Notes under the pieces: generated by a model
The model's database searches: none
What the model saw: the letters and a program-made list of their open reading frames with translations, nothing else
Told to the model about the DNA's origin: nothing
Assembly (NCBI GenBank): GCA_030745755.1
Contig: JASLOA010000007.1
Span: forward strand, 11,974 to 75,973
DNA from: Kiritimatiellia bacterium
GTDB lineage: Bacteria; Verrucomicrobiota; Kiritimatiellia; UBA8416; JABMPJ01
Length of the DNA: 64,000 bases
Reading direction: 5' to 3'
Program-made: the position numbers and the translations under genes
Part shown: positions 1-64,000 of the stretch, piece by piece
How positions within the stretch are numbered: position 1 is the first letter of the stretch
Layout of the letters: the number at the start of each line of letters is the position of its first letter

Positions 1-1192
1 CATCCAGCACGGCCAGGGCCGCCGCGGCGCCCGCGCCATCCACGTCGCCCGCGTCCAGAGCCCGGTTGCCATTGTGTACCATGTCGAACAGGGCCGCCAG
101 TGCCTGCGGCATCCCCAGGTCATCCTCCACACCGGCACGAAATCCGTCACGTCCGGCCGCGGCCCAGTCCGGCAGCGAACCCGCTTCGCCTTCAGCCTTC
201 TCGGTGAGACGCGCACGGAACTCATCCAGGCGCCCCAGTGCCGTACGTGCCGCATCGAGGGCCGACAGCGTGAAGTTCAGTTCCTGGCGATAGTGCGCCG
301 ATAGCAGCAGGTAACGGATTTCACGACCGGTATAGCCCTTTTCGACCAGGTCACGCAGCGTGAAGAAATTGCCAAGCGACTTCGCCATCTTCTTGCCGTT
401 CACGCGCAGGTGCTCGCAGTGGAGCCACGTCTGCACAAACGGCTTACCGGTGGCCGCCTCGGCCTGGGCAATCTCGTTCTCGTGGTGCGGAAACATGTTG
501 TCAACGCCCCCGGTATGAATATCAAAGCTCTCGCCGAGGTACTTCATGCTCATGGCCGAGCACTCGATATGCCAGCCCGGGCGGCCGCGACCCCAGGGCG
601 AGTCCCACACCACATCGCCATCGGCCTCGTCCCATGCCTTCCACAGCGCAAAGTCGGCCACGTTGTCCTTTTCGTATTCGTCCTGCGCCACACGGGCGCC
701 CGACTGCAGACCCGAAATGTCGAGATGCGCCAACTTACCGTAGTCGGCGTAGGCACTGACGTTGAAGTAGACCGATCCGTCATCCGACTGGTAGGCCGCT
801 TCATTCTCGAACAGGCGTTCGATCAGGCGGATCATCTCCTCGATATGCTCGGTGGCGGACGGGTAGTGCTCGGCCGGTTCCACACGGAGCGTCTTGAGAT
901 CCTCGAAGAAGGCTTCCTTATAGGGGCGCGTGTAATCATCGAGTGACACCCCGGCCTCGATCGCGCCCCGGATCGTCTTGTCGTCCACATCGGTCAGATT
1001 CATCACCTGCGTGACATCATGGCCTGCGAACGTCAGGACACGCCGCAGGATGTCCTCGAAGATGTAGGCCCGGTAGTTGCCGATGTGGGCGTAGTTGTAG
1101 ACCGTCGGCCCGCACGTATACAGGCCCACCTTGGTGCCGTTCAGTGGCGTAAACGCCTCCACTGCCCGCGACATCGTGTTATAAAGCTTCAT
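1..1192 (-). CDS. cysS: cysteine--tRNA ligase (partial; C-terminus beyond window start)
   Basis: Minus-strand translation from ATG at 1190-1192 reads MKLYNTMSRAVEAFTPLNGTKVGLYTCGPTVYNYAHIGNYRAYIFEDILRR with the class I HIGN motif and a later KMAKS-type motif. The ORF is open to position 1. Confidence 0.9.
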   Translation of the reverse strand, partial: MKLYNTMSRAVEAFTPLNGTKVGLYTCGPTVYNYAHIGNYRAYIFEDILRRVLTFAGHDVTQVMNLTDVDDKTIRGAIEAGVSLDDYTRPYKEAFFEDLKTLRVEPAEHYPSATEHIEEMIRLIERLFENEAAYQSDDGSVYFNVSAYADYGKLAHLDISGLQSGARVAQDEYEKDNVADFALWKAWDEADGDVVWDSPWGRGRPGWHIECSAMSMKYLGESFDIHTGGVDNMFPHHENEIAQAEAATGKPFVQTWLHCEHLRVNGKKMAKSLGNFFTLRDLVEKGYTGREIRYLLLSAHYRQELNFTLSALDAARTALGRLDEFRARLTEKAEGEAGSLPDWAAAGRDGFRAGVEDDLGMPQALAALFDMVHNGNRALDAGDVDGAGAAAALAVLD

Positions 1193-1700
1193 CTGCGCCT
1201 GTTTCCTGTTCTTCCCCTGCCGCCCGACACACCGTCGCGGTTGCCATCACGGCCACTCCCTCAGCGCGTCCCAGCGCGCCCATCTTCTCTACGGTCGTGC
1301 CTTTCACCGACACGCACGACACGTCGACGCCCATCGCTGTCGCCAGGTTGCGGCGCATCGCCGCCACGTGCGGGGCAATCCTGGGCGCCTCGGCAATCAC
1401 CGTGGCATCCACATTGCCGACCAACCACCCGCCATCTGAGAGTCGCGCGCGCACCTGCCGCAGCAGTTCGATGCTGTCGGCGTCCTTCCACTGCGCATCG
1501 CTGTCCGGAAAATGCTGCCCAATATCGCCGTCCGCCACGGCGCCCAGCAGGGCATCCGAGATGGCATGGCAGAGCACATCGGCATCTGAATGGCCCAGCA
1601 ATCCGGCTTCGTGCGGGATGTCCACCCCGCCCAACACCAATCGTCGGCCCACCTCAAAGCGATGCGCATCAAAGCCGATTCCGGTCCTATGATTAAGCAT
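1179..1700 (-). CDS. ispF: 2-C-methyl-D-erythritol 2,4-cyclodiphosphate synthase
   Basis: ORF 1179..1718 (-) contains MLNHRTGIGFDAHRF...GHSDADVLCHA, typical of IspF. Start is probably the Met at 1700; alternatives are 1712 and 1718. The stop overlaps the cysS start by 14 nt, consistent with an ispF-cysS operon. Confidence 0.85.
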   Translation of the reverse strand: MLNHRTGIGFDAHRFEVGRRLVLGGVDIPHEAGLLGHSDADVLCHAISDALLGAVADGDIGQHFPDSDAQWKDADSIELLRQVRARLSDGGWLVGNVDATVIAEAPRIAPHVAAMRRNLATAMGVDVSCVSVKGTTVEKMGALGRAEGVAVMATATVCRAAGEEQETGADEAL

Positions 1701-1738
1701 GTTTGACAGCATACGCAAAGGTGGGTAACACTGACAAC

Positions 1739-2587
1739 ATGAATCAGAAAAGAGCTACATCGAGGAATGGCGGCGAGCCGTTCCCCTGCGACGTTGCCGA
1801 CATTCGTCGGCCTGTCTCACTCCGTTCGGCTGTGCCGCAGGAAACAGAGATCTCTGCCTCCCACGACGCAAGGTCGTGGGGGAGCAAGGCTGCGGCCCTT
1901 CGCCTGACTTGGATACTGGGCGTGCTGCTTGTTCTGTGTGCGCTCCCGGCCTCTGCTGCCCCGATCCCCAAGGCCCTTCGCCAGACCACCTTTGTGGCGT
2001 TTGATGTGGAGACGACGGGATTGAGTGCGGCGAAGGACCGTGTCATTGAGATTGGGGCGGTCAAGGTGCGGGCAGGACGGATCATCGGGCGCCAGGTATG
2101 GTTGATCAACCCGGGCCGGCCCATTCCCTATGCCACGACGCGTGTTCACGGCCTCACCGACGAGGATGTCGCCGAGGCGCCGAGTTTCAGAGACGTCTAT
2201 TCCGAATTTGTTGCTTTCGTGAAAGGCGCCATTCTCGTGGCACACAATGCGGGATTCGATGTGCGTTTCATGGCACACGAGGCGCAGCGCAACGACCTGC
2301 CTTTCCCGCCCGAACCGGTGTTGGATAATCTGCGCCTGGCGCGGAAGTGGTGGCCGGAGCTGGAGAGCCACAGCTTGAAGCCTGTCGCCGAGCACCTCAA
2401 AATCGAATCCGGGCGCTACCACCGCGCGCTGGACGATTCGGGAGCACTGGCCAAGGTCTTCACCATCGGCCTGCGTCAGATGCCGGCAGACACCACGGTC
2501 AGCAACCTGCTGGAAGCTGCCGGCAGTCCGCTATACATCAAGGGCGCTATTCCGCTGGATGGCGCAGGCACAAAGACCGCGCGTTGA
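1739..2587 (+). CDS. DnaQ-like (DEDDh) 3'-5' exonuclease with N-terminal hydrophobic segment
   Basis: Motifs FVAFDVETTGL (ExoI), HNAGFDVRF (ExoII) and YHRALDDS (ExoIII). An N-terminal segment LRLTWILGVLLVLCALPASAAP looks like a signal peptide or TM anchor. Start is uncertain (1703 or 1739). Confidence 0.7.
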   Translation: MNQKRATSRNGGEPFPCDVADIRRPVSLRSAVPQETEISASHDARSWGSKAAALRLTWILGVLLVLCALPASAAPIPKALRQTTFVAFDVETTGLSAAKDRVIEIGAVKVRAGRIIGRQVWLINPGRPIPYATTRVHGLTDEDVAEAPSFRDVYSEFVAFVKGAILVAHNAGFDVRFMAHEAQRNDLPFPPEPVLDNLRLARKWWPELESHSLKPVAEHLKIESGRYHRALDDSGALAKVFTIGLRQMPADTTVSNLLEAAGSPLYIKGAIPLDGAGTKTAR

Positions 2588-3331
2588 GGCGGTAATAAAG
2601 GCGGCAAACTCGCTGGCCGGCCCTTCGGGGAAGAGCTCCTCCAGCCGATCCTTGGCCTGTGATGCGTTGAACCCCGAGAGAAAGAGCACTTTGAACGCGC
2701 GCTGCACAGCCTTGCGCTCCTCAAAGGACATGCCCGAACGGCGCATGCCGACCACGTTCAAGCCGATGACCGTATTGTGTTCCGCATTTTTGAGCATACA
2801 GAAAGGCGGTACGTCCTTGGTGGCGACAGCCCCCCCGCCCAGCATCGCCAGCCGGCCGATCTTCACAAACTGATGCACGCCCACGTTGCCGCTGACGAAC
2901 GCGCGCTCGCCTACTTCCACGTACCCGGCCAGCAGCGCGCCGTTGGCCAGGATCACGTTGTTGGCCAACACCACGTTGTGGGCCAGGTGAGAGAACGCCA
3001 TCAGGAAACACTCATCGCCGACAACCGTCTCGGAGCCCTCCTCCGTGCCGCGATGAATGGTCACGCCTTCACGGATAACGCAGTCGTTGCCAATGGCCAC
3101 GCTCGAGGATGTGTTCTTGAAACCCACATCCTGTGGCGTATCGCCCAACACCGCACCGGCATGCACCTCGCAGCCACTGCCCATGGTGACGGATCCGAAA
3201 ATCGTGGCCTGGGGCCCGATGGTGCAGCCGTCGCCGATTACCGCGCCATCCATAATACAGGTAAAGGGACCGACCTCGACGTTGGTTCCCAGTTCCGCGC
3301 CTTTGTCAATTACAGCCGTCTCATGAATCAT
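2531..3331 (-). CDS. lpxA: acyl-ACP--UDP-N-acetylglucosamine O-acyltransferase
   Basis: 266 aa beginning MIHETAVIDKGAELGTNVEVGPFTCI, with left-handed beta-helix hexapeptide repeats; typical LpxA N-terminus and length. Confidence 0.85.
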   Translation of the reverse strand: MIHETAVIDKGAELGTNVEVGPFTCIMDGAVIGDGCTIGPQATIFGSVTMGSGCEVHAGAVLGDTPQDVGFKNTSSSVAIGNDCVIREGVTIHRGTEEGSETVVGDECFLMAFSHLAHNVVLANNVILANGALLAGYVEVGERAFVSGNVGVHQFVKIGRLAMLGGGAVATKDVPPFCMLKNAEHNTVIGLNVVGMRRSGMSFEERKAVQRAFKVLFLSGFNASQAKDRLEELFPEGPASEFAAFITASTRGLCACAIQRNSALDV

Positions 3332-3387
3332 CCCAATCTCCCTAGTGTGCCGTCACCCAACCAGACTCTGAAAACATGCACGTTATT

Positions 3388-3460
3388 GTCATTCCGAGCG
3401 AAGCCGAGGAATCTCCGCCCTATCGACGAGGCAGAGATCCCTCGGCAAGCTCGGGATGAC
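3388..3460. repeat. REP/MITE-like palindromic element (copy a)
   Basis: GTCATTCCGAGCGAAGCCGAGGAATCTC ...17 nt... GAGATCCCTCGGCAAGCTCGGGATGAC. The two 28-bp arms are inverted copies. Intergenic between lpxA and radC. Confidence 0.6.
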
Positions 3461-3567
3461 CGTCACCTGCTCTTTTCCCGTAAGTGTCTATGCCCATGAG
3501 CCAACCGGCTTGCCGGTGGCTTCCTCGGGATGACGCACCCGTAACAGAAAGCAATGATGACACTCCC

Positions 3568-4314
3568 CTAGAATGCTACCAATCCCTCTTCTCGCATACT
3601 CATAAATGCCCGGCCGGAATCGTGTCCCGGTCGTCCCAGAACCACATGGTCGAGCACCTTAATATCGACAATCTTGCCCGCATCAATCAGTTGGCGCGTG
3701 ATACGGATGTCTTCGGCTGATGGCGTGGGATCACCCGACGGGTGATTGTGCGCCAGCACCACGGCCGCCGCGGATGATCGTACGGCCTCTCTGAAGATCT
3801 CACGGGGATGCACCAGGCTTGCATTGAGCAGCCCCTGTGTCACAGCCTTCGGCCGGCCCTTGGCCACGTTCTTGGCATTCAGGTGCACCACCCAGAACAC
3901 CTCCGATTCCAGCGTGCGCACGCGCGGCCCCAGCAGCGATGCCACGTCCTCGGGTGTCCGCACCACGGCGTCGCCGGGCAAGGCTTCATCGTGCAGTCTG
4001 CGTCCTGTCTCAAGTGCGGCCTTAAGCAGAATGGCCTTGGTCCGCCCCACTCCCTTGAAGGCCATCAACTCGTCGATCGATGCGGCAGCCAACGCTGTCA
4101 GCGATCCGTCATAGTGCTTCAGCATGCCGCGGGCCAGGTCGACGACATTGAGGCCCTGCGACCCGCTGCCCAGCAGGATTGCCAGCAGCATATCATCGGT
4201 CACATTCTCTTCGCCCACACGCTCCATGGCCTCGCGCGGCCGAAGCTGGGCGGGGATATCCCGCACCTGCCAGCGGCTTGGCTCGATCACGTAGGCTATG
4301 TTGCTGTCCGTACT
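3568..4314 (-). CDS. radC: RadC-family JAMM/MPN domain protein
   Basis: Has HTH-like GSGSQGLNVVDLARGMLKHYGSL, a JAMM motif HNHPSGDPTPSAED and a C-terminal HVVLGR. GTG start at 4314 overlaps the miaA stop. Confidence 0.8.
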   Translation of the reverse strand, partial: STDSNIAYVIEPSRWQVRDIPAQLRPREAMERVGEENVTDDMLLAILLGSGSQGLNVVDLARGMLKHYDGSLTALAAASIDELMAFKGVGRTKAILLKAALETGRRLHDEALPGDAVVRTPEDVASLLGPRVRTLESEVFWVVHLNAKNVAKGRPKAVTQGLLNASLVHPREIFREAVRSSAAAVVLAHNHPSGDPTPSAEDIRITRQLIDAGKIVDIKVLDHVVLGRPGHDSGRAFMSMREEGLVAF

Positions 4315-5246
4315 CACTCCACAATCCCGGTTGGGCCCTGCCGGTCCCACTGTGCCCACACGGCCTCAGCGAGATCGACCACACTAGTATCGGCTGTTAC
4401 ATCTATCCACTCGACCGCCGCCTGTGTGCGCAGCCAGGTACGCTGTCGCTTGGCCAGTTGGCGTGTACGCGTGGCGGTCCGTTCAATGGCCTCTTCCTGC
4501 GAACACTGCCCCTTCAGCAGCGCTATGGCCTCTGCATAGCCGATCGCCTGGCGGGCCGTCCTGGACATGCCGGACTCGCTCAACAGCAGGCCACGCACTT
4601 CGTCCAACAGCCCCTGACCATACATGGCCCGCACGCGCTGCTCAATCCTCGACTTCAGCAGGTCCGGGTCCACCTTGAGCGCCGCCATGGGCGTGCTATC
4701 GACCTCTCGGTTCCAGTTGCGGGGCGGGGCCTCGAGACCCGCGGCCGCCCATTCAAGGAAGCGCACCAATCGCCGCCCGTTGTCGGGATCATCAATGGCT
4801 TCGTACAAGGAAGGGCTCTGCTCTTTCAGCGCCGCTGCCAGCGGGGCCACCCCCTCCTCTGCGAGGATGCCTTCCCAGTGCGAGCGCAGGGTCGGATCGG
4901 GACCGGGTGCATCGGCAAATCCGTGTGTTAGCGCCTTGAGATAGAGCCCGGTACCCCCCACCACAATGGCGCGGCGTCCCCTCTTCTCGATCTCGGCCAG
5001 CGACTTGAGGGCATACGCGCGGTACTGCCAGCTGTTGAACGTCTCGGCGGCGGACGCCAGGTCGATGCCATGGTACGGCACCGTGCCACGCTCCTCCGGT
5101 GTGGGTTTGGCCGTGCCGATATCCATTCCGCGGTAGATCAACATCGAATCGGCCGACAGAATCTCAAGGCCGTGCTGTGCAGCCAGTTGATGGGCCATTG
5201 CGGTCTTGCCCGAGGCCGTAGGGCCCGCCAGAAAATAGGCTTCCAT
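4314..5246 (-). CDS. miaA: tRNA dimethylallyltransferase
   Basis: P-loop GPTASGKT near the N-terminus and 310 aa MiaA-like sequence throughout. Confidence 0.9.
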   Translation of the reverse strand: MEAYFLAGPTASGKTAMAHQLAAQHGLEILSADSMLIYRGMDIGTAKPTPEERGTVPYHGIDLASAAETFNSWQYRAYALKSLAEIEKRGRRAIVVGGTGLYLKALTHGFADAPGPDPTLRSHWEGILAEEGVAPLAAALKEQSPSLYEAIDDPDNGRRLVRFLEWAAAGLEAPPRNWNREVDSTPMAALKVDPDLLKSRIEQRVRAMYGQGLLDEVRGLLLSESGMSRTARQAIGYAEAIALLKGQCSQEEAIERTATRTRQLAKRQRTWLRTQAAVEWIDVTADTSVVDLAEAVWAQWDRQGPTGIVE

Positions 5247-5254
5247 GCTCCACC

Positions 5255-5779
5255 TCAGTCGCCGGTTGCCGGCGCAGCGTCGGGGCCGGGTGCTTCCACG
5301 ACTTCGTCAGCCCCGGCCTGCCCCGGCCAGATCTGAGTCAGGATATAGAGTCCCACGCCCACGCAGATCGCGGAATCAGCCACATTGAAGGCCGGAAAAT
5401 GATGATTGCTAATGCGTTTCAGCCAGTAGAAATCAATAAAGTCCACCACGTAACCCAGCCGTACGCGGTCGATCAGGTTGCCGACAATGCCACCAATCAT
5501 GAGGGCCGTGGCACAGCGATGCACCAGGGAATCGGTCATGATCGACCGGCGGAACACCACCAGCACAACCAGCATCACCAACGAGATAAGGACCAGCCAG
5601 TGGCTGAACCCCGCCAACATGCCCCAGGCCGCACCTGTGTTGCGAATGTAGTGAAAGTCGAGAAGACGCGGAATGACTTGAACGTAGTCGCCCACGTGAA
5701 AGCGCTGCTGGACCAGGGTCTTGGTGGCCTGGTCCAGAAACGCAATCGCGAAACTCAACCATAAGATCAGCATGCGCAC
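5255..5779 (-). CDS. lspA: lipoprotein signal peptidase II
   Basis: 174 aa polytopic membrane protein with conserved NTGAAWG and FNVAD motifs. Confidence 0.85.
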   Translation of the reverse strand: MRMLILWLSFAIAFLDQATKTLVQQRFHVGDYVQVIPRLLDFHYIRNTGAAWGMLAGFSHWLVLISLVMLVVLVVFRRSIMTDSLVHRCATALMIGGIVGNLIDRVRLGYVVDFIDFYWLKRISNHHFPAFNVADSAICVGVGLYILTQIWPGQAGADEVVEAPGPDAAPATGD

Positions 5780-5832
5780 TCCCTCGGTGTCGCCAGTATC
5801 CCATTGCAGAACTGCTTCTGTGCAACGGGTGT

Positions 5833-5904
5833 GTCATCCCGAGCGAAGTCGAGGGATCTCTGCTCCGACATGAATATGAGATTCCTCGCTTCGCTCGGAA
5901 TGAC
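5833..5904. repeat. REP/MITE-like palindromic element (copy b)
   Basis: GTCATCCCGAGCGAAGTCGAGGGATCTC ...spacer... GAGATTCCTCGCTTCGCTCGGAATGAC. Same family as 3388-3460. Confidence 0.6.
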
Positions 5905-5945
5905 AAAGACTCACATAGTTTGAAAGATTGCCTGCGTGGCAGGTC

Positions 5946-6869
5946 CTAGTCAATCGTAATGGGCGGACGGTAGCCGGGGCGGTGTTTCTCGACCTCGGAC
6001 TGGCACGAGATGCAGTTCTGGACAAAGGGAAGCGCCTTGAGCCGGGCCTTCTCGATGCCGCCACCACACTCATGACACTTGCCGTACGACCCTTCTTCGA
6101 TGCGCTTGAGGGCAACGTCAATCGCGATCAGGGCCTCGTTCTCCGAGCTCGCCAGGTTAAGGGCGAACTGGCGATCGAACGCGTCAGTTCCATCTTCCTC
6201 GATGTTGACCTCGTCCGCACGCGTGAGGGATTCACTCTTGAGCGATTTGATCTGGCCGGCGATACGGTCACGTATATCGAGAAGCTGGAGACGGTACTTC
6301 TCCCTCTGCTTCGCGCCCATAGCGCGGTAGCCACGCGGCTTCACAGTGTGATTGTTCGACTTCTTACGTCCGGGGCGCAGGACCTCGATCTTCTGGGGAG
6401 TCACTTTCGGGCGGGGAGCGAGCGGATCGTTTTCCAGTGTCTTCTTCTTGCGACGGGCACGCTTCCTCGGTGCCGGCCCCTTTACAGCAGCGTCCTTCTC
6501 CGGAGCCGCCTTTTTTCCCTCCGTAGCTTTAGCGGAAGAGGGCTTCTTCGCAGCAGACTTCTTCGCGGGAGCCTTCTTCGCGGCAGGCTTCTTCGCGGCA
6601 GGTTTCTTCGCAGCAGCCTTCTTAGCGGGAGCCTTCTTAACTGCCTTCTTAACTGCCTTCTTCGGGGTCGCCTTCTTCGGGGTCGCCTTCTTGGACGCAG
6701 CCTTTTTACCCGCCGTAGCTTTAGCGGAGGAGGGCTTCTTGGGAGCGCTCTTCTTTGCGGACTTCTTCGCTGGCTTCCTGGGAGCTGGTTTCGACACCTT
6801 CTTCTTGGCCTTGGTTGCTACCTTCTTCTTGGTCGTCGTGCGCTTGGCGCTACTCTTCTTGGCTGGCAT
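5946..6869 (-). CDS. DksA/TraR C4 zinc-finger protein with histone-H1-like Lys/Ala-rich N-terminal tail
   Basis: Start Met at 6869 (MPAKKSSAKR..., RBS GGAGA). About 200 aa of AKK/PKK repeats, then a coiled-coil and the DksA-type zinc finger CHECGGGIEKARLKALPFVQNCISC. Confidence 0.75.
   Translation of the reverse strand: MPAKKSSAKRTTTKKKVATKAKKKVSKPAPRKPAKKSAKKSAPKKPSSAKATAGKKAASKKATPKKATPKKAVKKAVKKAPAKKAAAKKPAAKKPAAKKAPAKKSAAKKPSSAKATEGKKAAPEKDAAVKGPAPRKRARRKKKTLENDPLAPRPKVTPQKIEVLRPGRKKSNNHTVKPRGYRAMGAKQREKYRLQLLDIRDRIAGQIKSLKSESLTRADEVNIEEDGTDAFDRQFALNLASSENEALIAIDVALKRIEEGSYGKCHECGGGIEKARLKALPFVQNCISCQSEVEKHRPGYRPPITID
6480..6800. repeat. tandem 12-15-bp and ~50-bp direct repeats inside the DksA-like gene
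   Basis: Reiterated gccttcttcgc(g/a)g(c/g)ag units encoding the AKKA/PAKK repeats. A ~50-bp duplication appears near 6507 and 6700. Confidence 0.6.
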
Positions 6870-7050
6870 TCTCGTCTCCCCGTCTGAATTTGAGTGCGGG
6901 AAGCTATCATAGCCGCTACAGGCTGTCAACACATGGTGCTCAGCGTCTTTGGGCCGCCTTTTTGCCTCTCGCCAGTCCAATTTCCTTGTCCGCTGCGAAA
7001 CACAGGTGCTAGGGTCTCCGTTTTCCACAGATCGATGGAGAAGCCGACTT

Positions 7051-8595
7051 ATGGAACACGACGACTGGATCGCCATACTTGATTTCGGGTCGCAGTACAG
7101 CCAGCTTATTGCCCGCCGTATCCGCGAGCAGAAAGTCTATTCCGAGCTGCTGCGTTTTGACACCACGGCCGAAGAGCTGCGCAAGCGTAAACCGGCCGGC
7201 ATCGTTCTCTCGGGCGGACCGTCCAGTGTCTTCGACGATGAAGCCCCGCAGTGTGATCCCGCCCTTTTCGATATGGGCATTCCGGTCCTCGGCATCTGTT
7301 ACGGCATGCAGCTCACGGCCCGCACCCTGGGCGGCGATGTAAAACCGGGCGAGGCCCGCGAGTACGGACAGGCCACGATTGAAATCGTCGACCACGCATC
7401 CATCTTCAGCGACCTGCCTGACGAGGCCACGGTCTGGATGAGCCACGGCGACCAGGTGGCCGCCCTGCCCGACGGCTTCAGGGCATTGGCCCAGACCGGC
7501 ACCTGTCCCTATGCGGCGATGGGCAATGACGAGCGGCGCATCTACGGACTACAGTTTCACCCGGAAGTGGTACACACCCCGCGTGGGGTCGACATCCTGC
7601 GCCATTTTGTCTTCGACGCCTGCGGCTGTGGCGGGACCTGGGAGATGGCCCAGTTCATCAAGAGCAGCGTCGCCGCCATCCGTGAACAGGTCGGCACTGA
7701 GCATGTCGTTCTCGGCCTCAGTGGTGGCGTAGACTCCTCCGTTGTGGCGGCCCTGCTGCACAAGGCCATCGGCGATCAGCTGCACTGCATCTTTGTCGAC
7801 AATGGCGTGCTGCGCTACAGGGAGTCCGAACAGGTTGAGCACATGTTTGGCGAGACATTCGGCATGGACCTGCACGTCGTCGACGCCGCCGATCTCTTCC
7901 TCGGCAAGCTGGCAGGGGTTGAAGACCCGGAGAAGAAGCGCAAGATCATCGGCAACACGTTCATCGATGTCTTCGCCGACGAGGCGCGCAAGCTGGGCGA
8001 TGTTAAATACCTCGCCCAGGGAACGCTCTACCCGGACGTCATCGAGAGCTTCTCCCCCATCGGCGGCCCCTCCGCCACGATCAAGAGTCATCACAACGTT
8101 GGTGGGCTCCCGGATGACCTGCATTTTCAGCTGATTGAGCCGGTGCGCGAACTCTTCAAGGATGAAGTGCGCGCGCTGGGGCGTGAATTGGGACTGCCCG
8201 ACCATGTGGTCGATCGCCAGCCCTTCCCGGGCCCCGGCCTGGCTGTACGTATCGTGGGCGAAGTCACCGCTGAACGCGTGGCCCTGCTCCAGCAAGCCGA
8301 CTTGCGTATTCTCGAAGAGCTGGCCACGCTGCCCGATCACAAAGATATCTGGCAATCGTTCGGGGTACTCCTGCCGGTCCAGAGCGTAGGTGTCATGGGC
8401 GACAGCCGCACCTACGAGAATGTCCTCGCCGTGCGCGCGGTCTCCAGCAAAGACGGCATGACCGCCGACTGGTTCAAGGTGTCGTACGATTGCCTGGGCC
8501 GGATCTCCAACCGCATCATCAACGAAGTCCGCGGCATCAACCGCGTCGTCTACGACATCAGCTCCAAGCCGCCCGCCACGATTGAGTGGGAATAG
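7051..8595 (+). CDS. guaA: GMP synthase (glutamine-hydrolysing)
   Basis: [23 protein letters not shown]..., GATase catalytic Cys in GICYGMQ, PP-loop SGGVDSSV, and a C-terminal IEWE. RBS GGAG upstream of ATG at 7051. Confidence 0.9.
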
Positions 8596-8748
8596 GGGGA
8601 ATTGCCGATTGGTGAATGCCGATTGGTGACCTTGCGAGCTTCGGGCCAGCACCCCTCCTTTTTGGGTTGGCTTTTTGGATCTGCTGTAATATATTATAGA
8701 TATATTTGAGTGCATCAAGCACCTCTGAGTCGTTGTGGAGTGGTTGAT

Positions 8749-9393
8749 ATGGGACGCGATAGCCTTAGTTTGGCGGATCAGGCTTACGAATTGCTGGAAG
8801 CGAGGATCGTGAGTTTGGAGTTGGTGCCGGGCGAGATCTATTCCGAGGCGGAGCTGAGTGCGCTGATCGGGGTCGGTCGAACCCCCATGCGGGAGGGGTT
8901 GCTGCGGTTGGCCAAGGAGAAGCTGGTTGAGATGATTCCGCGGCGGGGAGTGGGTGTGACCCGGATCGACCTGACGCGGCATGTGCCGCTCCTGGAGACG
9001 CGCAAGGCTTTGGATGTGCTGATTGCGACGCGCGCGGCGCGGCGCGTTACGGCGGCGCAGAAGGAGTGGTTATCGACGTCTGCGGACGCGATCCTGGAGG
9101 CGGCGCAGCGCGGGGATACCGATGCGTTTCACGCGATCGATGAGGCGTTGGATGCTTTGCTGGGGGAGGCCTGCAACAACCCCTTCGCGGTGGAAGCGGT
9201 GGCCCATCTTTACGCGCATTGCAGGCGGTTCTGGGTCCACTATGGGGAGCATGTTGACGTGCTGCTGCTGGCTCGGCAGCACGCGGCCCTGATGCAGGCG
9301 GTGGCAGGGGGCGATGAGAGCGAAGCCCGAGAGGCCGTGGAGGCCATTATTGACTATCAGATTGAGTTCACGCGATTGGCGCTGGACTTGTAG
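8749..9393 (+). CDS. GntR-family (FadR/FCD-type) transcriptional regulator
   Basis: N-terminal winged HTH (LELVPGEIYSEAELSALIGVGRTPMREGL) and a C-terminal FCD-like helical domain. Sits upstream of the GRE operon. Confidence 0.8.
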   Translation: MGRDSLSLADQAYELLEARIVSLELVPGEIYSEAELSALIGVGRTPMREGLLRLAKEKLVEMIPRRGVGVTRIDLTRHVPLLETRKALDVLIATRAARRVTAAQKEWLSTSADAILEAAQRGDTDAFHAIDEALDALLGEACNNPFAVEAVAHLYAHCRRFWVHYGEHVDVLLLARQHAALMQAVAGGDESEAREAVEAIIDYQIEFTRLALDL

Positions 9394-9403
9394 AGGATGA
9401 TGA

Positions 9404-11911
9404 GTGATGCAGACAGACGTACTTGAAACAGTCGTGCCTAAGCGCGGTACCCCCGAACGGGCACCCCAGTCGCAGGGCAATTTCTATGGCGGCGAGGATA
9501 GGCTGACGCAGGAGCGCGCCGGTGATGCCGATCCGCAGGCACCGGGGATGAATGCCCGGATTCAGCGCTTGCGGCAGAAGAGTTTCGAAGCGGAGCCTTC
9601 GCTGGCGATCGAGCGGGCGCTGCACCAGACGGCTTTCTACAAGCTCCACCATGGCAAGTACTCGGTGCCGGTGATGCGGGCGATGACCTTTCTGGATCAT
9701 TGCCGGAAGAAGACCCTCTATTTCGATGCCGATGAACTGATTGTGGGCGAGCGTGGTCCGGCCCCCAAGGCGGTGCCGACCTTTCCCGAGCTGACCTGTC
9801 ACAGCGTGAAGGATTTTGACGTCCTCAATCACCGCGAGAAGCAGCCCTACAGCATCAGCCAGGCGGACATCGACACCTATGCGCGCGAGGTGATCCCCTA
9901 CTGGAAGGGACGGACCCAGCGCGAGCGAATCTTCGCCCACGTCCCCGATGAGTGGCGCGCGGCCTACGAGGCCGGTTGCTTCACCGAGTTCATGGAGCAG
10001 CGCGCACCGGGACACACCGTGCTCGACGGCAAGCTCTACCGCAAGGGGATGCTGGACTACAAGCGCGAGATCGATGCGCACCTGGAGAGTCTGGACTACA
10101 AGCGGGACGTGGAGGCCAACGACAAGGCCGAGGAACTCAAGGCCATGGCGATCTCCTGCGATGCGGCCATTGTGTTTGCCGAACGCCACGCCGCCTTGCT
10201 GGAGCGCAAGGCCGCCGAACAGAGCGACCCCGACAAGGCGGCGGAGTTGCGAGAGGTCGCTGCGATCTGTCGCCGCGTGCCCGCACACGCCCCCCGGACG
10301 TTTCATGAGGCGGTACAGATGTACTGGTTCTGCCACCTGGGGACGATTACGGAACTGAACGGCTGGGACGCGATGAATCCGGGGCATTTCGATCAGCACC
10401 TGACGCCCTTCTACGAGGCGGAAGTGGCCGCCGGCACGCTCACGCGTGACCGGGCGAAGGAAATTCTCTCCTGTCTGTGGATCAAGGTAAACAACCACAC
10501 GGCGCCGCCGAAGGTGGGCATCACCGCCAAGGAGAGCGGCACCTACAACGATTTCACCAACATCAATATCGGGGGGCTGAAACGCGATGGTTCCGACGGC
10601 GTGAGCGAGGTGTCCTATATCATGCTGGAGCTGATAGAGGACATTCATCTGCTGCAGCCGGGTACCTCTGTGCATGTTAGCGCCAAAACACCGGACGCGT
10701 TCCTGCACGCCGCCTGCAAGGTGATCCGGCAGGGACATGGCTACCCCTCCGTATTCAACCCGGACATCTATATCCAGGAGATGCTGCGCTCGGGCAAGTC
10801 GCTGGAGGATGCGCGCGAGGGCGGCTGCAGCGGCTGCATTGAGGTGGGGGCCTTTGGCAAGGAAGCCTTCCTGCTGACCGGCTACCTCAACGTGCCCAAG
10901 ATCGTGGAGGTAACGCTGAACAATGGTATCGATCCGGAGACGGGGAAGCTAGTGGGCATTGAGACGGGCGACCCGCGGTCGTTTGCCGACTACGAAAGCC
11001 TGTACGAGGCATTCCACAAGCAGTTGGCCTATGTGATCGACCTGAAGATTCGTGTCAGCAACTACATCGACACCATGTTCGCAAAGTATGCACCGGCGCC
11101 CTTCTTGTCGGTGCTGATCGATGACTGCATTGCCAAGGGTCGGGACTACTACAACGCCGGCCCCCGCTACAACACCAACTACATCCAGTGCTGCGGCCTG
11201 GGAACAGCCGCCGATAGTCTGCTGGCGCTCAAGAGGCACGTCTTCGATGATGCCCGCTATTCGATGGATGAGGTCCTGGCCGCCGTGGCTGAGAACTTCG
11301 AGGGTGAGGAGGTCATGCGCCAGACCATACTCAACAAGACCCCCTTCTACGGGAACAACCTGGACTATGCCGATCAGGTTGCCGTGAAGCTCTACGACGA
11401 CCTGGTCGATCTCATCGACGGCGAACCTAACATCAAGGAGGGCGGCCAGTACCACTTGAACATGCTCTCGACCACCTGCCACATCTACTTCGGCAAGGTG
11501 ATGGGTGCCACGCCCAACGGCCGCCTGGCACACAAATCCATCTCCGACGGCACCTCGCCATCCCACGGCGCCGACCAGCGCGGACCCTCGGCGGTGGTTC
11601 AGTCGCTGGGAAAACTCGATCAGATCCAATCGGGCGGCACGCTGCTGAACCTGCGATTTCTACCGAGCCTGCTGAAGCGTGACGAGGATATCACGAAGTT
11701 GGGGCACCTGATCCGGAGCTACTTCGTCCAGGGCGGGCATCATGTCCAATTCAACATCGTCGATACCGCGACCTTGCGCGCCGCGCAGCGCACGCCCGAG
11801 GATTACAAGGACCTGTTGGTGCGGATGGCCGGCTACAGCGACTATTTCAATGACATGAACGGCGATCTGCAACAGGAAGTAATCGACCGCACGGAAAACG
11901 AATCCTTCTAG
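9404..11911 (+). CDS. glycyl radical enzyme, trans-4-hydroxy-L-proline dehydratase-like (HypD-like)
   Basis: C-terminal glycyl radical motif RMAGYSDYF and a GCSGC Cys loop. EFMEQRAPGHTV, PPKVGIT and N-terminal AEPSLAIERA resemble HypD as I recall it. Start is uncertain (9404 or the Met at 9548). Confidence 0.8.
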   Translation: MMQTDVLETVVPKRGTPERAPQSQGNFYGGEDRLTQERAGDADPQAPGMNARIQRLRQKSFEAEPSLAIERALHQTAFYKLHHGKYSVPVMRAMTFLDHCRKKTLYFDADELIVGERGPAPKAVPTFPELTCHSVKDFDVLNHREKQPYSISQADIDTYAREVIPYWKGRTQRERIFAHVPDEWRAAYEAGCFTEFMEQRAPGHTVLDGKLYRKGMLDYKREIDAHLESLDYKRDVEANDKAEELKAMAISCDAAIVFAERHAALLERKAAEQSDPDKAAELREVAAICRRVPAHAPRTFHEAVQMYWFCHLGTITELNGWDAMNPGHFDQHLTPFYEAEVAAGTLTRDRAKEILSCLWIKVNNHTAPPKVGITAKESGTYNDFTNINIGGLKRDGSDGVSEVSYIMLELIEDIHLLQPGTSVHVSAKTPDAFLHAACKVIRQGHGYPSVFNPDIYIQEMLRSGKSLEDAREGGCSGCIEVGAFGKEAFLLTGYLNVPKIVEVTLNNGIDPETGKLVGIETGDPRSFADYESLYEAFHKQLAYVIDLKIRVSNYIDTMFAKYAPAPFLSVLIDDCIAKGRDYYNAGPRYNTNYIQCCGLGTAADSLLALKRHVFDDARYSMDEVLAAVAENFEGEEVMRQTILNKTPFYGNNLDYADQVAVKLYDDLVDLIDGEPNIKEGGQYHLNMLSTTCHIYFGKVMGATPNGRLAHKSISDGTSPSHGADQRGPSAVVQSLGKLDQIQSGGTLLNLRFLPSLLKRDEDITKLGHLIRSYFVQGGHHVQFNIVDTATLRAAQRTPEDYKDLLVRMAGYSDYFNDMNGDLQQEVIDRTENESF

Positions 11912-11919
11912 GTGCCACA

Positions 11920-12834
11920 ATGAGTGTTTCCTGCCTCGTGTTTGATACGAAGCGCTACGCCATCAACGATGGTCCCGGCGTCCGCGTGACCATCTTCCTG
12001 AAGGGATGTCCGCTGCGATGCGCCTGGTGCCATAACCCCGAGAGCATCGCCCCGCAGATGGAGAAGATGTACACGCCGGGCAAGTGCATTGGCTGCCTGG
12101 CCTGCATCGAGGCCTGTCCGGAAGACGCGCTGACGATGACGGAGGAGCGTGGTGTGGTCACCGACTTCGAGGCGTGCACGATGTGCGGGCTCTGTGCCGA
12201 GTGCTGTCCGACCGGTGCCATGGAGATGGTCGCCGAGATGACGGATGTGCAGGCGGTGGTCGACGCCGTCCTGGAAGAGCGCGTCATTATCGACCAGTCC
12301 GGAGGGGGCGTGACCTTTTCCGGGGGCGAGCCGTTGATGCATCATCGCTTCCTGATCAAAGCGTTGGAAGCCTGCCGGGCCGAGGGGATTCATTGTACGG
12401 TGGACACATCCGGATTTGCGCCAGGGGAGGTCCTGATGGCGGTGGCCGCGCGGACCGATCACTGGCTCTATGATCTGAAGAGCATGAATCCGGATACCCA
12501 TCTCAGATGGACCGGCGTGCGCAATGAGGTGATCCTGGAGAATCTCACGGCGCTGGCCGAGTCCGGGGCCTCGATCAATATTCGGATCCCTCTGATCGAA
12601 GGGGTCAATGCAGACGACGAGAACATGCGGACGACGGCGGCGTTTGTAAAGGGACTGGCGGGGGAGCCCAAGCAGGTGAATCTGCTGCCCTACCACAAGA
12701 TCGCGGAGAGCAAGTACGCCAAGCTGGGTCGGACGATCGAGCTGGAGGGGATGGCGGAGCCCTCGGAGGAGCGGCTGGCAGAGATTGCCGCCATGTTCAG
12801 CGCAAGCGGTCTCGACGCCACAGTGGGTGGTTGA
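11920..12834 (+). CDS. glycyl-radical enzyme activating enzyme (radical SAM)
   Basis: CPLRCAWCHNPE (Cx3Cx2C) plus two ferredoxin-type clusters, CIGCLACIEACP and CTMCGLCAECCP. Lies immediately downstream of the GRE. Confidence 0.85.
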   Translation: MSVSCLVFDTKRYAINDGPGVRVTIFLKGCPLRCAWCHNPESIAPQMEKMYTPGKCIGCLACIEACPEDALTMTEERGVVTDFEACTMCGLCAECCPTGAMEMVAEMTDVQAVVDAVLEERVIIDQSGGGVTFSGGEPLMHHRFLIKALEACRAEGIHCTVDTSGFAPGEVLMAVAARTDHWLYDLKSMNPDTHLRWTGVRNEVILENLTALAESGASINIRIPLIEGVNADDENMRTTAAFVKGLAGEPKQVNLLPYHKIAESKYAKLGRTIELEGMAEPSEERLAEIAAMFSASGLDATVGG

Positions 12835-12848
12835 GGTAACGCCTGGAG

Positions 12849-13073
12849 GTGCACATGACCATTGAATATGTTCTGCACACGGGGGAGACGGTCGATGAGA
12901 CCGGGGCGACGGTGTGGATCGACGGCGACCAGTTGGCCCGCCTCTACGGCGTCGCGATCAGCCGATGCCTGATCCTCAATCCAGACCACAGTCCGGAGCT
13001 GGAAGCACTGATCCCGCCTGACGCCACGCACCTGCACATCCAAAAGGATGGCAAGTATCCGCAGTGCTTCTAG
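12849..13073 (+). CDS. small hypothetical protein (74 aa) downstream of the activase
   Basis: Strong RBS GGAGGTG 8 nt before the ATG. Composition looks coding, but no recognisable motif. Confidence 0.35.
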   Translation: MHMTIEYVLHTGETVDETGATVWIDGDQLARLYGVAISRCLILNPDHSPELEALIPPDATHLHIQKDGKYPQCF

Positions 13074-13076
13074 GCT

Positions 13077-13808
13077 TCACACTGCCGTCTTGCGAAAGAC
13101 GCCTGGGGTGAGTCCGGTGGTGGCCTTGAACTGGCGCGTGAAGGCGCTTTGGTCGCAGAAGCCGCACCGCACCGCGATGTCGGCAATGGACGTTGCTTCC
13201 TCGCGAAGCATGTCGCGGGCGGCGTCGATGCGTGTATGCATGATGAACTGTCCAGCCGTAAGGCGGAAGATGCGTTTCATACGCTGCTCCAGCTTATACG
13301 GTGAGATCGAGGCCATGTCCGCCAGGTCTTCCACTCGCAGGGGGGTGTCGTAGCGGGTACGGATGTGGTCGATGACGGCCGACATCTCCGGGAAGTTCTC
13401 ACCGCGCCCCTTGGGTACATGCAGGTCCCGCGAGAACCCGGTCATACCCACGACCGCTCCTGTGATCCCGAAGATCGGGGTCTTGTGGGTCAGGCACCAA
13501 CCGGGCACGCCCTGGGCGTAGAGTTGGAGCTCCAGCTTGTCCTTGATTGGCTTGCCGGACTCGAGTACGTGCCGGTCCTGCGCGAGGTACTCTATGCCGA
13601 ACGGGGGTGGGTAGACCTCGGCCGCGGTCTTTCCAATGACGTCGGATTTCGAGGTAAATCCACAACGTGCTGCCACAGTGCGATTGATCAGGACGTAGCG
13701 CCCCTGTTTATCTTTGACGAAGAAGACGATATCCTCAACGTCATCAAACAGTGCCTCCATGACAGCCAGGGCGTCAAGTCGACTGCTAAGTTCGGGGGTC
13801 ATATCCAT
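13077..13808 (-). CDS. PAS domain plus AraC-family HTH transcriptional regulator
   Basis: N-terminal PAS-like fold (IVFFVKDKQGRYVLINR) and a C-terminal AraC HTH (IADIAVRCGFCDQSAFTRQFK). Confidence 0.75.
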   Translation of the reverse strand: MDMTPELSSRLDALAVMEALFDDVEDIVFFVKDKQGRYVLINRTVAARCGFTSKSDVIGKTAAEVYPPPFGIEYLAQDRHVLESGKPIKDKLELQLYAQGVPGWCLTHKTPIFGITGAVVGMTGFSRDLHVPKGRGENFPEMSAVIDHIRTRYDTPLRVEDLADMASISPYKLEQRMKRIFRLTAGQFIMHTRIDAARDMLREEATSIADIAVRCGFCDQSAFTRQFKATTGLTPGVFRKTAV

Positions 13809-13963
13809 TCGCTCTTTCTATCGCATTCATCCACGAACCTCAACTCTGTTAAAAAACTCAAGTAAACACTGAAATGTAGTCCTATCGCATCGCGGTCTCA
13901 CGCGGCTATTCTCAGAGCACTGAACCTTGACGGTTAACCGCAATACGCTACCAGGGAGACGAT

Positions 13964-15592
13964 ATGCAGAATACGGTCAGTAACATTCCCATGCCGGACA
14001 ATGAACCCGTTCTCAGCTATGCACCGGGAACGCCGGAGCGCGCCCTGCTGGACCAGGCGTTGCAGGACATCAGTGCGCAGCAGGTAGAGATTCCGATTGT
14101 TATCGGTGGCCGCCGTATCACCACCGGCAAAACCGGCACATGCATTGAGCCGCACAACCACGCGAGCGTGCTGGCGACCTACCACAAGGCGGGTACCGCC
14201 GAAGTCGCGATGGCCATCCAAGCCAGCCAGGACGGCAAGGCTGAATGGGAAGCGCTGCCGGCGAAGGCACGTGCTTCGGTTTTTCTGAAAGCGGCCGAGT
14301 TGCTCCGTACGAAGTACCGCTACCGCCTGAATGCGGTGACGATGTTGACGCAGAGCAAGAACGCCTTCCAGGCGGAGATTGACAGCGCCTGTGAACTGAT
14401 CGATTTCTGGCGGTTCAATGCCTATTACATGCAGGAGCTCTACGGACAACAGCCTGACTACAGTCCGGTCGGGATGCTGAACTATGTCGAGCATCGTCCG
14501 CTTGAGGGTTTTGTATTTGCCGTCTCCCCGTTCAACTTCACGTCGATCGCGGGCAATCTCCCCACAGCCCCGGCCCTGATGGGCAACACGGTGCTGTGGA
14601 AGCCTTCGCGCAACGGGGTCTACTCCTCCTACATCATCATGCAGATTCTCGAGGAGGCAGGCCTGCCGCCAGGCGTCATCAACTTCGTGCCCGGAGACTC
14701 GGGCGACATCGGCGATCCCGTCTTCGAGTCTGAGCATTTTGCCGGCATTCATTTCACAGGCAGCACCTCCGTATTTCAGAAGATGTGGAAGCAGATCGGG
14801 GACAACATCGGGCGCTACCATGCCTATCCCCGGATCGTGGGTGAAACCGGCGGCAAGGACTTCGTCTTTGCGCATCCCTCTGCCGATGTCGAGGCGCTGG
14901 TGGTTGCCCTCGTGCGGGGTGCCTTCGAGTACCAGGGGCAGAAGTGCTCTGCCGCGTCGCGCGCCTATGTCCCGGCCAGCCTCTGGCCGGCGGTGAAGCA
15001 GGGGCTGATCGAGACGCTGAGCACGGTCAAGATGGGCCCCGTGCAGGACTACACCAACTTCGTGAATGCCGTAATCGATCAAGGCAGCTTCGATAAGTGC
15101 AAGCGCTACATCGATACGGCGCGCGAGGCCGACGATGCCGAGATGGTTTGCGGGGGAGACTGCGACGACAGCGTCGGCTACTTTGTTCAGCCCACGGTGA
15201 TCCATGCACAGGATCCCCACTATGCCTCCATGCTGGACGAGATCTTTGGCCCGATCCTGAGCATCTATGTCTATGAGGATGCCGAACTGGAGGCGACGCT
15301 GGAGCTCTGCAACACGAGTTCAATGTATGCCCTGACCGGGGCGGTATTCGCCAGGGACCGCCGCGTGATTCAGCACATGTTCGATGCACTGCGTCATGCC
15401 GCCGGCAACTTCTATATCAATGACAAGCCCACCGGTGCGGTGGTCGGGCAGCAGCCCTTTGGTGGCGGCCGTGGCTCAGGCACCAACGACAAGGCCGGCT
15501 CGATTCTGAACCTGCAGCGCTGGGTGTCACCGCGCACGGTCAAAGAGACCTTCAATCCGCCGACCGACTATCGCTATCCGTTTATGGGGTAG
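13964..15592 (+). CDS. L-glutamate gamma-semialdehyde (1-pyrroline-5-carboxylate) dehydrogenase
   Basis: 542 aa aldehyde dehydrogenase superfamily with the catalytic Cys in EYQGQKCSA and a FTGST NAD-binding region. Overall resembles RocA/PutA-C-type P5CDH. Confidence 0.8.
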   Translation: MQNTVSNIPMPDNEPVLSYAPGTPERALLDQALQDISAQQVEIPIVIGGRRITTGKTGTCIEPHNHASVLATYHKAGTAEVAMAIQASQDGKAEWEALPAKARASVFLKAAELLRTKYRYRLNAVTMLTQSKNAFQAEIDSACELIDFWRFNAYYMQELYGQQPDYSPVGMLNYVEHRPLEGFVFAVSPFNFTSIAGNLPTAPALMGNTVLWKPSRNGVYSSYIIMQILEEAGLPPGVINFVPGDSGDIGDPVFESEHFAGIHFTGSTSVFQKMWKQIGDNIGRYHAYPRIVGETGGKDFVFAHPSADVEALVVALVRGAFEYQGQKCSAASRAYVPASLWPAVKQGLIETLSTVKMGPVQDYTNFVNAVIDQGSFDKCKRYIDTAREADDAEMVCGGDCDDSVGYFVQPTVIHAQDPHYASMLDEIFGPILSIYVYEDAELEATLELCNTSSMYALTGAVFARDRRVIQHMFDALRHAAGNFYINDKPTGAVVGQQPFGGGRGSGTNDKAGSILNLQRWVSPRTVKETFNPPTDYRYPFMG

Positions 15593-15699
15593 AGACGGGG
15601 GTAAGAAGAACAATATAGGATGTTTGTGTACATGACCGCGAAGGTCGACTGTACTGTCGCCGGACCGGGCCGGTGGACTCAGGCAAAGAGGAGAGCGCA

Positions 15700-16941
15700 A
15701 TGGGTGCACAGATTGGTGAGTTGACGTTTCTGGAGGTGTTGGCGTCGCGGTTCAAGATTCCGGCGCCGGACTTTGTGGTAGAGCCTGTGCGGCAGTCCGA
15801 CGTAAAGCGCAAGCTGGCGGACTGGGGCAGCGGCATCGTCAAACCGGATGTCCTGGCAGGCAAGCGGGGCAAGGCCGGCACGGTGCGCCAGGTCGATGAC
15901 TACCACGAGGCCGTGAAGCTCCTCAAGCGGGTTGCGGCCAAGGTGGTCTCAGGCCAGCAGCCCCGGACGGCTTACATGGTCCAGACGGTCCCGGCCGACC
16001 TGGAGGTGTTCTCGGCCATTACTTACAATTCCCGCTATCTCGCGCCGTCCCTCACCGTCTCCACGAAGGGCGGGGTCGATATTGAATCGGTGGATGAGGC
16101 GGACAAGGTCACCGTACCCCTGAACGTGTTTCGCGGGCTCAATGCCTACCAGGCGTCGGAGGCGCTGGTGAAGGCGGGGTTACCGGAGGGCAAGCTCAAC
16201 TCAAAGCTGGCGCTCTGTCTCGTGAAGCAGTGGGACATGTTCAGCGCGACGGGCATGCAGAGCTGCGAGATCAACCCCTGGCGCGTGACAGAAGCCGGCG
16301 CGGTGTGCGCCTGCGACTTCAAGGCCACGTTCGATGAGAACAATATCAAGTTCCGGGATCTGGGCTTTGAGTTGCCCGAGTATCCGACCATGGTGGATGC
16401 GTTCGAGGAGGAAATGAACGCCTGGGCGGCATCCAGTCACCAGGGCCAGGCTCACGTGGCTGACCTGGGCGGCAAACTCATTCTCCCCATGCTGTTTGGC
16501 GGCGGGGCGAGTACGATTGTGATCGAGACCTTGGCACAGGCCGGGGGCGACCCCATGTTTCTCTCCGACTTTGGCGGCAATCCGCCGTATGAGCGCATGA
16601 AGAAAACCGCGGAGATCTGCCTGCGACACAAGCTGGCCGATGCCTCCCTGCTCTTGATCCTGGGTGGCAAAGCCAACAACACGCAGATCGATATAACGTT
16701 TGCCGCGATTGCCGACGCCCTGCAGGAGTGGGTCGATGACAATGGTCCGCATCCGATCCCTGTAGTGATCGGCCGCGGTGGCCCCGGGCTGGTGCAGGGG
16801 TTCGCGGTGATGAAGAAGACGCTTGAGAATCTAGGAATGCCGTATGTGTTCTTTGGGCCGGACACGCCGATTACGCTGGTGGCTTCCTATGCGGCCCGAC
16901 TGGCAAAGCAGTGTGCCAAGGCCAACGGAGGTGCGAAATGA
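15700..16941 (+). CDS. ATP-grasp succinyl-CoA-synthetase-beta-like subunit (ATP-citrate lyase AclB-like)
   Basis: ATP-grasp fold followed by a ligase-CoA domain. Paired with the next gene through an ATGA overlap. ATG at 15700 has RBS AGGAGAG. Confidence 0.65.
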   Translation: MGAQIGELTFLEVLASRFKIPAPDFVVEPVRQSDVKRKLADWGSGIVKPDVLAGKRGKAGTVRQVDDYHEAVKLLKRVAAKVVSGQQPRTAYMVQTVPADLEVFSAITYNSRYLAPSLTVSTKGGVDIESVDEADKVTVPLNVFRGLNAYQASEALVKAGLPEGKLNSKLALCLVKQWDMFSATGMQSCEINPWRVTEAGAVCACDFKATFDENNIKFRDLGFELPEYPTMVDAFEEEMNAWAASSHQGQAHVADLGGKLILPMLFGGGASTIVIETLAQAGGDPMFLSDFGGNPPYERMKKTAEICLRHKLADASLLLILGGKANNTQIDITFAAIADALQEWVDDNGPHPIPVVIGRGGPGLVQGFAVMKKTLENLGMPYVFFGPDTPITLVASYAARLAKQCAKANGGAK

Positions 16942-19013
16942 TTGCCAGATCGCTGAGTGGGCTGTTGAAGAAGGGCGACCGGGTGGCGGTGTCGAACATC
17001 ACCGGCCGCGAGGCCTCCAAGGTGAGTACGATTTCGCAGCAGTACTGCGGCAACGTCGTGGCCGGTTGGGCGCTGGGCAAGTCGGGGAAGTGGGTCGAGG
17101 TCCCGGGCGAAACGTCGATCCCCGTATTCGGCCAGTTCGACGAGATGCTCACGCAACTTCCGGAGAATCGCTGGCCGACGAAGATCATCGTCTATTCACC
17201 GCCCGACGCGGTGTATGGCGACGTCAAGGAGGCCCTCGAGAATAACCGGGGCAGCGTCAGGACGGTGTTTGTAATCACCGAGAATGTCTCCATCGAGGTC
17301 ACGTCCAAGTTGCGACGGTTGGCGGACACCGAGGGCGTCGACATCCTGGGCTGCAACACGCTCGGCGTGATCAACGTGCACGACAAGGTGCGTGTGGGTG
17401 CGGTGGGCGGCGACTCGCCGAATGAAACGTTCAGGAAGGGCAGCGCCTGTGTCATCTCCAACTCGGGCAACATGGTCAACACGGTTGCGTCCTACCTGCA
17501 GTCGGCGGGACTGGGTGTCTCCTACGGGATTTCGACGGGTAAAGATGTCAACATCCTGACGCCTTTGAAGGATCTGCTGGCACTGGCGATGCGCGACAAA
17601 CGCACCAGCATGATCGTGCTGTACGTGGAGCCTGGCGGCGTGTACGAGGCCGAAGCCATTGAGGCGATCAAGGGGCGGCGCAGCCCCAAACCGATCCTGG
17701 TCTACGTGGCCGGGGAGTTTGCCGAGAGCATCGACGTCTCGCTGGGCCATGCCGGTGCCGTTGTGGATGGGGCAGGCACATCGGCATCGGGCAAGAAAGC
17801 GCTCTTTGACGATTACTTTGGTGTGCCTGTATTCGACTTCTATGAGCGACGCAAGGCACCCAAACTGCTGGCGGAACATCGTCGCGGCATCCGCGTCAAC
17901 GCCCTGCACGATCTGGTTCCCGCCGCGACCGCACTGATGTCCGCGCTCAAGATCAAACGTGATTTCGCCCCGCTACGCCCGTTGGCCCTGCGGCCCTGGT
18001 TTGTCGAGCTCGGCCCGCTGGCGAAGGTGTTGCCACGTGATCTGGTTCCCTACGTGGCGCCGATTCCGGAGCCGTACGCCAAACTGGTCAAGCACTATGT
18101 GACCTCCAGCATCGGGCGCGTGCCGAGTCGACAGCCGATGCGGGGTGTCTCGCATGCGTCGTCCAACGACGGGGCCACCCCCCGTATCTACGGGCGCTCG
18201 CTTATCGGCCTTATGAAGACCGGCTCGTTTGCCGACACGGTGTTGCTGTACTGGCTCGGGCAACCCGTCAAACACACCTTCGAGGCGCGCCTGTTTGACA
18301 TGTGTCTGATGGCCGCCTTGACGAACGGACCGGGAACCATATCGGCCCAGGGCGCAAAGCTTTCCGCCTCGGCAGGGAACGGTCCCAACACGGCAATGAT
18401 GGCCACGCTGGGCAGTATCGGGACGGTACATGGCGGCAATGGCTCGAAGGCGGCCCGCGTGTTGATCAATGTGTTCCGCGATACGGATCTGGTCGACCCG
18501 TATGACCGCGCGGCGGCTCCGGACCTCGACGCACTGGTGCTGACGTTTGTCAAGGCGTTCAAACAGCGCAAGAAGCTGGCCAAGGAGGCCGGCGTCGCCT
18601 ATGAGAAAGTGCCCTGCCTGGGCCATCCAGTCTTCAACACCGAGGCGATCAACTATGACCCGCGTGAACGCGTGATCGACGCGGTCATGGGCGAGGAGAA
18701 GCTCTATAACGTCTTCCTCGACTTCTATCACCGCCTCTCGCGCGGCATGATGGAGCAATGTGCCACGAGCAAGGTGCATGCCGTCAACGTGGATGCCGCG
18801 CTGACCTGTGTGTTGATGGGCATCGCCTGGCCCTTGCTGGTCGACAAGAAGATCACGGTCGAACGCGCGGTCGATCTACCGTTCCTGGCCTTCGCCCTGG
18901 GTCGCGTTGCGGGCGGGGCCGGGGAGTATCTGGATCACCGCGACAGCGGAACGGCAATGGATATGCGTGTCCCGGTCAGCGAATGCCGCTTCCTCGGTCG
19001 CGATCAGGATTGA
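16938..19013 (+). CDS. SCS-alpha-like plus citrate-synthase-like fusion (ATP-citrate lyase AclA-like)
   Basis: CoA-binding and phospho-His region (SLGHAGAVV), and a C-terminal citrate-synthase-family domain with LGHPVFNTEAINYDPRE. Confidence 0.7.
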   Translation: MIARSLSGLLKKGDRVAVSNITGREASKVSTISQQYCGNVVAGWALGKSGKWVEVPGETSIPVFGQFDEMLTQLPENRWPTKIIVYSPPDAVYGDVKEALENNRGSVRTVFVITENVSIEVTSKLRRLADTEGVDILGCNTLGVINVHDKVRVGAVGGDSPNETFRKGSACVISNSGNMVNTVASYLQSAGLGVSYGISTGKDVNILTPLKDLLALAMRDKRTSMIVLYVEPGGVYEAEAIEAIKGRRSPKPILVYVAGEFAESIDVSLGHAGAVVDGAGTSASGKKALFDDYFGVPVFDFYERRKAPKLLAEHRRGIRVNALHDLVPAATALMSALKIKRDFAPLRPLALRPWFVELGPLAKVLPRDLVPYVAPIPEPYAKLVKHYVTSSIGRVPSRQPMRGVSHASSNDGATPRIYGRSLIGLMKTGSFADTVLLYWLGQPVKHTFEARLFDMCLMAALTNGPGTISAQGAKLSASAGNGPNTAMMATLGSIGTVHGGNGSKAARVLINVFRDTDLVDPYDRAAAPDLDALVLTFVKAFKQRKKLAKEAGVAYEKVPCLGHPVFNTEAINYDPRERVIDAVMGEEKLYNVFLDFYHRLSRGMMEQCATSKVHAVNVDAALTCVLMGIAWPLLVDKKITVERAVDLPFLAFALGRVAGGAGEYLDHRDSGTAMDMRVPVSECRFLGRDQD

Positions 19014-19021
19014 GCACGTCT

Positions 19022-20161
19022 TCAGATACCGTGTAGCGGGAAGATCGTGCGTTTGATCTCGGCGATGGTGGCGTCGACGGCGGTGTCGACCTCGTCGCGA
19101 CGGCCGGCGTCGGAGAGCAGGACGCGGTCGCGCAGGCCGCCGAACCAATCGGTGTTGCCCATCATCACTCCGCCCATGCCCAGCATGGCATCCTCATGGT
19201 CGGTGTGATCGCCACACAGTACGCCCCAACAGAGCGCCCAGGCGCGTACGGTATGCTCGAGGTGGTAGCCGCCTCCGCCGGTAGCCAGCATCGGTTTATC
19301 GAGACCGACAACCGTTTCAACGATATCAGCCGGCGTGTTGTTGGTGAGCTGCATGTGAGCCAGCGGATCGCCCGAGAGCGTATCCATGCCAAGCTCCATG
19401 ATGATCACGTCGGGGTCAAAGGCCTTGATCAGAGGCAGCGCAGCCTGGTCGAAGGCGCGTCGGTAGGCGGCGTCATAGGTTCCCACGGGGAGCGGGACGT
19501 TAACGGAGTAGCCGACCCCCTTGCCCTCCCCCACCTCGCAGACAAACCCGGTGCCGGGAAAAAGCGTATGCCCGCTCTCGTGCATGGAGACGGTCATTAC
19601 ATCCTTGTGTGAGTAGAATGCCTTCTGCACGCCGTCGCCATGATGAACGTCGACGTCTAGAAAGAGGACGCGCTTGCCGGCTGCAAGGAACGCGTTGGCG
19701 GCCATGACCAGGTCGTTGAGGTAGCAGAATCCTGAGGCCTGCCCTGCATGGGCGTGGTGCAGCCCTCCGGACGGATTGAACGCCACCTTTGCCTTTCCGT
19801 CGATGATCCAGCGCGCGCCTGTGATTGAAGCGCCGGCAGCCAACGTCAGATACGCCATCATGCCGGGCCAGACAGGGCAGTCGGGTGTGCCGAGTCCCAT
19901 GTTCAGCGCCTCAAAGGGGTCCAACGTACCGGCCGCCGCGGCCTCTACCGCGTCGAGATACTCCGCCGTGTGAAACGCTTCCAGTTCTCCGCGCGTGGCG
20001 CGTACCGGGGCCACCACCTCACGGTCGTCGCCGGCGAGCAGCCCCATGGATTCCGCCGTGCTCAGCGCCCGGGAGGCCCGGCTGGTATTGAACGGACACT
20101 GCGGCGGGTACCCGTTCTGGTTCAGGTCATCGCTGTGGATGAAGATGTGGTTGTTTTGCAT
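19022..20161 (-). CDS. histone deacetylase / AcuC / acetylpolyamine amidohydrolase family protein
   Basis: Arginase-deacetylase fold motifs DVDVHHGDGVQ and GGGGY. Confidence 0.8.
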   Translation of the reverse strand: MQNNHIFIHSDDLNQNGYPPQCPFNTSRASRALSTAESMGLLAGDDREVVAPVRATRGELEAFHTAEYLDAVEAAAAGTLDPFEALNMGLGTPDCPVWPGMMAYLTLAAGASITGARWIIDGKAKVAFNPSGGLHHAHAGQASGFCYLNDLVMAANAFLAAGKRVLFLDVDVHHGDGVQKAFYSHKDVMTVSMHESGHTLFPGTGFVCEVGEGKGVGYSVNVPLPVGTYDAAYRRAFDQAALPLIKAFDPDVIIMELGMDTLSGDPLAHMQLTNNTPADIVETVVGLDKPMLATGGGGYHLEHTVRAWALCWGVLCGDHTDHEDAMLGMGGVMMGNTDWFGGLRDRVLLSDAGRRDEVDTAVDATIAEIKRTIFPLHGI

Positions 20162-20243
20162 TGCATTGCCCTCACGGCTCGCCGGGGACAGCTCGCCCTA
20201 CCCCATTCACGGTAAGGTAGGGCGAGCCGTCCCGGCGAGCCGC

Positions 20244-21773
20244 TTATGGAAACACCGCCTCCGGGGTTTCAACATTTGGCATCTTGCCTTGTCTCATCGC
20301 TTTCAGCAGGTCCCCATAGACCTGCCGATTGACGTACAGCATGGCAGGTCCATCGGAGTGAATCAACTGCCAGTCTCGCCGACGGGCCAGGCGGCCCGCG
20401 ATCGGGTTGCCATAGTGTACGAGCGCCATATCGGTTGGGTACGCTGTCAGGATGCGCTCCCACCCGTTGCGCCCGTAGAGACCGGCGATGTAGTCCTCCA
20501 CGACCGGCTCACTATAGGCCGAGCGGAACCGGCCATCCATGAAGACCCGGCACTGCGGGTAGAGGTGCCAGGTGCAGTACTCGGCCCAGTCGAAGAAAAC
20601 AAAGATGTTACCGGACACCCCGTGCTGTTTCATGAACGCCACGGTCCGCAGCGGATAATCGTCGGCCTTGATTTCGATCTCAAGCGGACGTGCCTTGTTG
20701 AAGGTCGCGGCCGTATAGAGAGAGAAAGGAATGAACAGCGCCAGCACGACCGCCCACACCACGCGAGGCAGGCGTCCGGCCAGCCGGTCGATCACCTCGC
20801 CGGCCATACCTTCAACATGCCGCCCCGCCGTGAATCCTGCCACAATCGCGAACAGCGGTATGTTCCGGCGTAAGACGATCGCCGCCAGGAGCGAGAGGTA
20901 GAGAATCGTCGTCCAGGCCAAGTCCTTGTGCGTCCGGGAGAACGGGTAGGCACAACAGACCACAATGGCCAGCCCGATGAAATCCGGATGGATCATCCAG
21001 TGCCGGATCGGGCTGAATGGCGCCCACTCACTCAGGTACGGCCGCGCCGTGCCGCCCGACTCGAGGATGAAGCTCCACAGCCGGATACCGAACGGGTTCA
21101 CAAACGTGGCGACAACAAACAGTGCAACGCCGCCGAAAAGGACAAGCGGGAGCCAGCGGAGCTGGACGGCATGACGTCGACTGCTAATGGTCTCCAGCAC
21201 CGCATGAACCAGCAGCACGATAGCGCCGATGAAAAATGCACCGTGAAGGTTGGCCCACAGCATCCCCAGCAAGGGAAAGACCAACAGGTGCAGCCAGGCC
21301 CGCCGCCGAAATCCTTTAAGAAGGAATAGAAACAGAGCCAGCAGCAGGTAGGTAAAATGGTGCGGGCGCACACCGAACCCGTAGCTCATCGTGGAAATGA
21401 TCAGCACCATCAGCAGCATCCGCACCGCACCAGAGCAACACTCGTGTCGAAGGGTTGCATGCATCAGTGCCAGCACGACCAGCCCCAACAGCGTCTTGAG
21501 AATCAGGAGACCCGTATTGCCCGACAGCAGCCAGGTCTGATGGAACAGGTATTGCGCCAGCCACTCATGGTTGACCCATGGCCGGTCCGGCTCCGTATAG
21601 GAATAGGTGTTCGTGACATGGAAATCGTCGCACCCGGGGAGCGCGCGGACAAACCCGACATTCCCCCACAGGTCCACGTCGGCCTTGTTATCGGAAAACA
21701 CCTGCAGGGCAAAACAGACCACGGCCGCGACGGCCAACCCGTGAACGACAGACTGCAGGCGAGGCACACGCAT
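20244..21773 (-). CDS. polytopic membrane protein (GT-C/ArnT-PMT-like fold suspected)
   Basis: 509 aa with about 12 hydrophobic segments and a larger C-terminal soluble part. No definitive motif. Confidence 0.5.
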   Translation of the reverse strand: MRVPRLQSVVHGLAVAAVVCFALQVFSDNKADVDLWGNVGFVRALPGCDDFHVTNTYSYTEPDRPWVNHEWLAQYLFHQTWLLSGNTGLLILKTLLGLVVLALMHATLRHECCSGAVRMLLMVLIISTMSYGFGVRPHHFTYLLLALFLFLLKGFRRRAWLHLLVFPLLGMLWANLHGAFFIGAIVLLVHAVLETISSRRHAVQLRWLPLVLFGGVALFVVATFVNPFGIRLWSFILESGGTARPYLSEWAPFSPIRHWMIHPDFIGLAIVVCCAYPFSRTHKDLAWTTILYLSLLAAIVLRRNIPLFAIVAGFTAGRHVEGMAGEVIDRLAGRLPRVVWAVVLALFIPFSLYTAATFNKARPLEIEIKADDYPLRTVAFMKQHGVSGNIFVFFDWAEYCTWHLYPQCRVFMDGRFRSAYSEPVVEDYIAGLYGRNGWERILTAYPTDMALVHYGNPIAGRLARRRDWQLIHSDGPAMLYVNRQVYGDLLKAMRQGKMPNVETPEAVFP

Positions 21774-21778
21774 GGGCG

Positions 21779-22933
21779 TCAGATCTCCAGGATCCGGCTT
21801 CCCTCGCCCTCGTTGTCCTCATTACCGAGGTAATGCGTCGTCTTGTATTCGTTGACCGCGTTCAGCTTGCGCAGGATCTTGCCAAGGGTCTTAACCGCAT
21901 CGATGCTGCTATCCACAAGTTTGGGCAGCACTTCGTCGCCGCTGTTCAGCTTCTTCTGGATGATCCCCAGGTTGGCGAGCAATACGGTAGCGGGCTGTCC
22001 CAGGTGGTGACAGGCCGCCCCGAGGCTCTCCAACATGACGCGGTGTTTCTCGTTCTCACGGGCGGCGGCCTCGGCGACTTTTCGATCGCTGATGTCGGCC
22101 AGCGAGAAGACCACACCGACAATCTCGCCGTCGCTGTTGCGGTTACAGACGGCCGATATGGCCACATCGAACTCACGACCATTACTGTCGCAGGCCCGCA
22201 TTTCACCGGTCCAGTCCTCGCCATCCCCCATGACCGTACCGATCATCTCACTGGCCTTGTCGACATCGCACAACAGGTCGCGCACATCCGTGGTCAGAAG
22301 CTCCTCGGCATCCTCATAGCCCCACATGCGGGCCACGGCGGGGTTCACATATTCAAGTTTGGCTTCGATATCCGTCACCGCAATCCCGTTGTAGGCGTTC
22401 TGGATCGCGTTGTGCTCGGTACGCAACATTGCCTCGGCCTGGCGGCGCCACGTAATGTCGCGGATGAAGAAACAGAGATGCGTAGTGCCAAGGTTCAGCT
22501 TGTTGACGGCAATCTCGGCGGGGAAGACGGTCGCATTCTTACGCCGGCAGTAGGCCTGAATCAGCGTGTAGCGCTCCTCCTCAAGGTTGTCGCATAGCGT
22601 CTTGATGAGAGACTCGTCAGCACCGGAGATAACGTCAAAGATGGTCATCTCGGTCAGATCGCCACGTTTGTAGAGCAGGAACTCAATGGCGCGGGCATTG
22701 GCGTCAACGATGTTGCCATCCAGATCACAGATCAGCGCGGCATCGTAGACGCTCTGGAGCAGCTCGTTGTAACGCGAGTCAGTATCCAGCTCGGCCGTCT
22801 TGGCCTTGGCACGCCGTGTCCGCGTCGAGGAAGTAATAACCATGCGGCGCTTCTTACCCGCCGCAGGCTTCTCGGGCACGTCCGGGATCAGGTCGATCCG
22901 CATGGTCTGGGCTAACTTCTCTTTATCCGGCAC
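21779..22933 (-). CDS. tandem-PAS sensor protein with H-box-like C-terminus (no ATPase domain)
   Basis: Two PAS-like repeats followed by a NEKHRVMLESLGAACHHLGQP region. Confidence 0.6.
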   Translation of the reverse strand: MPDKEKLAQTMRIDLIPDVPEKPAAGKKRRMVITSSTRTRRAKAKTAELDTDSRYNELLQSVYDAALICDLDGNIVDANARAIEFLLYKRGDLTEMTIFDVISGADESLIKTLCDNLEEERYTLIQAYCRRKNATVFPAEIAVNKLNLGTTHLCFFIRDITWRRQAEAMLRTEHNAIQNAYNGIAVTDIEAKLEYVNPAVARMWGYEDAEELLTTDVRDLLCDVDKASEMIGTVMGDGEDWTGEMRACDSNGREFDVAISAVCNRNSDGEIVGVVFSLADISDRKVAEAAARENEKHRVMLESLGAACHHLGQPATVLLANLGIIQKKLNSGDEVLPKLVDSSIDAVKTLGKILRKLNAVNEYKTTHYLGNEDNEGEGSRILEI

Positions 22934-23077
22934 GTCTCACCTCTTCGCTGGGGCTCCTCGATGCATGCACTGAACTCAACTGCACCATAACGTTGCACGG
23001 ATTATCCACAAACCACACTGAGCGTCAAGCCGCGCGTGGCAGTGGAGTTACCCCAATTTTCGCGCCATTGGCTCATA

Positions 23078-23152
23078 GGAGATCCCTCGACTTCGCTCGG
23101 GATGACCGTTTCCTAAGGATTCTTGTCATGCCGAGCGAAGCCGAGGCATCTC
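23078..23152. repeat. REP/MITE-like palindromic element (copy c, halves in swapped order)
   Basis: GAGATCCCTCGACTTCGCTCGGGATGAC ...spacer... GTCATGCCGAGCGAAGCCGAGGCATCTC. Confidence 0.55.
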
Positions 23153-23349
23153 AGCCTTTGTGTTGGCTCGTTGGCTGTTCCAGATCCTAAATGAGAACGG
23201 ACCTTTGTTTTCGGGTGTTTGCAGAGCATTGGCTTGGAAGACTGGGGATACTCCACGTGCGTAGCACGATTCATCCGCCTTGGGCGGATTGACACACCTT
23301 CCGCCCTGTGGTAGAGCTACATCACATTAGTTTAAGGCAGGAGTACCTT

Positions 23350-24222
23350 ATGTTTTCGGGAGCTTATACAGCGCTGGTCACGCCCTTCAATCGTGATGGC
23401 AGCATTGATTTCGGGAAATTCAGCGCACTGATCGAACGACAAGCCGAGTCCGGCATCGACGGTATCGTGCCGGTCGGCACGACGGGCGAATCGCCCACGC
23501 TGAGTTTCGACGAGCATTCACAGGTGGTAGCAGCGGCGGTGGAAGCAGCGGGCGGGCGCATGCAAGTCATCGCCGGGACCGGCTCGAATGCCACCAGTGA
23601 GGCCGTCACCCTGACACGTCACGCCAGGGAAGCCGGCGCCACGGCCACCTTGCAGGTAACGCCTTATTACAATAAGCCCAGCCAGGAAGGGCTCTACCGC
23701 CATTTTTCCGAGGTGGCCGCCATCGGCCTGCCGGTGGTGCTCTACAACGTACCGGGGCGAACCAGTCGGGAGATCGCCGTCGACACGGTGGTACGACTGG
23801 CGGAGGTACCGAACATCGCCTGTGTCAAGGAAGCCGGTGGCAGCGTTGACCGCGTCAGCGCCATCTTGAACCGTTGCGACATCTGCGTGCTCTCCGGCGA
23901 CGACCCGCTCACGCTGCCCATGATGGTGGCCGGCGCCACCGGTGTCATCAGCGTGGCCTCAAACATCGTGCCCGAAGCCGTGGTCCGCCTGACCCGCCTC
24001 GCCCTCGAAGGCAACTGGGTCGGGGCACGTGCCGTACACCGTCAGTATTACCAGCTCTTCTGCGACTGCTTTCTCGACACCAACCCGGTCCCGATCAAGG
24101 CGGCCATGGCCATGGCCGGACTCATCGAGGAGAACTACCGGCTGCCGCTATGCAGCATGGATGACACCCTCAAAGAGCGTCTGCGCCATACGCTGGCAGA
24201 TGCAGGAGTGGAATTGACATGA
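23350..24222 (+). CDS. dapA: 4-hydroxy-tetrahydrodipicolinate synthase
   Basis: MFSGAYTALVTPF..., with GTTGE and active-site Lys regions. RBS AGGAGT upstream. Confidence 0.9.
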   Translation: MFSGAYTALVTPFNRDGSIDFGKFSALIERQAESGIDGIVPVGTTGESPTLSFDEHSQVVAAAVEAAGGRMQVIAGTGSNATSEAVTLTRHAREAGATATLQVTPYYNKPSQEGLYRHFSEVAAIGLPVVLYNVPGRTSREIAVDTVVRLAEVPNIACVKEAGGSVDRVSAILNRCDICVLSGDDPLTLPMMVAGATGVISVASNIVPEAVVRLTRLALEGNWVGARAVHRQYYQLFCDCFLDTNPVPIKAAMAMAGLIEENYRLPLCSMDDTLKERLRHTLADAGVELT

Positions 24223-25031
24223 CTTCTATCGCTGTCATAGGTGCAGGCGGACGCATGGGACACTTCATCGTGCGCGCCATAGAGCAAACCCCCGATGCCA
24301 CAGTCGGCGCCGCCACCGAGCAGACCGGCCACGCCACCATCGGCCGTGACGCAGGTGAGGTCGCCGGTCTCGACGCCATGGGCGTGACGATTACGGACCA
24401 ACTTGATGCCGTCTCAACAACCGATGCCATCATCGATTTCACATTCCATTCGGCCGTGCCCAAACACGTACGCGCCGCGCAGGAGGCGGGCAAGGCATTT
24501 ATCCTTGGTACGACCGGCCTGACCGACGAAGAGGCAGCCAGCGTGCATACGGCGGCAGAATCCATCCCCGTCGTCTGGGCCCCCAACATGAGCCTGGGAA
24601 TGAACATGCTCTTCGCCATGGTCAGGCAAGCCGCCGCCGGACTGAGCGATCTCTACGATATCGAAATCGTCGAGGCCCACCACCGCCACAAGCAGGACGC
24701 GCCCAGCGGCACCGCGCTGGGACTGGCCGAGAACGCCGCGGCGGGACGTGGTGTCAGCCTGGACGACGTGGCTGACTATGGGCGGCACGGGATGACCGGT
24801 GAGCGGGTGCCGGGGCGGATTGGCATCCACGCCATCCGCGCGGGCGACATCGTGGGCGATCACAGCGTGATCTTCGCGACCGATGGTGAACGCCTGGAGC
24901 TGACCCATCGCGCCGGCAGCCGCTCCATCTTTGCGGTGGGTGCCGTTAAGGCGGCACTATGGGCAACCGGCAAGCCGGCCGGACTCTATAACATGCAGGA
25001 TGTACTGGGCTTATCGCAAGCCGGGGGGTAA
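24219..25031 (+). CDS. dapB: 4-hydroxy-tetrahydrodipicolinate reductase
   Basis: MTSIAVIGAGGRMG Rossmann start. The EAHHRHKQDAPSGTA region is typical of DapB. ATGA overlap with dapA. Confidence 0.9.
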   Translation: MTSIAVIGAGGRMGHFIVRAIEQTPDATVGAATEQTGHATIGRDAGEVAGLDAMGVTITDQLDAVSTTDAIIDFTFHSAVPKHVRAAQEAGKAFILGTTGLTDEEAASVHTAAESIPVVWAPNMSLGMNMLFAMVRQAAAGLSDLYDIEIVEAHHRHKQDAPSGTALGLAENAAAGRGVSLDDVADYGRHGMTGERVPGRIGIHAIRAGDIVGDHSVIFATDGERLELTHRAGSRSIFAVGAVKAALWATGKPAGLYNMQDVLGLSQAGG

Positions 25032-25038
25032 ACCGGTT

Positions 25039-25701
25039 ATGTCGTCTGCAAGGCATTCCGCTCACGAACCCGGGCAACGGCCCGCGCGGAGCGCGGGCCC
25101 TACCTCACCCTCGATTGAATCCACCCCTCAACCAGCTAGGGCCTGCGCTCCGCGCGGGCCGCAGCATCATTCAGCACTCCACGCTTCACACGGCATCATC
25201 GAATACGCCATCAGCCTGGGCTCCAATCTGGGCGACCGTATGGCCAACATGCAGGCCGCACGCGACCGGCTTAAGCACGATCCTGACTTCACCTTTGTGG
25301 CGCAGTCAGCCCTGTATGATACGGAGCCGGTCGGCGTCTCGGAGCCCTACCATGACTTGACCTTTCTTAATGCCGTGATCGTGGTCGAGGCACGGATTGC
25401 GCCACACAGCCTGCTCCACCACCTGCGGGCCATCGAACACGACATGGGCCGGCAGCGCGACGGCGACCGCAACGCGCCACGTCCGATCGACCTGGATATC
25501 CTCTACGCCGGGGACATCGCCGTCTCGTCGCCGGACCTGACCCTCCCCCACCCCCGCTGGCAGGATCGCCGCTTTGTTGTGCAGCCCCTCGCCGACGTAC
25601 GCCCGCAACACATCCTCCCCGACGATCCCCGCTGCGTGGCCGACGTCCTTTCCGCTTTACCCCCCGAACCGAAAGTGATTCTGTTTGCGCAGGAGTGGTA
25701 G
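25039..25701 (+). CDS. folK: 2-amino-4-hydroxy-6-hydroxymethyldihydropteridine diphosphokinase (HPPK)
   Basis: Core YAISLGSNLGD...EPVGV...PRPIDLDIL...PHPRW. The true start is unclear: there is no ATG near the conserved N-terminus. The ATG at 25039 would add a low-complexity N-terminal extension spanning the inverted repeat. Confidence 0.7.
   Translation: MSSARHSAHEPGQRPARSAGPTSPSIESTPQPARACAPRGPQHHSALHASHGIIEYAISLGSNLGDRMANMQAARDRLKHDPDFTFVAQSALYDTEPVGVSEPYHDLTFLNAVIVVEARIAPHSLLHHLRAIEHDMGRQRDGDRNAPRPIDLDILYAGDIAVSSPDLTLPHPRWQDRRFVVQPLADVRPQHILPDDPRCVADVLSALPPEPKVILFAQEW
25079..25160. promoter_or_regulatory. 22-bp inverted repeat (1 mismatch) with 38-nt loop between dapB and folK
   Basis: GGCCCGCGCGGAGCGCGGGCCC at 25079-25100 and its reverse complement GGGCCTGCGCTCCGCGCGGGCC at 25139-25160. 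Each arm is also self-complementary. Confidence 0.5.
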
Positions 25702-25758
25702 GGGAAGAAGGCTGCAGGCTGTAGCGTAGTAATTGAAAGATTCTCACAAAGAGTCGCT

Positions 25759-25831
25759 GTCATTCCGAGCTTGCCGAGGAATCTCCGAATCACAGCACGG
25801 CATGGAGATCCCTCGACAGGCTCGGGATGAC
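25759..25831. repeat. REP/MITE-like palindromic element (copy d)
   Basis: GTCATTCCGAGCTTGCCGAGGAATCTC ...spacer... GAGATCCCTCGACAGGCTCGGGATGAC. Confidence 0.6.
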
Positions 25832-25889
25832 ACTATAAGCATGTTCCTTTTGCGGAGTCAGCAGACAGACCATCAGAGAGAGTACGATC

Positions 25890-26681
25890 ATGAAGTGGAC
25901 GACAGCCAGGATTCGCAACGCCAAAGGCAAGCAGAAGCTGGCCTGCCTGACCGCCTATGACTATGCCACGGCATGCCTGCTTGATGGTGCCGACGTGCCG
26001 CTCGTGCTGGTGGGCGACTCTCTTGGCATGACGATGCTCGGCTACGAATCCACCTTGCCGGTCACGATGGAAGAAATGCTGCATCACACCGCTGCGGTCG
26101 TACGCGGCACAAAGAACGCGCTCGTCATCGGGGATATGCCGTTTCTCTCCTACCAGGTATCGATTGAGCAGGGCGTAGCCAATGCCGGACGTTTTCTGAA
26201 GGAAGCCGGAGCCGACGTGGTGAAGGTTGAAGGCGGAGCGTTTCGTGCGCCCCTGGTTGAAGCGCTCAAGCAGAACGGTATCCCGGTCATGGGCCACATC
26301 GGCCTCACCCCGCAGAGCGTCAAGGAGTTCGGCGGCTACAAAGTGCAGGGGCGTGAGCAGGATCGTGAAGCGGAGCTTCTCGCCGATGCCGCCGCGCTGG
26401 AGGCGGCCGGATGCTTCGCCATCGTACTGGAGTGCATCCCGGAAGCGCTCGGGAAACAGATCACACAGTCCATCGGCATTCCCACCATCGGTATTGGCGC
26501 CGGACGCTACTGTGATGGGCAGGTACTCGTAACGCACGACATGCTCGGCCTGCACAGCAACGTCACACCCAGGTTCGCCAAACGCTACGCCGAGCTGGGC
26601 GAAACCATGAAGGAAGCCTTTGCCGCCTACAAGCAAGACGTCGAATCAGGCACCTTCCCCGGCGAAGATCATACGTATTAG
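25890..26681 (+). CDS. panB: 3-methyl-2-oxobutanoate hydroxymethyltransferase
   Basis: LTAYDY, GDSLGMT and VKVEGG motifs. Confidence 0.9.
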   Translation: MKWTTARIRNAKGKQKLACLTAYDYATACLLDGADVPLVLVGDSLGMTMLGYESTLPVTMEEMLHHTAAVVRGTKNALVIGDMPFLSYQVSIEQGVANAGRFLKEAGADVVKVEGGAFRAPLVEALKQNGIPVMGHIGLTPQSVKEFGGYKVQGREQDREAELLADAAALEAAGCFAIVLECIPEALGKQITQSIGIPTIGIGAGRYCDGQVLVTHDMLGLHSNVTPRFAKRYAELGETMKEAFAAYKQDVESGTFPGEDHTY

Positions 26682-26720
26682 AACGCTCTCTTTCTTTGCG
26701 TTCTTTGCGTTCTTTAGCGG

Positions 26721-27290
26721 CTATTCCCTCTCCCTCCCCAAGATCAGATCCGCCGCCACGATCTTCGGCACATGATGCACATCGCTCTCATCGCGGTAGT
26801 ACTCGATGCTCTCGCTTGCCCGGATGTCTTCCAGCACGATCGTCTCCGCGGGCCGCCCCAGCGCGATGATGAGCTGCAGCTTCAGTTCTTCAGGCACACG
26901 CAGGGCCTCACGGGCCGCGGTGCGGTTGAATGATCCGATCATGCAGGCGCCGATGCCCATCTCGGCCGCCGCAAGCTGTATCGTCTGCGCTGCGATCCCC
27001 GTATTCACATTGCACTCATCCGTTCCCACGATTCCAATATAGGCCGTCGGTCGCTCCCCCTCAGCCGGCCCCGGCCAATCCTTCAGATACCCCGCCCACG
27101 CCACGCACGCAAACAGCGCGGCACAGTCCTCCGCCGTCCATAGCAGACGGAAGCGCAACGTCTGCATGTTACCCCCACTCGGTGCCAGCCGAGCCACATT
27201 GATCAGCTCACGCAACTCCCCCTCCGTTACCCGATCCGCTTCATCGAACCGCCGATACGACCGCGCCCTCCTCACCAACTCTGTAAACAT
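26721..27290 (-). CDS. nitroreductase-family protein
   Basis: 189 aa NADH-oxidase/nitroreductase fold (SGGNMQ, GIGACMIG). Confidence 0.8.
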   Translation of the reverse strand: MFTELVRRARSYRRFDEADRVTEGELRELINVARLAPSGGNMQTLRFRLLWTAEDCAALFACVAWAGYLKDWPGPAEGERPTAYIGIVGTDECNVNTGIAAQTIQLAAAEMGIGACMIGSFNRTAAREALRVPEELKLQLIIALGRPAETIVLEDIRASESIEYYRDESDVHHVPKIVAADLILGRERE

Positions 27291-27361
27291 CGCGCTCTCC
27301 TCACCTCGCTTCTTACTTACGCCTTACGGAAGCCGAAGCTGTTCTCGCCCCACTCGTTGTC

Positions 27362-28840
27362 TCACATATCCGCCGGGCTCTGAACCGAGAGCCCCGGCTT
27401 GTTCAGCACATGCGTGTAAATCATTGTCGTGGACACATCCGCATGCCCCAACAACTCCTGCACCGTACGGATATCGTAGTTTGCCATCAGCAGGTGCGTC
27501 GCAAACGAGTGGCGCAAGGCATGGCAGTTAACCTTCTTGGTAATGTCCGCCGCATCAGCCGCCTTCTTGATCGAGCGCTGCAAGTTACTCTCGTGGATGT
27601 GGTGCCGGCGTTCCACGCCACCTCGGGGATCGATCGAGAGCTTAACGGAAGGGAACACGTACTGCCAACGCCACTCCAGCCCGCCCTTGGGGTACTTCCG
27701 AGCCAGCGCATCCGGCAGAAACACCGGTCCCACACCAGCCTTCCGGTCCGCCGCAAACAGCTTACGCACACTCCCCATATGCTCCTTCAGAGGCGCAGCG
27801 TACTTCTTCGGGAGCATCGTCATCCGGTCCTTCTTGCCCTTTCCGGTCCGTACTATGAGCTGCTCGCTGTCGAAATCAACATCCTGCACGCGAAGACGGA
27901 TACACTCCATGAGGCGTAGCCCCGACCCATAGAGCAACCCCGCCATGACATAGGGTTCTCCGGCGAGATGGGCGAAGAGGCGGTCAATCTCCCCATGCGT
28001 CAACACCACCGGCAACAGCTTCGGCCGTTTCGATCGCTGAAAGTCATTCAAATCCCCAAGGGCCTTGCCGACAACAACCTTGTAGAACAGCACCAGTGCA
28101 CAGAGCGCCTGGTTCTGCGTGGACGCACCCACGTTACGTTTGTTCGCCAGGTAGGTGAGATACTCCACGATCTCCGGTTCCGCCAGGCTGCGAGGATCCC
28201 GGTACGCATGAAACGTCAAGAAACGCGTAACCCATGTCTCATAGCTGTGCTCCGTACGAATCGAATAGTTGCGACGCCGGATTTCCTCCCTCAACGTACC
28301 CAAATCCTGGCCAAACAGGTCACGGGCCTTCATGCCATCCAGCGTATCCCGAAACACCTGCTTCGCCGCATCGGCATGCAGAGCCACCGATGCATGGGCG
28401 TAGTGTTCGATCTCCGATGCAAAATGGAGGTGAGGCGACTTCCAGTCCTCCCATGGGAAGTCCTTTGCCCACGGGGTTTTGACCACCGTCACAAACAGAA
28501 TGCGCAACGCATCGACAAACTGGCTGAACTGCCAGTCCTCGAGCCGCCCGGCAGCCACCTGCTTGGACAGATAGCCCTTAATGTCCTCTGCCGTTTTATG
28601 CCCCAGTCGGACCCGCTTTGTACTTTCGATGAAATAAACCACCCGCTTCCGAGCCCACGCCACCGCCTGTGGGTTCATCCCATCCGCAGCCAGTTGACTC
28701 TCGTAGATCTCCGACGCTATCAATGCTTGGTGGCAGGAAACCGAGCCAACCGGAACGGTTGGCTCTCTTGTCGCCTCGCGTCTCGGTGAATCCTCACCGG
28801 AGAAACGATGGCTTGTTCGTGTCTTCCTGAAGAAACTCAA
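27362..28840 (-). CDS. intI: integron integrase (IntI) with long N-terminal extension
   Basis: Tyrosine recombinase boxes ALRHSFATHLL and GHADVSTTMIYTHV. The IntI-specific additional domain ALARKYPKGGLEWRWQYVFPS is present. Extended similarity to IntI1 from LREEIRRRNYSIRTEHSYETWV onward. TTG start at 28840; first in-frame ATG gives a start at 28678. Confidence 0.9.
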   Translation of the reverse strand: MSFFRKTRTSHRFSGEDSPRREATREPTVPVGSVSCHQALIASEIYESQLAADGMNPQAVAWARKRVVYFIESTKRVRLGHKTAEDIKGYLSKQVAAGRLEDWQFSQFVDALRILFVTVVKTPWAKDFPWEDWKSPHLHFASEIEHYAHASVALHADAAKQVFRDTLDGMKARDLFGQDLGTLREEIRRRNYSIRTEHSYETWVTRFLTFHAYRDPRSLAEPEIVEYLTYLANKRNVGASTQNQALCALVLFYKVVVGKALGDLNDFQRSKRPKLLPVVLTHGEIDRLFAHLAGEPYVMAGLLYGSGLRLMECIRLRVQDVDFDSEQLIVRTGKGKKDRMTMLPKKYAAPLKEHMGSVRKLFAADRKAGVGPVFLPDALARKYPKGGLEWRWQYVFPSVKLSIDPRGGVERRHHIHESNLQRSIKKAADAADITKKVNCHALRHSFATHLLMANYDIRTVQELLGHADVSTTMIYTHVLNKPGLSVQSPADM

Positions 28841-29003
28841 GACTTACGAAAAGACAGGGGTAAGTCTTGGCGTCATGACCAATCCCGAGAGTAGACAGAG
28901 GTGGGGAACCAAACCCATAGAGATCGGCTAACAACACCTTGCACACCTACAAAATGGGCCGCGCGGACGCGTCCCATGTTGAGGGTGAAGGCGGGCGTTG
29001 GCC
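28841..29003 (+). other. attI region (putative crossover G|TTGGCC at 28997/28998)
   Basis: Lies between the intI start and the first cassette. Contains GGCTAAC (28926) and GTTGGCC (28997) core-like sites and a GGACGCGTCC palindrome. Exact architecture is unresolved. Confidence 0.5.
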
Positions 29004-29018
29004 CGGAGAACAATAGCC

Positions 29019-29048
29019 TTGCGCAGTCTTTACGGTATGACGTATTAT
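29019..29048 (+). promoter_or_regulatory. cassette promoter TTGCGC-18-TATTAT upstream of the first mazEF-like cassette
   Basis: Hexamers at 29019-29024 and 29043-29048. RBS GGAGGTG at 29055, ATG at 29066. Confidence 0.45.
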
Positions 29049-29065
29049 CATACTGGAGGTGATAA

Positions 29066-29308
29066 ATGAGCACAGCGAAAATCGCAATCACAATGGAAGA
29101 GAGTCTGGTCTCACAGGTGGACCGACTTGTCTCGTCACACATCTACCCCAGCCGCAGTCGAGCCATTCAAGAAGCAGTGGCCGACAAGCTACACCGCTTG
29201 GATCGTCGCCGCTTGGCGCGCGAATGCGCCAAGCTCGACCCACAGTTTGAACAAGCGATGTCGGAAGAGGGAATGGGTTTGGAGGTAGAGGCATGGCCAG
29301 AGTACTGA
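29066..29308 (+). CDS. CopG/RHH-type antitoxin (MazE/PemI-like)
   Basis: 80 aa. N-terminal ribbon-helix-helix region [18 protein letters not shown]. Overlaps the toxin gene. Confidence 0.7.
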
Positions 29309-29655
29309 GGGGAGATATCTTCTGGGCTGACCTCAATCCAACCAGGGGACATGAGCAAGCGGGGCTGCGCCCAGTGCTCATTCTCAGCGAAGATGTATTT
29401 AACAACCGTTCTGGGACGGTCATAGCCATTGCTCTGACAAGTCAACCGCAGCGTGCGGGCTTCCCGCTGACACTTGAACTGTCGAGTCCAAGACTCCCCA
29501 AACGCTCATGGGCAAAGATCAGCCAGGTCCGCACGTTGTCGGTCCAGCGTCTCGGGAAGAAGATTGGGAAAGCGTCCTCTGATGAACTCGACCACATCAT
29601 TGAAGGACTCAATGAGCTGATCGGGGGCCAACAAAGCCCTCGACCATACCGTTGA
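29293..29655 (+). CDS. mazF: MazF/PemK-family endoribonuclease toxin
   Basis: [27 protein letters not shown]... is the typical MazF/PemK N-terminus. Confidence 0.8.
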
Positions 29656-29704
29656 CAGCCGCTCAGAAGCGGCTGTCAACGTCTGGTCAGGGCACGCGTT
29701 GTGC
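29651..29704 (+). other. attC-like / terminator hairpin region (unresolved) ending G|TTGTGC
   Basis: Perfect 12-bp stem GTTGACAGCCGC-tcagaa-GCGGCTGTCAAC, then CAGGGCAC-gcgtt-GTGCCTG. Core sites are present (TGTCAAC, GTTGTGC) but the canonical R''/L''/L'/R' layout is unclear. Confidence 0.35.
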
Positions 29705-29717
29705 CTGAGATAATGAG

Positions 29718-29996
29718 ATGAACAGACAATCCAATCAGGAATTCATCGTAGCTGGAGTAGCTGGCGTCACCGGCATATTCATTTTGGCTATGTCGTGGTC
29801 TGAGTTCAAGACAGTGGCAGAGGATCACCCCACCATCAGTGTCTTCACTTTGGGCCTGACTCTCCTCTTTATGGGGGCAGCGAATCTTTCAACAGGACTC
29901 AAGAGGCGGCTTTGGCTTAAACAGATGAAGACACTGGGGAGCACAACAACCGAATCCACCTTATCACCTGAAGGCGCGCCTTCAGATGAAAGGTGA
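29718..29996 (+). CDS. small membrane protein (2 TM), hypothetical
   Basis: 92 aa with two hydrophobic helices. Confidence 0.45.
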   Translation: MNRQSNQEFIVAGVAGVTGIFILAMSWSEFKTVAEDHPTISVFTLGLTLLFMGAANLSTGLKRRLWLKQMKTLGSTTTESTLSPEGAPSDER

Positions 29997-30010
29997 TTCC
30001 CACGTTAGCC
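29941..30010 (+). other. attC site (R'' GCACAAC ... R' GTTAGCC)
   Basis: Internal palindromes ATCACC/GGTGAT and TGAAGGCGCGCCTTCA. Overlaps the end of the upstream ORF. Confidence 0.5.
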
Positions 30011-30021
30011 ATACGAGGAAG

Positions 30022-30819
30022 ATGAAGAACTGTTTGAAGGCATGCCTCACTTGGTTGATGAACCGCCGGCCGCGGTTCTATCTCGGTGCTTACGTCGTCG
30101 TCATCCTTGCATTTGCACTCGCGTTCAGCCTTCTTAAGCGTCAGTTCTACCACCCGTATTTCAGGCACGAGGCGTCCTTCCAAGAAGCCACATGCGAACT
30201 CAGAGACAAGTTGACCCCTGCGTTTCAGCACGCTCTTTCTGAGCGCGCCGAAATGCTTCGCGACAAGAAGGTCTACCCAGAGAAGACATGGTTGCGCGAC
30301 TTCCGTGTCGGTGAAGACGCCGTCCACTTCTCAATCCTAGTCGAGATCAGGGAGAGCGATGAGGGTTTCGGGAAACGTCGCTGGATTCCGTGCCGGCTGA
30401 CTCCGGATTTTGCCTTCGATTACAGATACAAGGAGCTCACGGCTGACCATGTCATTCACCTCTCCCCGGAACTTGATTTTGTCCGGAACCCTTCGGATTC
30501 CGGCCCGTGGAGCAGATCCGAGCTGGACCCGATCCTTCGCCTTATGTTGAACCGGATTGAGGTTGACGGAAGAACGGTAGCGGAAATGCAATCACTCTTT
30601 GCTGCCGACAAAGGCATCCCTTCCGGCATTCGGGGTAGTTTCCCCCGAATGCTTTACCTCAGTGTTGTCACGATTACTACGCTTGGCTATGGCGACATCA
30701 TCCCTGTTGGCAATTGGGCACGATTCTTGGTCGGTTGTGAATCTGTTCTTGGTGTGATCCTGCTCGGATTCTTTGTTAGCAGTGTCTGGTCAAGGAGCCG
30801 AAAGAAGGAAAATGGCTAA
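30022..30819 (+). CDS. K+-channel-like pore protein (TTLGYGD selectivity-filter motif)
   Basis: N-terminal TM, a ~150-aa domain, then a pore helix, the filter VVTITTLGYGDIIP and a final TM (ARFLVGCESVLGVILLGFFV). Confidence 0.6.
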   Translation: MKNCLKACLTWLMNRRPRFYLGAYVVVILAFALAFSLLKRQFYHPYFRHEASFQEATCELRDKLTPAFQHALSERAEMLRDKKVYPEKTWLRDFRVGEDAVHFSILVEIRESDEGFGKRRWIPCRLTPDFAFDYRYKELTADHVIHLSPELDFVRNPSDSGPWSRSELDPILRLMLNRIEVDGRTVAEMQSLFAADKGIPSGIRGSFPRMLYLSVVTITTLGYGDIIPVGNWARFLVGCESVLGVILLGFFVSSVWSRSRKKENG

Positions 30820-30877
30820 CCAGAGCCTGGAGGATATCGTCGCTAACCGCGCCGAATCCTCAGGCTGATCGTTGGAA
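30814..30877 (+). other. attC site (R'' GGCTAAC ... R' GTTGGAA)
   Basis: L boxes CAGAGCCTGGAGG / CCTCAGGCTG, with an extrahelical base. Confidence 0.6.
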
Positions 30878-30888
30878 CTGAGAGAAGA

Positions 30889-31113
30889 ATGGAAACACCA
30901 AATCAGATTGCACACGGTCTCGGCGCGTTCCTGATTGCTATTCTCGTCACCGGCTTTGTGGCAAACGTCTTCGTGACTAACATTCCCGCACATGCCGAAC
31001 GGTTCGCCACCGGAGGCATTGGTCTCGGTGTGTTTGTCATCGTGTGGTGGATTTCATACGCCATCAGCATCCGGGCAGCCAGAAGGCGCAGCCGATCGAA
31101 GTCAGCGGAATGA
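30889..31113 (+). CDS. small membrane protein (2 TM), hypothetical
   Basis: 74 aa, two TM helices, basic C-terminus. Confidence 0.4.
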   Translation: METPNQIAHGLGAFLIAILVTGFVANVFVTNIPAHAERFATGGIGLGVFVIVWWISYAISIRAARRRSRSKSAE

Positions 31114-31122
31114 ACACAGGAG

Positions 31123-31197
31123 TTCCAACATCATGCTGCTCACGTATTTCCAATAGCCGCAAGCGGCCATTGGAAAACGGAGAGCCAAGCGTTGGGT
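31123..31197 (+). other. attC site, family B (R'' TTCCAAC ... R' GTTGGGT)
   Basis: gctGctc/gagagc L boxes with an extrahelical G. Central hairpin ttccaatagccgc-aag-cggccattggaa. Confidence 0.7.
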
Positions 31198-31207
31198 TTG
31201 AAGAGGA

Positions 31208-31579
31208 ATGGAAACGCAGACAGAAGTGAAACCTGAATCAGTCAGGCGAGCGTTCCGCGCAGCAACGCTGATCAGGCGTAGTGGGGTGCCTGTTGCCGTA
31301 GTCACACTCCTCCTTGCCGCCATTGGTTTTGCCGTCCATGCTGCCCTTGGGATGCTCGTCATTGTCATCTGTCTGCTCTGCATGGTCTGTGTCTTTGTGG
31401 TTCTTTCAGTGCAAGCCAAATGCCCGCAGTGCAAGACTAGATGGTGGGACAACACCTTCGTTGCAGCCACAACGGGCAGACGCCTTCGCGCGGCAATCGA
31501 CCCTGACTGCACGGGGAACGAGACAGTGGAATTGAAGTGCCGTCACTGTCGTCTGGAAATTGCACCGTACTTGAAATGA
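31208..31579 (+). CDS. membrane protein with C-terminal zinc ribbon (CPQC...CRHC), hypothetical
   Basis: 123 aa, two TM helices, then CxxC...CxxC. Confidence 0.45.
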   Translation: METQTEVKPESVRRAFRAATLIRRSGVPVAVVTLLLAAIGFAVHAALGMLVIVICLLCMVCVFVVLSVQAKCPQCKTRWWDNTFVAATTGRRLRAAIDPDCTGNETVELKCRHCRLEIAPYLK

Positions 31580-31583
31580 GGAA

Positions 31584-31654
31584 ATCCAACCAGATGCCTG
31601 GACCATATTGCTGAAAGCTGCGCTTTCACCAAATGGTCAGGCACGACGTTGGTT
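31584..31654 (+). other. attC site (R'' ATCCAAC ... R' GTTGGTT)
   Basis: gcctgGaccat/aatggtcaggc L boxes with an extrahelical G. Confidence 0.6.
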
Positions 31655-31658
31655 GCAG

Positions 31659-32015
31659 ATGATGAGAACCAGATTGACAGTCATTGTGTTGTTCCTCGGC
31701 CTGACGTCAGGGTGCATAAGCATCCCCGGTCGGTCGCGCTGCGTCTTGGCCGATTTCAAGCGCGCGCCCACGCATGACCGATCCAGTCTCGCAGAGCCTG
31801 TCATTGCAGAACTGCGTACCCGAATCGGAGTCTCAGCAGCAGAACTTGTCCGCTTGATCGGCGGCACTGACACCAGCACCGTGGATGCAAGGGGCGATGG
31901 CGTGCTGAAGTACACCGTCCTCCACAAGAATGACAATTGGCACAGCTTCGCTGTAACCATCCGAGACGGGAAGGTTGCCGAAATCAGTGACGTGGAGTAC
32001 GTAATACAGATGTAG
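31659..32015 (+). CDS. lipoprotein (signal peptide plus LTSGC lipobox), hypothetical
   Basis: MMRTRLTVIVLFLGLTSGC... Starts 5 nt after the attC. Confidence 0.5.
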   Translation: MMRTRLTVIVLFLGLTSGCISIPGRSRCVLADFKRAPTHDRSSLAEPVIAELRTRIGVSAAELVRLIGGTDTSTVDARGDGVLKYTVLHKNDNWHSFAVTIRDGKVAEISDVEYVIQM

Positions 32016-32016
32016 C

Positions 32017-32091
32017 AACCAACATCATGCTGCTCACGTATTTCCAAAGGCCGCGGGCGGCCTTTGAAAAACGGAGAGCACAGCGTTCGGC
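32017..32091 (+). other. attC site, family B (R'' AACCAAC ... R' GTTCGGC)
   Basis: Near-identical to 31123-31197. Confidence 0.7.
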
Positions 32092-32145
32092 AGATGACAG
32101 AAGCGTGCCTTTGTGCCATAATACACCATCGAAAGGAGAGATGAT

Positions 32146-32394
32146 ATGCCGGTCATAGCACGATTCTATGGAATCCTGATCAAGATGTATTTTCGTGAAC
32201 ATGGTGTTCCACATTTCCATGCCATCTACGCCGAGTTCAATGGCGTGTTTGACGCCACCACGCTGGAAATGATTGAAGGCGACCTTCCTCATCGAGCGCA
32301 GCGTCTTGTGCGCGATTGGGCGGAGCAGTACAAAGAGGACCTACAGCAAATGTGGAAGACGCAGGACTACAAGAAGCTCCCCGGATTGGAGTAG
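32146..32394 (+). CDS. DUF4160-family protein
   Basis: 82 aa, MPVIARFYGILIKMYFREHGVPHFHA... Paired with the downstream DUF2442 gene. Confidence 0.65.
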   Translation: MPVIARFYGILIKMYFREHGVPHFHAIYAEFNGVFDATTLEMIEGDLPHRAQRLVRDWAEQYKEDLQQMWKTQDYKKLPGLE

Positions 32395-32395
32395 C

Positions 32396-32680
32396 ATGAC
32401 AACAACCACAACCTACCCAAGAATTAGAGATGTCAAGCCAAGGCAGGGCAAGAAGCTGCTGGTTACATTTGACAACGGCGATCGGCGGACATATGACTGC
32501 AACCCGCTTCTTCGAAGCGAGGTCTTCCGCCCTCTGCAAGACGAAGCCGTCTTCCGGTGCGCACATGCCGATTCCCACGGCTATGGCGTTATATGGAATG
32601 ACAAGATCGATCTTGCCGAGTCCGAGGTCTGGCTCAACGGACGAATTGCCGAACCAGAGGATGCACTCGACAAACAATAG
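32396..32680 (+). CDS. DUF2442-family protein
   Basis: 94 aa, ...RIRDVKP..GKKLLVTFDNGDRRTYDC... Start is 2 nt after the DUF4160 stop. Confidence 0.65.
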   Translation: MTTTTTYPRIRDVKPRQGKKLLVTFDNGDRRTYDCNPLLRSEVFRPLQDEAVFRCAHADSHGYGVIWNDKIDLAESEVWLNGRIAEPEDALDKQ

Positions 32681-32722
32681 CCGCGCCGCGGCCATTGTTT
32701 GCGAGTGATCCAAACGTTCTGC
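32669..32722 (+). other. attC site (R'' GACAAAC ... R' GTTCTGC)
   Basis: Central palindrome caatagccgcg/ccgcggccattg, related to family B. Confidence 0.55.
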
Positions 32723-32741
32723 GCTAGAAGATGAGAAACTC

Positions 32742-33026
32742 ATGTTTGATGAGCTGCAATACCAGTTTGGGTCCTTCTCCCTTTTCATTCTGACAGGGAT
32801 TCTGGGTGGCATGCTTTACATGCTTACTCCACTCCCATGGATTCCGGCATTCTTCATCGGGTTCTTTCTGGCTAGATGCTGTCTTGGCAGCTTCAGCAGT
32901 GCAGCACGCAACCACAAGGACACTTCTGACTCAGAAGCACCCAAGGAAGGTAGCCGACCCACCAACAAGAAAGATGACGCAACAAATCTCTGGAGGGTAG
33001 CGACTAAAGCCGCACCCTCAGAGTGA
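32742..33026 (+). CDS. small membrane protein, hypothetical
   Basis: 94 aa, two TM helices, charged C-terminal tail. Confidence 0.4.
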   Translation: MFDELQYQFGSFSLFILTGILGGMLYMLTPLPWIPAFFIGFFLARCCLGSFSSAARNHKDTSDSEAPKEGSRPTNKKDDATNLWRVATKAAPSE

Positions 33027-33035
33027 ACGTTAGCC
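32977..33035 (+). other. attC site (R'' ACGCAAC ... R' GTTAGCC)
   Basis: L boxes ctctgGag / ctcagag with an extrahelical G. Confidence 0.6.
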
Positions 33036-33086
33036 GTGAGCAAACAAACCTTGCGCATGTGCGCACAATAGATGTACATTCGTCTC

Positions 33087-33377
33087 ATGAGATACGAGTG
33101 GAATCCCGAGAAGAATGATGCTCTCAAGCGCGAGCGCAACATCTCGTTTGAGCAGATCGTCTTTCATTTGTCGCAAGGCGACGTGTGGAAGACTGCCGAT
33201 CATCCGAATCAGGATCAGTATCCCGGGCAGAAACTGTATTTCGTGAATGTGGAAGGCTATATCCACATTGTCCCCCATGTCGTGGAGGATGAGTATGTGT
33301 TTCTGAAGACGATCATCCCCAGCCGGAAGGCAACACGGGACTTTCAGAAAGAAGGTGAGCAGAATGAAAATGGATAA
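33087..33377 (+). CDS. brnT: BrnT-family (DUF497) toxin
   Basis: MRYEWNPEKNDALKRERNISFEQ... A palindrome CGTCTCATGAGATACG spans the start. Confidence 0.75.
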   Translation: MRYEWNPEKNDALKRERNISFEQIVFHLSQGDVWKTADHPNQDQYPGQKLYFVNVEGYIHIVPHVVEDEYVFLKTIIPSRKATRDFQKEGEQNENG

Positions 33378-33639
33378 AGAAGAGAGAGAGATCCTTGACG
33401 CATACGACAAGGGTAAGCTGAAACTCTCGTCTCCCTCCAAAAAGGAGCGAGACAAGATACAGTCCATGGCAGAGCAGACTTTCCGGAAAGACCGCAGAGT
33501 CACTATTCGTCTCTACGACCATGACCTCAAGGGTGTCCAGAAGAAGGCCATGGAGAAGGGCATGCCCTACCAAACCCTTATCTCGGCCATGATCCACCAA
33601 TATGTCGAAGGCGACCTTGTCGAAAGACAAGTCGGCTAA
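33355..33639 (+). CDS. brnA: BrnA-family antitoxin
   Basis: ...RVTIRLYDHDLKGVQKKAMEKGMPYQTLISAMIHQY, typical of BrnA. Confidence 0.7.
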   Translation: MSRMKMDKEEREILDAYDKGKLKLSSPSKKERDKIQSMAEQTFRKDRRVTIRLYDHDLKGVQKKAMEKGMPYQTLISAMIHQYVEGDLVERQVG

Positions 33640-33691
33640 CAAGCCCGGTCGAGCGTACGGCTAAAGCCGCCGCTCACCGGCACCGTTCGAT
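33634..33691 (+). other. attC site, family A (R'' GGCTAAC ... R' GTTCGAT)
   Basis: Core gagcgtacggctaaagccgccgctc; cccggtCga/tcaccgg L boxes. Confidence 0.65.
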
Positions 33692-33773
33692 TTGAAGAAA
33701 TGAGGAGCGAGACCACGCTTGACGCCCGTAGCCCATACGGGCTATACTCTCTCTAGAAATGGAGGAGAGTGAG

Positions 33774-34037
33774 ATGAACCGAACAGCAACAGTCAGAGCA
33801 AGAGTGGAGCCAAACCTGAAAGCGGACGTCGAAAAGCTGCTTCACCGTCTCGGCGTTACGACTACAGAGGCTATCACCATGTTCTACAGCCAGATACGCC
33901 TTCGCCAGGGACTTCCCTTTTCTGTGGAAATCCCGAACGCGGTAACTCGCAAGACGTTTGAGACCACGGACCGTGGTGAGGATCTCAACACATTTGACAG
34001 TCTTGACGAGATGTTTGAGAAGCTAGACAAATGCTGA
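33774..34037 (+). CDS. dinJ: DinJ/RelB-family antitoxin
   Basis: ATVRARVEPNLKADVEKLLHRLGVTTTEAITMFYSQI. Confidence 0.75.
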   Translation: MNRTATVRARVEPNLKADVEKLLHRLGVTTTEAITMFYSQIRLRQGLPFSVEIPNAVTRKTFETTDRGEDLNTFDSLDEMFEKLDKC

Positions 34038-34303
34038 CGCTGAAAACCACCGGACGATTTCAAAAGGACTACAAGAAATCCGTCCGATCTGGCCGGAACA
34101 TGGCACGGCTCAAGCAAGTCATGACTTGGATAGCCGAGGAGCAAGCCTTGCCGCCAGAACTCCGCGACCATAAGCTGATCGGAAACTACAAGGGGCGGCG
34201 CGAGTGTCACCTCGCCGGTGACTGGCTCCTCATCTACAAGCTCGAAAAGGATACGGTGATCTTTGAGCGTACGGGGTCTCACTCAGAGCTGCTGAAGAAA
34301 TAG
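34031..34303 (+). CDS. yafQ: YafQ-family toxin (RelE superfamily)
   Basis: ...KGRRECHLAGDWLLIYKLEKDTVIFERTGSHSELLKK. Confidence 0.75.
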   Translation: MLTLKTTGRFQKDYKKSVRSGRNMARLKQVMTWIAEEQALPPELRDHKLIGNYKGRRECHLAGDWLLIYKLEKDTVIFERTGSHSELLKK

Positions 34304-34305
34304 AA

Positions 34306-34394
34306 ATCGAACATCCGAATCGAACGCGACTTCGGGTTAGCCGCGCCGCTGCGCTCTGCGCCCAACCCGAAGCGGTTCATTCGAGGCGTTGGCC
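34306..34394 (+). other. attC site, family F (R'' ATCGAAC ... R' GTTGGCC), 89 bp
   Basis: Stem gacttcgggtt/aacccgaagc. Duplicated ATCGAAC at the 5' end. Confidence 0.6.
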
Positions 34395-34407
34395 GATATG
34401 ATTACAG

Positions 34408-34436
34408 TTGACTACATTGCGTCTATTGCATACACT
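34408..34436 (+). promoter_or_regulatory. cassette promoter TTGACT-17-TACACT with overlapping palindrome
   Basis: Hexamers at 34408 and 34431. Palindrome TACACTGTA. RBS GGAGGTG at 34451, ATG at 34463. Confidence 0.5.
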
Positions 34437-34462
34437 GTATTACAAAACGATGGAGGTGAATT

Positions 34463-34681
34463 ATGAGCACAGCTATTTCCGTCCGATTGCCTGATGCAGT
34501 AGCGAAGAAACTCGGACTTGTCGCGAAAGAGACCGAACGGTCCCGCTCTTTCGTCGTGACGAAAGCCGTCGAGACGTATCTGGACGATTTTGCAGACCTG
34601 CAAGTCGCACTCGATCGGCTTCGCGACAATTCAGATCCAGTGGTGTCCAGCAAAGACATGAGGGCATCCCTTGGACTATAG
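34463..34681 (+). CDS. RHH (CopG/ParD-like) antitoxin
   Basis: 72 aa, N-terminal ribbon ISVRLPDAVAKKL. Confidence 0.7.
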   Translation: MSTAISVRLPDAVAKKLGLVAKETERSRSFVVTKAVETYLDDFADLQVALDRLRDNSDPVVSSKDMRASLGL

Positions 34682-34928
34682 GATCGACTACAAGAAATCG
34701 GTCGCGAAGGATCTGAAGCGCATCGGCAAGGCCAATGCGAAGCGGATCATGGACAGGATCGACAAGGATCTTATCCATGATGCCGACCGCTTCCCCTCTC
34801 TCAGTGGCCCGTTTGCAGGCATGCGCAAGTATCGGGTTGGTGACTACCGTGTGATCTTCGTCATCATTGACGACTGCGTTCTCATCCTCAGGATCCAGGA
34901 CAGGAAGGACGTCTACCGCAAGAGATAG
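34671..34928 (+). CDS. RelE/ParE-family toxin
   Basis: 85 aa, ...YRVGDYRVIFVIIDDCVLILRIQDRKDVYR. Confidence 0.7.
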   Translation: MDYRIDYKKSVAKDLKRIGKANAKRIMDRIDKDLIHDADRFPSLSGPFAGMRKYRVGDYRVIFVIIDDCVLILRIQDRKDVYRKR

Positions 34929-34931
34929 ATC

Positions 34932-34989
34932 GGCCAACAAGGCCGATCGAGCGTACGGCTAAAGCCGCCGCTCATCGCCAGCGTTGGCC
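34932..34989 (+). other. attC site, family A (R'' GGCCAAC ... R' GTTGGCC)
   Basis: R''/R' fully complementary. gccgatCgagcg pairs with cgctcatcggc, leaving an extrahelical C. Confidence 0.75.
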
Positions 34990-35020
34990 CCGAGAATAGA
35001 GAATTGACAGCTATACGCCA

Positions 35021-35356
35021 ATGGCGTACGGTATGGATGTGATGGTATTCAAAGAAACAACTGTATTCACCCGGCAGATCGGTAAGCTGATTTCCGATGA
35101 AGCCTATCGTGAGTTCCAGCAGGAGTTGATCTTCAACCCGACCGCTGGTGACCTGATCAAGGGGAGCGGCGGTCTCCGGAAGATACGCTGGCGCTCCGCG
35201 ACAGGAGGCAAGCGTGGCGGAATCAGGGTGATATACTACTGGTATGTGGCTGACAGTGAGATCTTTCTCCTTCTTGCCTACGGCAAGAAAGAGAAGACCG
35301 ACCTATCGGCCAAGGAAGTCAAGATCCTGCGGACCTTGGTTGAGGAGAATATGTGA
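35021..35356 (+). CDS. RelE/ParE-superfamily toxin (HigB-like; toxin gene first)
   Basis: ...GGIRVIYYWYVADSEIFLLLAYGKKEKTDLS... TTGACA at 35004 lies upstream; start may be an internal Met. Confidence 0.65.
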   Translation: MAYGMDVMVFKETTVFTRQIGKLISDEAYREFQQELIFNPTAGDLIKGSGGLRKIRWRSATGGKRGGIRVIYYWYVADSEIFLLLAYGKKEKTDLSAKEVKILRTLVEENM

Positions 35357-35646
35357 TGAAAAAGGAACTGTTTGACGAACTGGTTGAGAGTATTGAGGAA
35401 GCAGGACAGATACGGAAAGGCTTGGCTAAGCCTTCCCGCGTCTTCCGCTATCGCCCCGTGGATATCAAGCGCATCCGTAACCGGCTTCATGTTTCTCAGT
35501 CCCAGTTTTCTCTCATGATTGGCGTCAGTAGATCGACGCTGCAGAACTGGGAACAAGGCCGAAGAGAACCAGAGGGACCGGCAAAAGCCTTGCTGCGCGT
35601 TGTGGACAAGCAACCCCAAGCTGTCCTCGAAGCACTGCAAGCGTGA
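35353..35646 (+). CDS. XRE-family HTH antitoxin (HigA-like)
   Basis: HTH SQSQFSLMIGVSRSTLQNWEQGRREP. Confidence 0.65.
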   Translation: MMKKELFDELVESIEEAGQIRKGLAKPSRVFRYRPVDIKRIRNRLHVSQSQFSLMIGVSRSTLQNWEQGRREPEGPAKALLRVVDKQPQAVLEALQA

Positions 35647-35655
35647 CGTGAAACG

Positions 35656-35714
35656 GGCCAACAAGGCCAGTGGAGCGTACGGCTTTCAGCCGCCGCAGAG
35701 CTTGAACGTTGACC
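35656..35714 (+). other. attC site, family A (R'' GGCCAAC ... R' GTTGACC)
   Basis: gagcgtacggct..agccgccg core with a cagagcttgaac 3' arm. Confidence 0.6.
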
Positions 35715-35760
35715 AAAGAAAGGACTTGCGGCGTGGTGCTATATGTAGTACCGTACAGGC

Positions 35761-36180
35761 ATGAAGAGACATCGAGCCGTCGTGGATACTAACGTGCTGT
35801 ACTCGGGACTCTATTCCCAATCGGGAGCATCGTTCCAGATACTGCGCCTGATCGATCGCGGCAGACTGGTGCCACAGTTATCGACCACCTTATTGTTTGA
35901 ATATGAGGATGTACTGACACGAAACCAACATGAACTAAAACTGTCCGACAGAGCGGTGAACGATGTTCTCGATGGCTTCTGCCTCCGTGGCGAGTGCCGA
36001 AAAGTACATTTTCTGTGGCGTCCACAGCTGTCGGACCCGAAAGATGACCACGTTCTTGAGCTGGCGGTAGCCGCCAGCGGAGTCGACATCGTGACCCACA
36101 ATTTGAGGGATTTTGGCAACGCTTCACCGTTTGGTATACGTATCATAACCCCAGCACAATTACTTGGAGAATTGAAATGA
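35761..36180 (+). CDS. PIN-domain toxin (VapC-like)
   Basis: AVVDTNVLYSG..., acidic PIN residues. Confidence 0.65.
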   Translation: MKRHRAVVDTNVLYSGLYSQSGASFQILRLIDRGRLVPQLSTTLLFEYEDVLTRNQHELKLSDRAVNDVLDGFCLRGECRKVHFLWRPQLSDPKDDHVLELAVAASGVDIVTHNLRDFGNASPFGIRIITPAQLLGELK

Positions 36181-36413
36181 GTGCCCTTAACCTACGGCTA
36201 CCAGATTCCGTCCACCGTCACATCCGGGAGATTGCCCAGCAGGATGGTGTTTCAATTAACCTGTTCATAACCTCAGCGGTGTCTGAGAAGATCTCCGCCC
36301 TTACGACCGAGGACTACATTGCCAATCGTGCAAAGCACGCCCGCAAGGGAGCCTTTGGCAAGGTCCTTGACCGTGTCCCGAAGCGAGAGCCTTTGCCGGG
36401 CGATGAGCTCTGA
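36177..36413 (+). CDS. HicB-like / RHH antitoxin
   Basis: 78 aa, LRLPDSVHRHIREIAQQDGVSINLFITSAV. Confidence 0.6.
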   Translation: MSALNLRLPDSVHRHIREIAQQDGVSINLFITSAVSEKISALTTEDYIANRAKHARKGAFGKVLDRVPKREPLPGDEL

Positions 36414-36419
36414 GAAACT

Positions 36420-36501
36420 GGCCAACAAGCCCATGCAACGCGACTTCGGACCAGCTGCCTTTCAGGCACCTGGTCCGAAGCGGTTGATGATGACGTTATC
36501 C
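36420..36501 (+). other. attC site, family F (R'' GGCCAAC ... R' GTTATCC)
   Basis: Perfect 11-bp stem cttcggaccag/ctggtccgaag, and an inner tgcct/aggca stem. Confidence 0.65.
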
Positions 36502-36592
36502 CTGGAAAAAAGGATATAGCACATCCGACGGGTGTGTGCTATCGTATTCACATAGTAGACAAGCGCACACACCCAGCGATAGGAGTTGAACC

Positions 36593-36832
36593 GTGTCTCA
36601 AACCGTAACACTCAGACTTGACGATACCGTGTATCAAAGATTCAAGGGGTTGGCCCTTCATGACAACCGTCCCCTCTCAAATTTTATTCAGACGGCTGCA
36701 CTTCGCTTTGTCGAAGAACATGAGCTCGTTGATGAATTCGAGATGTCTGAAATCAAAGATAACGCATCCTTGAACCGCAGCCTCAAGAGCGGCTTGCGCG
36801 ATGCGAAGGCAAAGCGAGGACGCTTTGTCTGA
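36593..36832 (+). CDS. RHH (CopG-type) antitoxin
   Basis: GTG start with RBS AGGAGT. VTLRLDDTVYQRFKGLA ribbon. A palindrome lies upstream at about 36520-36550. Confidence 0.65.
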   Translation: MSQTVTLRLDDTVYQRFKGLALHDNRPLSNFIQTAALRFVEEHELVDEFEMSEIKDNASLNRSLKSGLRDAKAKRGRFV

Positions 36833-37106
36833 ATTCAGGATCTTTGAAACAGATGAATTCCTGAAACGCCTCAGGAAGTTGGCGTCGCGCGACGCCGCCT
36901 TCTTGAGGCGCAAGCTAGATTCATTTGTGTATCCCCAACTCAAGGCGGAGTCTTTCTGGGGAAACAACATCAAGAAGCTTCACGGCTACACCCCTGAAAC
37001 CTGGCGGTATCGCATTGGCAAATTCAGGATCTTCTACATTGTGGATCCAGAAGAGCAGATTCTCCATATCCTTACCGTTGATGATCGGAAGGATGCATAC
37101 CGATAG
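36801..37106 (+). CDS. RelE/ParE-family toxin
   Basis: ...WRYRIGKFRIFYIVDPEEQILHILTVDDRKDAYR. Confidence 0.65.
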   Translation: MRRQSEDALSEFRIFETDEFLKRLRKLASRDAAFLRRKLDSFVYPQLKAESFWGNNIKKLHGYTPETWRYRIGKFRIFYIVDPEEQILHILTVDDRKDAYR

Positions 37107-37116
37107 ATCGAGAGAG

Positions 37117-37197
37117 GGATAACAAGATGAATAGACACATACTTCTCAAAGCCGCGCTTCGCTTGCTTTGAGAACATGGTCATTCACGACGTTAGAT
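37117..37197 (+). other. attC site (R'' GGATAAC ... R' GTTAGAT)
   Basis: 9-bp stem tctcaaagc/gctttgaga. Confidence 0.6.
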
Positions 37198-37353
37198 CCC
37201 GAAATAGATAATGCTAAGCCACAGGGACTCCCCCGCGGGAAGATCACAGACTCAACCAGCTCAACCAGACAGCCGAGCCCCAACCAAGCATCGAAAGACA
37301 CACCCAGGAGACCCAGCCCAAAGCGCGACGCGCAATGCGGCGGGCAGGCATGG

Positions 37354-37415
37354 ATCTAACAAGAGGCTGCTCGCGTACCCTCGTATACTCGGGCCGGAGA
37401 GCCTGATCGTTGGGC
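37354..37415 (+). other. attC site (R'' ATCTAAC ... R' GTTGGGC)
   Basis: ggctGctc/gagagcc L boxes with an extrahelical G. Bounds an ORF-less ~210-bp cassette (37198-37408). Confidence 0.55.
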
Positions 37416-37439
37416 TTGAGAGAAAGGATTTGCAAATCT

Positions 37440-39092
37440 ATGCCTGGAGATATCATGCTGCTGTTGTTTGCACTGACTGTTATAGTGTGCCACTCGCAGG
37501 AAGCGGGAGCGGCAACGATTTCCGTGAAGAACTTTGGCGTAGCAGGCGATGGCACAAGTGACGACGGGCCAGCCATCCGTAAAGCGGTTGAGGCCGCGAC
37601 CAAAGGCGGCCCAGGAACAAAGCTTGTTTTCGAGAGCAAGGCCTACCGCCTTGGAGCAAACAAGGGCGGCAATGGCCAGATCAGGCTGGTCGATGTAGAC
37701 GGCCTGACCATCGACGGGAACGGCTCGACCCTACTCCTGCATCCTCAGAACGGGATGTTTGACGTCCTCAAGTGCCGGAACGTCGTCATCCGCGGATTTA
37801 CGATCGACTTCGATCCACTGCCGTTCACACAGGGCACAATCAGCAGCGTAGATGCAGGCAAAGGCTTCTTCGATCTGGAGTTCCACAAGGGATATCCCCT
37901 CCCTTTGCCGGATGAAGCAGTGAAGAAACGCTTGGGCAAAGGCGGCTGGCGCTGGGGATCGGTCATCGACCCGAAGGAACGCCATCGCCGCTGGGGAATT
38001 GCAGACCACTACTCTATCGACTCGATCAATTTGGTTGCGGGCAGAACCTATCGCATCACGGTTGCGCCCTCGGATGCCAAACAACTCACTCCTGTCCGTC
38101 CCGGTGATAGATTCTTCCTGCCATTACAGCTTACCGAGAAAGGTGAACGCGCCTTCGGCTCAAACATCACGGTCAAGGAGTCGACAGACTGCACGATTGA
38201 GGATATCACGATCTACAGCGCACGTTGCGGCATGAACTACGCTATCACCCGCAATGAAGGCCTCATCACGCTGCGTAACAACAAGATCACCTTCAAGCCG
38301 GGCAGCACCCGTATCTGTACGACCTGGAAGGACGGCATGCACGTCAAAGATAACCGCGTTGGGCCGCTAATCGAGGGGTGCTATTTCGAAGGCATGCTGG
38401 ACGATAGCATCAACATCAGCGCTAATACAGCCATGGCGACTAAGATCATCTCACCGACAGAGTTTCAACTAATGGGTCCAGCGTTCTCTGCGGGTGACGA
38501 TGTGATGGTCTTCGAACCGAAGACCGGTAAGATACGGATGACGATGGTCGTCAAAGCGACGGCGCAAGGTAGAGACCACCTCGTAACGTTGGCCGATCCA
38601 ATGGAGGGCGTGATTACAGGGCGCAAACAACGCGAGCACGTAAAGTCCACCCACTTCTACAATATGAGCTACGTCAACAACGGCTTTATCGTTCGCAATT
38701 GCACGTTCAAACCCCAACGCCGACATGCACTACTGGTCCGTTGCAGCAACGGGCTGTTTGAAGGAAATACGGTTGATGGCGTCGGCGGAGCTGCCGTGTG
38801 GATGGGCAATGAGATGGGCAGCTTCTACGAAGGACCGTTCCCCACGAACAATATAGTCCGCAATAACACCATCAACAACACACAATTGCCTGCTATCAAA
38901 ATCTACACCCGTGCAGGCGGCAAAGCGAAGCTCACACGCAACATCAAGGTTGAGGACAATACAATCACAGTGCTTCCTGAGAAGCTGGGCATCTCGGTTC
39001 TCAATGCTGCATCCGTCGAGTGTAGGGGCAACCGCATTCTTGATCAACAGGGGACGGATATTGGGGCAGCAGGCGTGATTCTTAATGATTGA
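37440..39092 (+). CDS. secreted right-handed beta-helix protein (pectate-lyase superfamily / GH28-like)
   Basis: Signal peptide MPGDIMLLLFALTVIVCHS. ISVKNFGVAGDGTSDDGPAIRKAVEAA is typical of GH28 / Pectate_lyase_3. Repetitive N-x-I/V beta-helix coils. Confidence 0.7.
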   Translation: MPGDIMLLLFALTVIVCHSQEAGAATISVKNFGVAGDGTSDDGPAIRKAVEAATKGGPGTKLVFESKAYRLGANKGGNGQIRLVDVDGLTIDGNGSTLLLHPQNGMFDVLKCRNVVIRGFTIDFDPLPFTQGTISSVDAGKGFFDLEFHKGYPLPLPDEAVKKRLGKGGWRWGSVIDPKERHRRWGIADHYSIDSINLVAGRTYRITVAPSDAKQLTPVRPGDRFFLPLQLTEKGERAFGSNITVKESTDCTIEDITIYSARCGMNYAITRNEGLITLRNNKITFKPGSTRICTTWKDGMHVKDNRVGPLIEGCYFEGMLDDSINISANTAMATKIISPTEFQLMGPAFSAGDDVMVFEPKTGKIRMTMVVKATAQGRDHLVTLADPMEGVITGRKQREHVKSTHFYNMSYVNNGFIVRNCTFKPQRRHALLVRCSNGLFEGNTVDGVGGAAVWMGNEMGSFYEGPFPTNNIVRNNTINNTQLPAIKIYTRAGGKAKLTRNIKVEDNTITVLPEKLGISVLNAASVECRGNRILDQQGTDIGAAGVILND

Positions 39093-39118
39093 GGGCGATC
39101 GGGAAAGAGACAAACACA

Positions 39119-39180
39119 GCCCAACAAGCACATGCAGCATATTGTCGCTGGGCGCCAAATGCTGATGTGAAGCGTTAGCA
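39119..39180 (+). other. attC site (R'' GCCCAAC ... R' GTTAGCA)
   Basis: cacatgcagcat/atgctgatgtg L boxes. Confidence 0.6.
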
Positions 39181-39205
39181 GTAGGAATAATTTGGAAAGG
39201 AGTAT

Positions 39206-39388
39206 ATGAAATCTAAAGATATAGGATTCTTTGCCATGGGAGTGGGGGCACTGGGGATTATCATTCCAATTCTAGTCCTCATTGGAGATAGTTCAAAAAT
39301 TATTCAAATCGGGATTATGATCTCAGGATCGATCATATTCGGATGTGGTTGCATTGCCGCAGTTATCGCACAGAACAAGGAACAATAA
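39206..39388 (+). CDS. small membrane protein (60 aa), hypothetical
   Basis: RBS GGAAAGGAG. Two TM helices. Confidence 0.45.
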   Translation: MKSKDIGFFAMGVGALGIIIPILVLIGDSSKIIQIGIMISGSIIFGCGCIAAVIAQNKEQ

Positions 39389-39450
39389 CTGCTATCAAAG
39401 CATTGGAGTTTACGTCGCTATAGCGCCGAAACTCAAGGTGGACGTTAGAA
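39383..39450 (+). other. attC site, family K (R'' CAATAAC ... R' GTTAGAA)
   Basis: tggagttt/aaactcaa stem. Central cgctatagcg palindrome. Confidence 0.6.
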
Positions 39451-39458
39451 TCAAGAAA

Positions 39459-40880
39459 ATGAGTACGAAGCAGAAGAACATCCTATTGATTATTTGCGAT
39501 CAACTATCTGCCCAGGCATTGGCTGCTTGGGGTAGTCCGTATGGTAGCACCCCTAATATTGATAGAATTATCGGAAACGGTGTTCGCTTTGAAACGGCGT
39601 ATACGAACTGTCCCTTATGCCAACCTGCCCGAGCATCACTTTGGACTGGTCTATATCCGCACCAGACAGGAGTATTGTCTAATGGTCGTTTACATCCTGT
39701 TCCTGAGGTCCCGGATTCGGTTGCAACGCTAGGGTCAGTCTTTTCTAAGGCCGGATATAGGACGGTTCATTTTGGGAAGCAACATGATGCCGGGAGCCTT
39801 CGCGGATTTGAGCGGTTTCCAATTGAAGGGAAGGAAATAGAAGATGTAGCTCCGTCATGGCCTGTGAACTACGACACGCGACAGGATCGCAATACCCGCG
39901 AGCAAATGATAGACTTCTTGAGTAGCTATGCTGACCCACGACCTTATCTGGCCGTCGCAGACCTCAATAATCCACATGACATTTGCAGCTGGATTGGGGA
40001 ATTCCAAGGCAGGAAAGAACTGATAAGTCCGGATTGTGCTCTCCCGCCACTGCCTGACAATCTATATCGTGACGAAGGGCAGTTCGAGAAGCTGCCCTTG
40101 CCGATTCAGTACATTTGTTGTGCTCATAACCGCCAAGCCCAAATGGCCGAATGGGATGAGACGAGAATCCGTCACTACTTGTGTGCATATCATCATTACA
40201 TAAGCAGAGTGGATACTGAGATAGGCAAGATTCTGGCAACTCTGGAAGGTAGAAGTGATGCCGAAGACACCTTGATTGTGTTCACGGCTGACCATGGTGA
40301 CTCAATGTGTGGTAGATGGATGGGTACAAAGCACACGAGCTTCTATGATGAAACCACCAAAATTCCTCTAGTATTCGCAGGTCCCGGAATCGAAGGAGAA
40401 AAGGGACGCGCTATCAGCGGCTTAACGTCTCTCATCGATCTATTTCCCACACTTTGTGACTATGCCGGCATAGACATTCCCTCTACGGTTGCCGGCCGCT
40501 CCCTAATGCCTTGGGTGGTCGATCACAAGGAGAAGCCGCCTCGTACATATGTAGTCAGCCAATGGCATACAGAATGGGGATTCACTATCGAACCAGGAAG
40601 AATGATTCGAACGAACAGATACAAATATACGCATTACCTCGAAGGTAATGGCGAAGAACTGTATGACCTTATCGATGACCCCGGAGAATTGAAAACCCTT
40701 GTAGATCATCGTGGGTTCCACAAAGTATTGAAAGAACATCGTGCTATCCTGAAAGAACATACAGAAATAGCAAATGACCCCTATTTCTCTCTTGAATGGA
40801 ATGCGGATGAACGCTGGAGGTGCCATAAGCCAGGATATCGCAATCATCGTGGTGCTGCGGCGCCGGCAAGCGGCAATTGA
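39459..40880 (+). CDS. type I sulfatase (formylglycine-dependent)
   Basis: NILLIICDQL..., FGly motif CQPARASLWTG (C-x-P-x-R), and a C-terminal sulfatase domain. Confidence 0.85.
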   Translation: MSTKQKNILLIICDQLSAQALAAWGSPYGSTPNIDRIIGNGVRFETAYTNCPLCQPARASLWTGLYPHQTGVLSNGRLHPVPEVPDSVATLGSVFSKAGYRTVHFGKQHDAGSLRGFERFPIEGKEIEDVAPSWPVNYDTRQDRNTREQMIDFLSSYADPRPYLAVADLNNPHDICSWIGEFQGRKELISPDCALPPLPDNLYRDEGQFEKLPLPIQYICCAHNRQAQMAEWDETRIRHYLCAYHHYISRVDTEIGKILATLEGRSDAEDTLIVFTADHGDSMCGRWMGTKHTSFYDETTKIPLVFAGPGIEGEKGRAISGLTSLIDLFPTLCDYAGIDIPSTVAGRSLMPWVVDHKEKPPRTYVVSQWHTEWGFTIEPGRMIRTNRYKYTHYLEGNGEELYDLIDDPGELKTLVDHRGFHKVLKEHRAILKEHTEIANDPYFSLEWNADERWRCHKPGYRNHRGAAAPASGN

Positions 40881-40886
40881 AATGAA

Positions 40887-40946
40887 TTCTAACAAAGCGT
40901 TGCACAGCGACGCGGTAAACCGCGCGTGTGAACGCAGACGTTCGCT
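40887..40946 (+). other. attC site, family C (sulfatase-linked; R'' TTCTAAC ... R' GTTCGCT)
   Basis: Core gttgcacagcgacgcggtaaaccgcgcg-tgtgaac. Confidence 0.7.
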
Positions 40947-41014
40947 CCATAAAAACAGATGGCATCTCCTCCCCTTCTTGCTAATACACTCCAAATGAAG
41001 CTGGAGATTGACGG

Positions 41015-41224
41015 ATGACTAAAGAATTCAATGTTGTAATAGAACGAGATGCAGACGGGTACTTCGTTGCCTCAGTGCCAGCATTGCGCGGTTGTCATAC
41101 GCAAGCCAAATCACTCGATGTCCTTATGAAGAGAGTGAAGGAAGCTATCGAACTGTGCATGGAGGTCGAAAAGCCTCTGTCCAACCAGTTCGTTGGCGTG
41201 CAACGAGTCGCCGTCACCGCATGA
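41015..41224 (+). CDS. hicB: HicB-family antitoxin (UPF0150)
   Basis: FNVVIERDADGYFVASVPALRGCHTQAKSLDVLMKRVKEAIELCME. Confidence 0.75.
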   Translation: MTKEFNVVIERDADGYFVASVPALRGCHTQAKSLDVLMKRVKEAIELCMEVEKPLSNQFVGVQRVAVTA

Positions 41225-41391
41225 GCACCTCCCCCGCAGTCAGCGGCAGCAAACTTATCAAGGCCCTTCGCAAACTTGGTTTCGCCGTCATTCGAGTCAA
41301 GGGCAGCCATCACTTCCTGCGTCATGCTGATGGCAGGTGCACGGTTGTCCCTGTTCATCGTGGCGAAACCGCCTGCTTGCTCAAATCCTGA
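41221..41391 (+). CDS. hicA: HicA-family mRNA interferase toxin
   Basis: ...GSKLIKALRKLGFAVIRVKGSHHFLRHADGRCTVVPVHRGE. ATGA overlap with hicB. Confidence 0.75.
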   Translation: MSTSPAVSGSKLIKALRKLGFAVIRVKGSHHFLRHADGRCTVVPVHRGETACLLKS

Positions 41392-41396
41392 GAGAC

Positions 41397-41577
41397 TGCG
41401 AACTCACCAAGCGCGACCTGCACAAGCATCTCTGAGCGAACAAGGCCTCGCAGGTTACGTCGCATTACGCTGAATAGGGTCTTTAGCGGAAGAATTGCCT
41501 CCTAGGCAAGGTCCAAAGGACTGAGCCACTGGGCAGTGGCGAATCAATAGCACCGACCGTGGTGCTGGACGTTAGCG
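41397..41577 (+). other. complex attC region: one long site or two sites flanking an ORF-less ~110-bp cassette
   Basis: Inverse cores TGCGAAC (41397) and AGCGAAC (41435). GTT cores GTTACGT (41454) and GTTAGCG (41571). Palindromes gccactg-ggc-agtggc and agcacc/ggtgct. No ORF. Confidence 0.4.
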
Positions 41578-41647
41578 AGCAATATGATCAGCCATATTTA
41601 TACATTGCCTTTCCTGCTCCTTCTGATAGGCTTCTTTGGTGAAGAGA

Positions 41648-41917
41648 ATGAAGTTCGAGTGGGATCCGCGTAAGGATAGCGAGAACCAAAGGAAACACGA
41701 TGTTCCCTTTGAAGTCGCGCAGTATGCCTTCGCTGATCCTGATCGAGTAATTGCTGAGGATCTTTCGCATAGTCAGGACGAACAACGGTTCTTCTGCTTC
41801 GGTTTGGTTGGCGGAGGCGTATTGACGGTTCGCTTCACTGTGCGCGGATCCACGATACGCATCTTCGGTGCAGGCTACTGGCGGAAAGGAAGGAAGATTT
41901 ATGAAAACAAAGGTTAA
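41648..41917 (+). CDS. brnT: BrnT-family (DUF497) toxin
   Basis: MKFEWDPRKDSENQRKHDVPFEVAQYAF... Confidence 0.75.
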   Translation: MKFEWDPRKDSENQRKHDVPFEVAQYAFADPDRVIAEDLSHSQDEQRFFCFGLVGGGVLTVRFTVRGSTIRIFGAGYWRKGRKIYENKG

Positions 41918-42131
41918 GTACACTGACGGGCCCATTGGTGATGTCAAAGTCGTGCGCGACTTTCTGCCCTCCCCTGACGAGCTCGCATTCAAAGAGGAGC
42001 AGATCAAAGTTACAATCGGCTTGAGCAAATCCAGCGTCGACTTCTTCAAGAAACAGGCGAAGCGTAACCACACGCAATACCAGAAGATGATTCGCCGCCT
42101 TCTCGACGTCTACGTCGCGCAACACCACTAA
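41901..42131 (+). CDS. brnA: BrnA-family antitoxin
   Basis: MKTKVKYTDG...VTIGLSKSSVDFFKKQAKRNHTQYQKMIRRLLDVYV. Confidence 0.7.
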   Translation: MKTKVKYTDGPIGDVKVVRDFLPSPDELAFKEEQIKVTIGLSKSSVDFFKKQAKRNHTQYQKMIRRLLDVYVAQHH

Positions 42132-42195
42132 GATCGCTGACAAGGTGTTGGATGCTACGACGCTATAGCGCCGAGCATCATCACGGACGTTGGGC
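42117..42195 (+). other. attC site, family K (R'' GCGCAAC ... R' GTTGGGC)
   Basis: gatgct/agcatc stem. cgacgctatagcgccg core, as in 39383-39450. Confidence 0.55.
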
Positions 42196-42211
42196 TGTAA
42201 AAGGATATAGA

Positions 42212-43927
42212 ATGCAAGGCATGTTCAAGATTCTGCTATTATCTCTCACACTCCCATTATTCATCAATTCGCATTCACGGGCAGAGGGTTCGGAAGCGAT
42301 ACAATTGGGACCAGACTACAAGCCGTGCGGCGAGTTGACTAAATTCTGGCGTGGCAAACCTGTCATCGGGCGCTGGATGGGCCAGGGATTTCTGGCTGAT
42401 GCGCCCACCTTCTACAACCAATCTTCTTTTCCCTACAAGAAGCGAGGTCACAAACAAGAAGTCAAGATGGCGGACTTCCTGAGCACGCCTCGGCTCCTCG
42501 GCGGCTGGCATCCCGACAAAGGCGGCAAAGGCGAACTCGAAAAACACAAGCACGTCGCCGACGCTGACCTCGTGTATCGAAAAAAGGATGGCTCCCTCGG
42601 GTATCGCTGGGAACTGCTGGACCTGCGTCTGAGTCGATTCATCAATGCGGGATACACCGACCTGACGCTGGTGCTGGATCAAATCCCCTATTGCCTAGCC
42701 AGGAAGCATCATTTGGAAACCTACGGCCAAGCCATCCCACCCGATGATCTGAAAGAGTGGTACGTCTTCATCCGTGATCTCTGCAAAGAATTGAAACGCC
42801 GCTACAGCACGAAGACTGCCAGCGGCTTCCGCTTCCGCCTCGGCACCGAACTCGGCAGCGGCGAACGCATCGCCCTGACGCAGGAACAACTGCACGAGAT
42901 GTACGCCCTCACACACAAGGCCATCAAGGAAGTCCTGCCCGACGCCAAGCTCGGCCCGTGGAACGAAGCGGGTTTCAAAGATAAGCAGGAACGCGCTCCG
43001 CTGAAAGTGCTGGCACTGGCCAAATATGCCAAGGCGAACAAGCTGGCCTTTGATTTCGCTAGCGTCTCGTCCTACTCCATCCCGAAAGTACGCGGCAGCA
43101 GAATCCTCGCGACCAACCCCCAGCAGAAGGCCGAGGGCGATGCCAAGTATTTCACCTTGCTCCGCGAAGTCTTCCCCGGTATCCCGGCCGAGTATCACGA
43201 GTTCGGCATTCTCAACTCGCAATACGGCGTCGTCACCAGTGAACCCGGTTCGCGCGGCGGTGCGTATCGGGCGCATTACCTGCTAGCCGCGCTTGAAAAC
43301 AGGTCTCTCGACCGCTTGTATCACTGGTCAGTCTTTGACTTCATCGGCACCGACAGAAAGCTCGGCCCGATCCAGTTGCTCCGCTCCAATGGCTGGCTCT
43401 ATTCCATCCTGGAGCATGCTGCCGAAGGCAAGCTGTATGTCCTGAAGGGCAATACCGCGGCAGGGAACACTCTCTACAAATCCGCTCTCATTACCTGCCC
43501 CAAGAGGAGCTTCCTGATCGTCTCGGCGTATACGCTGGATCGCCGCAAGCAAGGCAAGCCAACGATCACGATCACCCTTCCCCAAAGCATCGTCCAAAAC
43601 AAGCCGCCGGGTAAAGGTGTAGTTGAGTATGTGGCATTGACGCCGGAGACGGACATCTACCGAACCGTCAAAGCGGACCTCGCGAAGGCAAGCAACCTCA
43701 ATCCCGAATTCGCCAAGCATCCTGATCTCGTCGCCCCGGTGAAGAGCATGGCGACCAAGTTCGCTGGTGCGCGCAAAATGATCACGGCCAACTACTCGGC
43801 CTACCAAAACCAGATGGAGAAGTCTCTCACCCTCAAGCCTTTCGGGCCCAAGATGAAGACGGACGAGATGACGCTATCCCTAACCTTCCCCTTCCCGACG
43901 GATTCGGTGGTTGTTTTTGTCTGGTGA
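42212..43927 (+). CDS. secreted TIM-barrel glycoside-hydrolase-like protein (GH39/GH30-like), hypothetical
   Basis: Signal peptide MQGMFKILLLSLTLPLFINSHS. LGPWNEAGF resembles the GH39 WNEP acid/base motif. 571 aa. Confidence 0.5.
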   Translation: MQGMFKILLLSLTLPLFINSHSRAEGSEAIQLGPDYKPCGELTKFWRGKPVIGRWMGQGFLADAPTFYNQSSFPYKKRGHKQEVKMADFLSTPRLLGGWHPDKGGKGELEKHKHVADADLVYRKKDGSLGYRWELLDLRLSRFINAGYTDLTLVLDQIPYCLARKHHLETYGQAIPPDDLKEWYVFIRDLCKELKRRYSTKTASGFRFRLGTELGSGERIALTQEQLHEMYALTHKAIKEVLPDAKLGPWNEAGFKDKQERAPLKVLALAKYAKANKLAFDFASVSSYSIPKVRGSRILATNPQQKAEGDAKYFTLLREVFPGIPAEYHEFGILNSQYGVVTSEPGSRGGAYRAHYLLAALENRSLDRLYHWSVFDFIGTDRKLGPIQLLRSNGWLYSILEHAAEGKLYVLKGNTAAGNTLYKSALITCPKRSFLIVSAYTLDRRKQGKPTITITLPQSIVQNKPPGKGVVEYVALTPETDIYRTVKADLAKASNLNPEFAKHPDLVAPVKSMATKFAGARKMITANYSAYQNQMEKSLTLKPFGPKMKTDEMTLSLTFPFPTDSVVVFVW

Positions 43928-43952
43928 GGGAGGATATAGATGAACTGGAATT

Positions 43953-44011
43953 GCCCAACAAGCCGGATACAGGCGCCGGCAAATAGCCGCGCCTGATCCG
44001 CGACGTTAACA
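43953..44011 (+). other. attC site (R'' GCCCAAC ... R' GTTAACA)
   Basis: cggatacaggcgc/gcgcctgatccg L boxes. Confidence 0.6.
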
Positions 44012-44031
44012 CAGGAGATGGGATATGTTGG

Positions 44032-45456
44032 ATGAGTAAGCCAAACATTGTCTACGTAATTGCTGACCAATTGCGCCGGCAATCTTGCGGATATGCCGGT
44101 GATGCGCTGGCAAGGACTCCGAATATTGATCGGTTAGCGGATGAGGGTATGAGTTTTGATAACGCAGTGGTATCGATGCCCGTTTGCAGTGCCTATCGCG
44201 CTTCGCTGTTCACGGGGAAGTATACGACGTCGACAGGCATGGTCATCAACGAGATACGACTAAATCCGGATCACCACCCGCGTTGCCTGGCGCATTGCCT
44301 GGCCGACGCAGACTACGAGCTTGCATATCTCGGCAAGTGGCATCTTTGGGCGAACCAGCTGGGGAATCACGAGGATCCCAAGAACTCGTTCGTGCCACGC
44401 GGTCCACACCGGCTGGGTTTTGACGGCTACTGGGCGGCTTATAATTTCCATCACGACTACTATGGTGAACATGCGTATTACCATGAAGAGAAACCGGAGA
44501 AGATACGCTTCCCGGAAGGGACGTACGAGCCGGACGGCCAGACAGATATGGCGATCGATTACATAAAGGCTCACGTCAATGACGACAGGCCGTTTGCTCT
44601 CATGCTGTCGCTTGGAACGCCGCATGACCCATGGGTGAAGGACAATGTACCTAAGGAATACTACGCCATGTTCGAGAATGTGAAGTTTGAAGTTCCACCG
44701 AACTGGCGACAGGAAAGCGACGCACCTTACGGCGATGGCTGGTCAGACATGGAGAAGACGCCAGAGATGCTGGACGAGTGGATGCGCGTGTACTATGCGA
44801 TGACTGCGAATCTGGACTGGAACATCGGCCGACTGCAGAGCGCAATCCGCGACGCAGGCATTGAGGATAACACGATCCTTGTCTTCACCTCGGACCACGG
44901 TGAATGCTTCGGCGCGCATGGGAGGATGAAGAAGAACATTTTCTATGAAGAAGCTGCGCGTGTACCCATGCTCATCAAGTGGCCTGCCGCGATCCCTGCG
45001 GGGCACAAGAGCGATGCCTGTCTCAGTAATGTCGACATCATGCCAACGCTATTGGGATTGGTCGGGGCGGATATCCCCGACGAGGTCGAAGGTATGGACC
45101 TGAGCCATTGCGCACGAGGCGAATCGGGCCCGGAACCGGAATTTGCATTTCTCCAGAATACCGGTGCGTGTGCGGCCTGGGAAGACGGTCATGAATGGCG
45201 AGCGATCCGAACGAAGCAATACACCTACGCCGTCTACAAGCTCGATGGTAAAGAACTGCTCTTCGACAATATCGCCGACCCCTATCAGATGGTTAACCTG
45301 TTGGACCAGGACGTTACCGACCTCGGACCTGAACTGAGCCGGAAGCTGGCGGCCAAGATGGCAGAACTGAAAGACGGTTTCGAAGTATCTTCATTCTACC
45401 GAGATAGCTGGGTGTCCAAGGATCGCCTGATCTTGAGGACTGCAAAGAATTCCTGA
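44032..45456 (+). CDS. type I sulfatase
   Basis: NIVYVIADQLR..., FGly motif CSAYRASLFTG, FTSDHGE, and a C-terminal domain. Confidence 0.85.
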   Translation: MSKPNIVYVIADQLRRQSCGYAGDALARTPNIDRLADEGMSFDNAVVSMPVCSAYRASLFTGKYTTSTGMVINEIRLNPDHHPRCLAHCLADADYELAYLGKWHLWANQLGNHEDPKNSFVPRGPHRLGFDGYWAAYNFHHDYYGEHAYYHEEKPEKIRFPEGTYEPDGQTDMAIDYIKAHVNDDRPFALMLSLGTPHDPWVKDNVPKEYYAMFENVKFEVPPNWRQESDAPYGDGWSDMEKTPEMLDEWMRVYYAMTANLDWNIGRLQSAIRDAGIEDNTILVFTSDHGECFGAHGRMKKNIFYEEAARVPMLIKWPAAIPAGHKSDACLSNVDIMPTLLGLVGADIPDEVEGMDLSHCARGESGPEPEFAFLQNTGACAAWEDGHEWRAIRTKQYTYAVYKLDGKELLFDNIADPYQMVNLLDQDVTDLGPELSRKLAAKMAELKDGFEVSSFYRDSWVSKDRLILRTAKNS

Positions 45457-45488
45457 AAACAGAACTATGAAAACGCCAAACAAAAAGA

Positions 45489-45548
45489 TGCGAACAAAGC
45501 GTTGCACAGCGAAGCGGTAAACCGCTCGCGTGAACGCAGCCGTTCTGC
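45489..45548 (+). other. attC site, family C (sulfatase-linked; R'' TGCGAAC ... R' GTTCTGC)
   Basis: gttgcacagcgaagcggtaaaccgctcgcgtgaac core. Confidence 0.7.
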
Positions 45549-45565
45549 CAAAGAAATGAAGATGA

Positions 45566-45594
45566 TTGCGATGTGAGCGGGGCGGCGGTATTAT
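45566..45594 (+). promoter_or_regulatory. cassette promoter TTGCGA-17-TATTAT
   Basis: Hexamers at 45566 and 45589, upstream of hicB (ATG at 45617). Confidence 0.5.
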
Positions 45595-45616
45595 GTGGGT
45601 AGATTGGAGATAACAG

Positions 45617-45832
45617 ATGCACAACGAGTTCACAGCCATAGTTGAGCGGGATGACGACTGGTTCATCGCGTACTGCCCTGAGATTCCTGGCGCCAACGGG
45701 CAAGGCAAGAGCAAAGCCGAGGCAATCAAGAGCCTGTCCGGAGCGATAGATCTCATTCTTGAGGATCGTCGCGAAGACGCGATCCGAGGGCTTCCGGCTG
45801 AGGCAGAGCGCGAACTCGTGGCAGTAGGATGA
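45617..45832 (+). CDS. hicB: HicB-family antitoxin
   Basis: FTAIVERDDDWFIAYCPEIPGANGQGKSKAEAIKSL. Confidence 0.75.
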   Translation: MHNEFTAIVERDDDWFIAYCPEIPGANGQGKSKAEAIKSLSGAIDLILEDRREDAIRGLPAEAERELVAVG

Positions 45833-46017
45833 AGCGCAACGCTCTCCTGAAACATCTCCGCCGCAACGGTTGCTATCTCAAGCGGGAAGGTTCTTCGCAT
45901 TCCCTGTGGTGCAATCCGAGAACCGGTTGGATTGAAGCCGTCCCCCGCCACACCGAAGTTGCCAACCGCCTTGTCCGCAAGATCTGCAAGCAACTGTCCA
46001 TTCCCGAAATCGGATGA
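45829..46017 (+). CDS. hicA: HicA-family toxin
   Basis: LLKHLRRNGCYLKREGSSHSLWCNPRTGWIEAVPRHTEV. Confidence 0.75.
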   Translation: MKRNALLKHLRRNGCYLKREGSSHSLWCNPRTGWIEAVPRHTEVANRLVRKICKQLSIPEIG

Positions 46018-46018
46018 T

Positions 46019-46076
46019 GCAGAACAAGGCCAATGGACGGTACGGCTACAGCCGCCCGTCATTGCCGACGTTATCT
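46019..46076 (+). other. attC site, family A (R'' GCAGAAC ... R' GTTATCT)
   Basis: aatgGacgg/ccgtcatt L boxes with an extrahelical G. ggtacggctacagccgcc core. Confidence 0.7.
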
Positions 46077-46696
46077 TCACCAGCGATAATGGCGGCATGT
46101 TGAATCAGGGCGGACAGGACGCGTGGAAAGCCGGTCACCATATGAACGGCGATCTCTTTGGTTTCAAGTTTGATGCCTGGGAAGGAGGCCACCGGATTCC
46201 GTTCATTGCTCGGTGGCCGGGGAATATCGAGCCTGGTACACGATCAGACCAACTGATCTGTATTGTTGATATGCTTGCATCGTTTGCCTCTTTGCTAGGA
46301 CAAGAGCTCCCGGAGAACGCGGGGCCTGACAGCATCGATGTGCTGGAGGCACTATTCAGCGAACCAAAGGAATCGCTCAGGGAGAATTTGATCTTGGCAC
46401 CACGTACCAGAACACACCTGGGAATCCGTAGTGGTGACTGGATGTACATTCCTGAGCAAGGTGGCGGCGGTTTCACGGCAGAGAACCTTGGCGACCACGC
46501 GTTTGGAGGCCCCGCGGCTACTGCTTTTACCGGTCGACCCAATAGCGATATTGAGGCTGGGAAGCTGAAGAACGCTGCTCCCCCCGCTCAGCTCTACAAC
46601 CTGAAGGATGACCCATATCAAACCACTAATCTTCATGACCAACTGCCGGAAACGGTCCAGGAACTCCAACATCTTTTGACAAAAGAGACAGCATGA
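46077..46696 (+). pseudogene. sulfatase C-terminal fragment (5'-truncated at the cassette boundary)
   Basis: Reading frame opens directly at the attC crossover with IFTSDNGG..., i.e. sulfatase residues from about 280 onward. No FGly-motif region. Confidence 0.7.
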
Positions 46697-46767
46697 ACGG
46701 AATAGAAAATCGCACAAGCTCCTGCAGGCAACGTCCTAGAGGCCACGCCTCAAAGCTGACGTTGTGC
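46692..46767 (+). other. attC site, family O (R'' CATGAAC or degenerate CGCACAA ... R' GTTGTGC)
   Basis: ctcctgcaggcaacgtcct core shared with 57101-57159. gaggc/gcctc palindrome. Confidence 0.5.
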
Positions 46768-46835
46768 CCAAGAGATACGACTTGCAGGTGTATCCCATTC
46801 GTGCTACATTCGGACTGAAACATGGAGGTGATACT

Positions 46836-47096
46836 ATGAGCAAGACTGCAATGGTGCGTGCAAGACTCGAACCTGATCTGAAAGTGCATGCCGAGTCGGT
46901 GTTCCACCGACTCGGTCTCAACGCAACACAAGCCATCACGATGTTCTATAGGCAGGTTGAGCTTCGCGAAGGTCTTCCCTTTGATGTCGTCGTTCCCACG
47001 GCAACAACAAAGCGGACGTTTGAGACGTCCGAAGCAGGGCGTGATCTTGTCGTCTGCGAGGACGCAGGCGACATGTTCCGGAAACTCGGAATCTGA
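46836..47096 (+). CDS. dinJ: DinJ/RelB-family antitoxin
   Basis: AMVRARLEPDLKVHAESVFHRLGLNATQAITMFYRQV. Confidence 0.75.
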   Translation: MSKTAMVRARLEPDLKVHAESVFHRLGLNATQAITMFYRQVELREGLPFDVVVPTATTKRTFETSEAGRDLVVCEDAGDMFRKLGI

Positions 47097-47368
47097 TGTA
47101 CGCCCCTGTCTATACGAAGCAGTTCGAAAAGGACACCAAACGCTGCGTTCGCCGCGGCAAGAATATGGACAAGTTCAAGATCCTTGTCCCCGCCCTGCTT
47201 TCCGGCAAGCCACTCGATCCCATCCATCGCGACCACAAGCTGTCTGGCAATCTCGTCGGCAGACGAGACTGTCATATCGAGTCAGACTGGGTGTTAATCT
47301 ACCGAATCGAGGGGCGCAAGCTGGTCTTTGAGCGGATGGGAACCCATTCCGACCTATTCAAGAAGTGA
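47096..47368 (+). CDS. yafQ: YafQ-family toxin
   Basis: ...GRRDCHIESDWVLIYRIEGRKLVFERMGTHSDLFKK. Confidence 0.75.
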   Translation: MYAPVYTKQFEKDTKRCVRRGKNMDKFKILVPALLSGKPLDPIHRDHKLSGNLVGRRDCHIESDWVLIYRIEGRKLVFERMGTHSDLFKK

Positions 47369-47371
47369 GGG

Positions 47372-47432
47372 GCACAACATCCCCCTGCATGGTACTCGCG
47401 TGGGACGCGAGCCCATGAGGGAAGCGTTCGCT
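47372..47432 (+). other. attC site (R'' GCACAAC ... R' GTTCGCT)
   Basis: ctcgcg-tggga-cgcgag and ccctgcatgg/cccatgaggg stems. Confidence 0.6.
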
Positions 47433-47481
47433 CAAGAAGATAACATTTGACCAGGTTCACTAATATGTTAACCTCTCCGTA

Positions 47482-47838
47482 ATGAGAAGAACCCAGTTCT
47501 ACACGACGCCATCGGGACGCTGTCCGGTGCAGGAGCACCTCGACACGCTCCCGGACAAGACCGTACGCAAACTTGCGTGGGTCTTGCGTGCCGTTCGTGA
47601 TTTGGAACGTGTGCCGACCAACTATCTAAAGAAGTTGGTTAACACGGATGACATTTGGGAGATCCGTGTTGATGTCGGGCGGAACACGTTCCGGTTGCTG
47701 GGTTTCTTCCGTGGACGGGAGGTGATCATATTAACCAACTCATTTCAGAAGAAGAGCCAGAGAACTCCGCAAGGCGAGATTCGCCTCGCGGAAAAACGGA
47801 AGGCAGACTATCTGAGCCGGAGGAAACGAAATGGATGA
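47482..47838 (+). CDS. Gp49-like (DUF891) RelE/HigB-superfamily toxin
   Basis: [15 protein letters not shown]...[39 protein letters not shown]. Confidence 0.7.
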
Positions 47839-48106
47839 TCTCGAGAGATATATTGAGGAACGTAAGAAGCGTTCGGCTGAGTTTGCCGATGGGTTTGAGA
47901 TCGGATACGAACAGTTCAAGATCGGGGTCATTCTTCGCGCTGCGCGCGAAGAAGCAGGGCTAACCCAGGATGATCTTGCCGAACGCCTACACACAAAGAA
48001 GTCGGCCATCTCCCGCATCGAAAACCATGCGGAAGACATCAGACTGTCCACACTTGAGAAGTTTGCCGAGGCCATCGGCAAGCGCCTCTCCCTGAAGATA
48101 GCCTGA
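47831..48106 (+). CDS. XRE-family HTH antitoxin
   Basis: [26 protein letters not shown]. Confidence 0.7.
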
Positions 48107-48162
48107 GCGAACATCCGGCTCGAGCGTACGGCTTACAGCCGCCGCTCAGCCAAGCGTTCGCC
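48106..48162 (+). other. attC site, family A (R'' AGCGAAC ... R' GTTCGCC)
   Basis: ctcgagcgtacggcttacagccgccgctcag core. Confidence 0.7.
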
Positions 48163-48173
48163 AAGAAAGATGA

Positions 48174-48203
48174 TTGACGGGAGGATTCACCGTAGCGTAC
48201 GCT
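48174..48203 (+). promoter_or_regulatory. cassette promoter TTGACG-18-TACGCT
   Basis: Upstream of the phd-yoeB-like cassette (ATG at 48230, RBS GGAGGT). Confidence 0.45.
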
Positions 48204-48229
48204 ATATCGTACGTATTGGAGGTATAACC

Positions 48230-48472
48230 ATGACAACCATGACTGCAACCGAAGCCCGCAAACAGCTCTATACTCTACTTGACGACGTTGCTGATTCGCA
48301 CGAGCCCATTCAGATTGCCGGCAAACGCCATTCGGCCGTCCTCGTATCAGAGGATGACTGGAACGCTGTACAGGAGACTCTCTACCTCACGAGCATTCCT
48401 GGCATGCGAGACTCGATTCGCAAGGGACTCAAGACTCCGGTCGAGAAGTGTGCAACGGAGCTCGACTGGTGA
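48230..48472 (+). CDS. yefM: Phd/YefM-family antitoxin
   Basis: MTATEARKQLYTLLDDVADSHEPIQIAGKRHSAVLVSEDDWNAVQETLYL. Confidence 0.75.
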   Translation: MTTMTATEARKQLYTLLDDVADSHEPIQIAGKRHSAVLVSEDDWNAVQETLYLTSIPGMRDSIRKGLKTPVEKCATELDW

Positions 48473-48732
48473 CTTGGTCGCTAGTCTACACAACGCAGGC
48501 GAAGCGAGATGCTAAGAAGCTCTCCCGCTCGGGGCTGAAGCCCCAAGCGGAGAAGCTGCTCAAGATTCTGAGCAAGAACCCCTACCAGAGTCCACCCCCA
48601 TTCGAACGGCTAGTCGGCGACCTGGCCGGTGCATGCTCCCGCCGGATCAATATTCAACACCGTCTCGTCTACCAAGTTCTGGATGATATCAAAACAGTCA
48701 AGGTCATCCGGATGTGGACACACTACGAGTAG
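48469..48732 (+). CDS. yoeB: YoeB/Txe-family toxin
   Basis: ...LKILSKNPYQSPPPFERLVGDLAGACSRRINIQHRLVYQVLDDIKTVKVIRMWTHYE. GTGA overlap with the antitoxin gene. Confidence 0.75.
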   Translation: MTWSLVYTTQAKRDAKKLSRSGLKPQAEKLLKILSKNPYQSPPPFERLVGDLAGACSRRINIQHRLVYQVLDDIKTVKVIRMWTHYE

Positions 48733-48735
48733 ACT

Positions 48736-48794
48736 GGCGAACAAGGCCGGTGGACGGTACGGCTTACAGCCGCCCGTCACCGCCAGCGTTGGAT
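48736..48794 (+). other. attC site, family A (R'' GGCGAAC ... R' GTTGGAT)
   Basis: ggtggacggtacggcttacagccgcccgtcacc core. Confidence 0.7.
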
Positions 48795-48852
48795 GCGAGA
48801 TGAAGATTGAAAGACCCGCGGTGAGAGCGTACTATGATGACGAGGTGACACT

Positions 48853-49056
48853 ATGTTGAAAGCGGTAGAAGCTACAATCGAGAGAAACGGAGAGATCCAT
48901 CTAATCGAGCCCCTCCATTTGGCACATTCGTGTCGTGCCATTGTAACCATCATGGAGGCACCCGACGTGCCGGAGACGGCATTGCTCAGCCAGCAGGCTC
49001 TCGCGCACGATTGGGAACGCCCCGAGGAGGATGCGGCATGGTCTCACCTTCAGTAG
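48853..49056 (+). CDS. small antitoxin-like protein upstream of MazF
   Basis: 67 aa. Overlaps the toxin start. Confidence 0.55.
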   Translation: MLKAVEATIERNGEIHLIEPLHLAHSCRAIVTIMEAPDVPETALLSQQALAHDWERPEEDAAWSHLQ

Positions 49057-49370
49057 GCTCTGTCGTTCTTGTCCGGTTTCCATTCTCCGACCTGTCTGCC
49101 AGCAAGCTTCGGCCTGCGGTTGTGCTCGCTGGCGTTGATCGCGATGATTGGATTCTGTGCCAAATCACCAGCAACCCATATGCTGACACAAGAGCCGTCG
49201 AGATTGGCGATTCAGACTTCGTATCAGGCAACCTGATGCGAACGAGCTACGCTCGCCCCGGCAAACTGTTCTCGGCCAACACATCACTCATGCAGCGGGT
49301 CGCGGGCAGCCTGACCCAGGCCAAGGTCGCGGCCGTGGTGGATGCAGTCGTCGACCTCATCCGCCCATAA
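49038..49370 (+). CDS. mazF: MazF/PemK-family toxin
   Basis: VGSVVLVRFPFSDLSASKLRPAVVLAGV..., MazF/Kid fold. Confidence 0.7.
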   Translation: MVSPSVGSVVLVRFPFSDLSASKLRPAVVLAGVDRDDWILCQITSNPYADTRAVEIGDSDFVSGNLMRTSYARPGKLFSANTSLMQRVAGSLTQAKVAAVVDAVVDLIRP

Positions 49371-49378
49371 CCGTGGGC

Positions 49379-49456
49379 ATCCAACATCAGCGTCGACGGT
49401 AGCGCTGACAGCCGCGAATACACGCCTGCCATCGCACCGTCACGCAAGCGTTAGTT
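49379..49456 (+). other. attC site (R'' ATCCAAC ... R' GTTAGTT)
   Basis: gcgtCgacggtAgcg pairs with cgcaccgtcacgc. Symmetric 4-nt spacers. Confidence 0.6.
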
Positions 49457-49771
49457 GCCAAGATGAATGATCAGACCTGGCTCTGCACCACCGATGGCCT
49501 CAAGAATATCCGACACCAGCGGCTGGAGTGTTTCATACCGGCTGTTCACTGCGTGCAGAGTGATGACACACAGGTCGATTCCCTCAAGGTTCTGTTGGTG
49601 GACAAGATTGCTGTCCAGCGTGATGAAGATATCGAAAGCCGGAATGATCAGCTTCAGCAGGGCTCCATTCTTGATTCCAGCCCACCCCTCACGGGGAACC
49701 GTGGTAACTGGATGGGGATGAAGATCGCGAACCAGTCGACGGGGCAGGCATTCGTCCAGGATAGCCCTCAT
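49451..49771 (-). CDS. DUF5615-family PIN-like protein (putative toxin), inverted in its cassette
   Basis: MRAILDECLPRRLVRDL... on the minus strand. Confidence 0.6.
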   Translation of the reverse strand: MRAILDECLPRRLVRDLHPHPVTTVPREGWAGIKNGALLKLIIPAFDIFITLDSNLVHQQNLEGIDLCVITLHAVNSRYETLQPLVSDILEAIGGAEPGLIIHLGN

Positions 49772-49772
49772 G

Positions 49773-49994
49773 CTATGCCACCAAAGCAAGTAGTTTGTCT
49801 TTGGCTGTCTCCAGCACAGCAATTACCTGTTCCCGCGATACAGTCGGGAAATCGTATAGGAACAGGTCGATCGAATCGCCTGCCTCAAGGCAGGCGATCA
49901 AGTTCTGAAACGGCACACGCGTACCGGCAAACACCGGCGTGCCCCCCAGAGTTCCGGGGTCGCTAATGATTACTTTGTTCAGTATCACATCCAT
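49773..49994 (-). CDS. DUF433-family protein (putative antitoxin partner)
   Basis: MDVILNKVIISDPGTLGGTPVFAGTRVPFQNLIACLEAGDSIDLFLYDFP. The longer TTG start at 50030 is less likely. Confidence 0.6.
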   Translation of the reverse strand: MDVILNKVIISDPGTLGGTPVFAGTRVPFQNLIACLEAGDSIDLFLYDFPTVSREQVIAVLETAKDKLLALVA

Positions 49995-50028
49995 GCGAGC
50001 ACTATACTGTTGAGAAAGGCGGGAAAGC

Positions 50029-50092
50029 AACTAACAATCTGCTCAACCGTACAAATGACAGCCGCGCTGCGTCTGCCATTTGACGGTTAGCA
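50029..50092 (+). other. attC site (R'' AACTAAC ... R' GTTAGCA)
   Basis: caaatgaca/gccatttga L boxes. Confidence 0.55.
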
Positions 50093-50118
50093 GCACGTTC
50101 GCCTGACAGATAATAACG

Positions 50119-50148
50119 CTTGCCGATATTACTGCGCTGCGTTACTAT
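50119..50148 (+). promoter_or_regulatory. cassette promoter TTGCCG-18-TACTAT
   Basis: Upstream of higB (ATG at 50155). Confidence 0.45.
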
Positions 50149-50154
50149 GATCCC

Positions 50155-50436
50155 ATGATTAGGTCATTCAGGTGTTCCGAGACGGAGAAGCTCTACAATC
50201 GCTCGCATTCGCGCAAGCTGCCGCAAGGCATCCAGCGTGTGGCTATGCGGAAACTGTGGGTGCTGGACGCGGCAACCGACTTGAACGAGTTGCGTGTACC
50301 GCCAAGCAACCGTCTTGAAGCCCTGCGTGGAGATAGGAAGGGTCAGCACAGCATCCGCATTAACCAACAGTGGCGGGTTTGCTTCCGATGGCGTGCAGGT
50401 GACGCCTACGACGTTGAGATTGTGGACTATCATTAG
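50155..50436 (+). CDS. higB: HigB-family toxin (RelE/ParE superfamily)
   Basis: MIRSFRCSETEKLYNRSHSRKLPQGIQRVAMRKLWVLDAA... Confidence 0.75.
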   Translation: MIRSFRCSETEKLYNRSHSRKLPQGIQRVAMRKLWVLDAATDLNELRVPPSNRLEALRGDRKGQHSIRINQQWRVCFRWRAGDAYDVEIVDYH

Positions 50437-50441
50437 GAGTT

Positions 50442-50744
50442 GTGATCATGAAGAAGATGAAACCAATACACCCGGGTGAAGTGCTCTTGGAGGAGTTTCT
50501 AGAGCCCATGGGCATCTCGCAGTACCGCTTGGCCAAAGACACAAGCGTCCCTGCGCGCCGGATCAATGAGATCGTGCACGGTGCACGCGCCGTTACGGCG
50601 GACACGGCGCTTCGCCTTGGTCGCTATTTTGGGACCTCGGCGCAGTTCTGGCTGAACCTACAGACCCATTTTGATCTTGAGATGCAGCAGGACAAGATCG
50701 GCTCCCGCTTGGACAGAGAAGTCCATGCCTTCGCTGCCGCCTGA
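50442..50744 (+). CDS. higA: HigA-family HTH antitoxin
   Basis: IHPGEVLLEEFLEPMGISQYRLAKDTSVPARRINEIVHGARAVTADTALRLGRYFGTSAQFWLNLQ. Confidence 0.75.
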   Translation: MIMKKMKPIHPGEVLLEEFLEPMGISQYRLAKDTSVPARRINEIVHGARAVTADTALRLGRYFGTSAQFWLNLQTHFDLEMQQDKIGSRLDREVHAFAAA

Positions 50745-50759
50745 AAAAGAAAATAGGGA

Positions 50760-50817
50760 GGCGAACATGGCGCTGCTGCGTACGGCTTACAGCCGCCGCA
50801 GAGCTTGATCGTTAGAG
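50760..50817 (+). other. attC site, family A variant (R'' GGCGAAC ... R' GTTAGAG)
   Basis: gcgtacggcttacagccgccgcagagcttgatc. Confidence 0.6.
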
Positions 50818-50827
50818 CAGGAGAGAT

Positions 50828-51238
50828 ATGAAACCTTGTCGCGAATGCCAGCACGAGATATCTGAGCAGGCTATGGCGTGTCCGCAGTGTGGGGCACCGT
50901 TTCCTGCAAAAGAGAAATGGGATGGATGGGGATTTGAATACAAATCCAAAGCAACCCTATGCGGGTTGCCGTGGATTCACATCTCATTCAAGTACAGACC
51001 GACCAGGCGTCCAGTTCCAGCCAAAGGAGTCATAGCCATCGGCCAGTTTGCCTGCGGCATCTTCACGCTATCCCAATTCGGTGTTGGCGTTGTCAGCGTC
51101 AGCCAATTTACGATCGCAGGATACGCACTCGCGCAGTTTGCAGTAGCATACTCATTGATCGCGCAGATGGGCATTTACATTCAGGAAGGACATGGGCAAC
51201 TCGTCAGAAGTATAGGCGAACTAATGGAGATGCTCTAA
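50828..51238 (+). CDS. zinc-ribbon (CxxC...CxxC) N-terminus plus TM C-terminus protein, hypothetical
   Basis: CRECQHEISEQAMACPQCGAPF, then two hydrophobic helices. Confidence 0.45.
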   Translation: MKPCRECQHEISEQAMACPQCGAPFPAKEKWDGWGFEYKSKATLCGLPWIHISFKYRPTRRPVPAKGVIAIGQFACGIFTLSQFGVGVVSVSQFTIAGYALAQFAVAYSLIAQMGIYIQEGHGQLVRSIGELMEML

Positions 51239-51292
51239 CAAGACAAATCCAGCGTACGCGGAATACCGCGCCGCAGAGCTTGATCGTTGGCG
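51233..51292 (+). other. attC site (R'' CTCTAAC ... R' GTTGGCG)
   Basis: cagcgtacgcgg..ccgcgccgcagagcttgatc. Confidence 0.55.
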
Positions 51293-51307
51293 TGAGAAAA
51301 GAGCCAC

Positions 51308-51336
51308 TTGACGTACATACATAATGTATATACACT
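51308..51336 (+). promoter_or_regulatory. cassette promoter TTGACG-17-TACACT
   Basis: Upstream of brnT (ATG at 51343). Confidence 0.5.
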
Positions 51337-51342
51337 GACACC

Positions 51343-51624
51343 ATGAAGTTTGAGTGGGATGACCAGAAGAATGAGGCAAACATTCGCAAGCACGGCATCG
51401 ACTTTGCCGATGTTGTCGAGATGTTCGTTCATCCGATGATTACTCATCTCGACACTCGCCGCGACTACGGCGCGGACCGATGGATCGGCATCGGCCTATT
51501 GAGAAACATCGTGGCTGTAACCGTCTATATCGAATGGGAAGACGAAGAGACGATCCGAATCATCTCAGCCCGCAAGGCAAAACGATATGAAAGCGAAGAA
51601 TACCATACGAGAGTCACGCACTGA
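51343..51624 (+). CDS. brnT: BrnT-family toxin
   Basis: MKFEWDDQKNEANIRKHGIDFADV... Confidence 0.75.
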   Translation: MKFEWDDQKNEANIRKHGIDFADVVEMFVHPMITHLDTRRDYGADRWIGIGLLRNIVAVTVYIEWEDEETIRIISARKAKRYESEEYHTRVTH

Positions 51625-51853
51625 CTGGAAACGTCTGGAGGCGATGCCGGATTCGGATATCGATGTCTCGGATATTCCGACACTCGATAAATCGTTCTTT
51701 GATCGTGCCCACGTCCGTCTTCCGCAGCGGAAGCGCTCGATCTCCCTACGCGTTGATCCTGACGTCCTTGAGTGGTTCAAGCATCAGGGACGGGGATACC
51801 AGACACGGATCAATCAGGTGCTGAAAGCCTACGTCCAGGCACATCAGCATTGA
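51587..51853 (+). CDS. brnA: BrnA-family antitoxin
   Basis: ...SISLRVDPDVLEWFKHQGRGYQTRINQVLKAYVQAHQ. Confidence 0.7.
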   Translation: MKAKNTIRESRTDWKRLEAMPDSDIDVSDIPTLDKSFFDRAHVRLPQRKRSISLRVDPDVLEWFKHQGRGYQTRINQVLKAYVQAHQH

Positions 51854-51864
51854 CAGCTGAGGTG

Positions 51865-51939
51865 CGCCAACAACGGGCTGCTCACGTATTTCCAATAGCC
51901 GCAAGCGGCCATTGAGAAACGGAGAGCCAAGCGTTCGAA
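51865..51939 (+). other. attC site, family B (R'' CGCCAAC ... R' GTTCGAA)
   Basis: gctgctcacgtatttccaatagccgcaagcggccattgagaaacggagagc. Confidence 0.7.
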
Positions 51940-51964
51940 TCAGAGGAAACAAACACCTCATTGG

Positions 51965-51992
51965 TTGACACGAAGCATACTCCCGGTATAAT
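51965..51992 (+). promoter_or_regulatory. cassette promoter TTGACA-16-TATAAT (consensus hexamers)
   Basis: Hexamers at 51965 and 51987. ATG at 52002. Confidence 0.55.
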
Positions 51993-52001
51993 AACAACAC
52001 C

Positions 52002-52262
52002 ATGAAGTTCGAGTTTGATCCCGAGAAGAGCGAAGCGAACAAGACCAAGCATGGCATCGACTTTGTCGAAGGACAGGCGCTGTGGGAGGATCCAGATCGC
52101 CTCCAACTGCCTGCACGCACACAAGGCGAGCCACGCCTGATGCTGATCGGACGCATCGGTGACAGGCATTGGTCGGCGATCTTCACGATTCGGGAAGACA
52201 GAACCCGGATCATTTCGATCCGGCGTTCTCGGACAAAGGAGGTAGAACAGTATGAAGACTGA
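52002..52262 (+). CDS. brnT: BrnT-family toxin
   Basis: MKFEFDPEKSEANKTKHGIDFVEGQ... Confidence 0.75.
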   Translation: MKFEFDPEKSEANKTKHGIDFVEGQALWEDPDRLQLPARTQGEPRLMLIGRIGDRHWSAIFTIREDRTRIISIRRSRTKEVEQYED

Positions 52263-52479
52263 AGAGTTTGACAAGAAGTTTGATGATGGCGAAGACGTAT
52301 CCGAACATCTCGACTTCTCCAAGGCTACACGCCCCGGTCGGGAACAAAAGAGAGTCAATGTCGACTTCCCTGTTTGGATGATCCAGTCACTTGACCGAGA
52401 GGCGAAACGCCTCGGCGTTCCCAGGCAGTCTGTGATCAAAGTCTGGATTGCGGATCGCCTCGAACATACACATGCATGA
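52252..52479 (+). CDS. brnA: BrnA-family antitoxin
   Basis: ...RVNVDFPVWMIQSLDREAKRLGVPRQSVIKVWIADRL. Confidence 0.7.
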   Translation: MKTEEFDKKFDDGEDVSEHLDFSKATRPGREQKRVNVDFPVWMIQSLDREAKRLGVPRQSVIKVWIADRLEHTHA

Positions 52480-52510
52480 CAAGGCGACCTAGATCTGATA
52501 GGTTTATCAC

Positions 52511-52996
52511 ATGGCAACGGTATACATAGAGACATCAGTCATTAGCTATCTAACGGCACGGCCGTCGCCAGCCTTGTTGGCTGCGGCGCACCAACAGGTG
52601 ACCCGAGAATGGTGGGACCATCATCGTTATCGGTTTGACCAATTCATCTCGCCACTGGTTCTAGATGAAGCTGCACGTGGTGATCCCGATGCAGCCGCAA
52701 GACGATTGGCAGCGCTCGAAGGGTTTGCCGTTCTCGAACCCACGCAATCTGCGGCAGAACTGGTAGACATACTGATCTCCGACGGAGCTCTGCCGAGCAT
52801 CGCGCGGGACGATGCAACGCATGTGGCCATCGCAGCAGCACACCACATGGACTACCTTTTGACCTGGAATTGTCGCCATATCGACAATGCCGAGGCGAAA
52901 CCATTGATCCGTTCGGTGTGTGCCGTTCATGGGTTCGTCTGCCCTGAGATATGCACCCCGGAGGAATTGATGGGAGGAACACCCGATGAAAGATGA
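52511..52996 (+). CDS. PIN-domain protein (VapC-like) in the same cassette as brnTA
   Basis: 161 aa, VYIETSVISYL... No attC between 52479 and 52511. Confidence 0.6.
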   Translation: MATVYIETSVISYLTARPSPALLAAAHQQVTREWWDHHRYRFDQFISPLVLDEAARGDPDAAARRLAALEGFAVLEPTQSAAELVDILISDGALPSIARDDATHVAIAAAHHMDYLLTWNCRHIDNAEAKPLIRSVCAVHGFVCPEICTPEELMGGTPDER

Positions 52997-53150
52997 GATT
53001 CTGGAGGAACTCTGGCGAGTCAAGGACCAGATATCCGATGAGGCGAAGGGCAACACACAGGCGCTCTTTGATCGCCTGCGTAACATTAAGCTGACTTCCA
53101 CTCAGCGCATGGTCAACCGCACTGCACCACGCAAGCCGCAGCACGCCTGA
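52986..53150 (+). CDS. small ORF (54 aa) overlapping the PIN gene end; possible partner or antitoxin
   Basis: MKDEILEELWRVKDQISDEAKGNTQALFDRLRNIK... Ends 10 nt before the attC. Confidence 0.35.
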   Translation: MKDEILEELWRVKDQISDEAKGNTQALFDRLRNIKLTSTQRMVNRTAPRKPQHA

Positions 53151-53160
53151 ACCACGGAGT

Positions 53161-53217
53161 GCAGAACAGGCCCGATGGAGCGTACGGCTAAAGCCGCCGC
53201 TCATCGGCACGTACTGC
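53161..53217 (+). other. attC site, family A with degenerate R' (R'' GCAGAAC ... R' GTACTGC)
   Basis: gatggagcgtacggctaaagccgccgctcatcggc. GTT is replaced by GTA. Confidence 0.55.
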
Positions 53218-54303
53218 TACGGCAAGTATGAACATCAACATTTGGCAAATTTGGAGTATCGGGATGCTGAAAAGGACGATGCGTATTCGTCGGTCCAGTG
53301 CGTAGAGGCGGCTTGCCGCTTTGTCGAGCGCAACCATGCTGAGGACAACTGGCATCTTCATTTGGAGCTGTTTGACCCTCATGAACCGTTTGATTGCCCT
53401 CAGGCATACCTCGATGCATACGATGATCAGTGGGACGGCCCACCCACCACCTGTCCCGATTATGCGCCTTTGGATAGAGACAGGGACACGCCCAAGGCCG
53501 TTGACCATCTACGCAGGGCCTACGCCGCTACGATAACAATGAACGATCGTAAGTTGGGGCAGCTTTTCGATATGATGGACCGGTTCAGCATGTGGGACGA
53601 TACAGCCGTGATTCTGACTACAGATCATGGCTATCTTCTTGGTGAACATGGTCTCTGGGCGAAGAACTATATGCAGTGTTATGACGAACTCGTGCACCTT
53701 CCCTTGATTGTCCGCTATCCCGGGGCAACCCCGGGCCGACGGCAGGCGTTGACCGGCGCCATTGACATCATGCCAACGATTCTGGAAATGCACGGGGCAC
53801 GGGATATCCCCGAATCTGTCATGGGGAAGAGCATCGTCCCTCTTCTCAAAGAGGATGGCCATCATCATGACGGACTTCTTTTCGGATACTTTGGCCGGGA
53901 AGTCAACATGACCGATGGTGTGCATACCTATCACCGCATGCCAACGCCGAATTCCACGTGTGATTTCCACTTCACAGATCTCAACATGGTAGACCCGTGC
54001 AGCGTCCTGAAAGCGGAATTGGGCACACACCTCAAACACAGTAACGGGATACCTCACTTTCGCATCACACGCCAGTCGGTTCTCCCTCAGGGCTGCGATG
54101 GCCACCACTTGATCTATAGTCTTGAGAATGATCCCAACCACAATAGGGCAGTTCACGACGACAAACTCGAGAGCGAGTTGACCAAGAAACTTAGGATGTT
54201 GTTACAAGAGGCAGATGCGCCAGAGTGCCAATATAGAAGACTCGCAATTGAGCAATCTGCCGAACAAAGCGTTGCACAGCGACGCGGTAAACCGCGCGCG
54301 TGA
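53218..54303 (+). pseudogene. sulfatase C-terminal fragment (no start codon; frame open through the attC)
   Basis: TTDHGYLLGEHGLWAK... and a C-terminal sulfatase domain. Lacks the N-terminal FGly region. Ends inside a family-C attC. Confidence 0.7.
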
Positions 54304-54318
54304 ACGCCGCCGTTGGCC
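54259..54318 (+). other. attC site, family C (sulfatase-linked; R'' GCCGAAC ... R' GTTGGCC)
   Basis: gttgcacagcgacgcggtaaaccgcgcgcgtgaac. Confidence 0.7.
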
Positions 54319-54334
54319 TCTGGAAGAAGGCGTA

Positions 54335-54366
54335 TTGACATCGCAACTCATGTGGATCATTATAGC
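54335..54366 (+). promoter_or_regulatory. cassette promoter TTGACA-18-CATTAT inside TTGACAT...ATGTCAA inverted repeat
   Basis: Upstream of the copG/mazF-like cassette (GTG at 54401, RBS GGGAGGG). Confidence 0.45.
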
Positions 54367-54400
54367 TATGTCAATCCACACTATATGACGGGAGGGTGCA

Positions 54401-54634
54401 GTGAGAACCGTACAGATGACGCTTGATGATAGTCTAGTGCGATCCGTAGATCGTGTTGTGAAGAAGACCCACACCACACGCTCTGCGTTCACACGCGATG
54501 CGCTACGTGCCGCACTTGAGAGATTCAATATTTCTCGACTCGAACGCCAGCATCACAAGGGCTACGAGATTCACCCCGTCAACAAGGCTGAGTTCAGTGT
54601 TTGGGAAGACGAACAAGCGTGGGGTGACGAGTGA
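54401..54634 (+). CDS. CopG/RHH-family antitoxin
   Basis: VQMTLDDSLVRSVDRVVKKTHTTRSAFTRDALRAAL. Confidence 0.7.
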   Translation: MRTVQMTLDDSLVRSVDRVVKKTHTTRSAFTRDALRAALERFNISRLERQHHKGYEIHPVNKAEFSVWEDEQAWGDE

Positions 54635-54945
54635 AACGCGGGGAAGTCCGGTGGTACAAGTTTGCTCCGCCAGACAAGAAGCGCCCGGTCCTGATTCTTA
54701 CGCGAGATTCGATTCTTCGGTATCTTGGTGAGGTGACTGTTGCTCCGGTTACCACAACTGTCAGGGACATTCCAAGCGAGGTCTTTCTGTCACAGCATGA
54801 CGGCATGCGCCATGACTGCGCGATCAACTGCGACCACATACAGACGGTGTCAAAGGGAAAGATCGGAGCCCAAATCACTCAACTATCGCCCGCGCACATG
54901 AGCGCCGTCACCAAGGCCATAGGCTTCGCGCTCAATCTCTGGTGA
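54631..54945 (+). CDS. mazF: MazF/PemK-family toxin
   Basis: MKRGEVRWYKFAPPDKKRPVLILTRDSI... Confidence 0.75.
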   Translation: MKRGEVRWYKFAPPDKKRPVLILTRDSILRYLGEVTVAPVTTTVRDIPSEVFLSQHDGMRHDCAINCDHIQTVSKGKIGAQITQLSPAHMSAVTKAIGFALNLW

Positions 54946-54961
54946 CTCAAGAGAATGGACA

Positions 54962-55019
54962 GGCCAACCAGAACATCCAGCGTACGCGCTGGAGCGCGCC
55001 GCTGATGTAATCGTTCTGT
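54962..55019 (+). other. attC site (R'' GGCCAAC ... R' GTTCTGT)
   Basis: cagcg-tacgcgctggagcgcgc-cgctg nested palindromes. Confidence 0.6.
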
Positions 55020-61826: not shown

Positions 61827-64000
61827 ATGGTGGAGTGCCAGGAGTCACAACACAGTAGAGCAAAGGGCCCATCCGAAACAGTCGCAGATAATCAAGGCGG
61901 CAAGAAGCCGAACCAGACCTTACACGTACGCGACTGGCATCCGACGGCAGACTACCGACGCGAGTTCCATGTGGCACGCCCGGCACGTGATGCTTACCAG
62001 ATCAGCGACTCGCTCTTCTCGTTGCGAGGGCGCGTGCTGCTTCCCAACTTCAAGGCGGCCCGACTGCTTGCTCAGCGCATGAATGAGAAGCGCGACCTGC
62101 AGCAGCACCCCGACCAGGCTGTTCGTGCCGGCCAGCTCAATGCGCTGTCGCTGCTCCACGAGATGATGCACCTCATGATCGTGGCCTATCGCGAGGCCAA
62201 CAGCCCGGACCTGTTGGGTGAGGCGTTGGAGTGGACCGAGTCCGAGCTCCCTTCCGATGACGTGGAAGCCACACTGTTGCGCTTCGCGGATCAGTTTCCC
62301 GTGGTGGATGTCTACCGGGGCAACCACACTGCCGCCGACTACCTCGCCGGTAGCACCGGCGACGAACCCCACCGTCATGAAGCGCTGGAAGAGATGTTGC
62401 TCCTCTGGATGGGCAACATCAACCCGGCCGGCCGATCCTGTCTCGAGCTGTTTGATGACGATAAGCTCGAACACGACACGGACTACCCGGATATCATCGA
62501 CACATTGAGAACGTTCTTCGAGGGTCAGCCGGGCCTGGGCCCGGGCAAGGAAAGCCTGTTCGACCTGCTGGAAGCACCCATCAAGGCATCGCCGGACTCG
62601 CTCGCCGGTCAACTGGAGTACATTCGCGACCATTGGGGCGACTTCCTCGGGCAGCGTCTGGACCTGCTGTCGACCGGCCTGGACCTGATCCGCGAGGAAG
62701 AGAAGCCCGTCTTCCATGGCCCGGGTCCGAGCCATACCCCCGATTACGCAGGGCTGGACGAGGACCACGAGCGCTACAGCAACGACTTGGACTGGATGCC
62801 GAACGTCGTGATGCTCGCAAAGAACGCCTACGTCTGGCTCGACCAGCTATCGCGTCAATACGAGCAGGACCTGCAGCGACTGGACCAGATTCCGGATGCC
62901 GAGCTGGACCGCCTGGCCACATCAGGATTCAACGGTCTCTGGTTGATCGGCCTGTGGGAGCGCAGCCGTGCATCACGACGCATCAAGCAGAAGATGGGCA
63001 ACCCCGAAGCCGTGGCGTCGGCCTACTCGCTCTATGACTACGTCATCGCGGATGATCTTGGCGGCCATGCCGCCTACGAGAATCTACGCGACCGCGCCGC
63101 GCAACGCGGCATCCGGCTGGCGAGCGACATGGTCCCCAACCATATGGGAATCGACAGCCGCGCGGTTATCGAGCATCCGGACTGGTTCATCTCGCTGGAT
63201 CACAGCCCCTTCCCTTCCTACACCTTTAATGGTCCCGATCTTTGCGAGGATGACAGGGTCGGCATCTACCTCGAAGACCATTACTACGACCACTCCGATG
63301 CCGCGGTCGTCTTCAAGCGCGTCGATAACCAGACCGGCGACACTCGCTACATCTATCATGGCAACGACGGCACCAGCATGGCCTGGAACGATACCGCGCA
63401 GCTCAATTACCTCGTGGCCGAGGTACGCGAAGCCGTCATCCAGACGATTCTGCACGTGGCACGCCACTTCCCGATCATCCGCTTCGATGCCGCCATGACG
63501 CTGGCCAAGAAACACTACCAGCGCCTCTGGTTCCCGGAACCCGGCAGCGGCGGCGATATTGCCTCCCGCTCCGAGTTTGGCATGACGAAGGCGGAGTTTG
63601 ACCGGGTCTTCCCGGTCGAATTCTGGCGGGACGTGGTCGACCGCGTCCAGGCCGAGGTGCCGGATACGCTCCTGCTGGCCGAGGCGTTCTGGATGACCGA
63701 AGGCTACTTCGTGCGAACGCTCGGCATGCACCGGGTCTATAACAGTGCTTTCATGAACATGTTAAAGGCCGAAGACAACGCCCAGTACCGTTCGCTCATC
63801 AAGAAAACCCTCGAGTTCGACCCCGAGATTCTGAAGCGCTACGTGAACTTCATGAACAACCCGGACGAAGAGACGGCCGTAGCGCAGTTTGGTTCGGGTG
63901 ACAAGTACTTCGGGGTCTGCGTCTTGATGGCTACCATGCCCGGCCTACCCATGTTCGGCCACGGACAGATCGAAGGTTTCCAGGAGAAGTACGGCATGGA
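61827..64000 (+). CDS. GH13 alpha-amylase-family protein (partial; continues beyond window)
   Basis: ATG at 61827 with RBS GAAGGGGA. GH13 regions DMVPNHMG, IRFDAAMTL and LLAEAFW. ORF is open to 64000. Confidence 0.75.
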   Translation, partial: MVECQESQHSRAKGPSETVADNQGGKKPNQTLHVRDWHPTADYRREFHVARPARDAYQISDSLFSLRGRVLLPNFKAARLLAQRMNEKRDLQQHPDQAVRAGQLNALSLLHEMMHLMIVAYREANSPDLLGEALEWTESELPSDDVEATLLRFADQFPVVDVYRGNHTAADYLAGSTGDEPHRHEALEEMLLLWMGNINPAGRSCLELFDDDKLEHDTDYPDIIDTLRTFFEGQPGLGPGKESLFDLLEAPIKASPDSLAGQLEYIRDHWGDFLGQRLDLLSTGLDLIREEEKPVFHGPGPSHTPDYAGLDEDHERYSNDLDWMPNVVMLAKNAYVWLDQLSRQYEQDLQRLDQIPDAELDRLATSGFNGLWLIGLWERSRASRRIKQKMGNPEAVASAYSLYDYVIADDLGGHAAYENLRDRAAQRGIRLASDMVPNHMGIDSRAVIEHPDWFISLDHSPFPSYTFNGPDLCEDDRVGIYLEDHYYDHSDAAVVFKRVDNQTGDTRYIYHGNDGTSMAWNDTAQLNYLVAEVREAVIQTILHVARHFPIIRFDAAMTLAKKHYQRLWFPEPGSGGDIASRSEFGMTKAEFDRVFPVEFWRDVVDRVQAEVPDTLLLAEAFWMTEGYFVRTLGMHRVYNSAFMNMLKAEDNAQYRSLIKKTLEFDPEILKRYVNFMNNPDEETAVAQFGSGDKYFGVCVLMATMPGLPMFGHGQIEGFQEKYGM

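Follow-up and report, generated by a model that had tools for sequence, protein, structure and literature searches.

In the 64-kb window (the whole stretch of DNA that was analysed), the minus-strand gene at 5946-6869 is a genuine gene for a DksA-type zinc-finger protein with a histone H1-like Lys/Ala tail, and the tailed form is the standard for the lspA-linked dksA-like gene across Lentisphaerota and Kiritimatiellia. The coding sequence is complete (307 aa plus stop codon), and the protein consists of three parts: a tail (residues 1-145), a basic linker (residues 146-184), and a DksA/TraR module (residues 185-307). This tailed-DksA architecture has already been published as Streptomyces DdbA (PMC3643593). 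What is new here is the phylum-level clade, in which this form is the rule, rather than the architecture itself, which was known. By analogy with DdbA, we lean towards the explanation that the protein is bifunctional, with a core that would act in the secondary channel of RNA polymerase and a tail that would bind DNA non-specifically.

The gene, its neighbours and its distribution

A Shine-Dalgarno-like sequence, GGGGAG, can be read directly from the minus strand at 6876-6881, 6 nt 5' of the ATG at 6869, and the N-terminus MPAKK(S/T)(S/T)A.R.TT.KK is common to close homologues. Thus, the fusion of the tail and the zinc-finger regulator proposed in the initial annotation is real and is translated from the upstream ATG. 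The same annotation named two findings that would speak against the fusion, a frameshift or sequencing artefact in the repeat region and a true start downstream of the repeats. As for the first, the identical 307-aa protein was called on six contigs, and the four of these that were displayed, from two JGI metagenomes and two NCBI MAGs (GCA_030749005.1 and GCA_030744355.1), have 100% DNA identity to the window; furthermore, the reading frame of the tail is uninterrupted in about 60 genomes. An assembly artefact or frameshift was therefore rejected. As for the second, M184 is the sole in-frame Met downstream of the start and before the core, and it was rejected as the start of the main form, since this Met is not conserved (L, I, or a different residue stands there in the relatives) and the homologues start upstream at MPAKK. 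A longer open reading frame from the ATG at 7076 (376 aa) was also rejected, because its extra 69 aa are non-basic and absent from the homologues, and because it overlaps the divergent guaA promoter region.

The dksA-like gene is the first in a cluster and is followed on the same strand by lspA, encoding signal peptidase II (5255-5779; Pfam Peptidase_A8, E 4e-38; the JGI call starts at 5773), and by miaA, encoding tRNA isopentenyltransferase (4314-5246; Pfam IPPT, E 1e-65). The order dksA-like, lspA, miaA is the same as that in the relatives: in a scan of species-representative genomes, which gave 60 related loci, lspA lies 3' of the dksA-like gene in 59, with a gap of 2-157 nt, and miaA comes after lspA in 49. 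The dksA-like gene and lspA are separated by 172 nt in the window versus 12-16 nt in the closest relatives. The spacer contains, within the transcription unit, a REP-like inverted-repeat hairpin (5833-5904, no strand assigned), which is not conserved in the relatives. A scan of 5200-7300 gave no Rfam match and no minus-strand terminator; the hairpin in the spacer therefore corresponds neither to a known RNA nor to a canonical terminator.

A search with the linker and the core found 142 proteins, nearly all of which have basic N-terminal tails; the few named ones are labelled Lentisphaerae, Kiritimatiellia, or Verrucomicrobiota. In addition, 154 clusters (50% identity) were found at E <= 1e-30 when 1.84 billion representatives were searched with a profile. 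Among the best 150 of these 154 clusters, the N-terminal extension is at least 20 aa in 140, at least 100 aa in 71, and at least 150 aa in 24, with a median length of 94 aa. The initial annotation spoke of a nucleoid-associated DksA variant; the protein is no special variant, because the form with the extension is the norm of the clade. Of the 60 loci, those with an assigned taxon come from Lentisphaerota, Kiritimatiellia, 'Verrucomicrobia', or PVC-group MAGs, including one MAG (locus L030) assigned to Victivallis vadensis, and a few are labelled just 'uncultured bacterium'. A literature search found no paper on tailed DksA in PVC bacteria. At present, such genes are annotated just as 'TraR/DksA family transcriptional regulator'.

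The polycationic tail and its repeats

The tail (6435-6869, minus strand) is a polycationic K/A/P/S/T repeat sequence of xxAKK and xPKK units, with about 20 KK units in its 145 aa. With 52 Lys, 38 Ala, and 16 Pro against only 3 acidic residues, it has a pI of 11.9 and a net charge of about +54. The sequence begins with MPAKK and SSAKRTTTKK, and a later stretch runs, unit by unit, through ATPKK (twice), AVKK (twice), APAKK, AAAKK, PAAKK (twice), APAKK, and SAAKK. The tail is predicted to be disordered; in the AlphaFold2 model, residues 1-180 have a pLDDT of about 50 and are without secondary structure. The length of about 200 aa given in the initial annotation is roughly right for the whole extension, which is 184 aa, but this comprises the tail of 145 aa and the linker of 39 residues (146-184). 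No other Lys-rich Ala/Pro repeat tract was found in the six frames of the window, and the single further 30-aa stretch that reaches 8 Lys (33367-33456, plus strand) is of mixed charge and acidic. The tail is therefore not a genome-wide compositional habit.

The description of the tail as histone H1-like was borne out as a resemblance to H1/Hc2-type repeats. Pfam HC2 (PF07382) matched the full protein with 35.1 bits and the tail alone with 27.9 bits, both below the cut-off of 40, and the match was gone in all eight of the eight residue shuffles; the resemblance thus resides in the spacing pattern of KK as well as in the composition. The equivalog NF038053 for the Burkholderia-type H1-like protein gave a score of 32.8, below its cut-off of 80. 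Homology of the tail to Hc2 or to the Burkholderia H1-like protein was not supported: both scores are below the cut-offs, and the similarity, although it exceeds that of composition, is one of repeat pattern.

The tail was previously suggested to be encoded by DNA-level tandem repeats at 6480-6800. The repeats are real, but they are narrower and more degenerate than this. The core array found by TRF lies at 6543-6692 (minus strand), codes for residues of about 60-109, and has periods of 15, 12, and 15 bp: 6.4 copies of a 15-bp period at 6543-6638 (85% matches), 2.7 copies of a perfect 12-bp period at 6631-6662, and 2.5 copies of a perfect 15-bp period at 6655-6692. In a gap-free repeat-family search, a degenerate 15-nt register spans 6462-6729 with 60-81% identity. 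The array is flanked by a 75-nt direct repeat (repeat family D3, minus strand), whose downstream copy at 6494-6568 codes for PAKKSAAKKPSSAKATEGKKAAPEK and whose upstream copy at 6686-6760 codes for SAKKSAPKKPSSAKATAGKKAASKK; the two copies have 81% identity and are 192 nt apart. The longest perfect tandem runs are just 32-38 nt, and the high-identity part is about 150 nt.

The tail of the window protein is 38 aa longer than that of the protein P0001, the core of which is 91% identical, and the gaps are inside the repeat region. In another pair, P0062 and P0066, the cores are 100% identical and the proteins differ by a single indel of 10 aa, which corresponds to two AKKPx pentapeptides. A database search with the tail only gave a single significant match, which led to P0252 and a set of proteins from Acidimicrobiales. 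P0252 is a tailed DksA/TraR protein with a one-cysteine finger, and the named members of its group are from Acidimicrobiales MAGs. With the 127-aa core of P0252 as the query, 94 different proteins were found in which this core is 100% identical; 90 of them begin with MATAKKAV. The tails of the 94 proteins are 47-107 aa long and vary in steps of xxAKK units of 4-5 aa, although short-read assembly of repeats can produce some false length variants; six of the 94 came from 2.8-Mb contigs. Thus, for the protein class only, the earlier suggestion of slippage and variable repeat number is supported by the indel between P0062 and P0066 and by the 94 Acidimicrobiales tail-length alleles with one core, and the repeat copy number, compared across relatives as the initial annotation had proposed, varies at short evolutionary distance. 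Within the source species, no repeat-length variant was present among the contigs found, all of which are 100% identical to the window, and a metagenome scan for close relatives of the window protein gave nothing above 77%.

Such turnover might be taken to mean that the tail is a neutral low-complexity sequence driven by slippage, or that it is untranslated, with the start at M184, and that only the 124-aa core matters. We consider this very improbable. It would agree with the repetitive DNA, with the position of M184 just upstream of the conserved core, and with the tails of distant family members, which are not alignable and range from about 0 to 230 aa; the extension is shorter than 20 aa in 10 of the 150 representatives, although some of these are truncated gene calls. 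However, the composition is kept: K+R is at least 20% in 134 of the 140 extensions, and the median D+E is 2%. The open frame in about 60 genomes, the ribosome-binding site before the ATG at 6869, the N-terminus common to close species, and the lack of conservation of M184 also argue against it, as does the GC content at the third codon position, which is 0.69 in the tail and thus near the 0.74-0.78 of the neighbouring genes. A composition that is kept while the sequence turns over is what marks a disordered polycation under selection, and the tail is judged to be one.

The linker and the DksA/TraR module

Between the tail and the module lies a basic non-repetitive linker (6318-6434, minus strand) with the motif NDPLAPRPK...VLRPGRKK, which is conserved in the closest sub-clade; D148, P149, L150, P152, V163, R165, P166, G167, R168, and K170 are invariant in eight relatives, and the motif is also present in the protein P0121. 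The module that follows (residues 185-307) is mildly acidic (pI 5.8). It comprises a two-helix coiled coil with an acidic tip (residues 186-259; 6093-6314, minus strand), which was recognized from the predicted helices and the conserved columns, and a C4 zinc finger (residues 260-295; 5985-6092, minus strand) with C265, C268, C286, and C289 in the spacing CxxC-x17-CxxC. The finger matches Pfam zf-dskA_traR (PF01258) at residues 260-295 with E 1.2e-10 and 41.6 bits, above the cut-off of 24.9.

In the AlphaFold2 model, which was built with a 44-sequence alignment, the helices 186-216 and 227-259 and the globular finger have pLDDT >90 and form the DksA fold. A Foldseek search against the PDB gave top eight matches that are all DksA or DksA2, including Pseudomonas aeruginosa DksA2 (4ijj; rmsd 2.0 Å, TM 0.75 on the target), E. 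coli DksA both free (1tjl) and in complex with RNA polymerase (7khi_M and 5vsw_M), and Chlamydia DksA (6ptg). Among solved proteins, Chlamydia DksA is also the nearest in sequence (E 8e-12), and the window protein has the tip GTDxFDR in common with it. The initial annotation called this part a canonical DksA C4 finger. The C4 DksA/TraR module with the DksA fold was confirmed, but the term canonical was not: the scores for the NCBIfam DksA equivalogs TIGR02420, NF033459, and PRK10778 were all below the cut-offs (51.1 vs 115.5, 54.8 vs 105, and 30.7 vs 289), and in one register the tip reads DxxDxQ instead of DxxDxA. Because the equivalog cut-offs were not reached, we file the module as a member of the DksA/TraR superfamily and not as canonical DksA.

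The residues of the tip are R217-x-D219 ... E225-D226-G227-T228-D229-A-F-D232-R-Q234. The canonical tip motif DxxDxA is formed by D71, D74, and A76 of E. coli DksA. In one register, D229-A-F-D232-R-Q234 corresponds to it, except that A is replaced by Q; HMMER, on the other hand, pairs D71 and D74 with D219 and N222, followed by a 5-residue insertion. In this HMMER alignment, R91, K94, and K98 of E. coli, the basic residues of ppGpp site 2, align to N244, a gap, and A249 of the window protein. As these positions are non-basic, the ppGpp dependence of the window protein appears doubtful.

Together with the low equivalog scores, the tip motif and the ppGpp-contact positions that are unconserved in the HMMER alignment might suggest that the DksA-fold module does not regulate through the secondary channel in the manner of E. 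coli DksA, and that the tail makes the protein mainly a nucleoid-structuring one. The module could then be ppGpp-independent like TraR, a redox or zinc sensor, or have a role linked to the lspA-miaA operon. Indeed, finger cysteines are lost in some members of the clade (L029 and L038 read GICETSG and L037 reads GTCE), and Chlamydia DksA fails to complement an E. coli dksA mutant (PMC9126822). However, no stretch of the family is more conserved than the acidic tip EDGTDxF[DE]RQ, with E-D-G-T-D-A-F-D-R-Q invariant or nearly so in the 44 members, as expected of an element close to the catalytic centre, and the fold superposes on RNA polymerase-bound DksA (7khi_M). This alternative therefore seems improbable to us, and we prefer the reading that the module acts on RNA polymerase as a DksA-like factor.

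Possible function and known systems

E. coli DksA and TraR insert the coiled coil into the secondary channel of RNA polymerase. In the mechanism that we propose, the coiled coil of the C-terminal 123 residues would likewise enter the channel and modulate transcription initiation. The disordered tail, with its charge of about +54, would bind DNA non-specifically by charge, like the H1 C-terminal domain, Hc2, and the N-terminus of DdbA; it would hold the factor at the nucleoid and might also bridge or condense the DNA around the transcribing polymerase. The tail evolves by in-frame gain and loss of units of 4-5 residues with the composition kept. The architecture, the fold, the conservation, the synteny, and the variation in tail length are shown by the present analysis, whereas binding to RNA polymerase (from the similarity of the fold), DNA binding and the nucleoid association suggested in the initial annotation (by analogy), any coupling between the two kinds of binding, and any role of ppGpp are inferred.

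Besides DNA, the ligands of polycationic tails include RNA, polyphosphate, and acidic lipids. Thus, the main ligand of the tail might be a polyanion other than DNA, such as polyphosphate granules, ribosomal or messenger RNA, or acidic membrane lipids, in which case the tail would have a part in localisation or regulated turnover, with the DksA module acting as proposed above. The tail has no sequence-specific DNA-binding fold in the AlphaFold2 model, and the gene order suggests co-transcription with lspA, the gene of a membrane enzyme. Moreover, the H1-like AlgP of Pseudomonas reportedly acts on the spacing of polyphosphate granules (PMC9239181), and non-covalent binding of polyphosphate by lysine-rich sequences is known (PMC12077175). 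However, a factor of RNA polymerase is expected at DNA, and the xPKK/xAKK spacing, the match of which disappeared on shuffling, fits the repeats of the DNA-binding proteins H1 and Hc2. In addition, DdbA, the sole tested protein of the same architecture, binds and condenses DNA through its tail: in EMSA, the H1-like domain at its N-terminus shifts both supercoiled and linear DNA, and in AFM it condenses DNA, whereas the DksA-like C-terminal domain gives no DNA shift or condensation (PMC3643593). We thus regard another polyanion as an unlikely main ligand and prefer DNA.

A broader and quite tentative possibility, to which we would give only a small chance, is that tailed DksA is a major nucleoid-associated protein that ties secondary-channel control to DNA compaction or condensates, that the fusion arose at least twice independently (in PVC bacteria and in Actinomycetota, the latter represented by Streptomyces DdbA and Acidimicrobiales), and that the length of the tail is a tunable, contingency-like dial of DNA affinity between strains. 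The recurrence of tailed DksA in unrelated phyla is in itself probable. DdbA, so far a curiosity of Streptomyces, is extended to a recurrent clade-wide design, the permanent fusion of an H1-like polycation to a putative RNA polymerase secondary-channel factor of the universal type. The design occurs in PVC bacteria, which have been little studied, and in the abundant Acidimicrobiales. Should the tail tether the factor to DNA, one polypeptide would couple the control of transcription to the structure of the chromosome, which would bear on the organisation of active chromatin in bacteria without classical histones. The length-hypervariable tails offer a natural allelic series for relating the length of a disordered polycation to function. 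Anyone familiar with DdbA and with bacterial K/A tails would not find the protein very surprising, but its conservation across the clade, its probable recurrence, and the hypervariable tails still make it a good testable system.

Among the known systems, the H1-like proteins Hc2/HctB (PF07382), AlgP, and the Burkholderia protein of NF038053 and the tails of HupS/MDP1 have the same KK-spaced A/P/S/T pattern. These are stand-alone or fused to HU, whereas the tail in the window is fused to a DksA-like module and scores below the family cut-offs; the resemblance is one of repeat pattern, from which common descent is not demonstrable. As for variation in length, the number of lysine-rich pentamers in Hc2 also differs between strains (PMC2848022). 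The Acidimicrobiales group of P0252 shares the architecture of a tail and a DksA/TraR module, with hypervariable copy number in the tail. Profile comparison shows homology between its core and that of the PVC proteins (hhalign 97.7%, 38% identity over 61 columns), and BLASTP of P0252 against the window protein gave no alignment. It differs in the one-cysteine finger and in the gene context, which is yggT, divIVA, X, and a pseudouridine synthase gene, with no adjacent lspA in the contig examined.

E. coli DksA and TraR (1TJL, 7KHI, and 6N57) have the same fold of a coiled coil and a C4 finger with CxxC-x17-CxxC. However, the identity is about 25%, the tip of the window protein is DxxDxQ or has the 5-residue insertion, the basic residues for ppGpp contact are unconserved in the alignment, the equivalog scores are far below the cut-offs, and the window protein bears the 184-aa basic extension. 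The DksA of Chlamydia trachomatis (CT407, 6PTG), from the same PVC superphylum, is the closest solved homologue by sequence and also a fold match, and the order of dksA and then lspA is the same; lspA is immediately downstream of dksA in all of the chlamydial genomes analysed (PMC9126822). Chlamydia DksA has a one-cysteine zinc-free finger, whereas that of the window protein is of the C4 type, and its gene lies in an nrdR-dksA-lspA operon in place of the dksA-lspA-miaA cluster. Furthermore, the matched chain is 132 aa and the alignment starts from its residue 34-35, which leaves no room for a comparably long tail.

The closest parallel in architecture is DdbA of Streptomyces coelicolor (SCO2075), the 'Dks-like DNA-binding protein' of Aldridge et al. 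2013 (PMC3643593), compared here by its published description. A C4 finger and two aspartates at the tip are present in its C-terminal domain, overexpression of DdbA suppresses a relA phenotype, and its tail length differs among streptomycetes, the only organisms in which orthologues were reported (PMC3643593). SCO2074 is lsp (PMC4941574), and therefore by locus tag the two genes are neighbours. DdbA and the window protein thus have in common the H1-like basic tail, the DksA-like C4 module, and the adjoining lsp gene, whereas they differ in the phylum and in the basic domain, which is about 93-138 aa with 5 repeats in DdbA and 145 aa with about 20 KK units in the window. The window gene is a PVC lspA-linked dksA-like gene with a DdbA-like tail.

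Repeat number in Acidimicrobiales tails

Tailed one-cysteine DksA/TraR proteins are present in Acidimicrobiales MAGs (locus L114, 1621-2325; proteins P0252-P0345), where the gene neighbourhood reads yggT, divIVA, X, pseudouridine-synthase. The 127-aa core is 100% identical in 94 distinct proteins of this set, and the tails attached to it range from 47 to 107 aa, with length steps corresponding to 4-5-aa xxAKK units; six of the 94 proteins come from 2.8-Mb contigs. These tails show extreme strain-level polymorphism in repeat number. Two of the proteins sharing the identical core (P0270 and P0336) have local frameshifts in the tail, e.g. HLPRSPWRRRPAKK, which stem either from indel errors of long reads across the repeat or from frameshifts that the tail tolerates.

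Region between tail and core

In the window protein, tail and core are joined by a linker (window 6318-6434, aa 146-184) with the non-repetitive motif NDPLxPRPK...VLRPGRKK, which is invariant in the closest relatives (proteins P0001-P0005 and P0121, loci L005-L008), is missing from the remainder of the Lentisphaerota/Kiritimatiellia clade, and possibly acts as a short linear motif for an interaction. Another sub-clade (L043, L048, L049, L055; P0170, P0173) has a different conserved module at this place, KSPFSHTDHxxIF..ARKAAAxAK, and in a third group (L012, P0150) the region reads ..RKVIAAAARTSH.RAVS..TE.D..ALESISVIR. The tail-to-core region of the clade proteins appears to be modular.

Repeat element and flanking genes

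A 27-28-nt unit, GTCATNCCGAGCGAAG(N)CGAGGNATCTC, occurs five times in the window against a chance expectation of none. One copy stands singly (3388-3415, +), and the other four, at 5833-5860 (+) with 5878-5904 (-) and at 23079-23106 (-) with 23125-23152 (+), pair into long hairpins (5833-5904 and 23079-23152), both in intergenic spacers. Folding of the spacer around the first hairpin gave -75 kcal/mol (z = -6.25). The unit was not found in the loci of 60 relatives and had no match in Rfam; it appears to be a REP-like element specific to this genome, by which the dksA-lspA spacer of the window is lengthened from about 12-16 to 172 nt.

Past the divergent guaA, a GntR/FCD regulator, a PFL-like glycyl-radical enzyme and its radical-SAM activase are encoded at about 8950-12830 (equivalent to 36-3322 and 3477-4121 of locus L002, reversed). 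Assemblies disagree on the gene call for the glycyl-radical enzyme (834 vs 787 aa).

Loss of a finger cysteine

The second cysteine of the zinc finger is lost in some clade members: the finger reads G(I/V)CE(T/M)S in three (L029, L038, L061) and GTCE, at the end of the printed sequence, in L037. This loss parallels the zinc-free, one-cysteine DksA of Chlamydia.

Follow-up and report, generated by a model that had tools for sequence, protein, structure and literature searches.

Genes and candidate regulatory DNA of the locus

Between positions 8749 and 15592 of the window, by which we mean the whole 64-kb stretch of DNA that was analysed, lie the genes of two regulators, a glycyl-radical enzyme, a radical SAM activase and an aldehyde dehydrogenase. 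The first-pass annotation had given the coordinates and orientations of these five genes correctly; all have full-length domain matches far beyond chance, and gene callers yield the same genes on an identical public contig (Kiritimatiellia MAG GCA_030749005.1). A conserved small ORF that was missed in that annotation is added below, together with an intergenic element and two genes further downstream.

8749..9393, + strand: GntR-family regulator with an FCD (ligand-binding) domain, 214 aa (PF00392 54.7 bits, PF07729 63.5 bits)
9404/9407..11911, + strand: glycyl-radical enzyme, assigned to HypD (PFL-like 745 bits, Gly_radical 111 bits)
11920..12834, + strand: radical SAM glycyl-radical activase, assigned as the HypD-activating enzyme, 304 aa (TIGR02494 331 bits, cut-off 174)
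12855..13073, + strand: conserved 72-aa ORF between the activase and PAS-AraC genes
13077..13808, - strand: PAS-AraC regulator, 243 aa (PAS_4 60.3 bits, HTH_18 79.5 bits)
13839..13862, no strand given: conserved element CTCAACTCTGTTAAAAAACTCAAG in the divergent intergenic region between the PAS-AraC and P5CDH genes, from the alignment with L085
13964..15592, + strand: predicted L-glutamate gamma-semialdehyde (P5C) dehydrogenase (P5CDH) of the ALDH4A1 type, 542 aa (TIGR01236 792.1 bits, cut-off 613.6)
15700-19013, + strand: citryl-CoA synthetase-like pair, two genes after P5CDH, with the alpha subunit fused to a citryl-CoA lyase-like domain

The genes of the locus fall into two modules, one made up of the GntR/FCD gene, hypD, the activase gene and the 72-aa ORF, and the other of the divergently transcribed PAS-AraC and P5CDH genes. 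The PAS-AraC gene is also convergent with the hypD module, and it stands alone in the 891 bp between the 72-aa ORF and the P5CDH start. The hypD module is a compact, mobile unit, which in its closest relatives (L003, L101, L105 and L107) is found in unrelated neighbourhoods with no P5CDH, and the two modules adjoin each other in this lineage only. In L085, the closest relative of P5CDH with a visible context, the PAS-AraC gene (71% identical) is kept divergent from the P5CDH gene (86% identical), and beyond it there is no hypD module, neither activase nor 72-aa ORF. Judged from this anatomy, the PAS-AraC/P5CDH pair is under its own control, and hypD and P5CDH would form two regulatory units and not one operon. 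Downstream of the locus lies a large integron cassette array.

Immediately upstream of HypD, a 214-aa GntR gene is also present in L003 (59% identical), L105, L106 and L107, and the GntR/FCD protein, encoded by the first gene of the hypD module, is a probable local regulator. It probably represses the module until Hyp or a product appears; the ligands of this protein and of the PAS-AraC regulator are putative. Upstream of the GntR gene a sigma-70-like site is found at 8667-8695, a kind of site whose counts are not above those in shuffled controls. In the divergent region of the other module, CTCAACTCTGTTAAAAAACTCAAG is the sole long block that is identical to the intergenic region of L085, with diverged flanks on both sides, and we regard it as a candidate operator or promoter element. 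The scan for promoters and terminators over 8400-20400 gave counts no higher than the shuffled controls, and it can therefore not be used to set operon boundaries.

The glycyl-radical enzyme and its partners

The glycyl-radical enzyme had been named HypD in the first-pass annotation, and this name holds. The enzyme scores 1128.8 bits against the NCBIfam equivalog NF043068 (glycl_HYPD), above the curated cut-off of 1100, and the runner-up glycyl-radical models follow at 591 (TIGR01774), 544 (HpsG) and 475 bits (CutC). The best solved structure is that of C. difficile HypD (PDB 6vxc; 959.8 bits, 50% identity), compared to 474.9 bits for CutC, 468.1 for glycerol dehydratase (GD), 407.6 for HpyG, 407.5 for HpzG, 397.6 for HplG and 104.9 for PFL, so that the enzyme groups neither with PFL nor with glycerol dehydratase. 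In the alignment with the C. difficile enzyme, using the HypD-specific residue list of PMC7077986, all 14 of the 14 active-site and radical residues are identical. F196, R200, H204, W321, D322, K370 and S378 correspond to C. difficile F152, R156, H160, W277, D278, K326 and S334, and D383, F384, C478, E480, Y494, T690 and G810 to D339, F340, C434, E436, Y450, T645 and G765. The Cys loop with its CXE motif is thus C478-I-E480 against C434-V-E436, and the glycyl-radical site is G810 within VRMAGYSD. Relatives with 74-76% identity to the enzyme are named HypD by NCBI. On these sequence grounds we identify the glycyl-radical enzyme of the locus as HypD, and its active-site identity with the C. difficile enzyme suggests that it would convert Hyp to P5C and water.

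It is very improbable that the substrate is something other than trans-4-hydroxy-L-proline, be it another hydroxyproline isomer, N-methyl-Hyp, glycerol or a diol, choline or pyruvate. What could be said for such a substrate is that the HypD equivalog is barely passed, that the identity to characterised HypD is 50%, and that characterised HypD has no counterpart to the N-terminal tail of the enzyme. Against this, the residues that define HypD by substrate contact and acid/base chemistry (H160, D278, S334, D339, F340, Y450 and T645 in C. difficile numbering), none of which is conserved in other eliminases (PMC7077986), are all kept, and HplG, HpyG, HpzG, CutC, GD and PFL reach 105-475 bits versus 960 for HypD. 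The substrates of PFL, glycerol dehydratase, CutC, HplG, HpyG and HpzG are ruled out by the scores together with the active-site residues.

The start of hypD is most likely ATG 9407, which is preceded by GAGGA and lies 11-14 nt past the GntR stop, rather than ATG 9548, the start in the public annotation. With this start, residues 1-48 form the conserved N-terminal tail, which contains the motif PER....EGNFY. Tail-bearing HypD makes up a large and mainly environmental subclade. The AF2 model of the full 835-aa protein, built with 40 close homologues, has a mean pLDDT of 62, and below 40 in the tail, which is too low for judging whether the tail docks on the enzyme.

The radical SAM gene that follows starts 8 nt past the HypD stop. 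Its product has the CX3CX2C motif (CPLRCAWC) and two ferredoxin-type Cys motifs, CIGCLACIEACP and CTMCGLCAECCP, and it passes TIGR02494 by a wide margin, 331 against 174 bits. The best equivalog is the T4HPD activase model NF043069 (349 bits, under its cut-off of 425), and a homologue is found beside HypD in 79 of 83 loci. By motifs, scores and position the 304-aa protein is assigned as the activase of HypD.

The 72-aa ORF lies downstream of HypD and the activase in every visible context and is fixed in this HypD lineage. Its product has relatives in 29 protein clusters, with 61-89% identity and almost all of 72 aa. A Pfam search gave no match to it, and its AF2 model (pLDDT 84) found no fold match in the PDB, the best E-value being 0.5. 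Over its full length it is a distant member of the phage family phrog_7644 (E=7.7e-8). A tie between this family and phage NrdD/NrdG glycyl-radical enzymes was rejected, as three phage contexts held small hypothetical early-region genes only. Any role of the 72-aa protein in the HypD system is putative. It is conceivable, though we consider it doubtful, that the tail of HypD is regulatory and that the phrog_7644-derived protein is an accessory or protective subunit, the two belonging to a variant HypD system that enables the use of Hyp; the linkage of the 72-aa ORF is seen in the Kiritimatiellia-like lineage. If this was true, the variant system together with P5CDH would let non-Stickland, glycan-degrading anaerobes use the hydroxyproline of glycoproteins or collagen for carbon and nitrogen.

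P5C dehydrogenase and the proposed route to glutamate

The score of the aldehyde dehydrogenase is above the cut-off of TIGR01236, the P5CDH equivalog, and the best match of the enzyme in the PDB is the M. tuberculosis P5CDH 4idm (625 bits), followed by human and mouse ALDH4A1 at about 580 bits. The catalytic motifs VGETGGKD (Glu) and GQKCSA (Cys) are present and aligned to 4idm. The enzyme is thereby assigned as P5CDH, in line with the first-pass annotation. With both HypD and P5CDH confirmed in this way, the best reading of the locus, and one that we find probable, is that it encodes the route from Hyp over P5C to glutamate that had been proposed, with HypD and its activase for the first step and P5CDH for the second. 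That P5CDH takes the product of HypD is suggested by its position and by the recurrence of the pair in other phyla.

With SAM and a reduced [4Fe-4S] cluster the activase would generate a radical on Gly810 of HypD, which would be passed on to Cys478, and Cys478 would then take a hydrogen from C5 of Hyp. Asp322, His204 and Glu480 would help the 4-OH group to leave as water, which would give delta-1-pyrroline-5-carboxylate (P5C). After opening of the ring to glutamate semialdehyde, the NAD+-dependent P5CDH encoded next door would form glutamate and NADH, and the glutamate would enter carbon and nitrogen metabolism.

Among 80 other species-level genomes there are four (L010, L023, L079 and L080, from three phyla) in which a P5CDH of the same type, with 53-66% identity, is encoded within 10 kb of HypD, and with the present locus the association is found in Kiritimatiellota, Verrucomicrobiota, Desulfobacterota and Bacteroidota. 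In Coraliomargarita the order is P5CDH-HypD-activase on one strand with a gap of 77 nt, two Muribaculaceae have the order P5CDH-x-XaaPro peptidase-HypD-activase, and in one Desulfuromonadales genome an amino-acid ABC transporter lies between P5CDH and HypD. With p=0.005 the binomial P for 4 of 80 is 7e-4, and it rises to 0.007 when the two Muribaculaceae are counted as a single event.

A less likely, though by no means negligible, explanation is that HypD is real and its adjacency to P5CDH incidental. A ProC encoded elsewhere would then reduce P5C to proline, to supply biosynthesis, to protect against osmotic stress or to dispose of electrons, and the PAS-AraC/P5CDH pair would serve general catabolism of proline, ornithine or arginine. 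The separate regulation of the two modules, which are separable and stand apart in the nearest relatives, speaks for this and against a coupling, and so do the mainly unrelated contexts of the P5CDH homologues. HypD was found in none of the 15-17 loci of a metagenome scan centred on P5CDH, which marks the latter as a general enzyme, not a subfamily dedicated to HypD, that could serve any of these three catabolic pathways. At about 74 of the 80 HypD loci both P5CDH and ProC are missing from the neighbourhood, ProC being encoded close to HypD in 2 of the 80, so HypD mostly depends on enzymes encoded elsewhere, and in the Coraliomargarita locus both P5CDH and ProC are beside HypD. On the other hand, the pairing of P5CDH with HypD recurs above chance in three other phyla, at some loci in an operon-like order, and since the enzyme would accept P5C whatever its origin, flux would be shared despite the different regulation. 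Within the 64-kb window, tblastn with the ProC of the HypD locus L010 found nothing, a result that has the scope of the window, as the genome outside it may hold proC, prd or ProDH. The window contains no Hyp transporter and no prolyl peptidase, which also counts against the proposed route, as does the score of the activase below its HypD-specific cut-off. We still keep to the oxidation of P5C by the neighbouring P5CDH as the best reading.

The citryl-CoA synthetase-like pair might extend the system into a larger unit, co-transcribed with P5CDH and processing the carbon from glutamate, possibly over 2-oxoglutarate, isocitrate and citrate to acetyl-CoA and oxaloacetate. The pair is on the same strand, it begins 108 nt past P5CDH after a gap without a terminator-like site on the + strand, its top PDB matches are the subunits of Hydrogenobacter citryl-CoA synthetase (118 and 133 bits), and its C-terminal domain is citryl-CoA-lyase-like. 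However, the other four loci with P5CDH and HypD lack this linkage, another gene follows P5CDH in its closest relative, L084, and the counts of the terminator scan were not above those of the shuffled controls. We know of no precedent for a route from glutamate to citryl-CoA, and regard such a unit as improbable.

Comparison with known hydroxyproline systems

The closest known counterpart is the HypD / HypD-AE / P5C reductase system of C. difficile, reportedly described by Levin et al. in 2017. Structures of the C. difficile enzyme are available (6VXC/6VXE; Backman et al. 2020, PMC7077986). The two systems share the enzyme family and active site, an adjacent dedicated radical SAM activase and P5C as the product. 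In C. difficile, proC is adjacent, whereas the Kiritimatiellia locus has P5CDH in this place, which would turn the branch towards glutamate by oxidation, in place of the reduction to proline that feeds Stickland fermentation. The Kiritimatiellia enzyme further differs in its 48-aa N-terminal tail, the module in its GntR/FCD regulator and 72-aa ORF, and the host, a member of the PVC group, is not a Clostridium. The contrast with the Clostridial route from HypD to P5C reductase had been drawn before from the sequence, and it is correct for a window without proC, though it is not new.

Other glycyl-radical eliminases that act on hydroxyproline isomers, HplG (7VUA), HpyG (8ID1) and HpzG (8IOF), use D- or N-methyl isomers or cleave a C-N bond (PMC13450708). 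They share the CXE Cys loop with HypD, and differ from the present enzyme in scoring 398-408 bits against it, compared to 960 for HypD. M. tuberculosis P5CDH (4IDM) and human/mouse ALDH4A1 (3V9G, 3V9J) are similar to our P5CDH over the full length and share its catalytic motifs with Cys and Glu, but they use P5C from proline dehydrogenase, whereas the proposed source here is a radical dehydratase.

The aerobic pathway of Pseudomonas and Sinorhizobium employs Hyp 2-epimerase, D-Hyp dehydrogenase, a deaminase and KGSA dehydrogenase (in part PMC6219649). Like the route proposed here it draws carbon and nitrogen from Hyp, has an aldehyde dehydrogenase step to a central C5 metabolite and is under GntR-family control. 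The GntR-type repressor of the Hyp pathway in S. meliloti is HypR. The chemistry is altogether different, as it is oxidative, probably linked to O2, and leads by way of pyrroline-4-hydroxy-2-carboxylate to 2-oxoglutarate, and no enzyme of this pathway is found in the window.

HypD, which is sensitive to oxygen, is among the most abundant glycyl-radical enzymes of anaerobic communities, and the fate of its product is known for proline-reducing Clostridia only; in most other anaerobes its role is unclear according to its discovery authors (PMC6219649). In the literature we found no experiment on HypD outside Clostridia. The oxidative branch is stated by Huang et al. 2018 (PMC6219649), who proposed for Oscillibacter valericigenes that a dehydrogenase encoded nearby would oxidise the P5C made by HypD to L-glutamate, and a full-text search found no other statement of it, its matches being papers on vertebrate metabolism and E. 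coli ProC. The idea is the same as ours, but there it is a genomic remark of one sentence on a Firmicute with a putative dehydrogenase, and here the enzyme is an ALDH4A1-type P5CDH past its equivalog cut-off. The HypD family is already known and the oxidative branch already proposed; the locus refines this proposal and opens no new question. It extends the range of HypD to the Kiritimatiellia, which degrade sulfated glycans and glycoproteins in the sea, and together with its four counterparts in other phyla it provides clean candidates for an oxidative branch from Hyp to glutamate and NADH in organisms that are not Stickland fermenters.

Gene layout and enzyme identities

The first-pass annotation had read 8749-15592 as a glycyl-radical enzyme (GRE) cluster consistent with the breakdown of hydroxyproline (Hyp) to glutamate. 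The ORF map and the Pfam and NCBIfam scans bear out the genes and positions that it gave, with one addition, an ORF of 72 aa that it did not contain.

Genes of the cluster and the preceding guaA, from the ORF map with Pfam and NCBIfam scans
ends at 8595, +, guaA
8749-9393, +, GntR/FCD regulator
9404-11911, +, PFL-like and Gly_radical protein (HypD)
11920-12834, +, radical-SAM activase
12855-13073, +, 72-aa ORF
13077-13808, -, PAS-AraC regulator
13964-15592, +, aldehyde dehydrogenase (P5CDH)

The GRE protein is 100% identical to one of the Kiritimatiellia MAG GCA_030749005.1 (contig JASMKX010000012), where the gene order is the same. Against all PDB chains it matched the dehydratase of trans-4-hydroxy-L-proline (HypD) from C. 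difficile (6VXC/6VXE) over the full length with 960 bits and 50% identity (396/786 aligned positions), compared with 475 bits for CutC, 468 for glycerol dehydratase and 105 for E. coli PFL, and 408, 408 and 398 for the Hyp-acting GREs HpyG, HpzG and HplG. With the NCBIfam equivalog model for HypD (NF043068) it reached 1128.8 bits, above the cut-off of 1100. The other family models scored 591 (PFL2/glycerol dehydratase subfamily), 544 (sulfopropanediol dehydratase), 475 (CutC) and 141-442 (PFL). The catalytic and substrate-binding residues of C. difficile HypD have been mapped by structure and mutagenesis (Backman et al. 2020, PMC7077986), and every residue that we drew from that work (F152, R156, H160, W277, D278, K326, S334, D339, F340, C434, E436, Y450, T645 and G765) is identical in the window; D278 and D339 are strictly conserved across HypD, but not in other eliminases (PMC7077986). 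Scores at the HypD level and identical residues therefore place the enzyme apart from PFL and glycerol dehydratase, the grouping that the first-pass annotation had set against its own reading. Judged by its sequence, the GRE is almost certainly a HypD.

Its start is very probably the ATG at 9407, which has GAGGA ahead of it, and not the ATG at 9548 of the public annotation; the long form is also called by other gene callers. Residues 1-48 (9404-9547) form an extra tail with a conserved PER....EGNFY motif. Of 80 related loci, at least 34 have this motif in frame, among them loci of Bacteroidota, Desulfobacterota, Verrucomicrobiota, Chloroflexota and others, whereas C. difficile HypD is without the tail. 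In gut Bacteroidales loci the tblastn matches start no earlier than about residue 48. An AF2 model was not good enough for placing the tail.

In the activase the CX3CX2C motif reads CPLRCAWC, and there are two cysteine clusters of the ferredoxin-like kind. The protein passes the generic model for GRE activases; among the specific models that of the HypD activase fits best, yet the score of 349 is below the cut-off of 425. The aldehyde dehydrogenase is, as first read, a delta-1-pyrroline-5-carboxylate (P5C) dehydrogenase, P5CDH. It scores 792 against TIGR01236 (L-glutamate gamma-semialdehyde dehydrogenase; cut-off 614), its closest structures are P5CDH of M. tuberculosis, with 625 bits, and ALDH4A1 of human or mouse, with about 580 bits, and the two catalytic motifs, GQKCSA with the cysteine and ETGGKD with the glutamate, are matched in the alignment. 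These comparisons establish the identities of HypD, activase and P5CDH.

Right after P5CDH, at 15700-19013 (+), two genes resemble the large and small subunits of citryl-CoA synthetase (best PDB match 6HXQ, 133 and 118 bits), the second with a citryl-CoA-lyase-like C-terminal domain fused on. Together they are predicted to form an enzyme like ATP-citrate lyase, here in a PVC anaerobe that is a heterotroph. At 5946-7076 (-) lies a DksA/TraR-type zinc-finger protein whose N-terminal region is long, rich in lysine and alanine, and similar to histone H1 (HC2). The G+C content is about 60-62% in the first 28 kb of the window and 50-56% at 28 to 62 kb. Beyond an integron integrase at 27362-28840 (-; TIGR02249, 431 bits), the lower-G+C DNA (about 28900-62000, some 33 kb) contains many attC-like repeats, AACAA...GAGCGTACGGCTAAAGCCGCCGCTC...CGTT, and resembles the large cassette array of a chromosomal integron, here in a genome of the Kiritimatiellia.

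Two units side by side

The order GntR, HypD, activase, 72-aa ORF is kept in relatives with 85-92% HypD identity and in contigs with homologues of the 72-aa protein, and GntR is seen in every relative contig that extends far enough upstream. The flanks of this module differ in each relative: MFS transporters downstream and, upstream, an M24 peptidase and a Pro_racemase-family gene in the 85% identical one (L003), an alpha/beta hydrolase in L101, DUF4826 and an S9 peptidase in L105, GFO/ABC genes in L106 and a solute-binding protein in L107. No P5CDH was found near the module in any of these five. Among the P5CDH relatives whose context can be seen, the closest (L085, 86% identity) keeps the divergent PAS-AraC regulator at 71% identity, and beyond it both the activase and the 72-aa ORF are absent; the block CTCAACTCTGTTAAAAAACTCAAG between PAS-AraC and P5CDH is identical to that of the window, while the surroundings have diverged. 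The window is therefore a juxtaposition of two separately regulated units, and not one operon.

The M24 gene of L003 encodes a Xaa-Pro peptidase, and the Pro_racemase-family gene belongs to a hydroxyproline epimerase- or dehydratase-like family; both lie divergent from the module (7063-9211, -), which suggests a feed of peptide-bound Hyp or of other Hyp isomers. At 8604-8630, just past guaA and upstream of the promoter-like site of GntR, the 12-nt sequence GCCGATTGGTGA stands as a direct repeat of two copies 15 nt apart; it may be an operator, or may have arisen by chance.

The 72-aa protein always lies downstream of the activase in this HypD lineage. Its family is strongly conserved (WIDGDQLARLYGV...YPQCF; 29 clusters), with about 100 clusters of small proteins as remote kin, and it is a remote member of the phage family phrog_7644 (phages of E. 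coli, Caulobacter, C. difficile and others). Neither a Pfam match nor a PDB fold match was found, and the phage contexts of phrog_7644 gave no functional hint.

HypD and P5CDH across genomes

With the window proteins we searched 80 species-level genome loci with HypD relatives (65-76% identity), and a P5CDH of the window's type, with 53-66% identity, was inside the fetched flanks of four. In a Coraliomargarita sp. MAG (Verrucomicrobiota; L010, 2055-8020) P5CDH, HypD and activase are on one strand and the P5C reductase gene, ProC, follows immediately and convergently, so that oxidative and reductive fates of P5C are encoded at one locus. Two Muribaculaceae loci have P5CDH, one further gene, an M24B Xaa-Pro peptidase, HypD and activase on one strand, and in a Desulfuromonadales locus P5CDH and HypD are separated by ABC transporter genes of the branched-chain type. 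Under a chance proximity of 0.5% per genome, which we regard as generous, 4/80 has P=7e-4, or P=0.007 with the two Muribaculaceae merged as one event. When every neighbouring ORF was clustered in an unbiased way, P5CDH came out, behind the activase, as one of the neighbours that recur most. ProC was present in just 2 of the 80 and M24B prolyl peptidases in 9-10, and most loci have HypD and activase without a P5C-consuming gene close by. This supports an association that is real and recurrent, but held by a minority. Since P5CDH homologues elsewhere stand in unrelated contexts, P5CDH is not a subfamily specific to HypD but a general enzyme, recruited in some cases.

Proposed pathway

HypD would convert Hyp to P5C by the radical dehydration that has been established with HypD of C. 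difficile, P5C would give glutamate semialdehyde, and P5CDH would oxidise this with NAD+ to glutamate, yielding NADH and a central amino acid. This pathway is the most likely function, and we consider it fairly probable. We infer the coupling of HypD to P5CDH, and likewise the ligands of the regulators; the pathway may serve to draw nitrogen or carbon from Hyp-rich glycoproteins or collagen.

The role of Hyp is still unclear for most HypD-encoding anaerobes (Huang et al. 2018, PMC6219649). The oxidative branch from P5C to glutamate was proposed in the same work for Oscillibacter valericigenes, with a putative dehydrogenase close to HypD, and our literature search found no paper testing it and none linking Kiritimatiellia with HypD. 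The finding is thus a known enzyme, correctly annotated, in a host that is new for it, and fits this earlier proposed variant. In the Clostridial route P5C is reduced to proline and NADH is consumed, whereas the route proposed for the window would yield it.

Follow-up and report, generated by a model that had tools for sequence, protein, structure and literature searches.

A long-form integron integrase from Kiritimatiellia with a predicted second core-binding-type domain at its N-terminus

Introduction

To our knowledge, the mechanistic understanding of integron recombination derives entirely from short integrases, namely IntI1 and VchIntIA. The integrase gene examined here lies on the minus strand of a 64,000-nucleotide stretch of DNA from a Kiritimatiellia bacterium (GCA_030745755.1 JASLOA010000007.1:11974-75973; the whole stretch is referred to as the window, and positions are counted from its first letter). 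The original prediction, made from the sequence alone, saw in this gene an integron integrase with an N-terminal extension resembling a second SAM-like domain. The locus thereby raises the question of what the extra segment is, whether it is made as a part of the enzyme, and what it may contribute to recombination.

Integrases of greater length are on record. Nemergut et al. (2008; BMC Genomics 9:261, PMC2426708) reported IntIs that are "~120 aa longer", from "gene fusion", and that constitute their "clade 15" from Deltaproteobacteria; the added segment was given neither an identity nor a fold there, whereas it is assigned here to a core-binding (CB)-type domain. Smyshlyaev et al., who classified the tyrosine recombinases, count IntI among the "arm-less" ones. 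Our literature searches returned no paper that identifies the added IntI segment as a CB-type domain or that tests its function.

Results

An intact integron integrase of the long class

The gene and its parts are given below. Residue numbers count from the TTG at 28840 unless stated otherwise; those of the VchIntIA alignment count from the TTG at 28723.

27362-28840, minus strand: longest open reading frame, 492 codons with a TTG start; codons 1-39 (28724-28840) are probably non-coding
27362-28723, minus strand: intI coding sequence backed by homology (alignment with the starts of relatives), TTG start, 453 aa plus stop
28397-28723, minus strand: extra domain (EXT), ~110 aa, four main helices and a Trp-rich helical tail, PWAxxFPWxxWKxPHL
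28295-28396, minus strand: linker; residues ~149-163 of variable length and low confidence, residues ~164-182 a helix that runs into CB helix 1
28055-28294, minus strand: canonical CB domain (Pfam Phage_int_SAM_4, PF13495, residues 183-262, 96.5 bits; VchIntIA alignment)
27404-28006, minus strand: catalytic domain (CAT), including the IntI-specific insertion (Pfam Phage_integrase, residues 279-479)

The "integron integrase" model TIGR02249 scored 431 bits against a cutoff of 265, with residues 182-491 spanning model positions 4-313 of 315, and the IntI1-type model NF011946 aligned residues 180-491 to its positions 17-328. Residues 4-317 of VchIntIA (PDB 2a3v) aligned to residues 139-451 (279 bits, E 6e-82). 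Similarity to canonical IntI begins at residue ~182, with LREEIRRRNYS, which is where the similarity to IntI1 had been predicted to begin: TIGR02249, NF011946 and SAM_4 all start at residues 180-183. Residues R309, K334/K337, H440, R443, H466 and Y475 are invariant in an 18-sequence alignment, and we take them to be the tyrosine-recombinase catalytic set R-K-H-R-H/W-Y. The IntI-specific insertion (the I2 helix region) is present and the VchIntIA alignment is unbroken there, with VchIntIA ALKEKYPNAPYEFRWHYLFPS...DPESDVMRRHH paired to ALARKYPKGGLEWRWQYVFPS...DPRGGVERRHH of the window protein; in Xer-like loci, the CAT model is split at the place of this insertion. Judged by these profile and alignment matches, the gene is an intact integron integrase of the "long" class. 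The corresponding NCBI protein (P0003; 438 aa, 100% identical) carries the name "integron integrase [Kiritimatiellia bacterium]".

The window protein has the CB and CAT domains, the IntI insertion and the catalytic residues in common with IntI1 (337 aa) and VchIntIA/IntI4 (320 aa, 2a3v), and all of them adjoin an attC cassette array. The characterised IntIs lack its ~125-135 extra N-terminal residues, comprising the second CB-like domain and the linker. Counted from TTG 28723, it is longer than VchIntIA by ~135 aa and longer than IntI1 by ~124 aa. The predicted extension is indeed there; its size, estimated at ~100-170 aa, is corrected to a module of ~110 aa with a linker, ~124-135 aa in total.

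The extra domain resembles core-binding domains at the level of profiles and predicted structure

Pfam SAM_4 has a second stretch of similarity in the protein, in which residues 69-125 correspond to profile positions 28-84 (16.1-16.7 bits, E 0.01-0.015). We built an hhalign profile of EXT from a 115-sequence alignment and compared it with CB domains of three origins. The match was 91.3% (E 9e-7) to the CB of the same long-form proteins, 94.6% (E 7e-8) to that of short IntIs and 97.2% (E 3e-11) to that of Xer-like recombinases. Each comparison extended over 77-80 columns in end-to-end register, that with the long-form CB without a gap over 77, and the aligned part of EXT corresponds to residues 49-125 (28466-28696). 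The controls gave 0.4% (E 0.14) for EXT against CAT and 1.8% for the canonical CB against CAT. In GTDB genomes, an HMM of EXT only cross-matched the canonical CB of dozens of unrelated short IntI or Xer-like genes, with E down to 7e-8.

The AlphaFold2 model of EXT (pLDDT 85.6, pTM 0.73) has the four helices of the CB fold. Helices 2-16, 21-37, 48-61 and 66-84 of this model mirror CB helices 135-153, 158-174, 185-197 and 203-221 of the full-length model, and the predicted EXT is all-helical, with zero strands in DSSP. The best Foldseek match of the EXT model was VchIntIA (prob 0.99). The regulatory recombinase-like CB proteins SPbeta MrpR and phi3T SroF were among the structural neighbors, and arm-binding domains were absent from the fold matches. 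The second SAM-like domain is thus borne out by four independent lines that agree: the SAM_4 stretch, hhalign, the cross-matches of the EXT HMM and the AlphaFold2 model. Profile comparison (CB-domain match of 91-97%) and structure prediction (a CB-type helix pattern) also uphold the further claim that the segment AVAWARKRVVYFIES...FVDALRILF repeats the CB domain that follows it. This repeat is visible only at the level of profiles and structure, since pairwise BLASTP of EXT against the canonical CB region found nothing significant (E 0.38).

It is conceivable that IntI was fused to a helical bundle of other ancestry and that the CB likeness of EXT is convergent or an artefact of modeling. The BLASTP result would fit this account, as would the identity to CB of ~13% and the Pfam SAM_4 (PF13495) score of ~16 bits, which is below the gathering threshold of 27. 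The Foldseek E-values are non-significant (at least 0.58), and Bcl-2-like and globin bundles are also among the fold matches of EXT. The only PDB sequence match of the EXT profile, the CB domain of lambda Int, was likewise not significant (E 0.09). Next to the hhalign values, their CAT controls and the helix-by-helix correspondence, we regard an unrelated bundle as highly improbable. By the profiles and the predicted model, EXT is an old, strongly diverged homologue (paralogue) of the tyrosine-recombinase CB (SAM-like) domain.

The two domains appear to be flexibly joined. The linker has a pLDDT of 54-62 and differs in length among homologues, with insertions, and the full-length model has a pTM of 0.60 despite confident individual domains. 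The low-confidence linker of variable length and this pTM suggest that EXT is a tethered module.

The start codon and the atypical N-terminus of the window copy

Three start calls exist for this one gene: ATG 28678 (NCBI), TTG 28723 (homology) and TTG 28840 (longest open reading frame). In the nucleotide alignment, TTG 28723 aligns exactly with the ATG or GTG starts of four related loci (L083, L001, L002 and L085). A start at 28840 is unsupported, because the similarity to relatives stops upstream of 28723, and none of them has anything that corresponds to residues 1-39. The start of the original prediction, TTG 28840, is merely that of the longest open reading frame, while its first ATG, at 28678 (residue 55), is correctly placed. 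P0003 begins at this ATG (M55), a start that would remove helix 1 of the extra domain. Translation of the window copy most likely begins at TTG 28723 or ATG 28678, and not at 28840, as judged from the alignment.

The same alignment shows the N-terminus of the window copy to be atypical among its relatives. It has TTG where the relatives have ATG or GTG, the GGAG/GAGG-type SD-like motif of the relatives is absent at the aligned place, and an in-frame deletion of 9 nt has taken away the near-invariant FW of helix 1. In view of these three features, the extra domain of this particular copy may be impaired or truncated at its N-terminus.

The loss of the ATG, of the SD-like motif and of three 5' codons would also suit a different account, in which the extension lies outside the functional enzyme. 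Translation would then start internally, near the canonical N-terminus (for example at ATG 28333, M170), and what lies upstream in frame would be a remnant that is untranslated or in decay, or else a small gene of its own. M170 sits about where IntI1 and VchIntIA begin, but it is kept only among the closest relatives. The distribution of the extension bears further on this account.

The extension is in frame across a broad clade and under constraint

A full-length homologue search gave thousands of strong matches. The best 120 of them, which we examined, are 49-84% identical and mostly 455-485 aa long, with ~91% query cover from residue ~40 onward. The EXT HMM detected the extension, in frame, in all 120 of these best-listed homologues. 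Their hosts include Kiritimatiellia, Lentisphaerales, Verrucomicrobiota, Deferrisoma, Competibacteraceae and other Gammaproteobacteria, such that the comparison with IntI diversity finds the extension conserved among the best-listed relatives across several phyla. An exhaustive HMMER search of 1.84 billion representatives returned 441 clusters that carry EXT at E<=1e-3; within them, the match is essentially always N-terminal, and the sole architecture is EXT-CB-CAT or fragments thereof. EXT fragments also occur in Desulfobacter/Desulfobacterales. A word-indexed search with the extension alone gave 2 matches, and its profile version 39, nearly all of them short fragments. We attribute these low numbers to an artefact of sensitivity and ranking, because the full-length search yields at least 120 long homologues. 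A scan of GTDB genomes had at least 3 long forms and at least ~50 short forms among the matches listed, counts that are not an estimate of prevalence.

Pairwise dN/dS against four related loci gave ω of ~0.06-0.14 for EXT (codons 55-141) and ~0.05 for CB+CAT; all of these values are approximate because dS is saturated. By this codon comparison, EXT is under purifying selection, with ω about 0.1. The in-frame extension in 120/120 best-listed homologues, the 441 clusters and the ω values of ~0.06-0.14 together argue that the extension is translated and functional.

Several loci depart from the common architecture. On L002, a 506-bp metagenomic contig, an extension of 72% identity is followed at 464-466 by an in-frame TAG, where the window has AGG (R184), and the integrase codons EEIRRRNYSIRTE carry on in frame past it. 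This TAG could mark a pseudogene or an arrangement in two pieces, or it could come from a sequencing error. L001 has EXT alone, as an ORF of 143 aa (607-1038; 70% identical, ω ~0.09 against L083). The whole CB-catalytic part is missing there and comEC is next, on the opposite strand; the ORF is either the remnant of a recent deletion or a retained stand-alone domain. Many EXT-only ORFs are found in databases, one of them on a 5.3-Mb contig (P0298).

For an internal start, one may cite the TAG of L002, which falls exactly at the junction, the lone 143-aa extension of L001 and the many EXT-only fragments, as well as the treatment of long forms under "pseudogenes" by Nemergut et al. (2008; PMC2426708). 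The lone TAG stands on a 506-bp metagenomic contig and is maybe a pseudogene or sequencing error, and most EXT-only matches have the look of pieces cut off at contig ends or of remnants left by a frameshift. The extension is moreover continuous and in frame in the 120 best-listed homologues across phyla, with invariant residues and ω ~0.1. We therefore consider an extension outside the functional enzyme very unlikely. The TAG of L002 might suggest programmed read-through or a gene of its own upstream; as a general explanation we rejected both, the frame being open in all other homologues.

We built a neighbor-joining tree on the shared CB+CAT region only, with 42 long forms, 49 short IntIs and 18 Xer-like sequences as outgroups. 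All 42 long forms fell into one clade nested among the short IntIs, and 42 of the 60 bootstrap replicates (70%) returned this monophyly, a moderate support. L051, a true short form with stops upstream in all frames, joined the long clade in one analysis; either it has lost the extension secondarily or its placement is noise. EXT resembles generic Xer-like CBs in hhalign at least as well as the CB of IntI itself, and an internal duplication and a fusion are for that reason not distinguished. From these sequence comparisons, the extension is not peculiar to the window genome, and it is a hallmark of a large, under-described IntI clade.

Conserved features of the extra domain and its possible roles

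The 18-sequence alignment defines a conserved EXT pattern, FWxxY...WYVKRAExFI...EDVxxYL...DWQ(F/Y)xQxVDALRILF...PWAxxFPWxxWKEPHL, in which Y90, W103, Q107, W124, W130 and W133 are invariant. The conserved residues are mostly aromatic, and an acidic residue usually stands before the WQxxQ motif of helix 4. The CB domains of Xer-type recombinases (XerA 4a8e/5hxy, XerD 1a0p; PF13495/PF02899) have the motifs YSxRTE and STQNQ, whereas EXT is without both and keeps one Q. EXT further differs from the Xer-type CB in its distinctive Trp-rich C-terminal tail, in its score under the Pfam threshold, and in that it precedes another CB, while the Xer-type CB stands directly before the catalytic domain. In the hhalign register, EXT reads G-M-N-P-Q-A-V and G-R-L-E-D-W-Q-F-S-Q at the positions of the CB motifs. 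Neither YSxRTE, nor the Arg before helix 4 (R235), nor the S/T of STQNQ (T241) is kept at the aligned positions; only Q107, aligned to Q244, remains.

The absence of the IntI/Xer DNA-contact residues and the acidic entry to helix 4 weaken the case for DNA binding of the canonical CB type by EXT. EXT may have kept the CB-like fold but lost DNA binding, and would then serve a protein-protein or regulatory role, such as autoinhibition, control of multimerisation or the docking of a host factor. In favor of such a role are the loss of these motifs, the conserved Trp, Tyr and Phe together with QxxQ, the acidic helix-4 entry, and the presence of MrpR and SroF among the structural neighbors. Against it, EXT is as basic as a bona fide CB (net charge +2.0 and pI 8.4, compared with +1.4 and pI 8.1 for the canonical CB), a charge plausibly compatible with DNA binding. 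The aromatics lie in segments of high pLDDT and, in the predicted model, may simply form the core of the domain and not its surface; no partner is known. We judge a role without DNA binding somewhat unlikely. It would be a sub-case of a tethered module and does not contradict it.

The cassette array and the region upstream of intI

28926-61828, plus strand: cassette array with ~30 attC-like sites in several repeat families (at least 4), from a relaxed attC scan and repeat families
28926-29003, plus strand: first attC-like hairpin, 78 nt, GGCTAAC...GTTGGCC, predicted dG -38.7 kcal/mol
28743-28765, no strand assigned: perfect palindrome with 10-bp arms, GAGCCAACCG-GAA-CGGTTGGCTC, 20-42 nt upstream of TTG 28723

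The array extends over more than 30 kb and consists mostly of short plus-strand ORFs between imperfect-palindrome repeats with ...AAC / GTT... ends. Imperfect palindromes with such AAC and GTT ends are typical of attC sites. A strict attC regular expression missed most sites, and the relaxed scan also marks false positives inside housekeeping genes. The first attC-like hairpin is ~200 nt upstream of the intI start, and housekeeping-type genes lie on the side of intI opposite the array. Gene order and repeats identify the locus as a large and complete integron on the chromosome of a Kiritimatiellia bacterium.

Among the products of the array genes are MazF and BrnT toxins, an ADP-ribosylglycohydrolase, an ion-channel protein, two sulfatases, a GH39-like protein and a beta-helix protein. 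Some cassettes are unusually large, with sulfatases at 39345-40880 and 44032-45456, a GH39-like hydrolase at 42152-43927 and a beta-helix protein at 37410-39092. Polysaccharide degradation is a function typical of Kiritimatiellia, and its genes have apparently been mobilised here as integron cassettes. Toxin-antitoxin cassettes are at 29066-29655, 33082-33154, 51338-51624 and 51997-52069. In the cassette nearest intI, an 80-aa ORF without a Pfam match overlaps a MazF/PemK toxin gene, and three or more paralogous genes for BrnT-type toxins (repeat family D7) are spread across the array.

The perfect palindrome falls in the spurious 5' part of the 492-codon ORF and holds AAC/GTT core-like triplets; by its sequence, it could be an attI-related or regulatory element or hairpin. 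An inverted repeat, AAGACTTAC-N12-GTAAGTCTT, is located at 28839-28868, right at TTG 28840. An Rfam scan of the window found nothing.

In an exploratory comparison, made without a control set, several long-form loci had 2-3 direct repeats ~100-260 nt upstream of intI; those of three loci are given here.

L083 89-192 and L001 346-477: direct repeat GCAGTCTAAAYCGG, two or three copies with a conserved 90-nt spacing
L008 1715-1815: 26-nt direct repeat, three copies

These repeats are candidate integrase-binding sites and are offered as a lead only. Direct repeats are absent from the attI region of the window and from the upstream region of L085. The window has 22 copies of the motif GCGCAGTCT where 21 are expected, which is no enrichment, and upstream of the window intI the motif occurs as a single inverted copy, at 29021. 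Accessory sites are thus without support in the window locus, where GCGCAGTCT is unenriched and the attI region has no direct repeats.

Discussion

That a long class of IntIs exists has been known since 2008; what our profile comparisons and predicted models add, and support, is the identity of EXT as a CB-type domain. The ~120 additional residues of Nemergut et al. (2008) and the ~124 aa by which the window protein exceeds IntI1 are compatible, as are the taxa, although the two clades are likened by size and taxa and not residue by residue. The single clade of our neighbor-joining tree is consistent with theirs, and it reaches the PVC superphylum and Gammaproteobacteria, beyond their Deltaproteobacteria.

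We consider it likely that the window intI belongs to a long-form clade of architecture CB'-linker-CB-CAT, in which CB' (EXT) is a diverged CB homologue translated with the enzyme. CB' would have entered this clade early and a single time, through duplication of CB or else through fusion with the CB of a Xer-like recombinase. It would be translated as part of the integrase, and a flexible linker of variable length would tether it to the canonical CB. With respect to function, we tentatively propose, at somewhat less than an even chance, that CB' is an accessory module that makes extra contacts with DNA (sites in or near attI, or the folded attC) or contacts between subunits within the synapse.

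The arm-binding domain of lambda Int binds accessory "arm" sites. Integrases of lambda-type phages and ICEs, as well as long IntIs, have an extra N-terminal module joined by a flexible linker to CB-CAT. This likeness is a functional analogy only: the lambda arm-binding domain is a small domain of beta-sheet and helix, whereas EXT is all-helical and of unrelated fold, and its model has no beta-sheet of the kind that defines the lambda-type arm-binding fold. That long IntIs independently evolved an "arm-like" architecture, with CB' reading accessory DNA and thereby setting site choice, directionality or activity, is in our estimation unlikely. If so, the targets of CB' would be repeats flanking attI or features of the folded attC, in large sedentary chromosomal integrons, and the direct repeats upstream of intI in L083, L001, L008 and L003 would be its binding sites.

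For annotation, gene callers shorten or over-extend the long intI, as seen with the NCBI start at M55 and the longest ORF at 28840, and long-form intI genes are probably often mis-started in public annotations. A dedicated EXT profile would improve annotation, since Pfam misses the domain.

For the biology of the family, the sequence evidence indicates that a large and phylogenetically diverse clade of integrases, which serve big chromosomal integrons in the environment, carries an extra domain of the recombinase DNA-clamp type, a homologue of CB. The "arm-like" reading, if true, would mean a mode of integron recombination unlike the IntI1/VchIntIA paradigm. If CB' contributes contacts to DNA or within the synapse, the long IntIs would be a natural case of domain duplication that remodels a tyrosine recombinase, and the views of attI recognition and cassette dynamics in these phyla would change.

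Follow-up and report, generated by a model that had tools for sequence, protein, structure and literature searches.

The channel cassette and its integron

The channel gene lies at positions 30022-30819 on the forward strand of the window, that is, of the whole 64,000-nucleotide stretch of DNA that was analysed. According to the list of open reading frames and the sequence itself, it runs from an ATG at 30022 to a TAA ending at 30819 and encodes 265 amino acids; the product is 100% identical to NCBI entry MDP6629529.1, a "potassium channel family protein" from a Kiritimatiellia MAG. An alternative start, the ATG at 29986 (277 aa), was rejected: it falls within the attC site of the preceding cassette (29941-30010), and 30022 is thus the sensible choice.

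The integron integrase gene, intI (27362-28840, reverse strand), diverges from the cassette array and was identified by TIGR02249 (431 bits, cut-off 265) and by the Pfam families Phage_integrase and SAM_4. Its longest ORF is 492 aa with a TTG start (the database call is 438 aa), and about 170 residues precede the integron-integrase profile match, which starts at residue 182. Two covariance models, R1 and R2, were built from attC sites of the same array, and the window was scanned with both, filters off. The array so delimited extends over 28926-61812 on the forward strand and holds at least 40 attC sites and at least 39 cassettes, all on the forward strand.

The channel cassette (30005-30871, forward strand) measures 867 bp and contains one ORF. 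Its 5' boundary falls at the G|TT of the R' box GTTAGCC (30004-30010) of the preceding cassette's attC (29941-30010, forward strand; model R1, 45.9 bits, E 1e-10), and its own attC lies at 30814-30877 (forward strand; model R1, 30.5 bits, E 3e-6); both sites are outside the training set. The R'' box of its own attC, GGCTAAC (30814-30820), overlaps the stop codon, and the R' box is GTTGGAA. R'' complements the GTTAGCC of the 5' boundary at 7 of 7 positions, as expected of a former circular cassette. An attC on both sides, this complementarity and a co-oriented array beside intI confirm what a first-pass annotation had proposed, namely that the channel is cassette-encoded: it is a single-gene integron cassette in a sedentary chromosomal array. 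A three-ORF cassette (29699-31190), suggested by the 69-nt gap after the gene, is ruled out by the flanking attC sites.

The channel is the third cassette, behind a MazF-type toxin-antitoxin pair and a 92-aa membrane ORF. With the ATG only 17 nt from the cassette boundary, there is no space for a promoter of its own, and a sigma-70 scan of 28300-31300 found no promoter-like site, although the consensus may not apply to this phylum. Expression of such a promoterless cassette would rely on transcription from upstream. One explanation is therefore that the gene is stored silent cargo, intact in its sedentary array and with no present role in the host. The missing promoter is in line with this, and so is the lack of a selection signal within the population: the window matches contig JASMKX010000012.1 of the Kiritimatiellia MAG GCA_030749005.1, the same cassette arrangement is present with identical DNA in several other assemblies, and the channel copies from other MAGs and metagenomes are 100% identical in DNA, so that selection is not readable from them. 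The position of the gene argues in the other direction, however, as cassettes close to intI are usually transcribed from the array promoter; moreover, the same position is kept in several samples, and the ORF is intact with all family-conserved pore residues retained. We consider silent storage distinctly unlikely.

Several features of the array were recorded alongside. An attC-like site at 28926-29003 (61 bits, in the training set) immediately follows the region upstream of intI and is not preceded by any ORF; it represents either a first cassette that lacks an ORF or a remnant close to attI. Both cassettes adjoining that of the channel (29718-29996 and 30889-31113) carry ORFs of 92 and 74 aa that resemble two-TM membrane proteins; neither protein gave a family match above threshold, and neither is found beside the channel in Vibrio arrays. 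Toxin-antitoxin cassettes are abundant, first an RHH plus PemK/MazF pair (29066-29655), then RelB/YafQ, ParE, RelE/MqsA-like and PIN types (also at locus L112, 8343-10798), a richness typical of sedentary chromosomal integrons. Large cassettes at 39345-40880, 44032-45456, 53242-54303, 42152-43927 and 37410-39092 carry genes for sulfatases, of which two are full-length and one is truncated, as well as for a GH39-like glycoside hydrolase and a beta-helix protein. The carriage of polysaccharide-degradation enzymes in the channel's array fits the sulfated-glycan lifestyle usually ascribed to Kiritimatiellia. A two-gene cassette at 57882-60130 joins a PfkB-family sugar kinase to an ADP-ribosylglycohydrolase; the two ORFs overlap by 4 nt and share one attC (60086-60145).

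A potassium-channel pore and a linker domain

The protein has only two hydrophobic segments: in 19-residue windows, mean hydropathy exceeds 1.6 at residues 17-43 and 232-257 only, and its maximum across residues 39-205 is 0.48. A single TM segment near the N-terminus is therefore followed by about 167 aa of soluble sequence, which leads on to the pore and the inner helix. The cytoplasmic N-terminus (residues 1-16; 30022-30069, all features of the gene being on the forward strand), assigned from AF2 secondary structure and a charge count, is predicted by AF2 to form an amphipathic helix at residues 2-13. It is followed by TM1, the outer helix M1 (residues 17-38; 30070-30135), in which Y24, F31 and A32 are family-conserved, and by a predicted periplasmic alpha+beta domain between M1 and the turret (residues 39-205; 30136-30636). 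The pore helix (residues 206-218) and the filter TTLGYGD (residues 219-225), together at 30637-30696, were assigned by sequence, KcsA alignment and family conservation, and lead into the inner helix M2 (residues 229-255; 30706-30786), which contains R234, E240 and the hinge glycine G244. Beyond M2 there is a basic tail of 10 residues and no cytoplasmic domain. The first-pass annotation had likewise placed the sole other TM segment at the N-terminus, apart from the pore, with a domain of about 150 aa in between; by hydropathy the separation is about 165 aa.

That annotation also held that this domain must be extracytoplasmic, and we reach the same view. The M1-P linker is extracellular in every K+ channel, and the charges of the protein obey the positive-inside rule, both termini being basic (five basic and no acidic residues in residues 1-18, four and one in the C-terminal tail). 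From this established topology and charge distribution we infer that in a Gram-negative host the linker domain must be periplasmic. Disulfides would be a weak sign of the same location: a cysteine pair is apparently conserved, as judged by eye, in some marine gammaproteobacterial members, and 69 of the 121 ectodomains contain no cysteine.

The motif VVTITTLGYGDIIP, found in the channel protein, includes the filter (30676-30696 at the nucleotide level), a T-x-G-Y/F-G-D sequence that follows a pore helix and reads TTLGYGD where KcsA has TTVGYGD. Pfam Ion_trans_2 matches above its cut-off of 22.5 bits, with a score of 47.1 bits and E 2.3e-12; of the 79 profile positions the match covers 23-73, corresponding to pore helix, filter and inner helix, with M1 outside the match. 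By phmmer, residues 194-262 align to KcsA residues 49-119 (E 3e-8), ungapped to residue 254; KcsA residues 61-80 align ungapped to the pore helix and filter region. The counterparts so paired are W232/W87, R234/R89, G244/G99 and G249/G104, and the turret G-x-P is matched as well. Across 121 relatives the filter and the residues equivalent to R89, G99 and G104 are invariant or nearly so. A canonical selectivity filter followed by an inner helix, as first noted from the DNA, is thus borne out, and these alignments support the assignment of the protein as a K+-channel-type pore. The channel differs from KcsA at two pore positions, with a family-invariant glutamate in M2 (E240) at the position of KcsA V95 and a valine at that of KcsA E71. 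A glutamate at the V95 position is not known from characterised K+ channels and counts against reading the protein as a KcsA-type channel.

AF2 was given an alignment of 121 sequences and predicted a single chain (pLDDT 91.2, pTM 0.84). The monomer has a short N-terminal helix (2-13), TM1 (17-37), a pore helix (206-219) and a long inner helix (231-264). A P-loop is present between its outer and inner TM helices, as in K+ channel pores; this was the feature on which the first-pass annotation had staked its reading.

Alternatively, TM1 might be a signal peptide that is cleaved off, or the protein might serve as a sensor or anchor that does not conduct and keeps a pore-like remnant. The N-terminal hydrophobic segment does contain an A-L-A motif (residues 32-34), and M1 is undetected by Pfam. 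The hydrophobic stretch, however, is longer than 20 residues and runs beyond ALA, and the family conservation of Y24, F31 and A32 also speaks against cleavage; a filter, hinge glycine and R89 equivalent that are all invariant or nearly so point to a functional pore rather than a remnant. Both versions of this explanation appear highly improbable to us, and we treat the protein below as a two-TM channel subunit with a domain in its linker.

In the AF2 model this ectodomain comprises a long helix (51-74), strands within 82-147, a helix (168-176), a strand (179-182) and a last helix (183-196); predicted alone, it reaches a pLDDT of 88. It opens with a near-invariant F-Y-H-x5-E right after TM1 and closes with the G-x-P turret motif. 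Across the family its length is 154-208 residues, and the sequence is variable apart from FYHxxxxxE and G-x-P. Pfam holds no family for it. A profile search of PDB sequences with the ectodomain gave no relative (best E 1.8), Foldseek gave nothing significant (best E 0.27), and structural comparison found no match to PAS, Cache or PDC folds. BPI/TULIP-type wrap domains (SPLUNC1, latherin, Der f 7, Mdm12 and the bacterial YceB) resemble it with low scores and 5-15% identity; NTF2-like and Aha1 folds score nearly as high, and the likeness is one of fold class only. On these predicted structures the ectodomain would belong to the broad class in which a helix packs on a curved sheet, and we would not assign it to any family described so far.

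A widespread family in mixed genomic contexts

An exhaustive profile search of 1.84 billion representatives returned 958 clusters (50% identity) at E<=1e-30. The topology, which the first-pass annotation called unusual, is so when set against characterised channels, but it is not rare. Each of the 150 matches listed runs uninterrupted across most of the profile, and almost all of these proteins measure 225-350 aa, most of them 250-320 aa. Their labels are generic ("potassium channel family protein"), and some homologues are named "two pore domain potassium channel family protein" at NCBI. That name is contradicted by the single filter per protein: K2P channels have two pore domains per polypeptide, and here there are one filter and two TM helices. 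With one genome taken per species, about 40 of the 80 loci with the pore motif have TM1, filter and M2 in this same order, with about 200 aa between TM1 and the filter; these loci are from Psychrobacter, Desulforapulum, Oceanirhabdus, many Clostridium and Anaerocolumna, Acidobacteriota, Actinomycetota and Flavobacteriales. The groups covered are thus Clostridia, Gammaproteobacteria, Desulfobacterota, Acidobacteriota, Actinomycetota and Flavobacteriales.

Distant members, about 27-30% identical to the query, are encoded by cassettes of Vibrio superintegrons, WP_268854087.1 among them. In V. diabolicus, VCR-type attC sites lie on both sides of the family gene; an identical protein occurs across Vibrio assemblies in three distinct cassette neighbourhoods, its stop codon within R'', and its 90% cluster also includes entries from V. 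alginolyticus, V. parahaemolyticus and V. vulnificus. Cassettes in Kiritimatiellia and distant members in Vibrio indicate that integrons recruited the family at least twice, so that the first-pass description of ion channels as rare integron cargo is misleading for this family. No integrase was found within 6 kb of the homologues at any of the 80 genome loci, a distance that is uninformative for long arrays. Plasmid matches reached only the pore region of other channel types.

All-against-all BLASTP of the neighbours at 35 loci revealed no conserved partner, the only recurrence being synteny within Clostridium, which suggests that the channel protein acts alone. The neighbours themselves are mixed. 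The closest relative (49% identity) sits among methylamine-metabolism genes, the Psychrobacter member has housekeeping neighbours, and the Clostridium copies are syntenic between species, which is what vertical inheritance of a chromosomal gene would give. Some family loci border TIR, restriction-modification or prophage genes and many border housekeeping genes; among the 133 ORFs that neighbour 24 loci, tRNA synthetases and purine biosynthesis are represented and each defence family accounts for 1-3.

Such contexts bear on the suggestion, made with the first annotation, that the channel is an effector of abortive infection or stress response. In its most explicit form, the protein would be a one-protein anti-phage system acting by abortive infection or superinfection exclusion: the domain would sense an envelope attack or a phage component, the pore would open and the membrane potential would collapse. 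Integron carriage in two unrelated lineages is compatible with such a role, as recent work reports that integron cassettes encode phage defence systems and that cassettes and prophages are rich in such genes. The Pseudoalteromonas rubra member lies inside a Mu-like prophage and is also listed as viral by IMG/VR, and another member adjoins a large serine recombinase. At a further locus (L089, 6957-11445), two TIR-domain proteins and a nucleoside 2-deoxyribosyltransferase-related protein stand downstream of the family member, a neighbourhood that looks like a defence island. Moreover, a 436-aa metagenomic protein (P0006) carries an N-terminal CPBP/"Abi"-type intramembrane protease domain (PF02517) fused to a whole channel, and HalA, which serves the Hailong anti-phage system as its ion-channel effector, is itself a K-channel-like tetramer.

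HalA differs from the channel, however, in that oligodeoxyadenylate gates it by binding to a cytoplasmic domain, and in that it requires HalB, whereas the channel has neither a cytoplasmic domain nor a partner gene. No family of PADLOC-DB 2.0 matches the channel protein at E<=1, none of the 50,697 phage records searched matches the family, which leaves no cultured phage with the gene, and IMG/VR holds only three full-length ones. The heterogeneous neighbours, with so few of any one defence family, and the apparently vertical inheritance in Clostridium count against the anti-phage explanation too. In addition, a strictly K+-selective pore would shift the potential only to E_K, a weaker effect than that of the non-selective pores of known effectors. 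The proposed effector role thus found no direct support, and we think a dedicated anti-phage system rather unlikely; as to a role in phage defence more generally, the data neither support nor exclude it.

Proposed function and possible external control of the pore

The reading that we prefer, and consider probable, takes the gene product as one of four identical subunits of a K+-selective, KcsA-type 2TM channel with a periplasmic linker domain of about 165 residues. Its elements, namely tetramerisation, K+ selectivity, gating by the ectodomain and a physiological role, are what we infer from the features described above. Since each chain has a single pore domain, four chains should assemble, and placing the monomer model in such a tetramer would seat four periplasmic domains above the outer pore mouth. 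As the cytoplasmic parts amount to a 16-residue N-terminus and a 10-residue tail, any regulation beyond that by lipids, voltage or ions would come from the periplasmic domain, either because it binds a ligand or a component of the envelope, or because it shapes the route by which ions leave, in the manner of the K2P cap. Once open, the channel would allow K+ to follow its electrochemical gradient and would bring the membrane potential closer to E_K; conditions would decide whether the result is electrophoretic K+ uptake or a partial depolarisation.

Known prokaryotic K+ channels are, to our knowledge, regulated by cytoplasmic modules (RCK, CNBD or Kir domains) or by voltage. A 2005 survey of microbial K+ channels describes additions to 2TM cores that are cytoplasmic only (PMC2234077). 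Compared with KcsA, the channel has about 145 extra residues, which are predicted to fold into a periplasmic domain linking M1 to the turret, and lacks the C-terminal cytoplasmic helix bundle. In KirBac and Kir channels, regulation comes from a large C-terminal domain in the cytoplasm; the channel has no such domain, and the Kir turret is short. The likeness is greater with K2P channels such as TWIK-1 and TRAAK, in which, as in the channel, the M1-P linker is enlarged into a structure above the outer pore mouth; we know of no other well-known K+ channels in which this is so. Their cap is a helical hairpin of about 55 residues. K2P channels are dimers with two pore domains per chain, whereas the channel has one pore domain per chain and an alpha+beta insert of about 165 residues. 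The K2P cap would nevertheless be the closest structural analogy for a domain over the pore mouth, and in TWIK-1 it is termed an "expansive extracellular cap" (PMC5002071).

The sequence is already public under a generic name. Literature searches for integron-borne or extracellular-domain K+ channels, which did not cover all journals, found no description of the architecture and no experiment on any family member. If the preferred reading holds, the family would be a bacterial counterpart to the K2P cap, and a channel of about 265 aa would offer a simple, small system for the external control of a K+ pore. A further-reaching proposal can be made: these proteins may form a class of externally gated K+ channels whose sole regulatory module is a periplasmic domain of undescribed fold, and integrons and prophages may have taken them up again and again for the protection they give against a danger at the envelope, such as phage adsorption, phage injection or a toxin acting on membranes. 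We put this forward as speculation that is unlikely to hold as a whole. The repeated finding of the channel on mobile cassettes, in Kiritimatiellia as well as in Vibrio, suggests a portable, self-sufficient trait, and for this reason one that can be tested by expression of the single gene.

A minor observation concerns the end of an array in one Vibrio genome (locus L109, 4775-4830), where the channel cassette is the last: its attC ends after about 25 nt, and the DNA beyond is unrelated.

Follow-up and report, generated by a model that had tools for sequence, protein, structure and literature searches.

A stretch of about 210 bp at positions 37198–37415 of the window (the whole 64,000 nt of Kiritimatiellia bacterium DNA that was analyzed) was described in a first-pass annotation as an ORF-less cassette bounded by two attC sites. 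The locus raises two questions. One is whether it represents a genuine integron cassette without a gene. The other is what such a cassette contains, i.e., a promoter, an RNA, a small peptide, or a passenger sequence with no function of its own.

The integron and its cassette array

The features at and around the locus are as follows.

27362–28678, minus strand: integron integrase gene (IntI); TIGR02249, Pfam Phage_integrase and SAM_4; gene call in three assemblies
36496–37191, plus strand: upstream cassette with an RHH antitoxin (36593–36832) and a ParE toxin (36825–37106); ends in the attC at 37117–37197
37117–37197, plus strand: 81-nt attC at the end of the ParE cassette; the final six bases, TTAGAT, are the start of the gene-less cassette
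37192–37409, plus strand: gene-less cassette, the mobile unit, 218 bp; from the TT of the upstream GTT to the G of its own GTT
37198–37353, plus strand: non-attC insert, 156 bp; A+C-rich, T-poor and assigned as non-coding
37354–37415, plus strand: the cassette's own attC, 62 nt; R'' ATCTAAC, R' GTTGGGC, of which TTGGGC belongs to the next cassette
37354–37415, plus strand: stem of the cassette's own attC, AGGCT-G-CTC-G-CG / CG-GAG-AGCCT; the 5' arm has two extrahelical bases
37440–39092, plus strand: secreted beta-helix glycoside hydrolase, GH110-like; Pfam Beta_helix and gene calls

The integrase gene encodes a protein of 438 aa that scores 431 bits against the NCBIfam model TIGR02249, 'integron integrase' (cut-off 265). 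It is located at the left edge of a central block of ~53% GC, and the backbone of the window (1–28.8 kb and beyond 62 kb) has a GC content of ~61%. The gene is divergent from the cassette array. The genes to its right are all on the plus strand; most belong to small toxin-antitoxin pairs, and sulfatase and glycoside hydrolase genes are interspersed among them. The array has at least 40 attC sites/cassettes, all on the plus strand, between ~28.9 and 61.8 kb, and R'/R'' complementarity is 7/7 at most of its junctions. A divergent IntI gene together with a gene array on one strand corresponds to the organization of sedentary chromosomal integrons.

The array is present, identical base for base, in the metagenome-assembled genome GCA_030749005.1 and in two JGI metagenome assemblies. 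In all six contigs that carry the neighboring gene the order of the array is the same, with no natural rearrangement seen. Exact look-ups of the flanking proteins returned the same array alone, and therefore yielded no natural variant that differs in the presence or absence of the cassette.

The upstream cassette was assigned from Pfam matches to RHH_5 (weak) and ParE_toxin and from gene calls. The gene downstream starts 30 nt after the cassette boundary and is 8.5 kb from intI. It had been annotated as a large GH28-like gene that follows immediately. Its position is as described, but the GH28 label is imprecise: the closest relatives of its product among solved structures in the PDB are GH110 alpha-1,3-galactosidases (E = 3e-16).

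A simple box pattern for attC sites, TAAC...GTTRRRY, is non-discriminating, with 7 matches versus 4.4 expected, and was therefore replaced by hairpin screening and by leave-out HMM and covariance models. Candidate attC sites were gathered as hairpins of the form xxxxAAC...GTTxxxx. An nhmmer profile was built from 21 attC sites and a covariance model from 18 short attC sites, both without either of the two sites that bound the gene-less cassette. A first MAFFT alignment was dropped; its R'' boxes were misaligned, and the RNAalifold consensus was of no use. The consensus structure was written by hand and then verified by pair counts. The hairpin of the attC family covaries in the 18-site alignment: 72% of cells pair versus 32–37% in slid controls, and the covariation score is 0.31 versus 0.07–0.10. 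None of 500 shuffles reaches the observed values.

The covariance model has 59 positions and was run unfiltered. All of its matches with E < 0.05 are on the plus strand and within 28.9–61.8 kb, and the search adds attC sites beyond the training set, e.g., at 53161, 57101, 32977, 30814 and 29941. The nhmmer profile found nothing in the window below E = 1 off the array or on the minus strand. A candidate at 61697–61773 proved to be a chance match within a truncated sulfatase gene; the actual partial attC is at 61761–61808.

Boundaries of the cassette and properties of its attC

Integron recombination splits R' between its G and its TT, so that a cassette begins with the remainder of the R' of its own attC, and these bases should complement the R'' of that attC. 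A comparison of GTTAGATCC (positions 37191–37199) with GGATCTAAC (positions 37352–37360) shows complementarity at 9/9 positions, as expected if the cassette begins with the split R' of its own attC. The intact complementarity at this boundary also means that the cassette ends are undecayed, an observation that speaks against erosion.

The three junctions around the cassette, GTTATCC/GGATAAC, GTTAGAT/ATCTAAC and GTTGGGC/GCCCAAC, are all complementary. Both flanking ones are 7/7, i.e., the R'' of the upstream cassette (GGATAAC) complements the preceding R', and the R'' of the attC of the GH110-like gene (GCCCAAC) complements GTTGGGC. The G/TT crossover points and the R'/R'' complementarity define the unit as positions 37192–37409, 218 bp. 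The existence of the cassette that was first annotated as ~210 bp at 37198–37415 is thus upheld, but its limits are shifted to this unit, with the 156 bp insert at 37198–37353. The placement of the two attC sites at 37117–37197 and 37354–37415 is borne out by the boxes and the R'/R'' complementarity, and that of the second site also by the leave-out models.

The 218 bp cassette is the smallest of the at least 40 in the array. The next-smallest are ~306–320 bp by their attC coordinates, and each of these has a called gene or an ORF of 74–94 aa.

The upstream attC at 37117–37197 has the boxes R'' GGATAAC and R' GTTAGAT and forms a strong single-stranded DNA hairpin (-18.3/-18.6 kcal/mol, z -5.5/-6.0; in a second computation -21.1 kcal/mol, z -7.2). 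It is a longer variant of the family and scores 12.7 bits in the covariance model, with an E value of 0.74.

The attC at 37354–37415 displays a canonical architecture with R'', a short spacer, an interrupted stem, a loop, L', a spacer and R'. Among 33 attC hairpins measured, this site folds most weakly, at -11.5 kcal/mol and z -2.4 when its own R' is restored; most others are near -20 kcal/mol. On the bottom strand its two extrahelical bases would be C/C; those of a34932, the one family member inspected, are G/G. The attC at 37354–37415 is real but looks eroded. The decayed hairpin suggests that the cassette may now be hard to mobilize.

The first-pass annotation had allowed for the attC at 37354 being spurious. 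In that case positions 37354–37415 would be palindromic by chance, and the 156 bp, rather than belonging to a separate cassette, would form a 5' leader of the cassette that carries the GH110-like gene. The weakness of the hairpin agrees with this, as does its folding in the context of the array, which is not above that of shuffles (z 0.2). It is contradicted by full-length matches to models of sequence and of structure that were trained without this site: the leave-out nhmmer profile aligns positions 37355–37414 on the plus strand with an E value of 0.012, and the leave-out covariance model aligns positions 37354–37415 over model positions 1–59 with 19.3 bits and an E value of 0.02. The boxes at 37354–37360 and 37409–37415 match the consensus RYYYAAC/GTTRRRY perfectly. 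In addition, the site aligns with the attC family of the array and has its orientation and its placement of the extrahelical bases in the same arm, the R'' pairs 9/9 with the first bases of the cassette, and the R' pairs 7/7 with the R'' of the next attC. A chance palindrome is therefore extremely improbable, and positions 37192–37409 very probably represent a real, non-coding integron cassette.

Content of the insert

Three features were located in or at the edge of the insert.

37183–37212, plus strand: sigma-70-like match, TTCACG-18 nt-GATAAT, from a consensus scan; 9/12 positions and the sole such match in the cassette
37244–37351, minus strand: 35-codon ORF (MPARRIARRALGWVSWVCLSMLGWGSAVWLSWLSL), start at 37351 and end at 37244; wholly inside the cassette and judged not to be a gene
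37251–37268, plus strand: perfect tandem duplication of a 9-mer, CTCAACCAG in two copies, from a repeat search

The base composition of the insert is extreme. Among all 63,845 windows of that size its T content, 7.1%, ranks lowest. A+C reaches 78%, the second highest value in the window, and C/G reaches 2.46 over 78 nt, which is within the top 0.12% of plus-strand windows of the array and the top 0.46% across the window on both strands. Neutral decay does not explain such a composition; it could reflect a function or the origin of the DNA. Either a Rho-loading site or former coding DNA for a linker rich in Pro, Thr, Ser and Gln would be compatible with it. The insert was compared with a second T-poor region (~61800–61930), and no likeness was found between positions 37198–37353 and that region (p = 0.75).

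There are no gene calls between ParE and the beta-helix gene in GCA_030749005.1 or the two JGI metagenome assemblies. The six frames of positions 37150–37440, joined as one query against 5.8 billion protein clusters, give nothing at E ≤ 1, and the two long attC-spanning ORFs have no Pfam match. Codon usage was assessed by a log-likelihood trained on 36 genes of the array. Relative to shuffles of the insert, the six insert frames have z values of -0.84 to 1.06; for in-frame gene pieces of the same size the median is 3.14 and the 10th percentile 2.35. A Shine-Dalgarno motif is absent before every start codon of the region. These results agree with the first reading that no plausible ORF lies between the attC sites. 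The statement that the only ORFs span the attC sites has to be corrected, as the 35-codon minus-strand ORF is wholly within the cassette. It is the longest ORF contained there (108 nt), and longer ones cross the attC into the next gene. The encoded product would be basic at its N-terminus and then hydrophobic. It was considered as a type I toxin, a reading rejected on the lack of a homologue, a codon-usage z of -0.43 and the lack of a Shine-Dalgarno motif. Frame 0 of the plus strand, read from the start of the cassette, meets its first stop codon at a TAA within R'', and it has no start codon inside the cassette. Such open frames are expected by chance and are uninformative, because with 7.1% T in the plus strand of the insert stop codons are rare on both strands. 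The cassette has no annotated gene, no contained ORF over 150–210 bp and no translated similarity, which are the properties of gene-less cassettes as defined in PMC11014356 and PMC1382264.

The sRNA and promoter functions suggested in the first-pass annotation find little backing in the sequence. There is no Rfam match in the window at gathering thresholds, and around the cassette at E ≤ 10 there is one irrelevant match of 14 nt, which is outside the cassette. The folding of the insert is not above that of shuffles (z 0.13 on the plus strand and -0.76 on the minus strand). A terminator scan shows one weak stem on the minus strand (37316–37304, 5 pairs) and none on the plus strand, which has too few T residues for an intrinsic terminator. 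Taken by the properties that mark a small RNA, the cassette shows no family match, no significant fold, no sigma-70-like match wholly inside it and no plus-strand terminator. An 11-bp helix between CAGGCAUGGAU and AUCUAUGCCUG (positions 37345–55 with 37436–46), which spans the ATG of the gene downstream, is present in the minimum free energy and centroid folds. It was rejected as a chance pairing because its duplex energy is no better than that of shuffled cassettes (p = 0.6) or of other array segments.

The sigma-70-like match at 37183–37212 straddles the upstream junction: the attC before it contributes the -35 element from its 3' arm, and the -10 element is 16–21 nt inside the cassette. The -10 element, GATAAT, is the sole T-containing patch of the insert and points downstream. 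Since the -35 element is within the attC of the neighbor, the match is a feature of the junction and not a portable promoter. The estimated chance of one such match in 218 bp of one strand is ~0.07, and no enrichment of sigma-70-like matches is seen across the array (15 versus 13.1 expected). No antisense match was found in the cassette. Toxin-antitoxin cassettes have sigma-70-like matches near their 5' ends at 32094, 33719, 34408 and 45566, and with several such 5' sites this type of promoter appears to be in use. Promoter and small-RNA prediction, which was proposed in the first-pass annotation, thus leaves one junction-spanning 9/12 sigma-70-like match, with no Rfam match and no significant fold.

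No similar DNA is present in the rest of the window. A blastn search of the PLSDB plasmids shows one chance match of 33 nt only. A 20-mer has five matches of 20–22 nt in 185,579 species-representative genomes, all in unrelated taxa and due to chance, and a codon-aware 30-nt pattern, verified on the window, has zero matches in metagenome contigs. Both of these collection scans required 20–24 specified bases to be exact, and neither collection contains the source population, so that the finding of no homologue is weaker than it appears. Conservation in related integrons, proposed at first as a check, is not seen: none of 80 loci that encode IntI relatives matches the cassette, and the closest IntI proteins among them (84–87% identical) are encoded on contigs of under 2 kb.

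Alternative explanations and significance

The reading that we prefer, and to which as a whole we give about an even chance, is that the locus represents a genuine non-coding cassette, a passenger, eroded or minimal, that has no function of its own and is co-transcribed as an untranslated spacer. It would have been inserted into a sedentary chromosomal integron, presumably by IntI-mediated recombination like its neighbors. It would have no promoter inside and no structured RNA or peptide of its own, and it would be transcribed by read-through alone, from the upstream RHH/ParE cassette into the GH110-like gene. Such read-through appears plausible because the upstream attC hairpin has no T-run after it. 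The interpretation as an eroded passenger is based on the orphan status of the cassette, the weakest attC of the array, the lack of an internal signal and the precedent for decay in the same array. This precedent consists of two truncated sulfatase cassettes, which imply that cassette erosion is occurring here. The cassette at 46071–46696 starts in the middle of a sulfatase gene and keeps positions 235–300 of the 301 in the Pfam sulfatase profile. The terminal unit at 61611–61808, a mini-cassette of ~210 bp, has profile positions 1–46 of 301 fused to a partial attC.

The main rival is that the cassette provides a promoter for the GH110-like gene, either through a sense promoter of its own or by contributing the -10 half to a promoter that arises at the junction with the upstream attC. 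We regard this as possible but rather doubtful. The TTCACG-18-GATAAT match is made at the sole T-containing patch of the insert and is directed downstream, toward a gene that is 8.5 kb from intI and has a leader of 30 nt. There is no separate promoter-like site before the start codon of this gene, and the other match, at 37429–37456, overlaps the start codon. The sigma-70-like matches of the toxin-antitoxin cassettes add to this. Set against these points, the -35 element would not move with the cassette, since it is in the attC of its neighbor, and a 9/12 match can be due to chance at the rate estimated above in an array where such matches are hardly more frequent than expected. The other 140 bp are nearly T-free and have no room for a TANNNT -10 element. 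The hosts of the tested promoter cassettes are AT-rich. Promoter activity has precedent among the gene-less cassettes of Vibrio, in most of those tested, and in some ORF-less ones of Treponema (PMC11014356, PMC6557892), but the tested promoter cassettes are larger, with 491–666 bp. A promoter may be present in spite of the poor consensus match, since software failed to predict the Vibrio cassette promoters (PMC11014356).

The composition of the insert bears on another explanation, that the cassette is an RNA module acting in cis or in trans, i.e., a rut-like insulator that loads Rho and so reduces the read-through arriving from the toxin-antitoxin promoter, or a C-rich regulatory RNA. The C/G value of 2.46 over 78 nt, the untranslated and unstructured plus-strand RNA, and the attC hairpin directly after the insert, which may be a pause site, are consistent with it, and an integron-encoded small RNA, sRNA-Xcc1, is on record as cited in PMC8876359. 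It is opposed by the empty Rfam search and the folds that are not significant, by the sole terminator-like stem being weak and on the minus strand, and by the 11-bp helix over the downstream ATG being no better than shuffles. In addition, Rho inhibition left the read-out of Vibrio gene-less cassettes unchanged (PMC11014356). An RNA module of either kind is unlikely, and more so the specific form in which the insert would be a portable untranslated module (a Rho-loading insulator or C-rich leader) that tunes toxin-antitoxin transcription into the next cassette. The remaining explanation is a small protein, either a hydrophobic type I toxin-like peptide from the minus-strand ORF or a disordered peptide rich in P, S, T and Q from the plus frame. 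An ORF that is fully inside the cassette, with a basic N-terminus and then a hydrophobic stretch, and a plus frame 0 that is open up to the TAA in R'' can be cited for it. Open frames by chance are, however, expected where the base needed by every stop codon makes up 7%, and the plus frame has no start codon within the cassette. There is no Shine-Dalgarno motif, the six-frame homologue search is empty and there is no gene call in the three assemblies. By codon usage the minus ORF has a z of -0.43 and the best frame one of 1.06, and 90% of real gene pieces reach at least 2.35. A small protein is very improbable.

Gene-less cassettes are known from Vibrio, where most of those tested have sense-strand promoter activity that software was unable to predict (PMC11014356, Blanco et al. 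2024). Those tested are 491–666 bp with inserts of 335–515 bp and attC sites of 101–127 nt (PMC11014356). Non-coding cassettes represent 6–49% of Vibrio arrays and have either close vibrio homologues or none; in Vibrio sp. DAT722, 8 of 25 have no nucleotide homologue (PMC1382264, Boucher et al. 2006). The cassette described here is similar to the Vibrio gene-less cassettes in that it is an attC-bounded unit of a sedentary chromosomal integron with no annotated gene or translated match, and similar to the eight from DAT722 in having no nucleotide homologue. It differs from the Vibrio ones in being under half their size, with an insert of 156 bp, in being extremely T-poor and A+C-rich, in being single copy rather than a member of a paralogous family, and in that no promoter-like site fits wholly inside it. 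ORF-less cassettes of Treponema from an oral metagenome carry sigma-70-like promoters, some of them antisense (Tansirichaiya et al. 2019, PMC6557892). The present cassette is likewise ORF-less and could influence the expression of neighboring cassettes, but has no antisense match and one junction-spanning sense match of 9/12.

According to PMC8876359, which cites Chen et al. 2011, sRNA-Xcc1 of Xanthomonas campestris is encoded by an integron. As far as that account goes, the likeness is that of non-coding content at the position of an integron cassette, and the difference is that the cassette here has no relevant Rfam match or significant fold and has one weak stem on the minus strand. The two truncated sulfatase cassettes of the same array (46071–46696 and 61611–61808) would share with it a loss of content, and the terminal one is also ~210 bp. 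These are recognizable as sulfatase and one has lost part of its attC, whereas the insert described here matches nothing and both ends of its cassette are intact.

The cassette is an orphan addition to the already known kind of gene-less cassettes, and as things stand it alters nothing fundamental. Gene-less cassettes are a recognized but poorly understood fraction of chromosomal integrons, and in Vibrio they are mostly internal promoters that wake silent cassettes. The array from which this example comes has a higher GC content and many cassettes for toxin-antitoxin systems and polysaccharide degradation. In size the cassette is far below those tested so far, and its base composition is the opposite of theirs. 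If the interpretation as an RNA module were true, it would represent a class of regulatory cassettes apart from the known promoter cassettes. If the cassette is inert, it would be a clean case of cassette erosion in which the recombination boundaries are kept; if it is functional, it would widen the range of forms that regulatory cassettes may take.

Region between the integrase gene and the first attC

Three features lie at the start of the array:

27362–28678 (-), intI, the integron integrase gene, divergent from the cassettes
28744–28766, palindrome GAGCCAACCG-gaa-CGGTTGGCTC, perfect at 10/10 positions
28926–29003, first attC

Only about 250 bp separate the start codon of intI from the first attC. 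The interval between the two contains the palindrome and has no ORF. The segment at 28679–29003 may represent attI together with a second gene-less cassette, in first position.

IntI is 438 aa in length, and its alignment with the integron-integrase model is restricted to residues 128–437. No Pfam domain falls within the additional ~125 residues at the N-terminus. This extension is matched in many metagenome relatives (47–84% identity; query residues 1–438 or 6–437); in other relatives the match begins only at residue ~126. There may be a subgroup of IntI with an N-terminal extension.

RNA helix and T-poor stretches

Secondary structure models of the RNA, both MFE and centroid, display an 11-bp helix with one G-U pair (positions 37345–37355 with 37436–37446). 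It joins the end of the gene-less cassette to the AUG of the downstream gene at 37440–39092 (+) and encloses the attC. The helix is no better than those of shuffled controls (p = 0.6). Directly past the array end, at 61733–61927, is a stretch that ranks second in the window for low T content; its sequence shows no resemblance to the T-poor insert of the gene-less cassette (37198–37353).

Truncated sulfatase cassettes

The final array unit (61539–61808) is a remnant of ~210 bp. Here an attC whose R' is degenerate (GTCAGGT) precedes a sulfatase gene of which just the first ~50 codons are kept (Pfam Sulfatase positions 1–46 of 301). Fused to this fragment is a partial attC that covers covariance-model positions 7–53, and the R'' box is absent from it. 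A second cassette (46071–46696) starts partway through a sulfatase gene, where the conserved FTSDNGG motif is encoded, and its start coincides exactly with a G|TT boundary. Of the Pfam profile, just positions 235–300 of 301 are left, which shows that the gene is 5'-truncated. The gene call in one assembly crosses an attC and takes in this remnant.

Toxin-antitoxin and polysaccharide degradation cassettes

Type II toxin-antitoxin cassettes are unusually dense in the array, with at least 15 pairs in its first 22 kb. Large enzyme cassettes of 1.5–2.4 kb alternate with them.

28900–61800, toxin-antitoxin types PemK, RelB/YafQ, ParE, HigB/RelE-HTH, PIN, HicAB, BrnT, Gp49-HTH and Phd/YoeB
39206–39388, hydrophobic ORF of 60 aa, gene call in all three assemblies

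The 60-aa ORF has no Pfam match and is immediately upstream of a sulfatase gene in the same cassette. The gene at 37440–39092 had been labeled GH28-like in the first-pass annotation, a label that is replaced here: the closest solved structures are GH110 alpha-1,3-galactosidases (E = 3e-16, residues 24–481). Its product has a signal peptide. A GH39 cassette and several sulfatase cassettes are located nearby, and together they give the array an apparent enrichment in functions for degrading sulfated polysaccharides.
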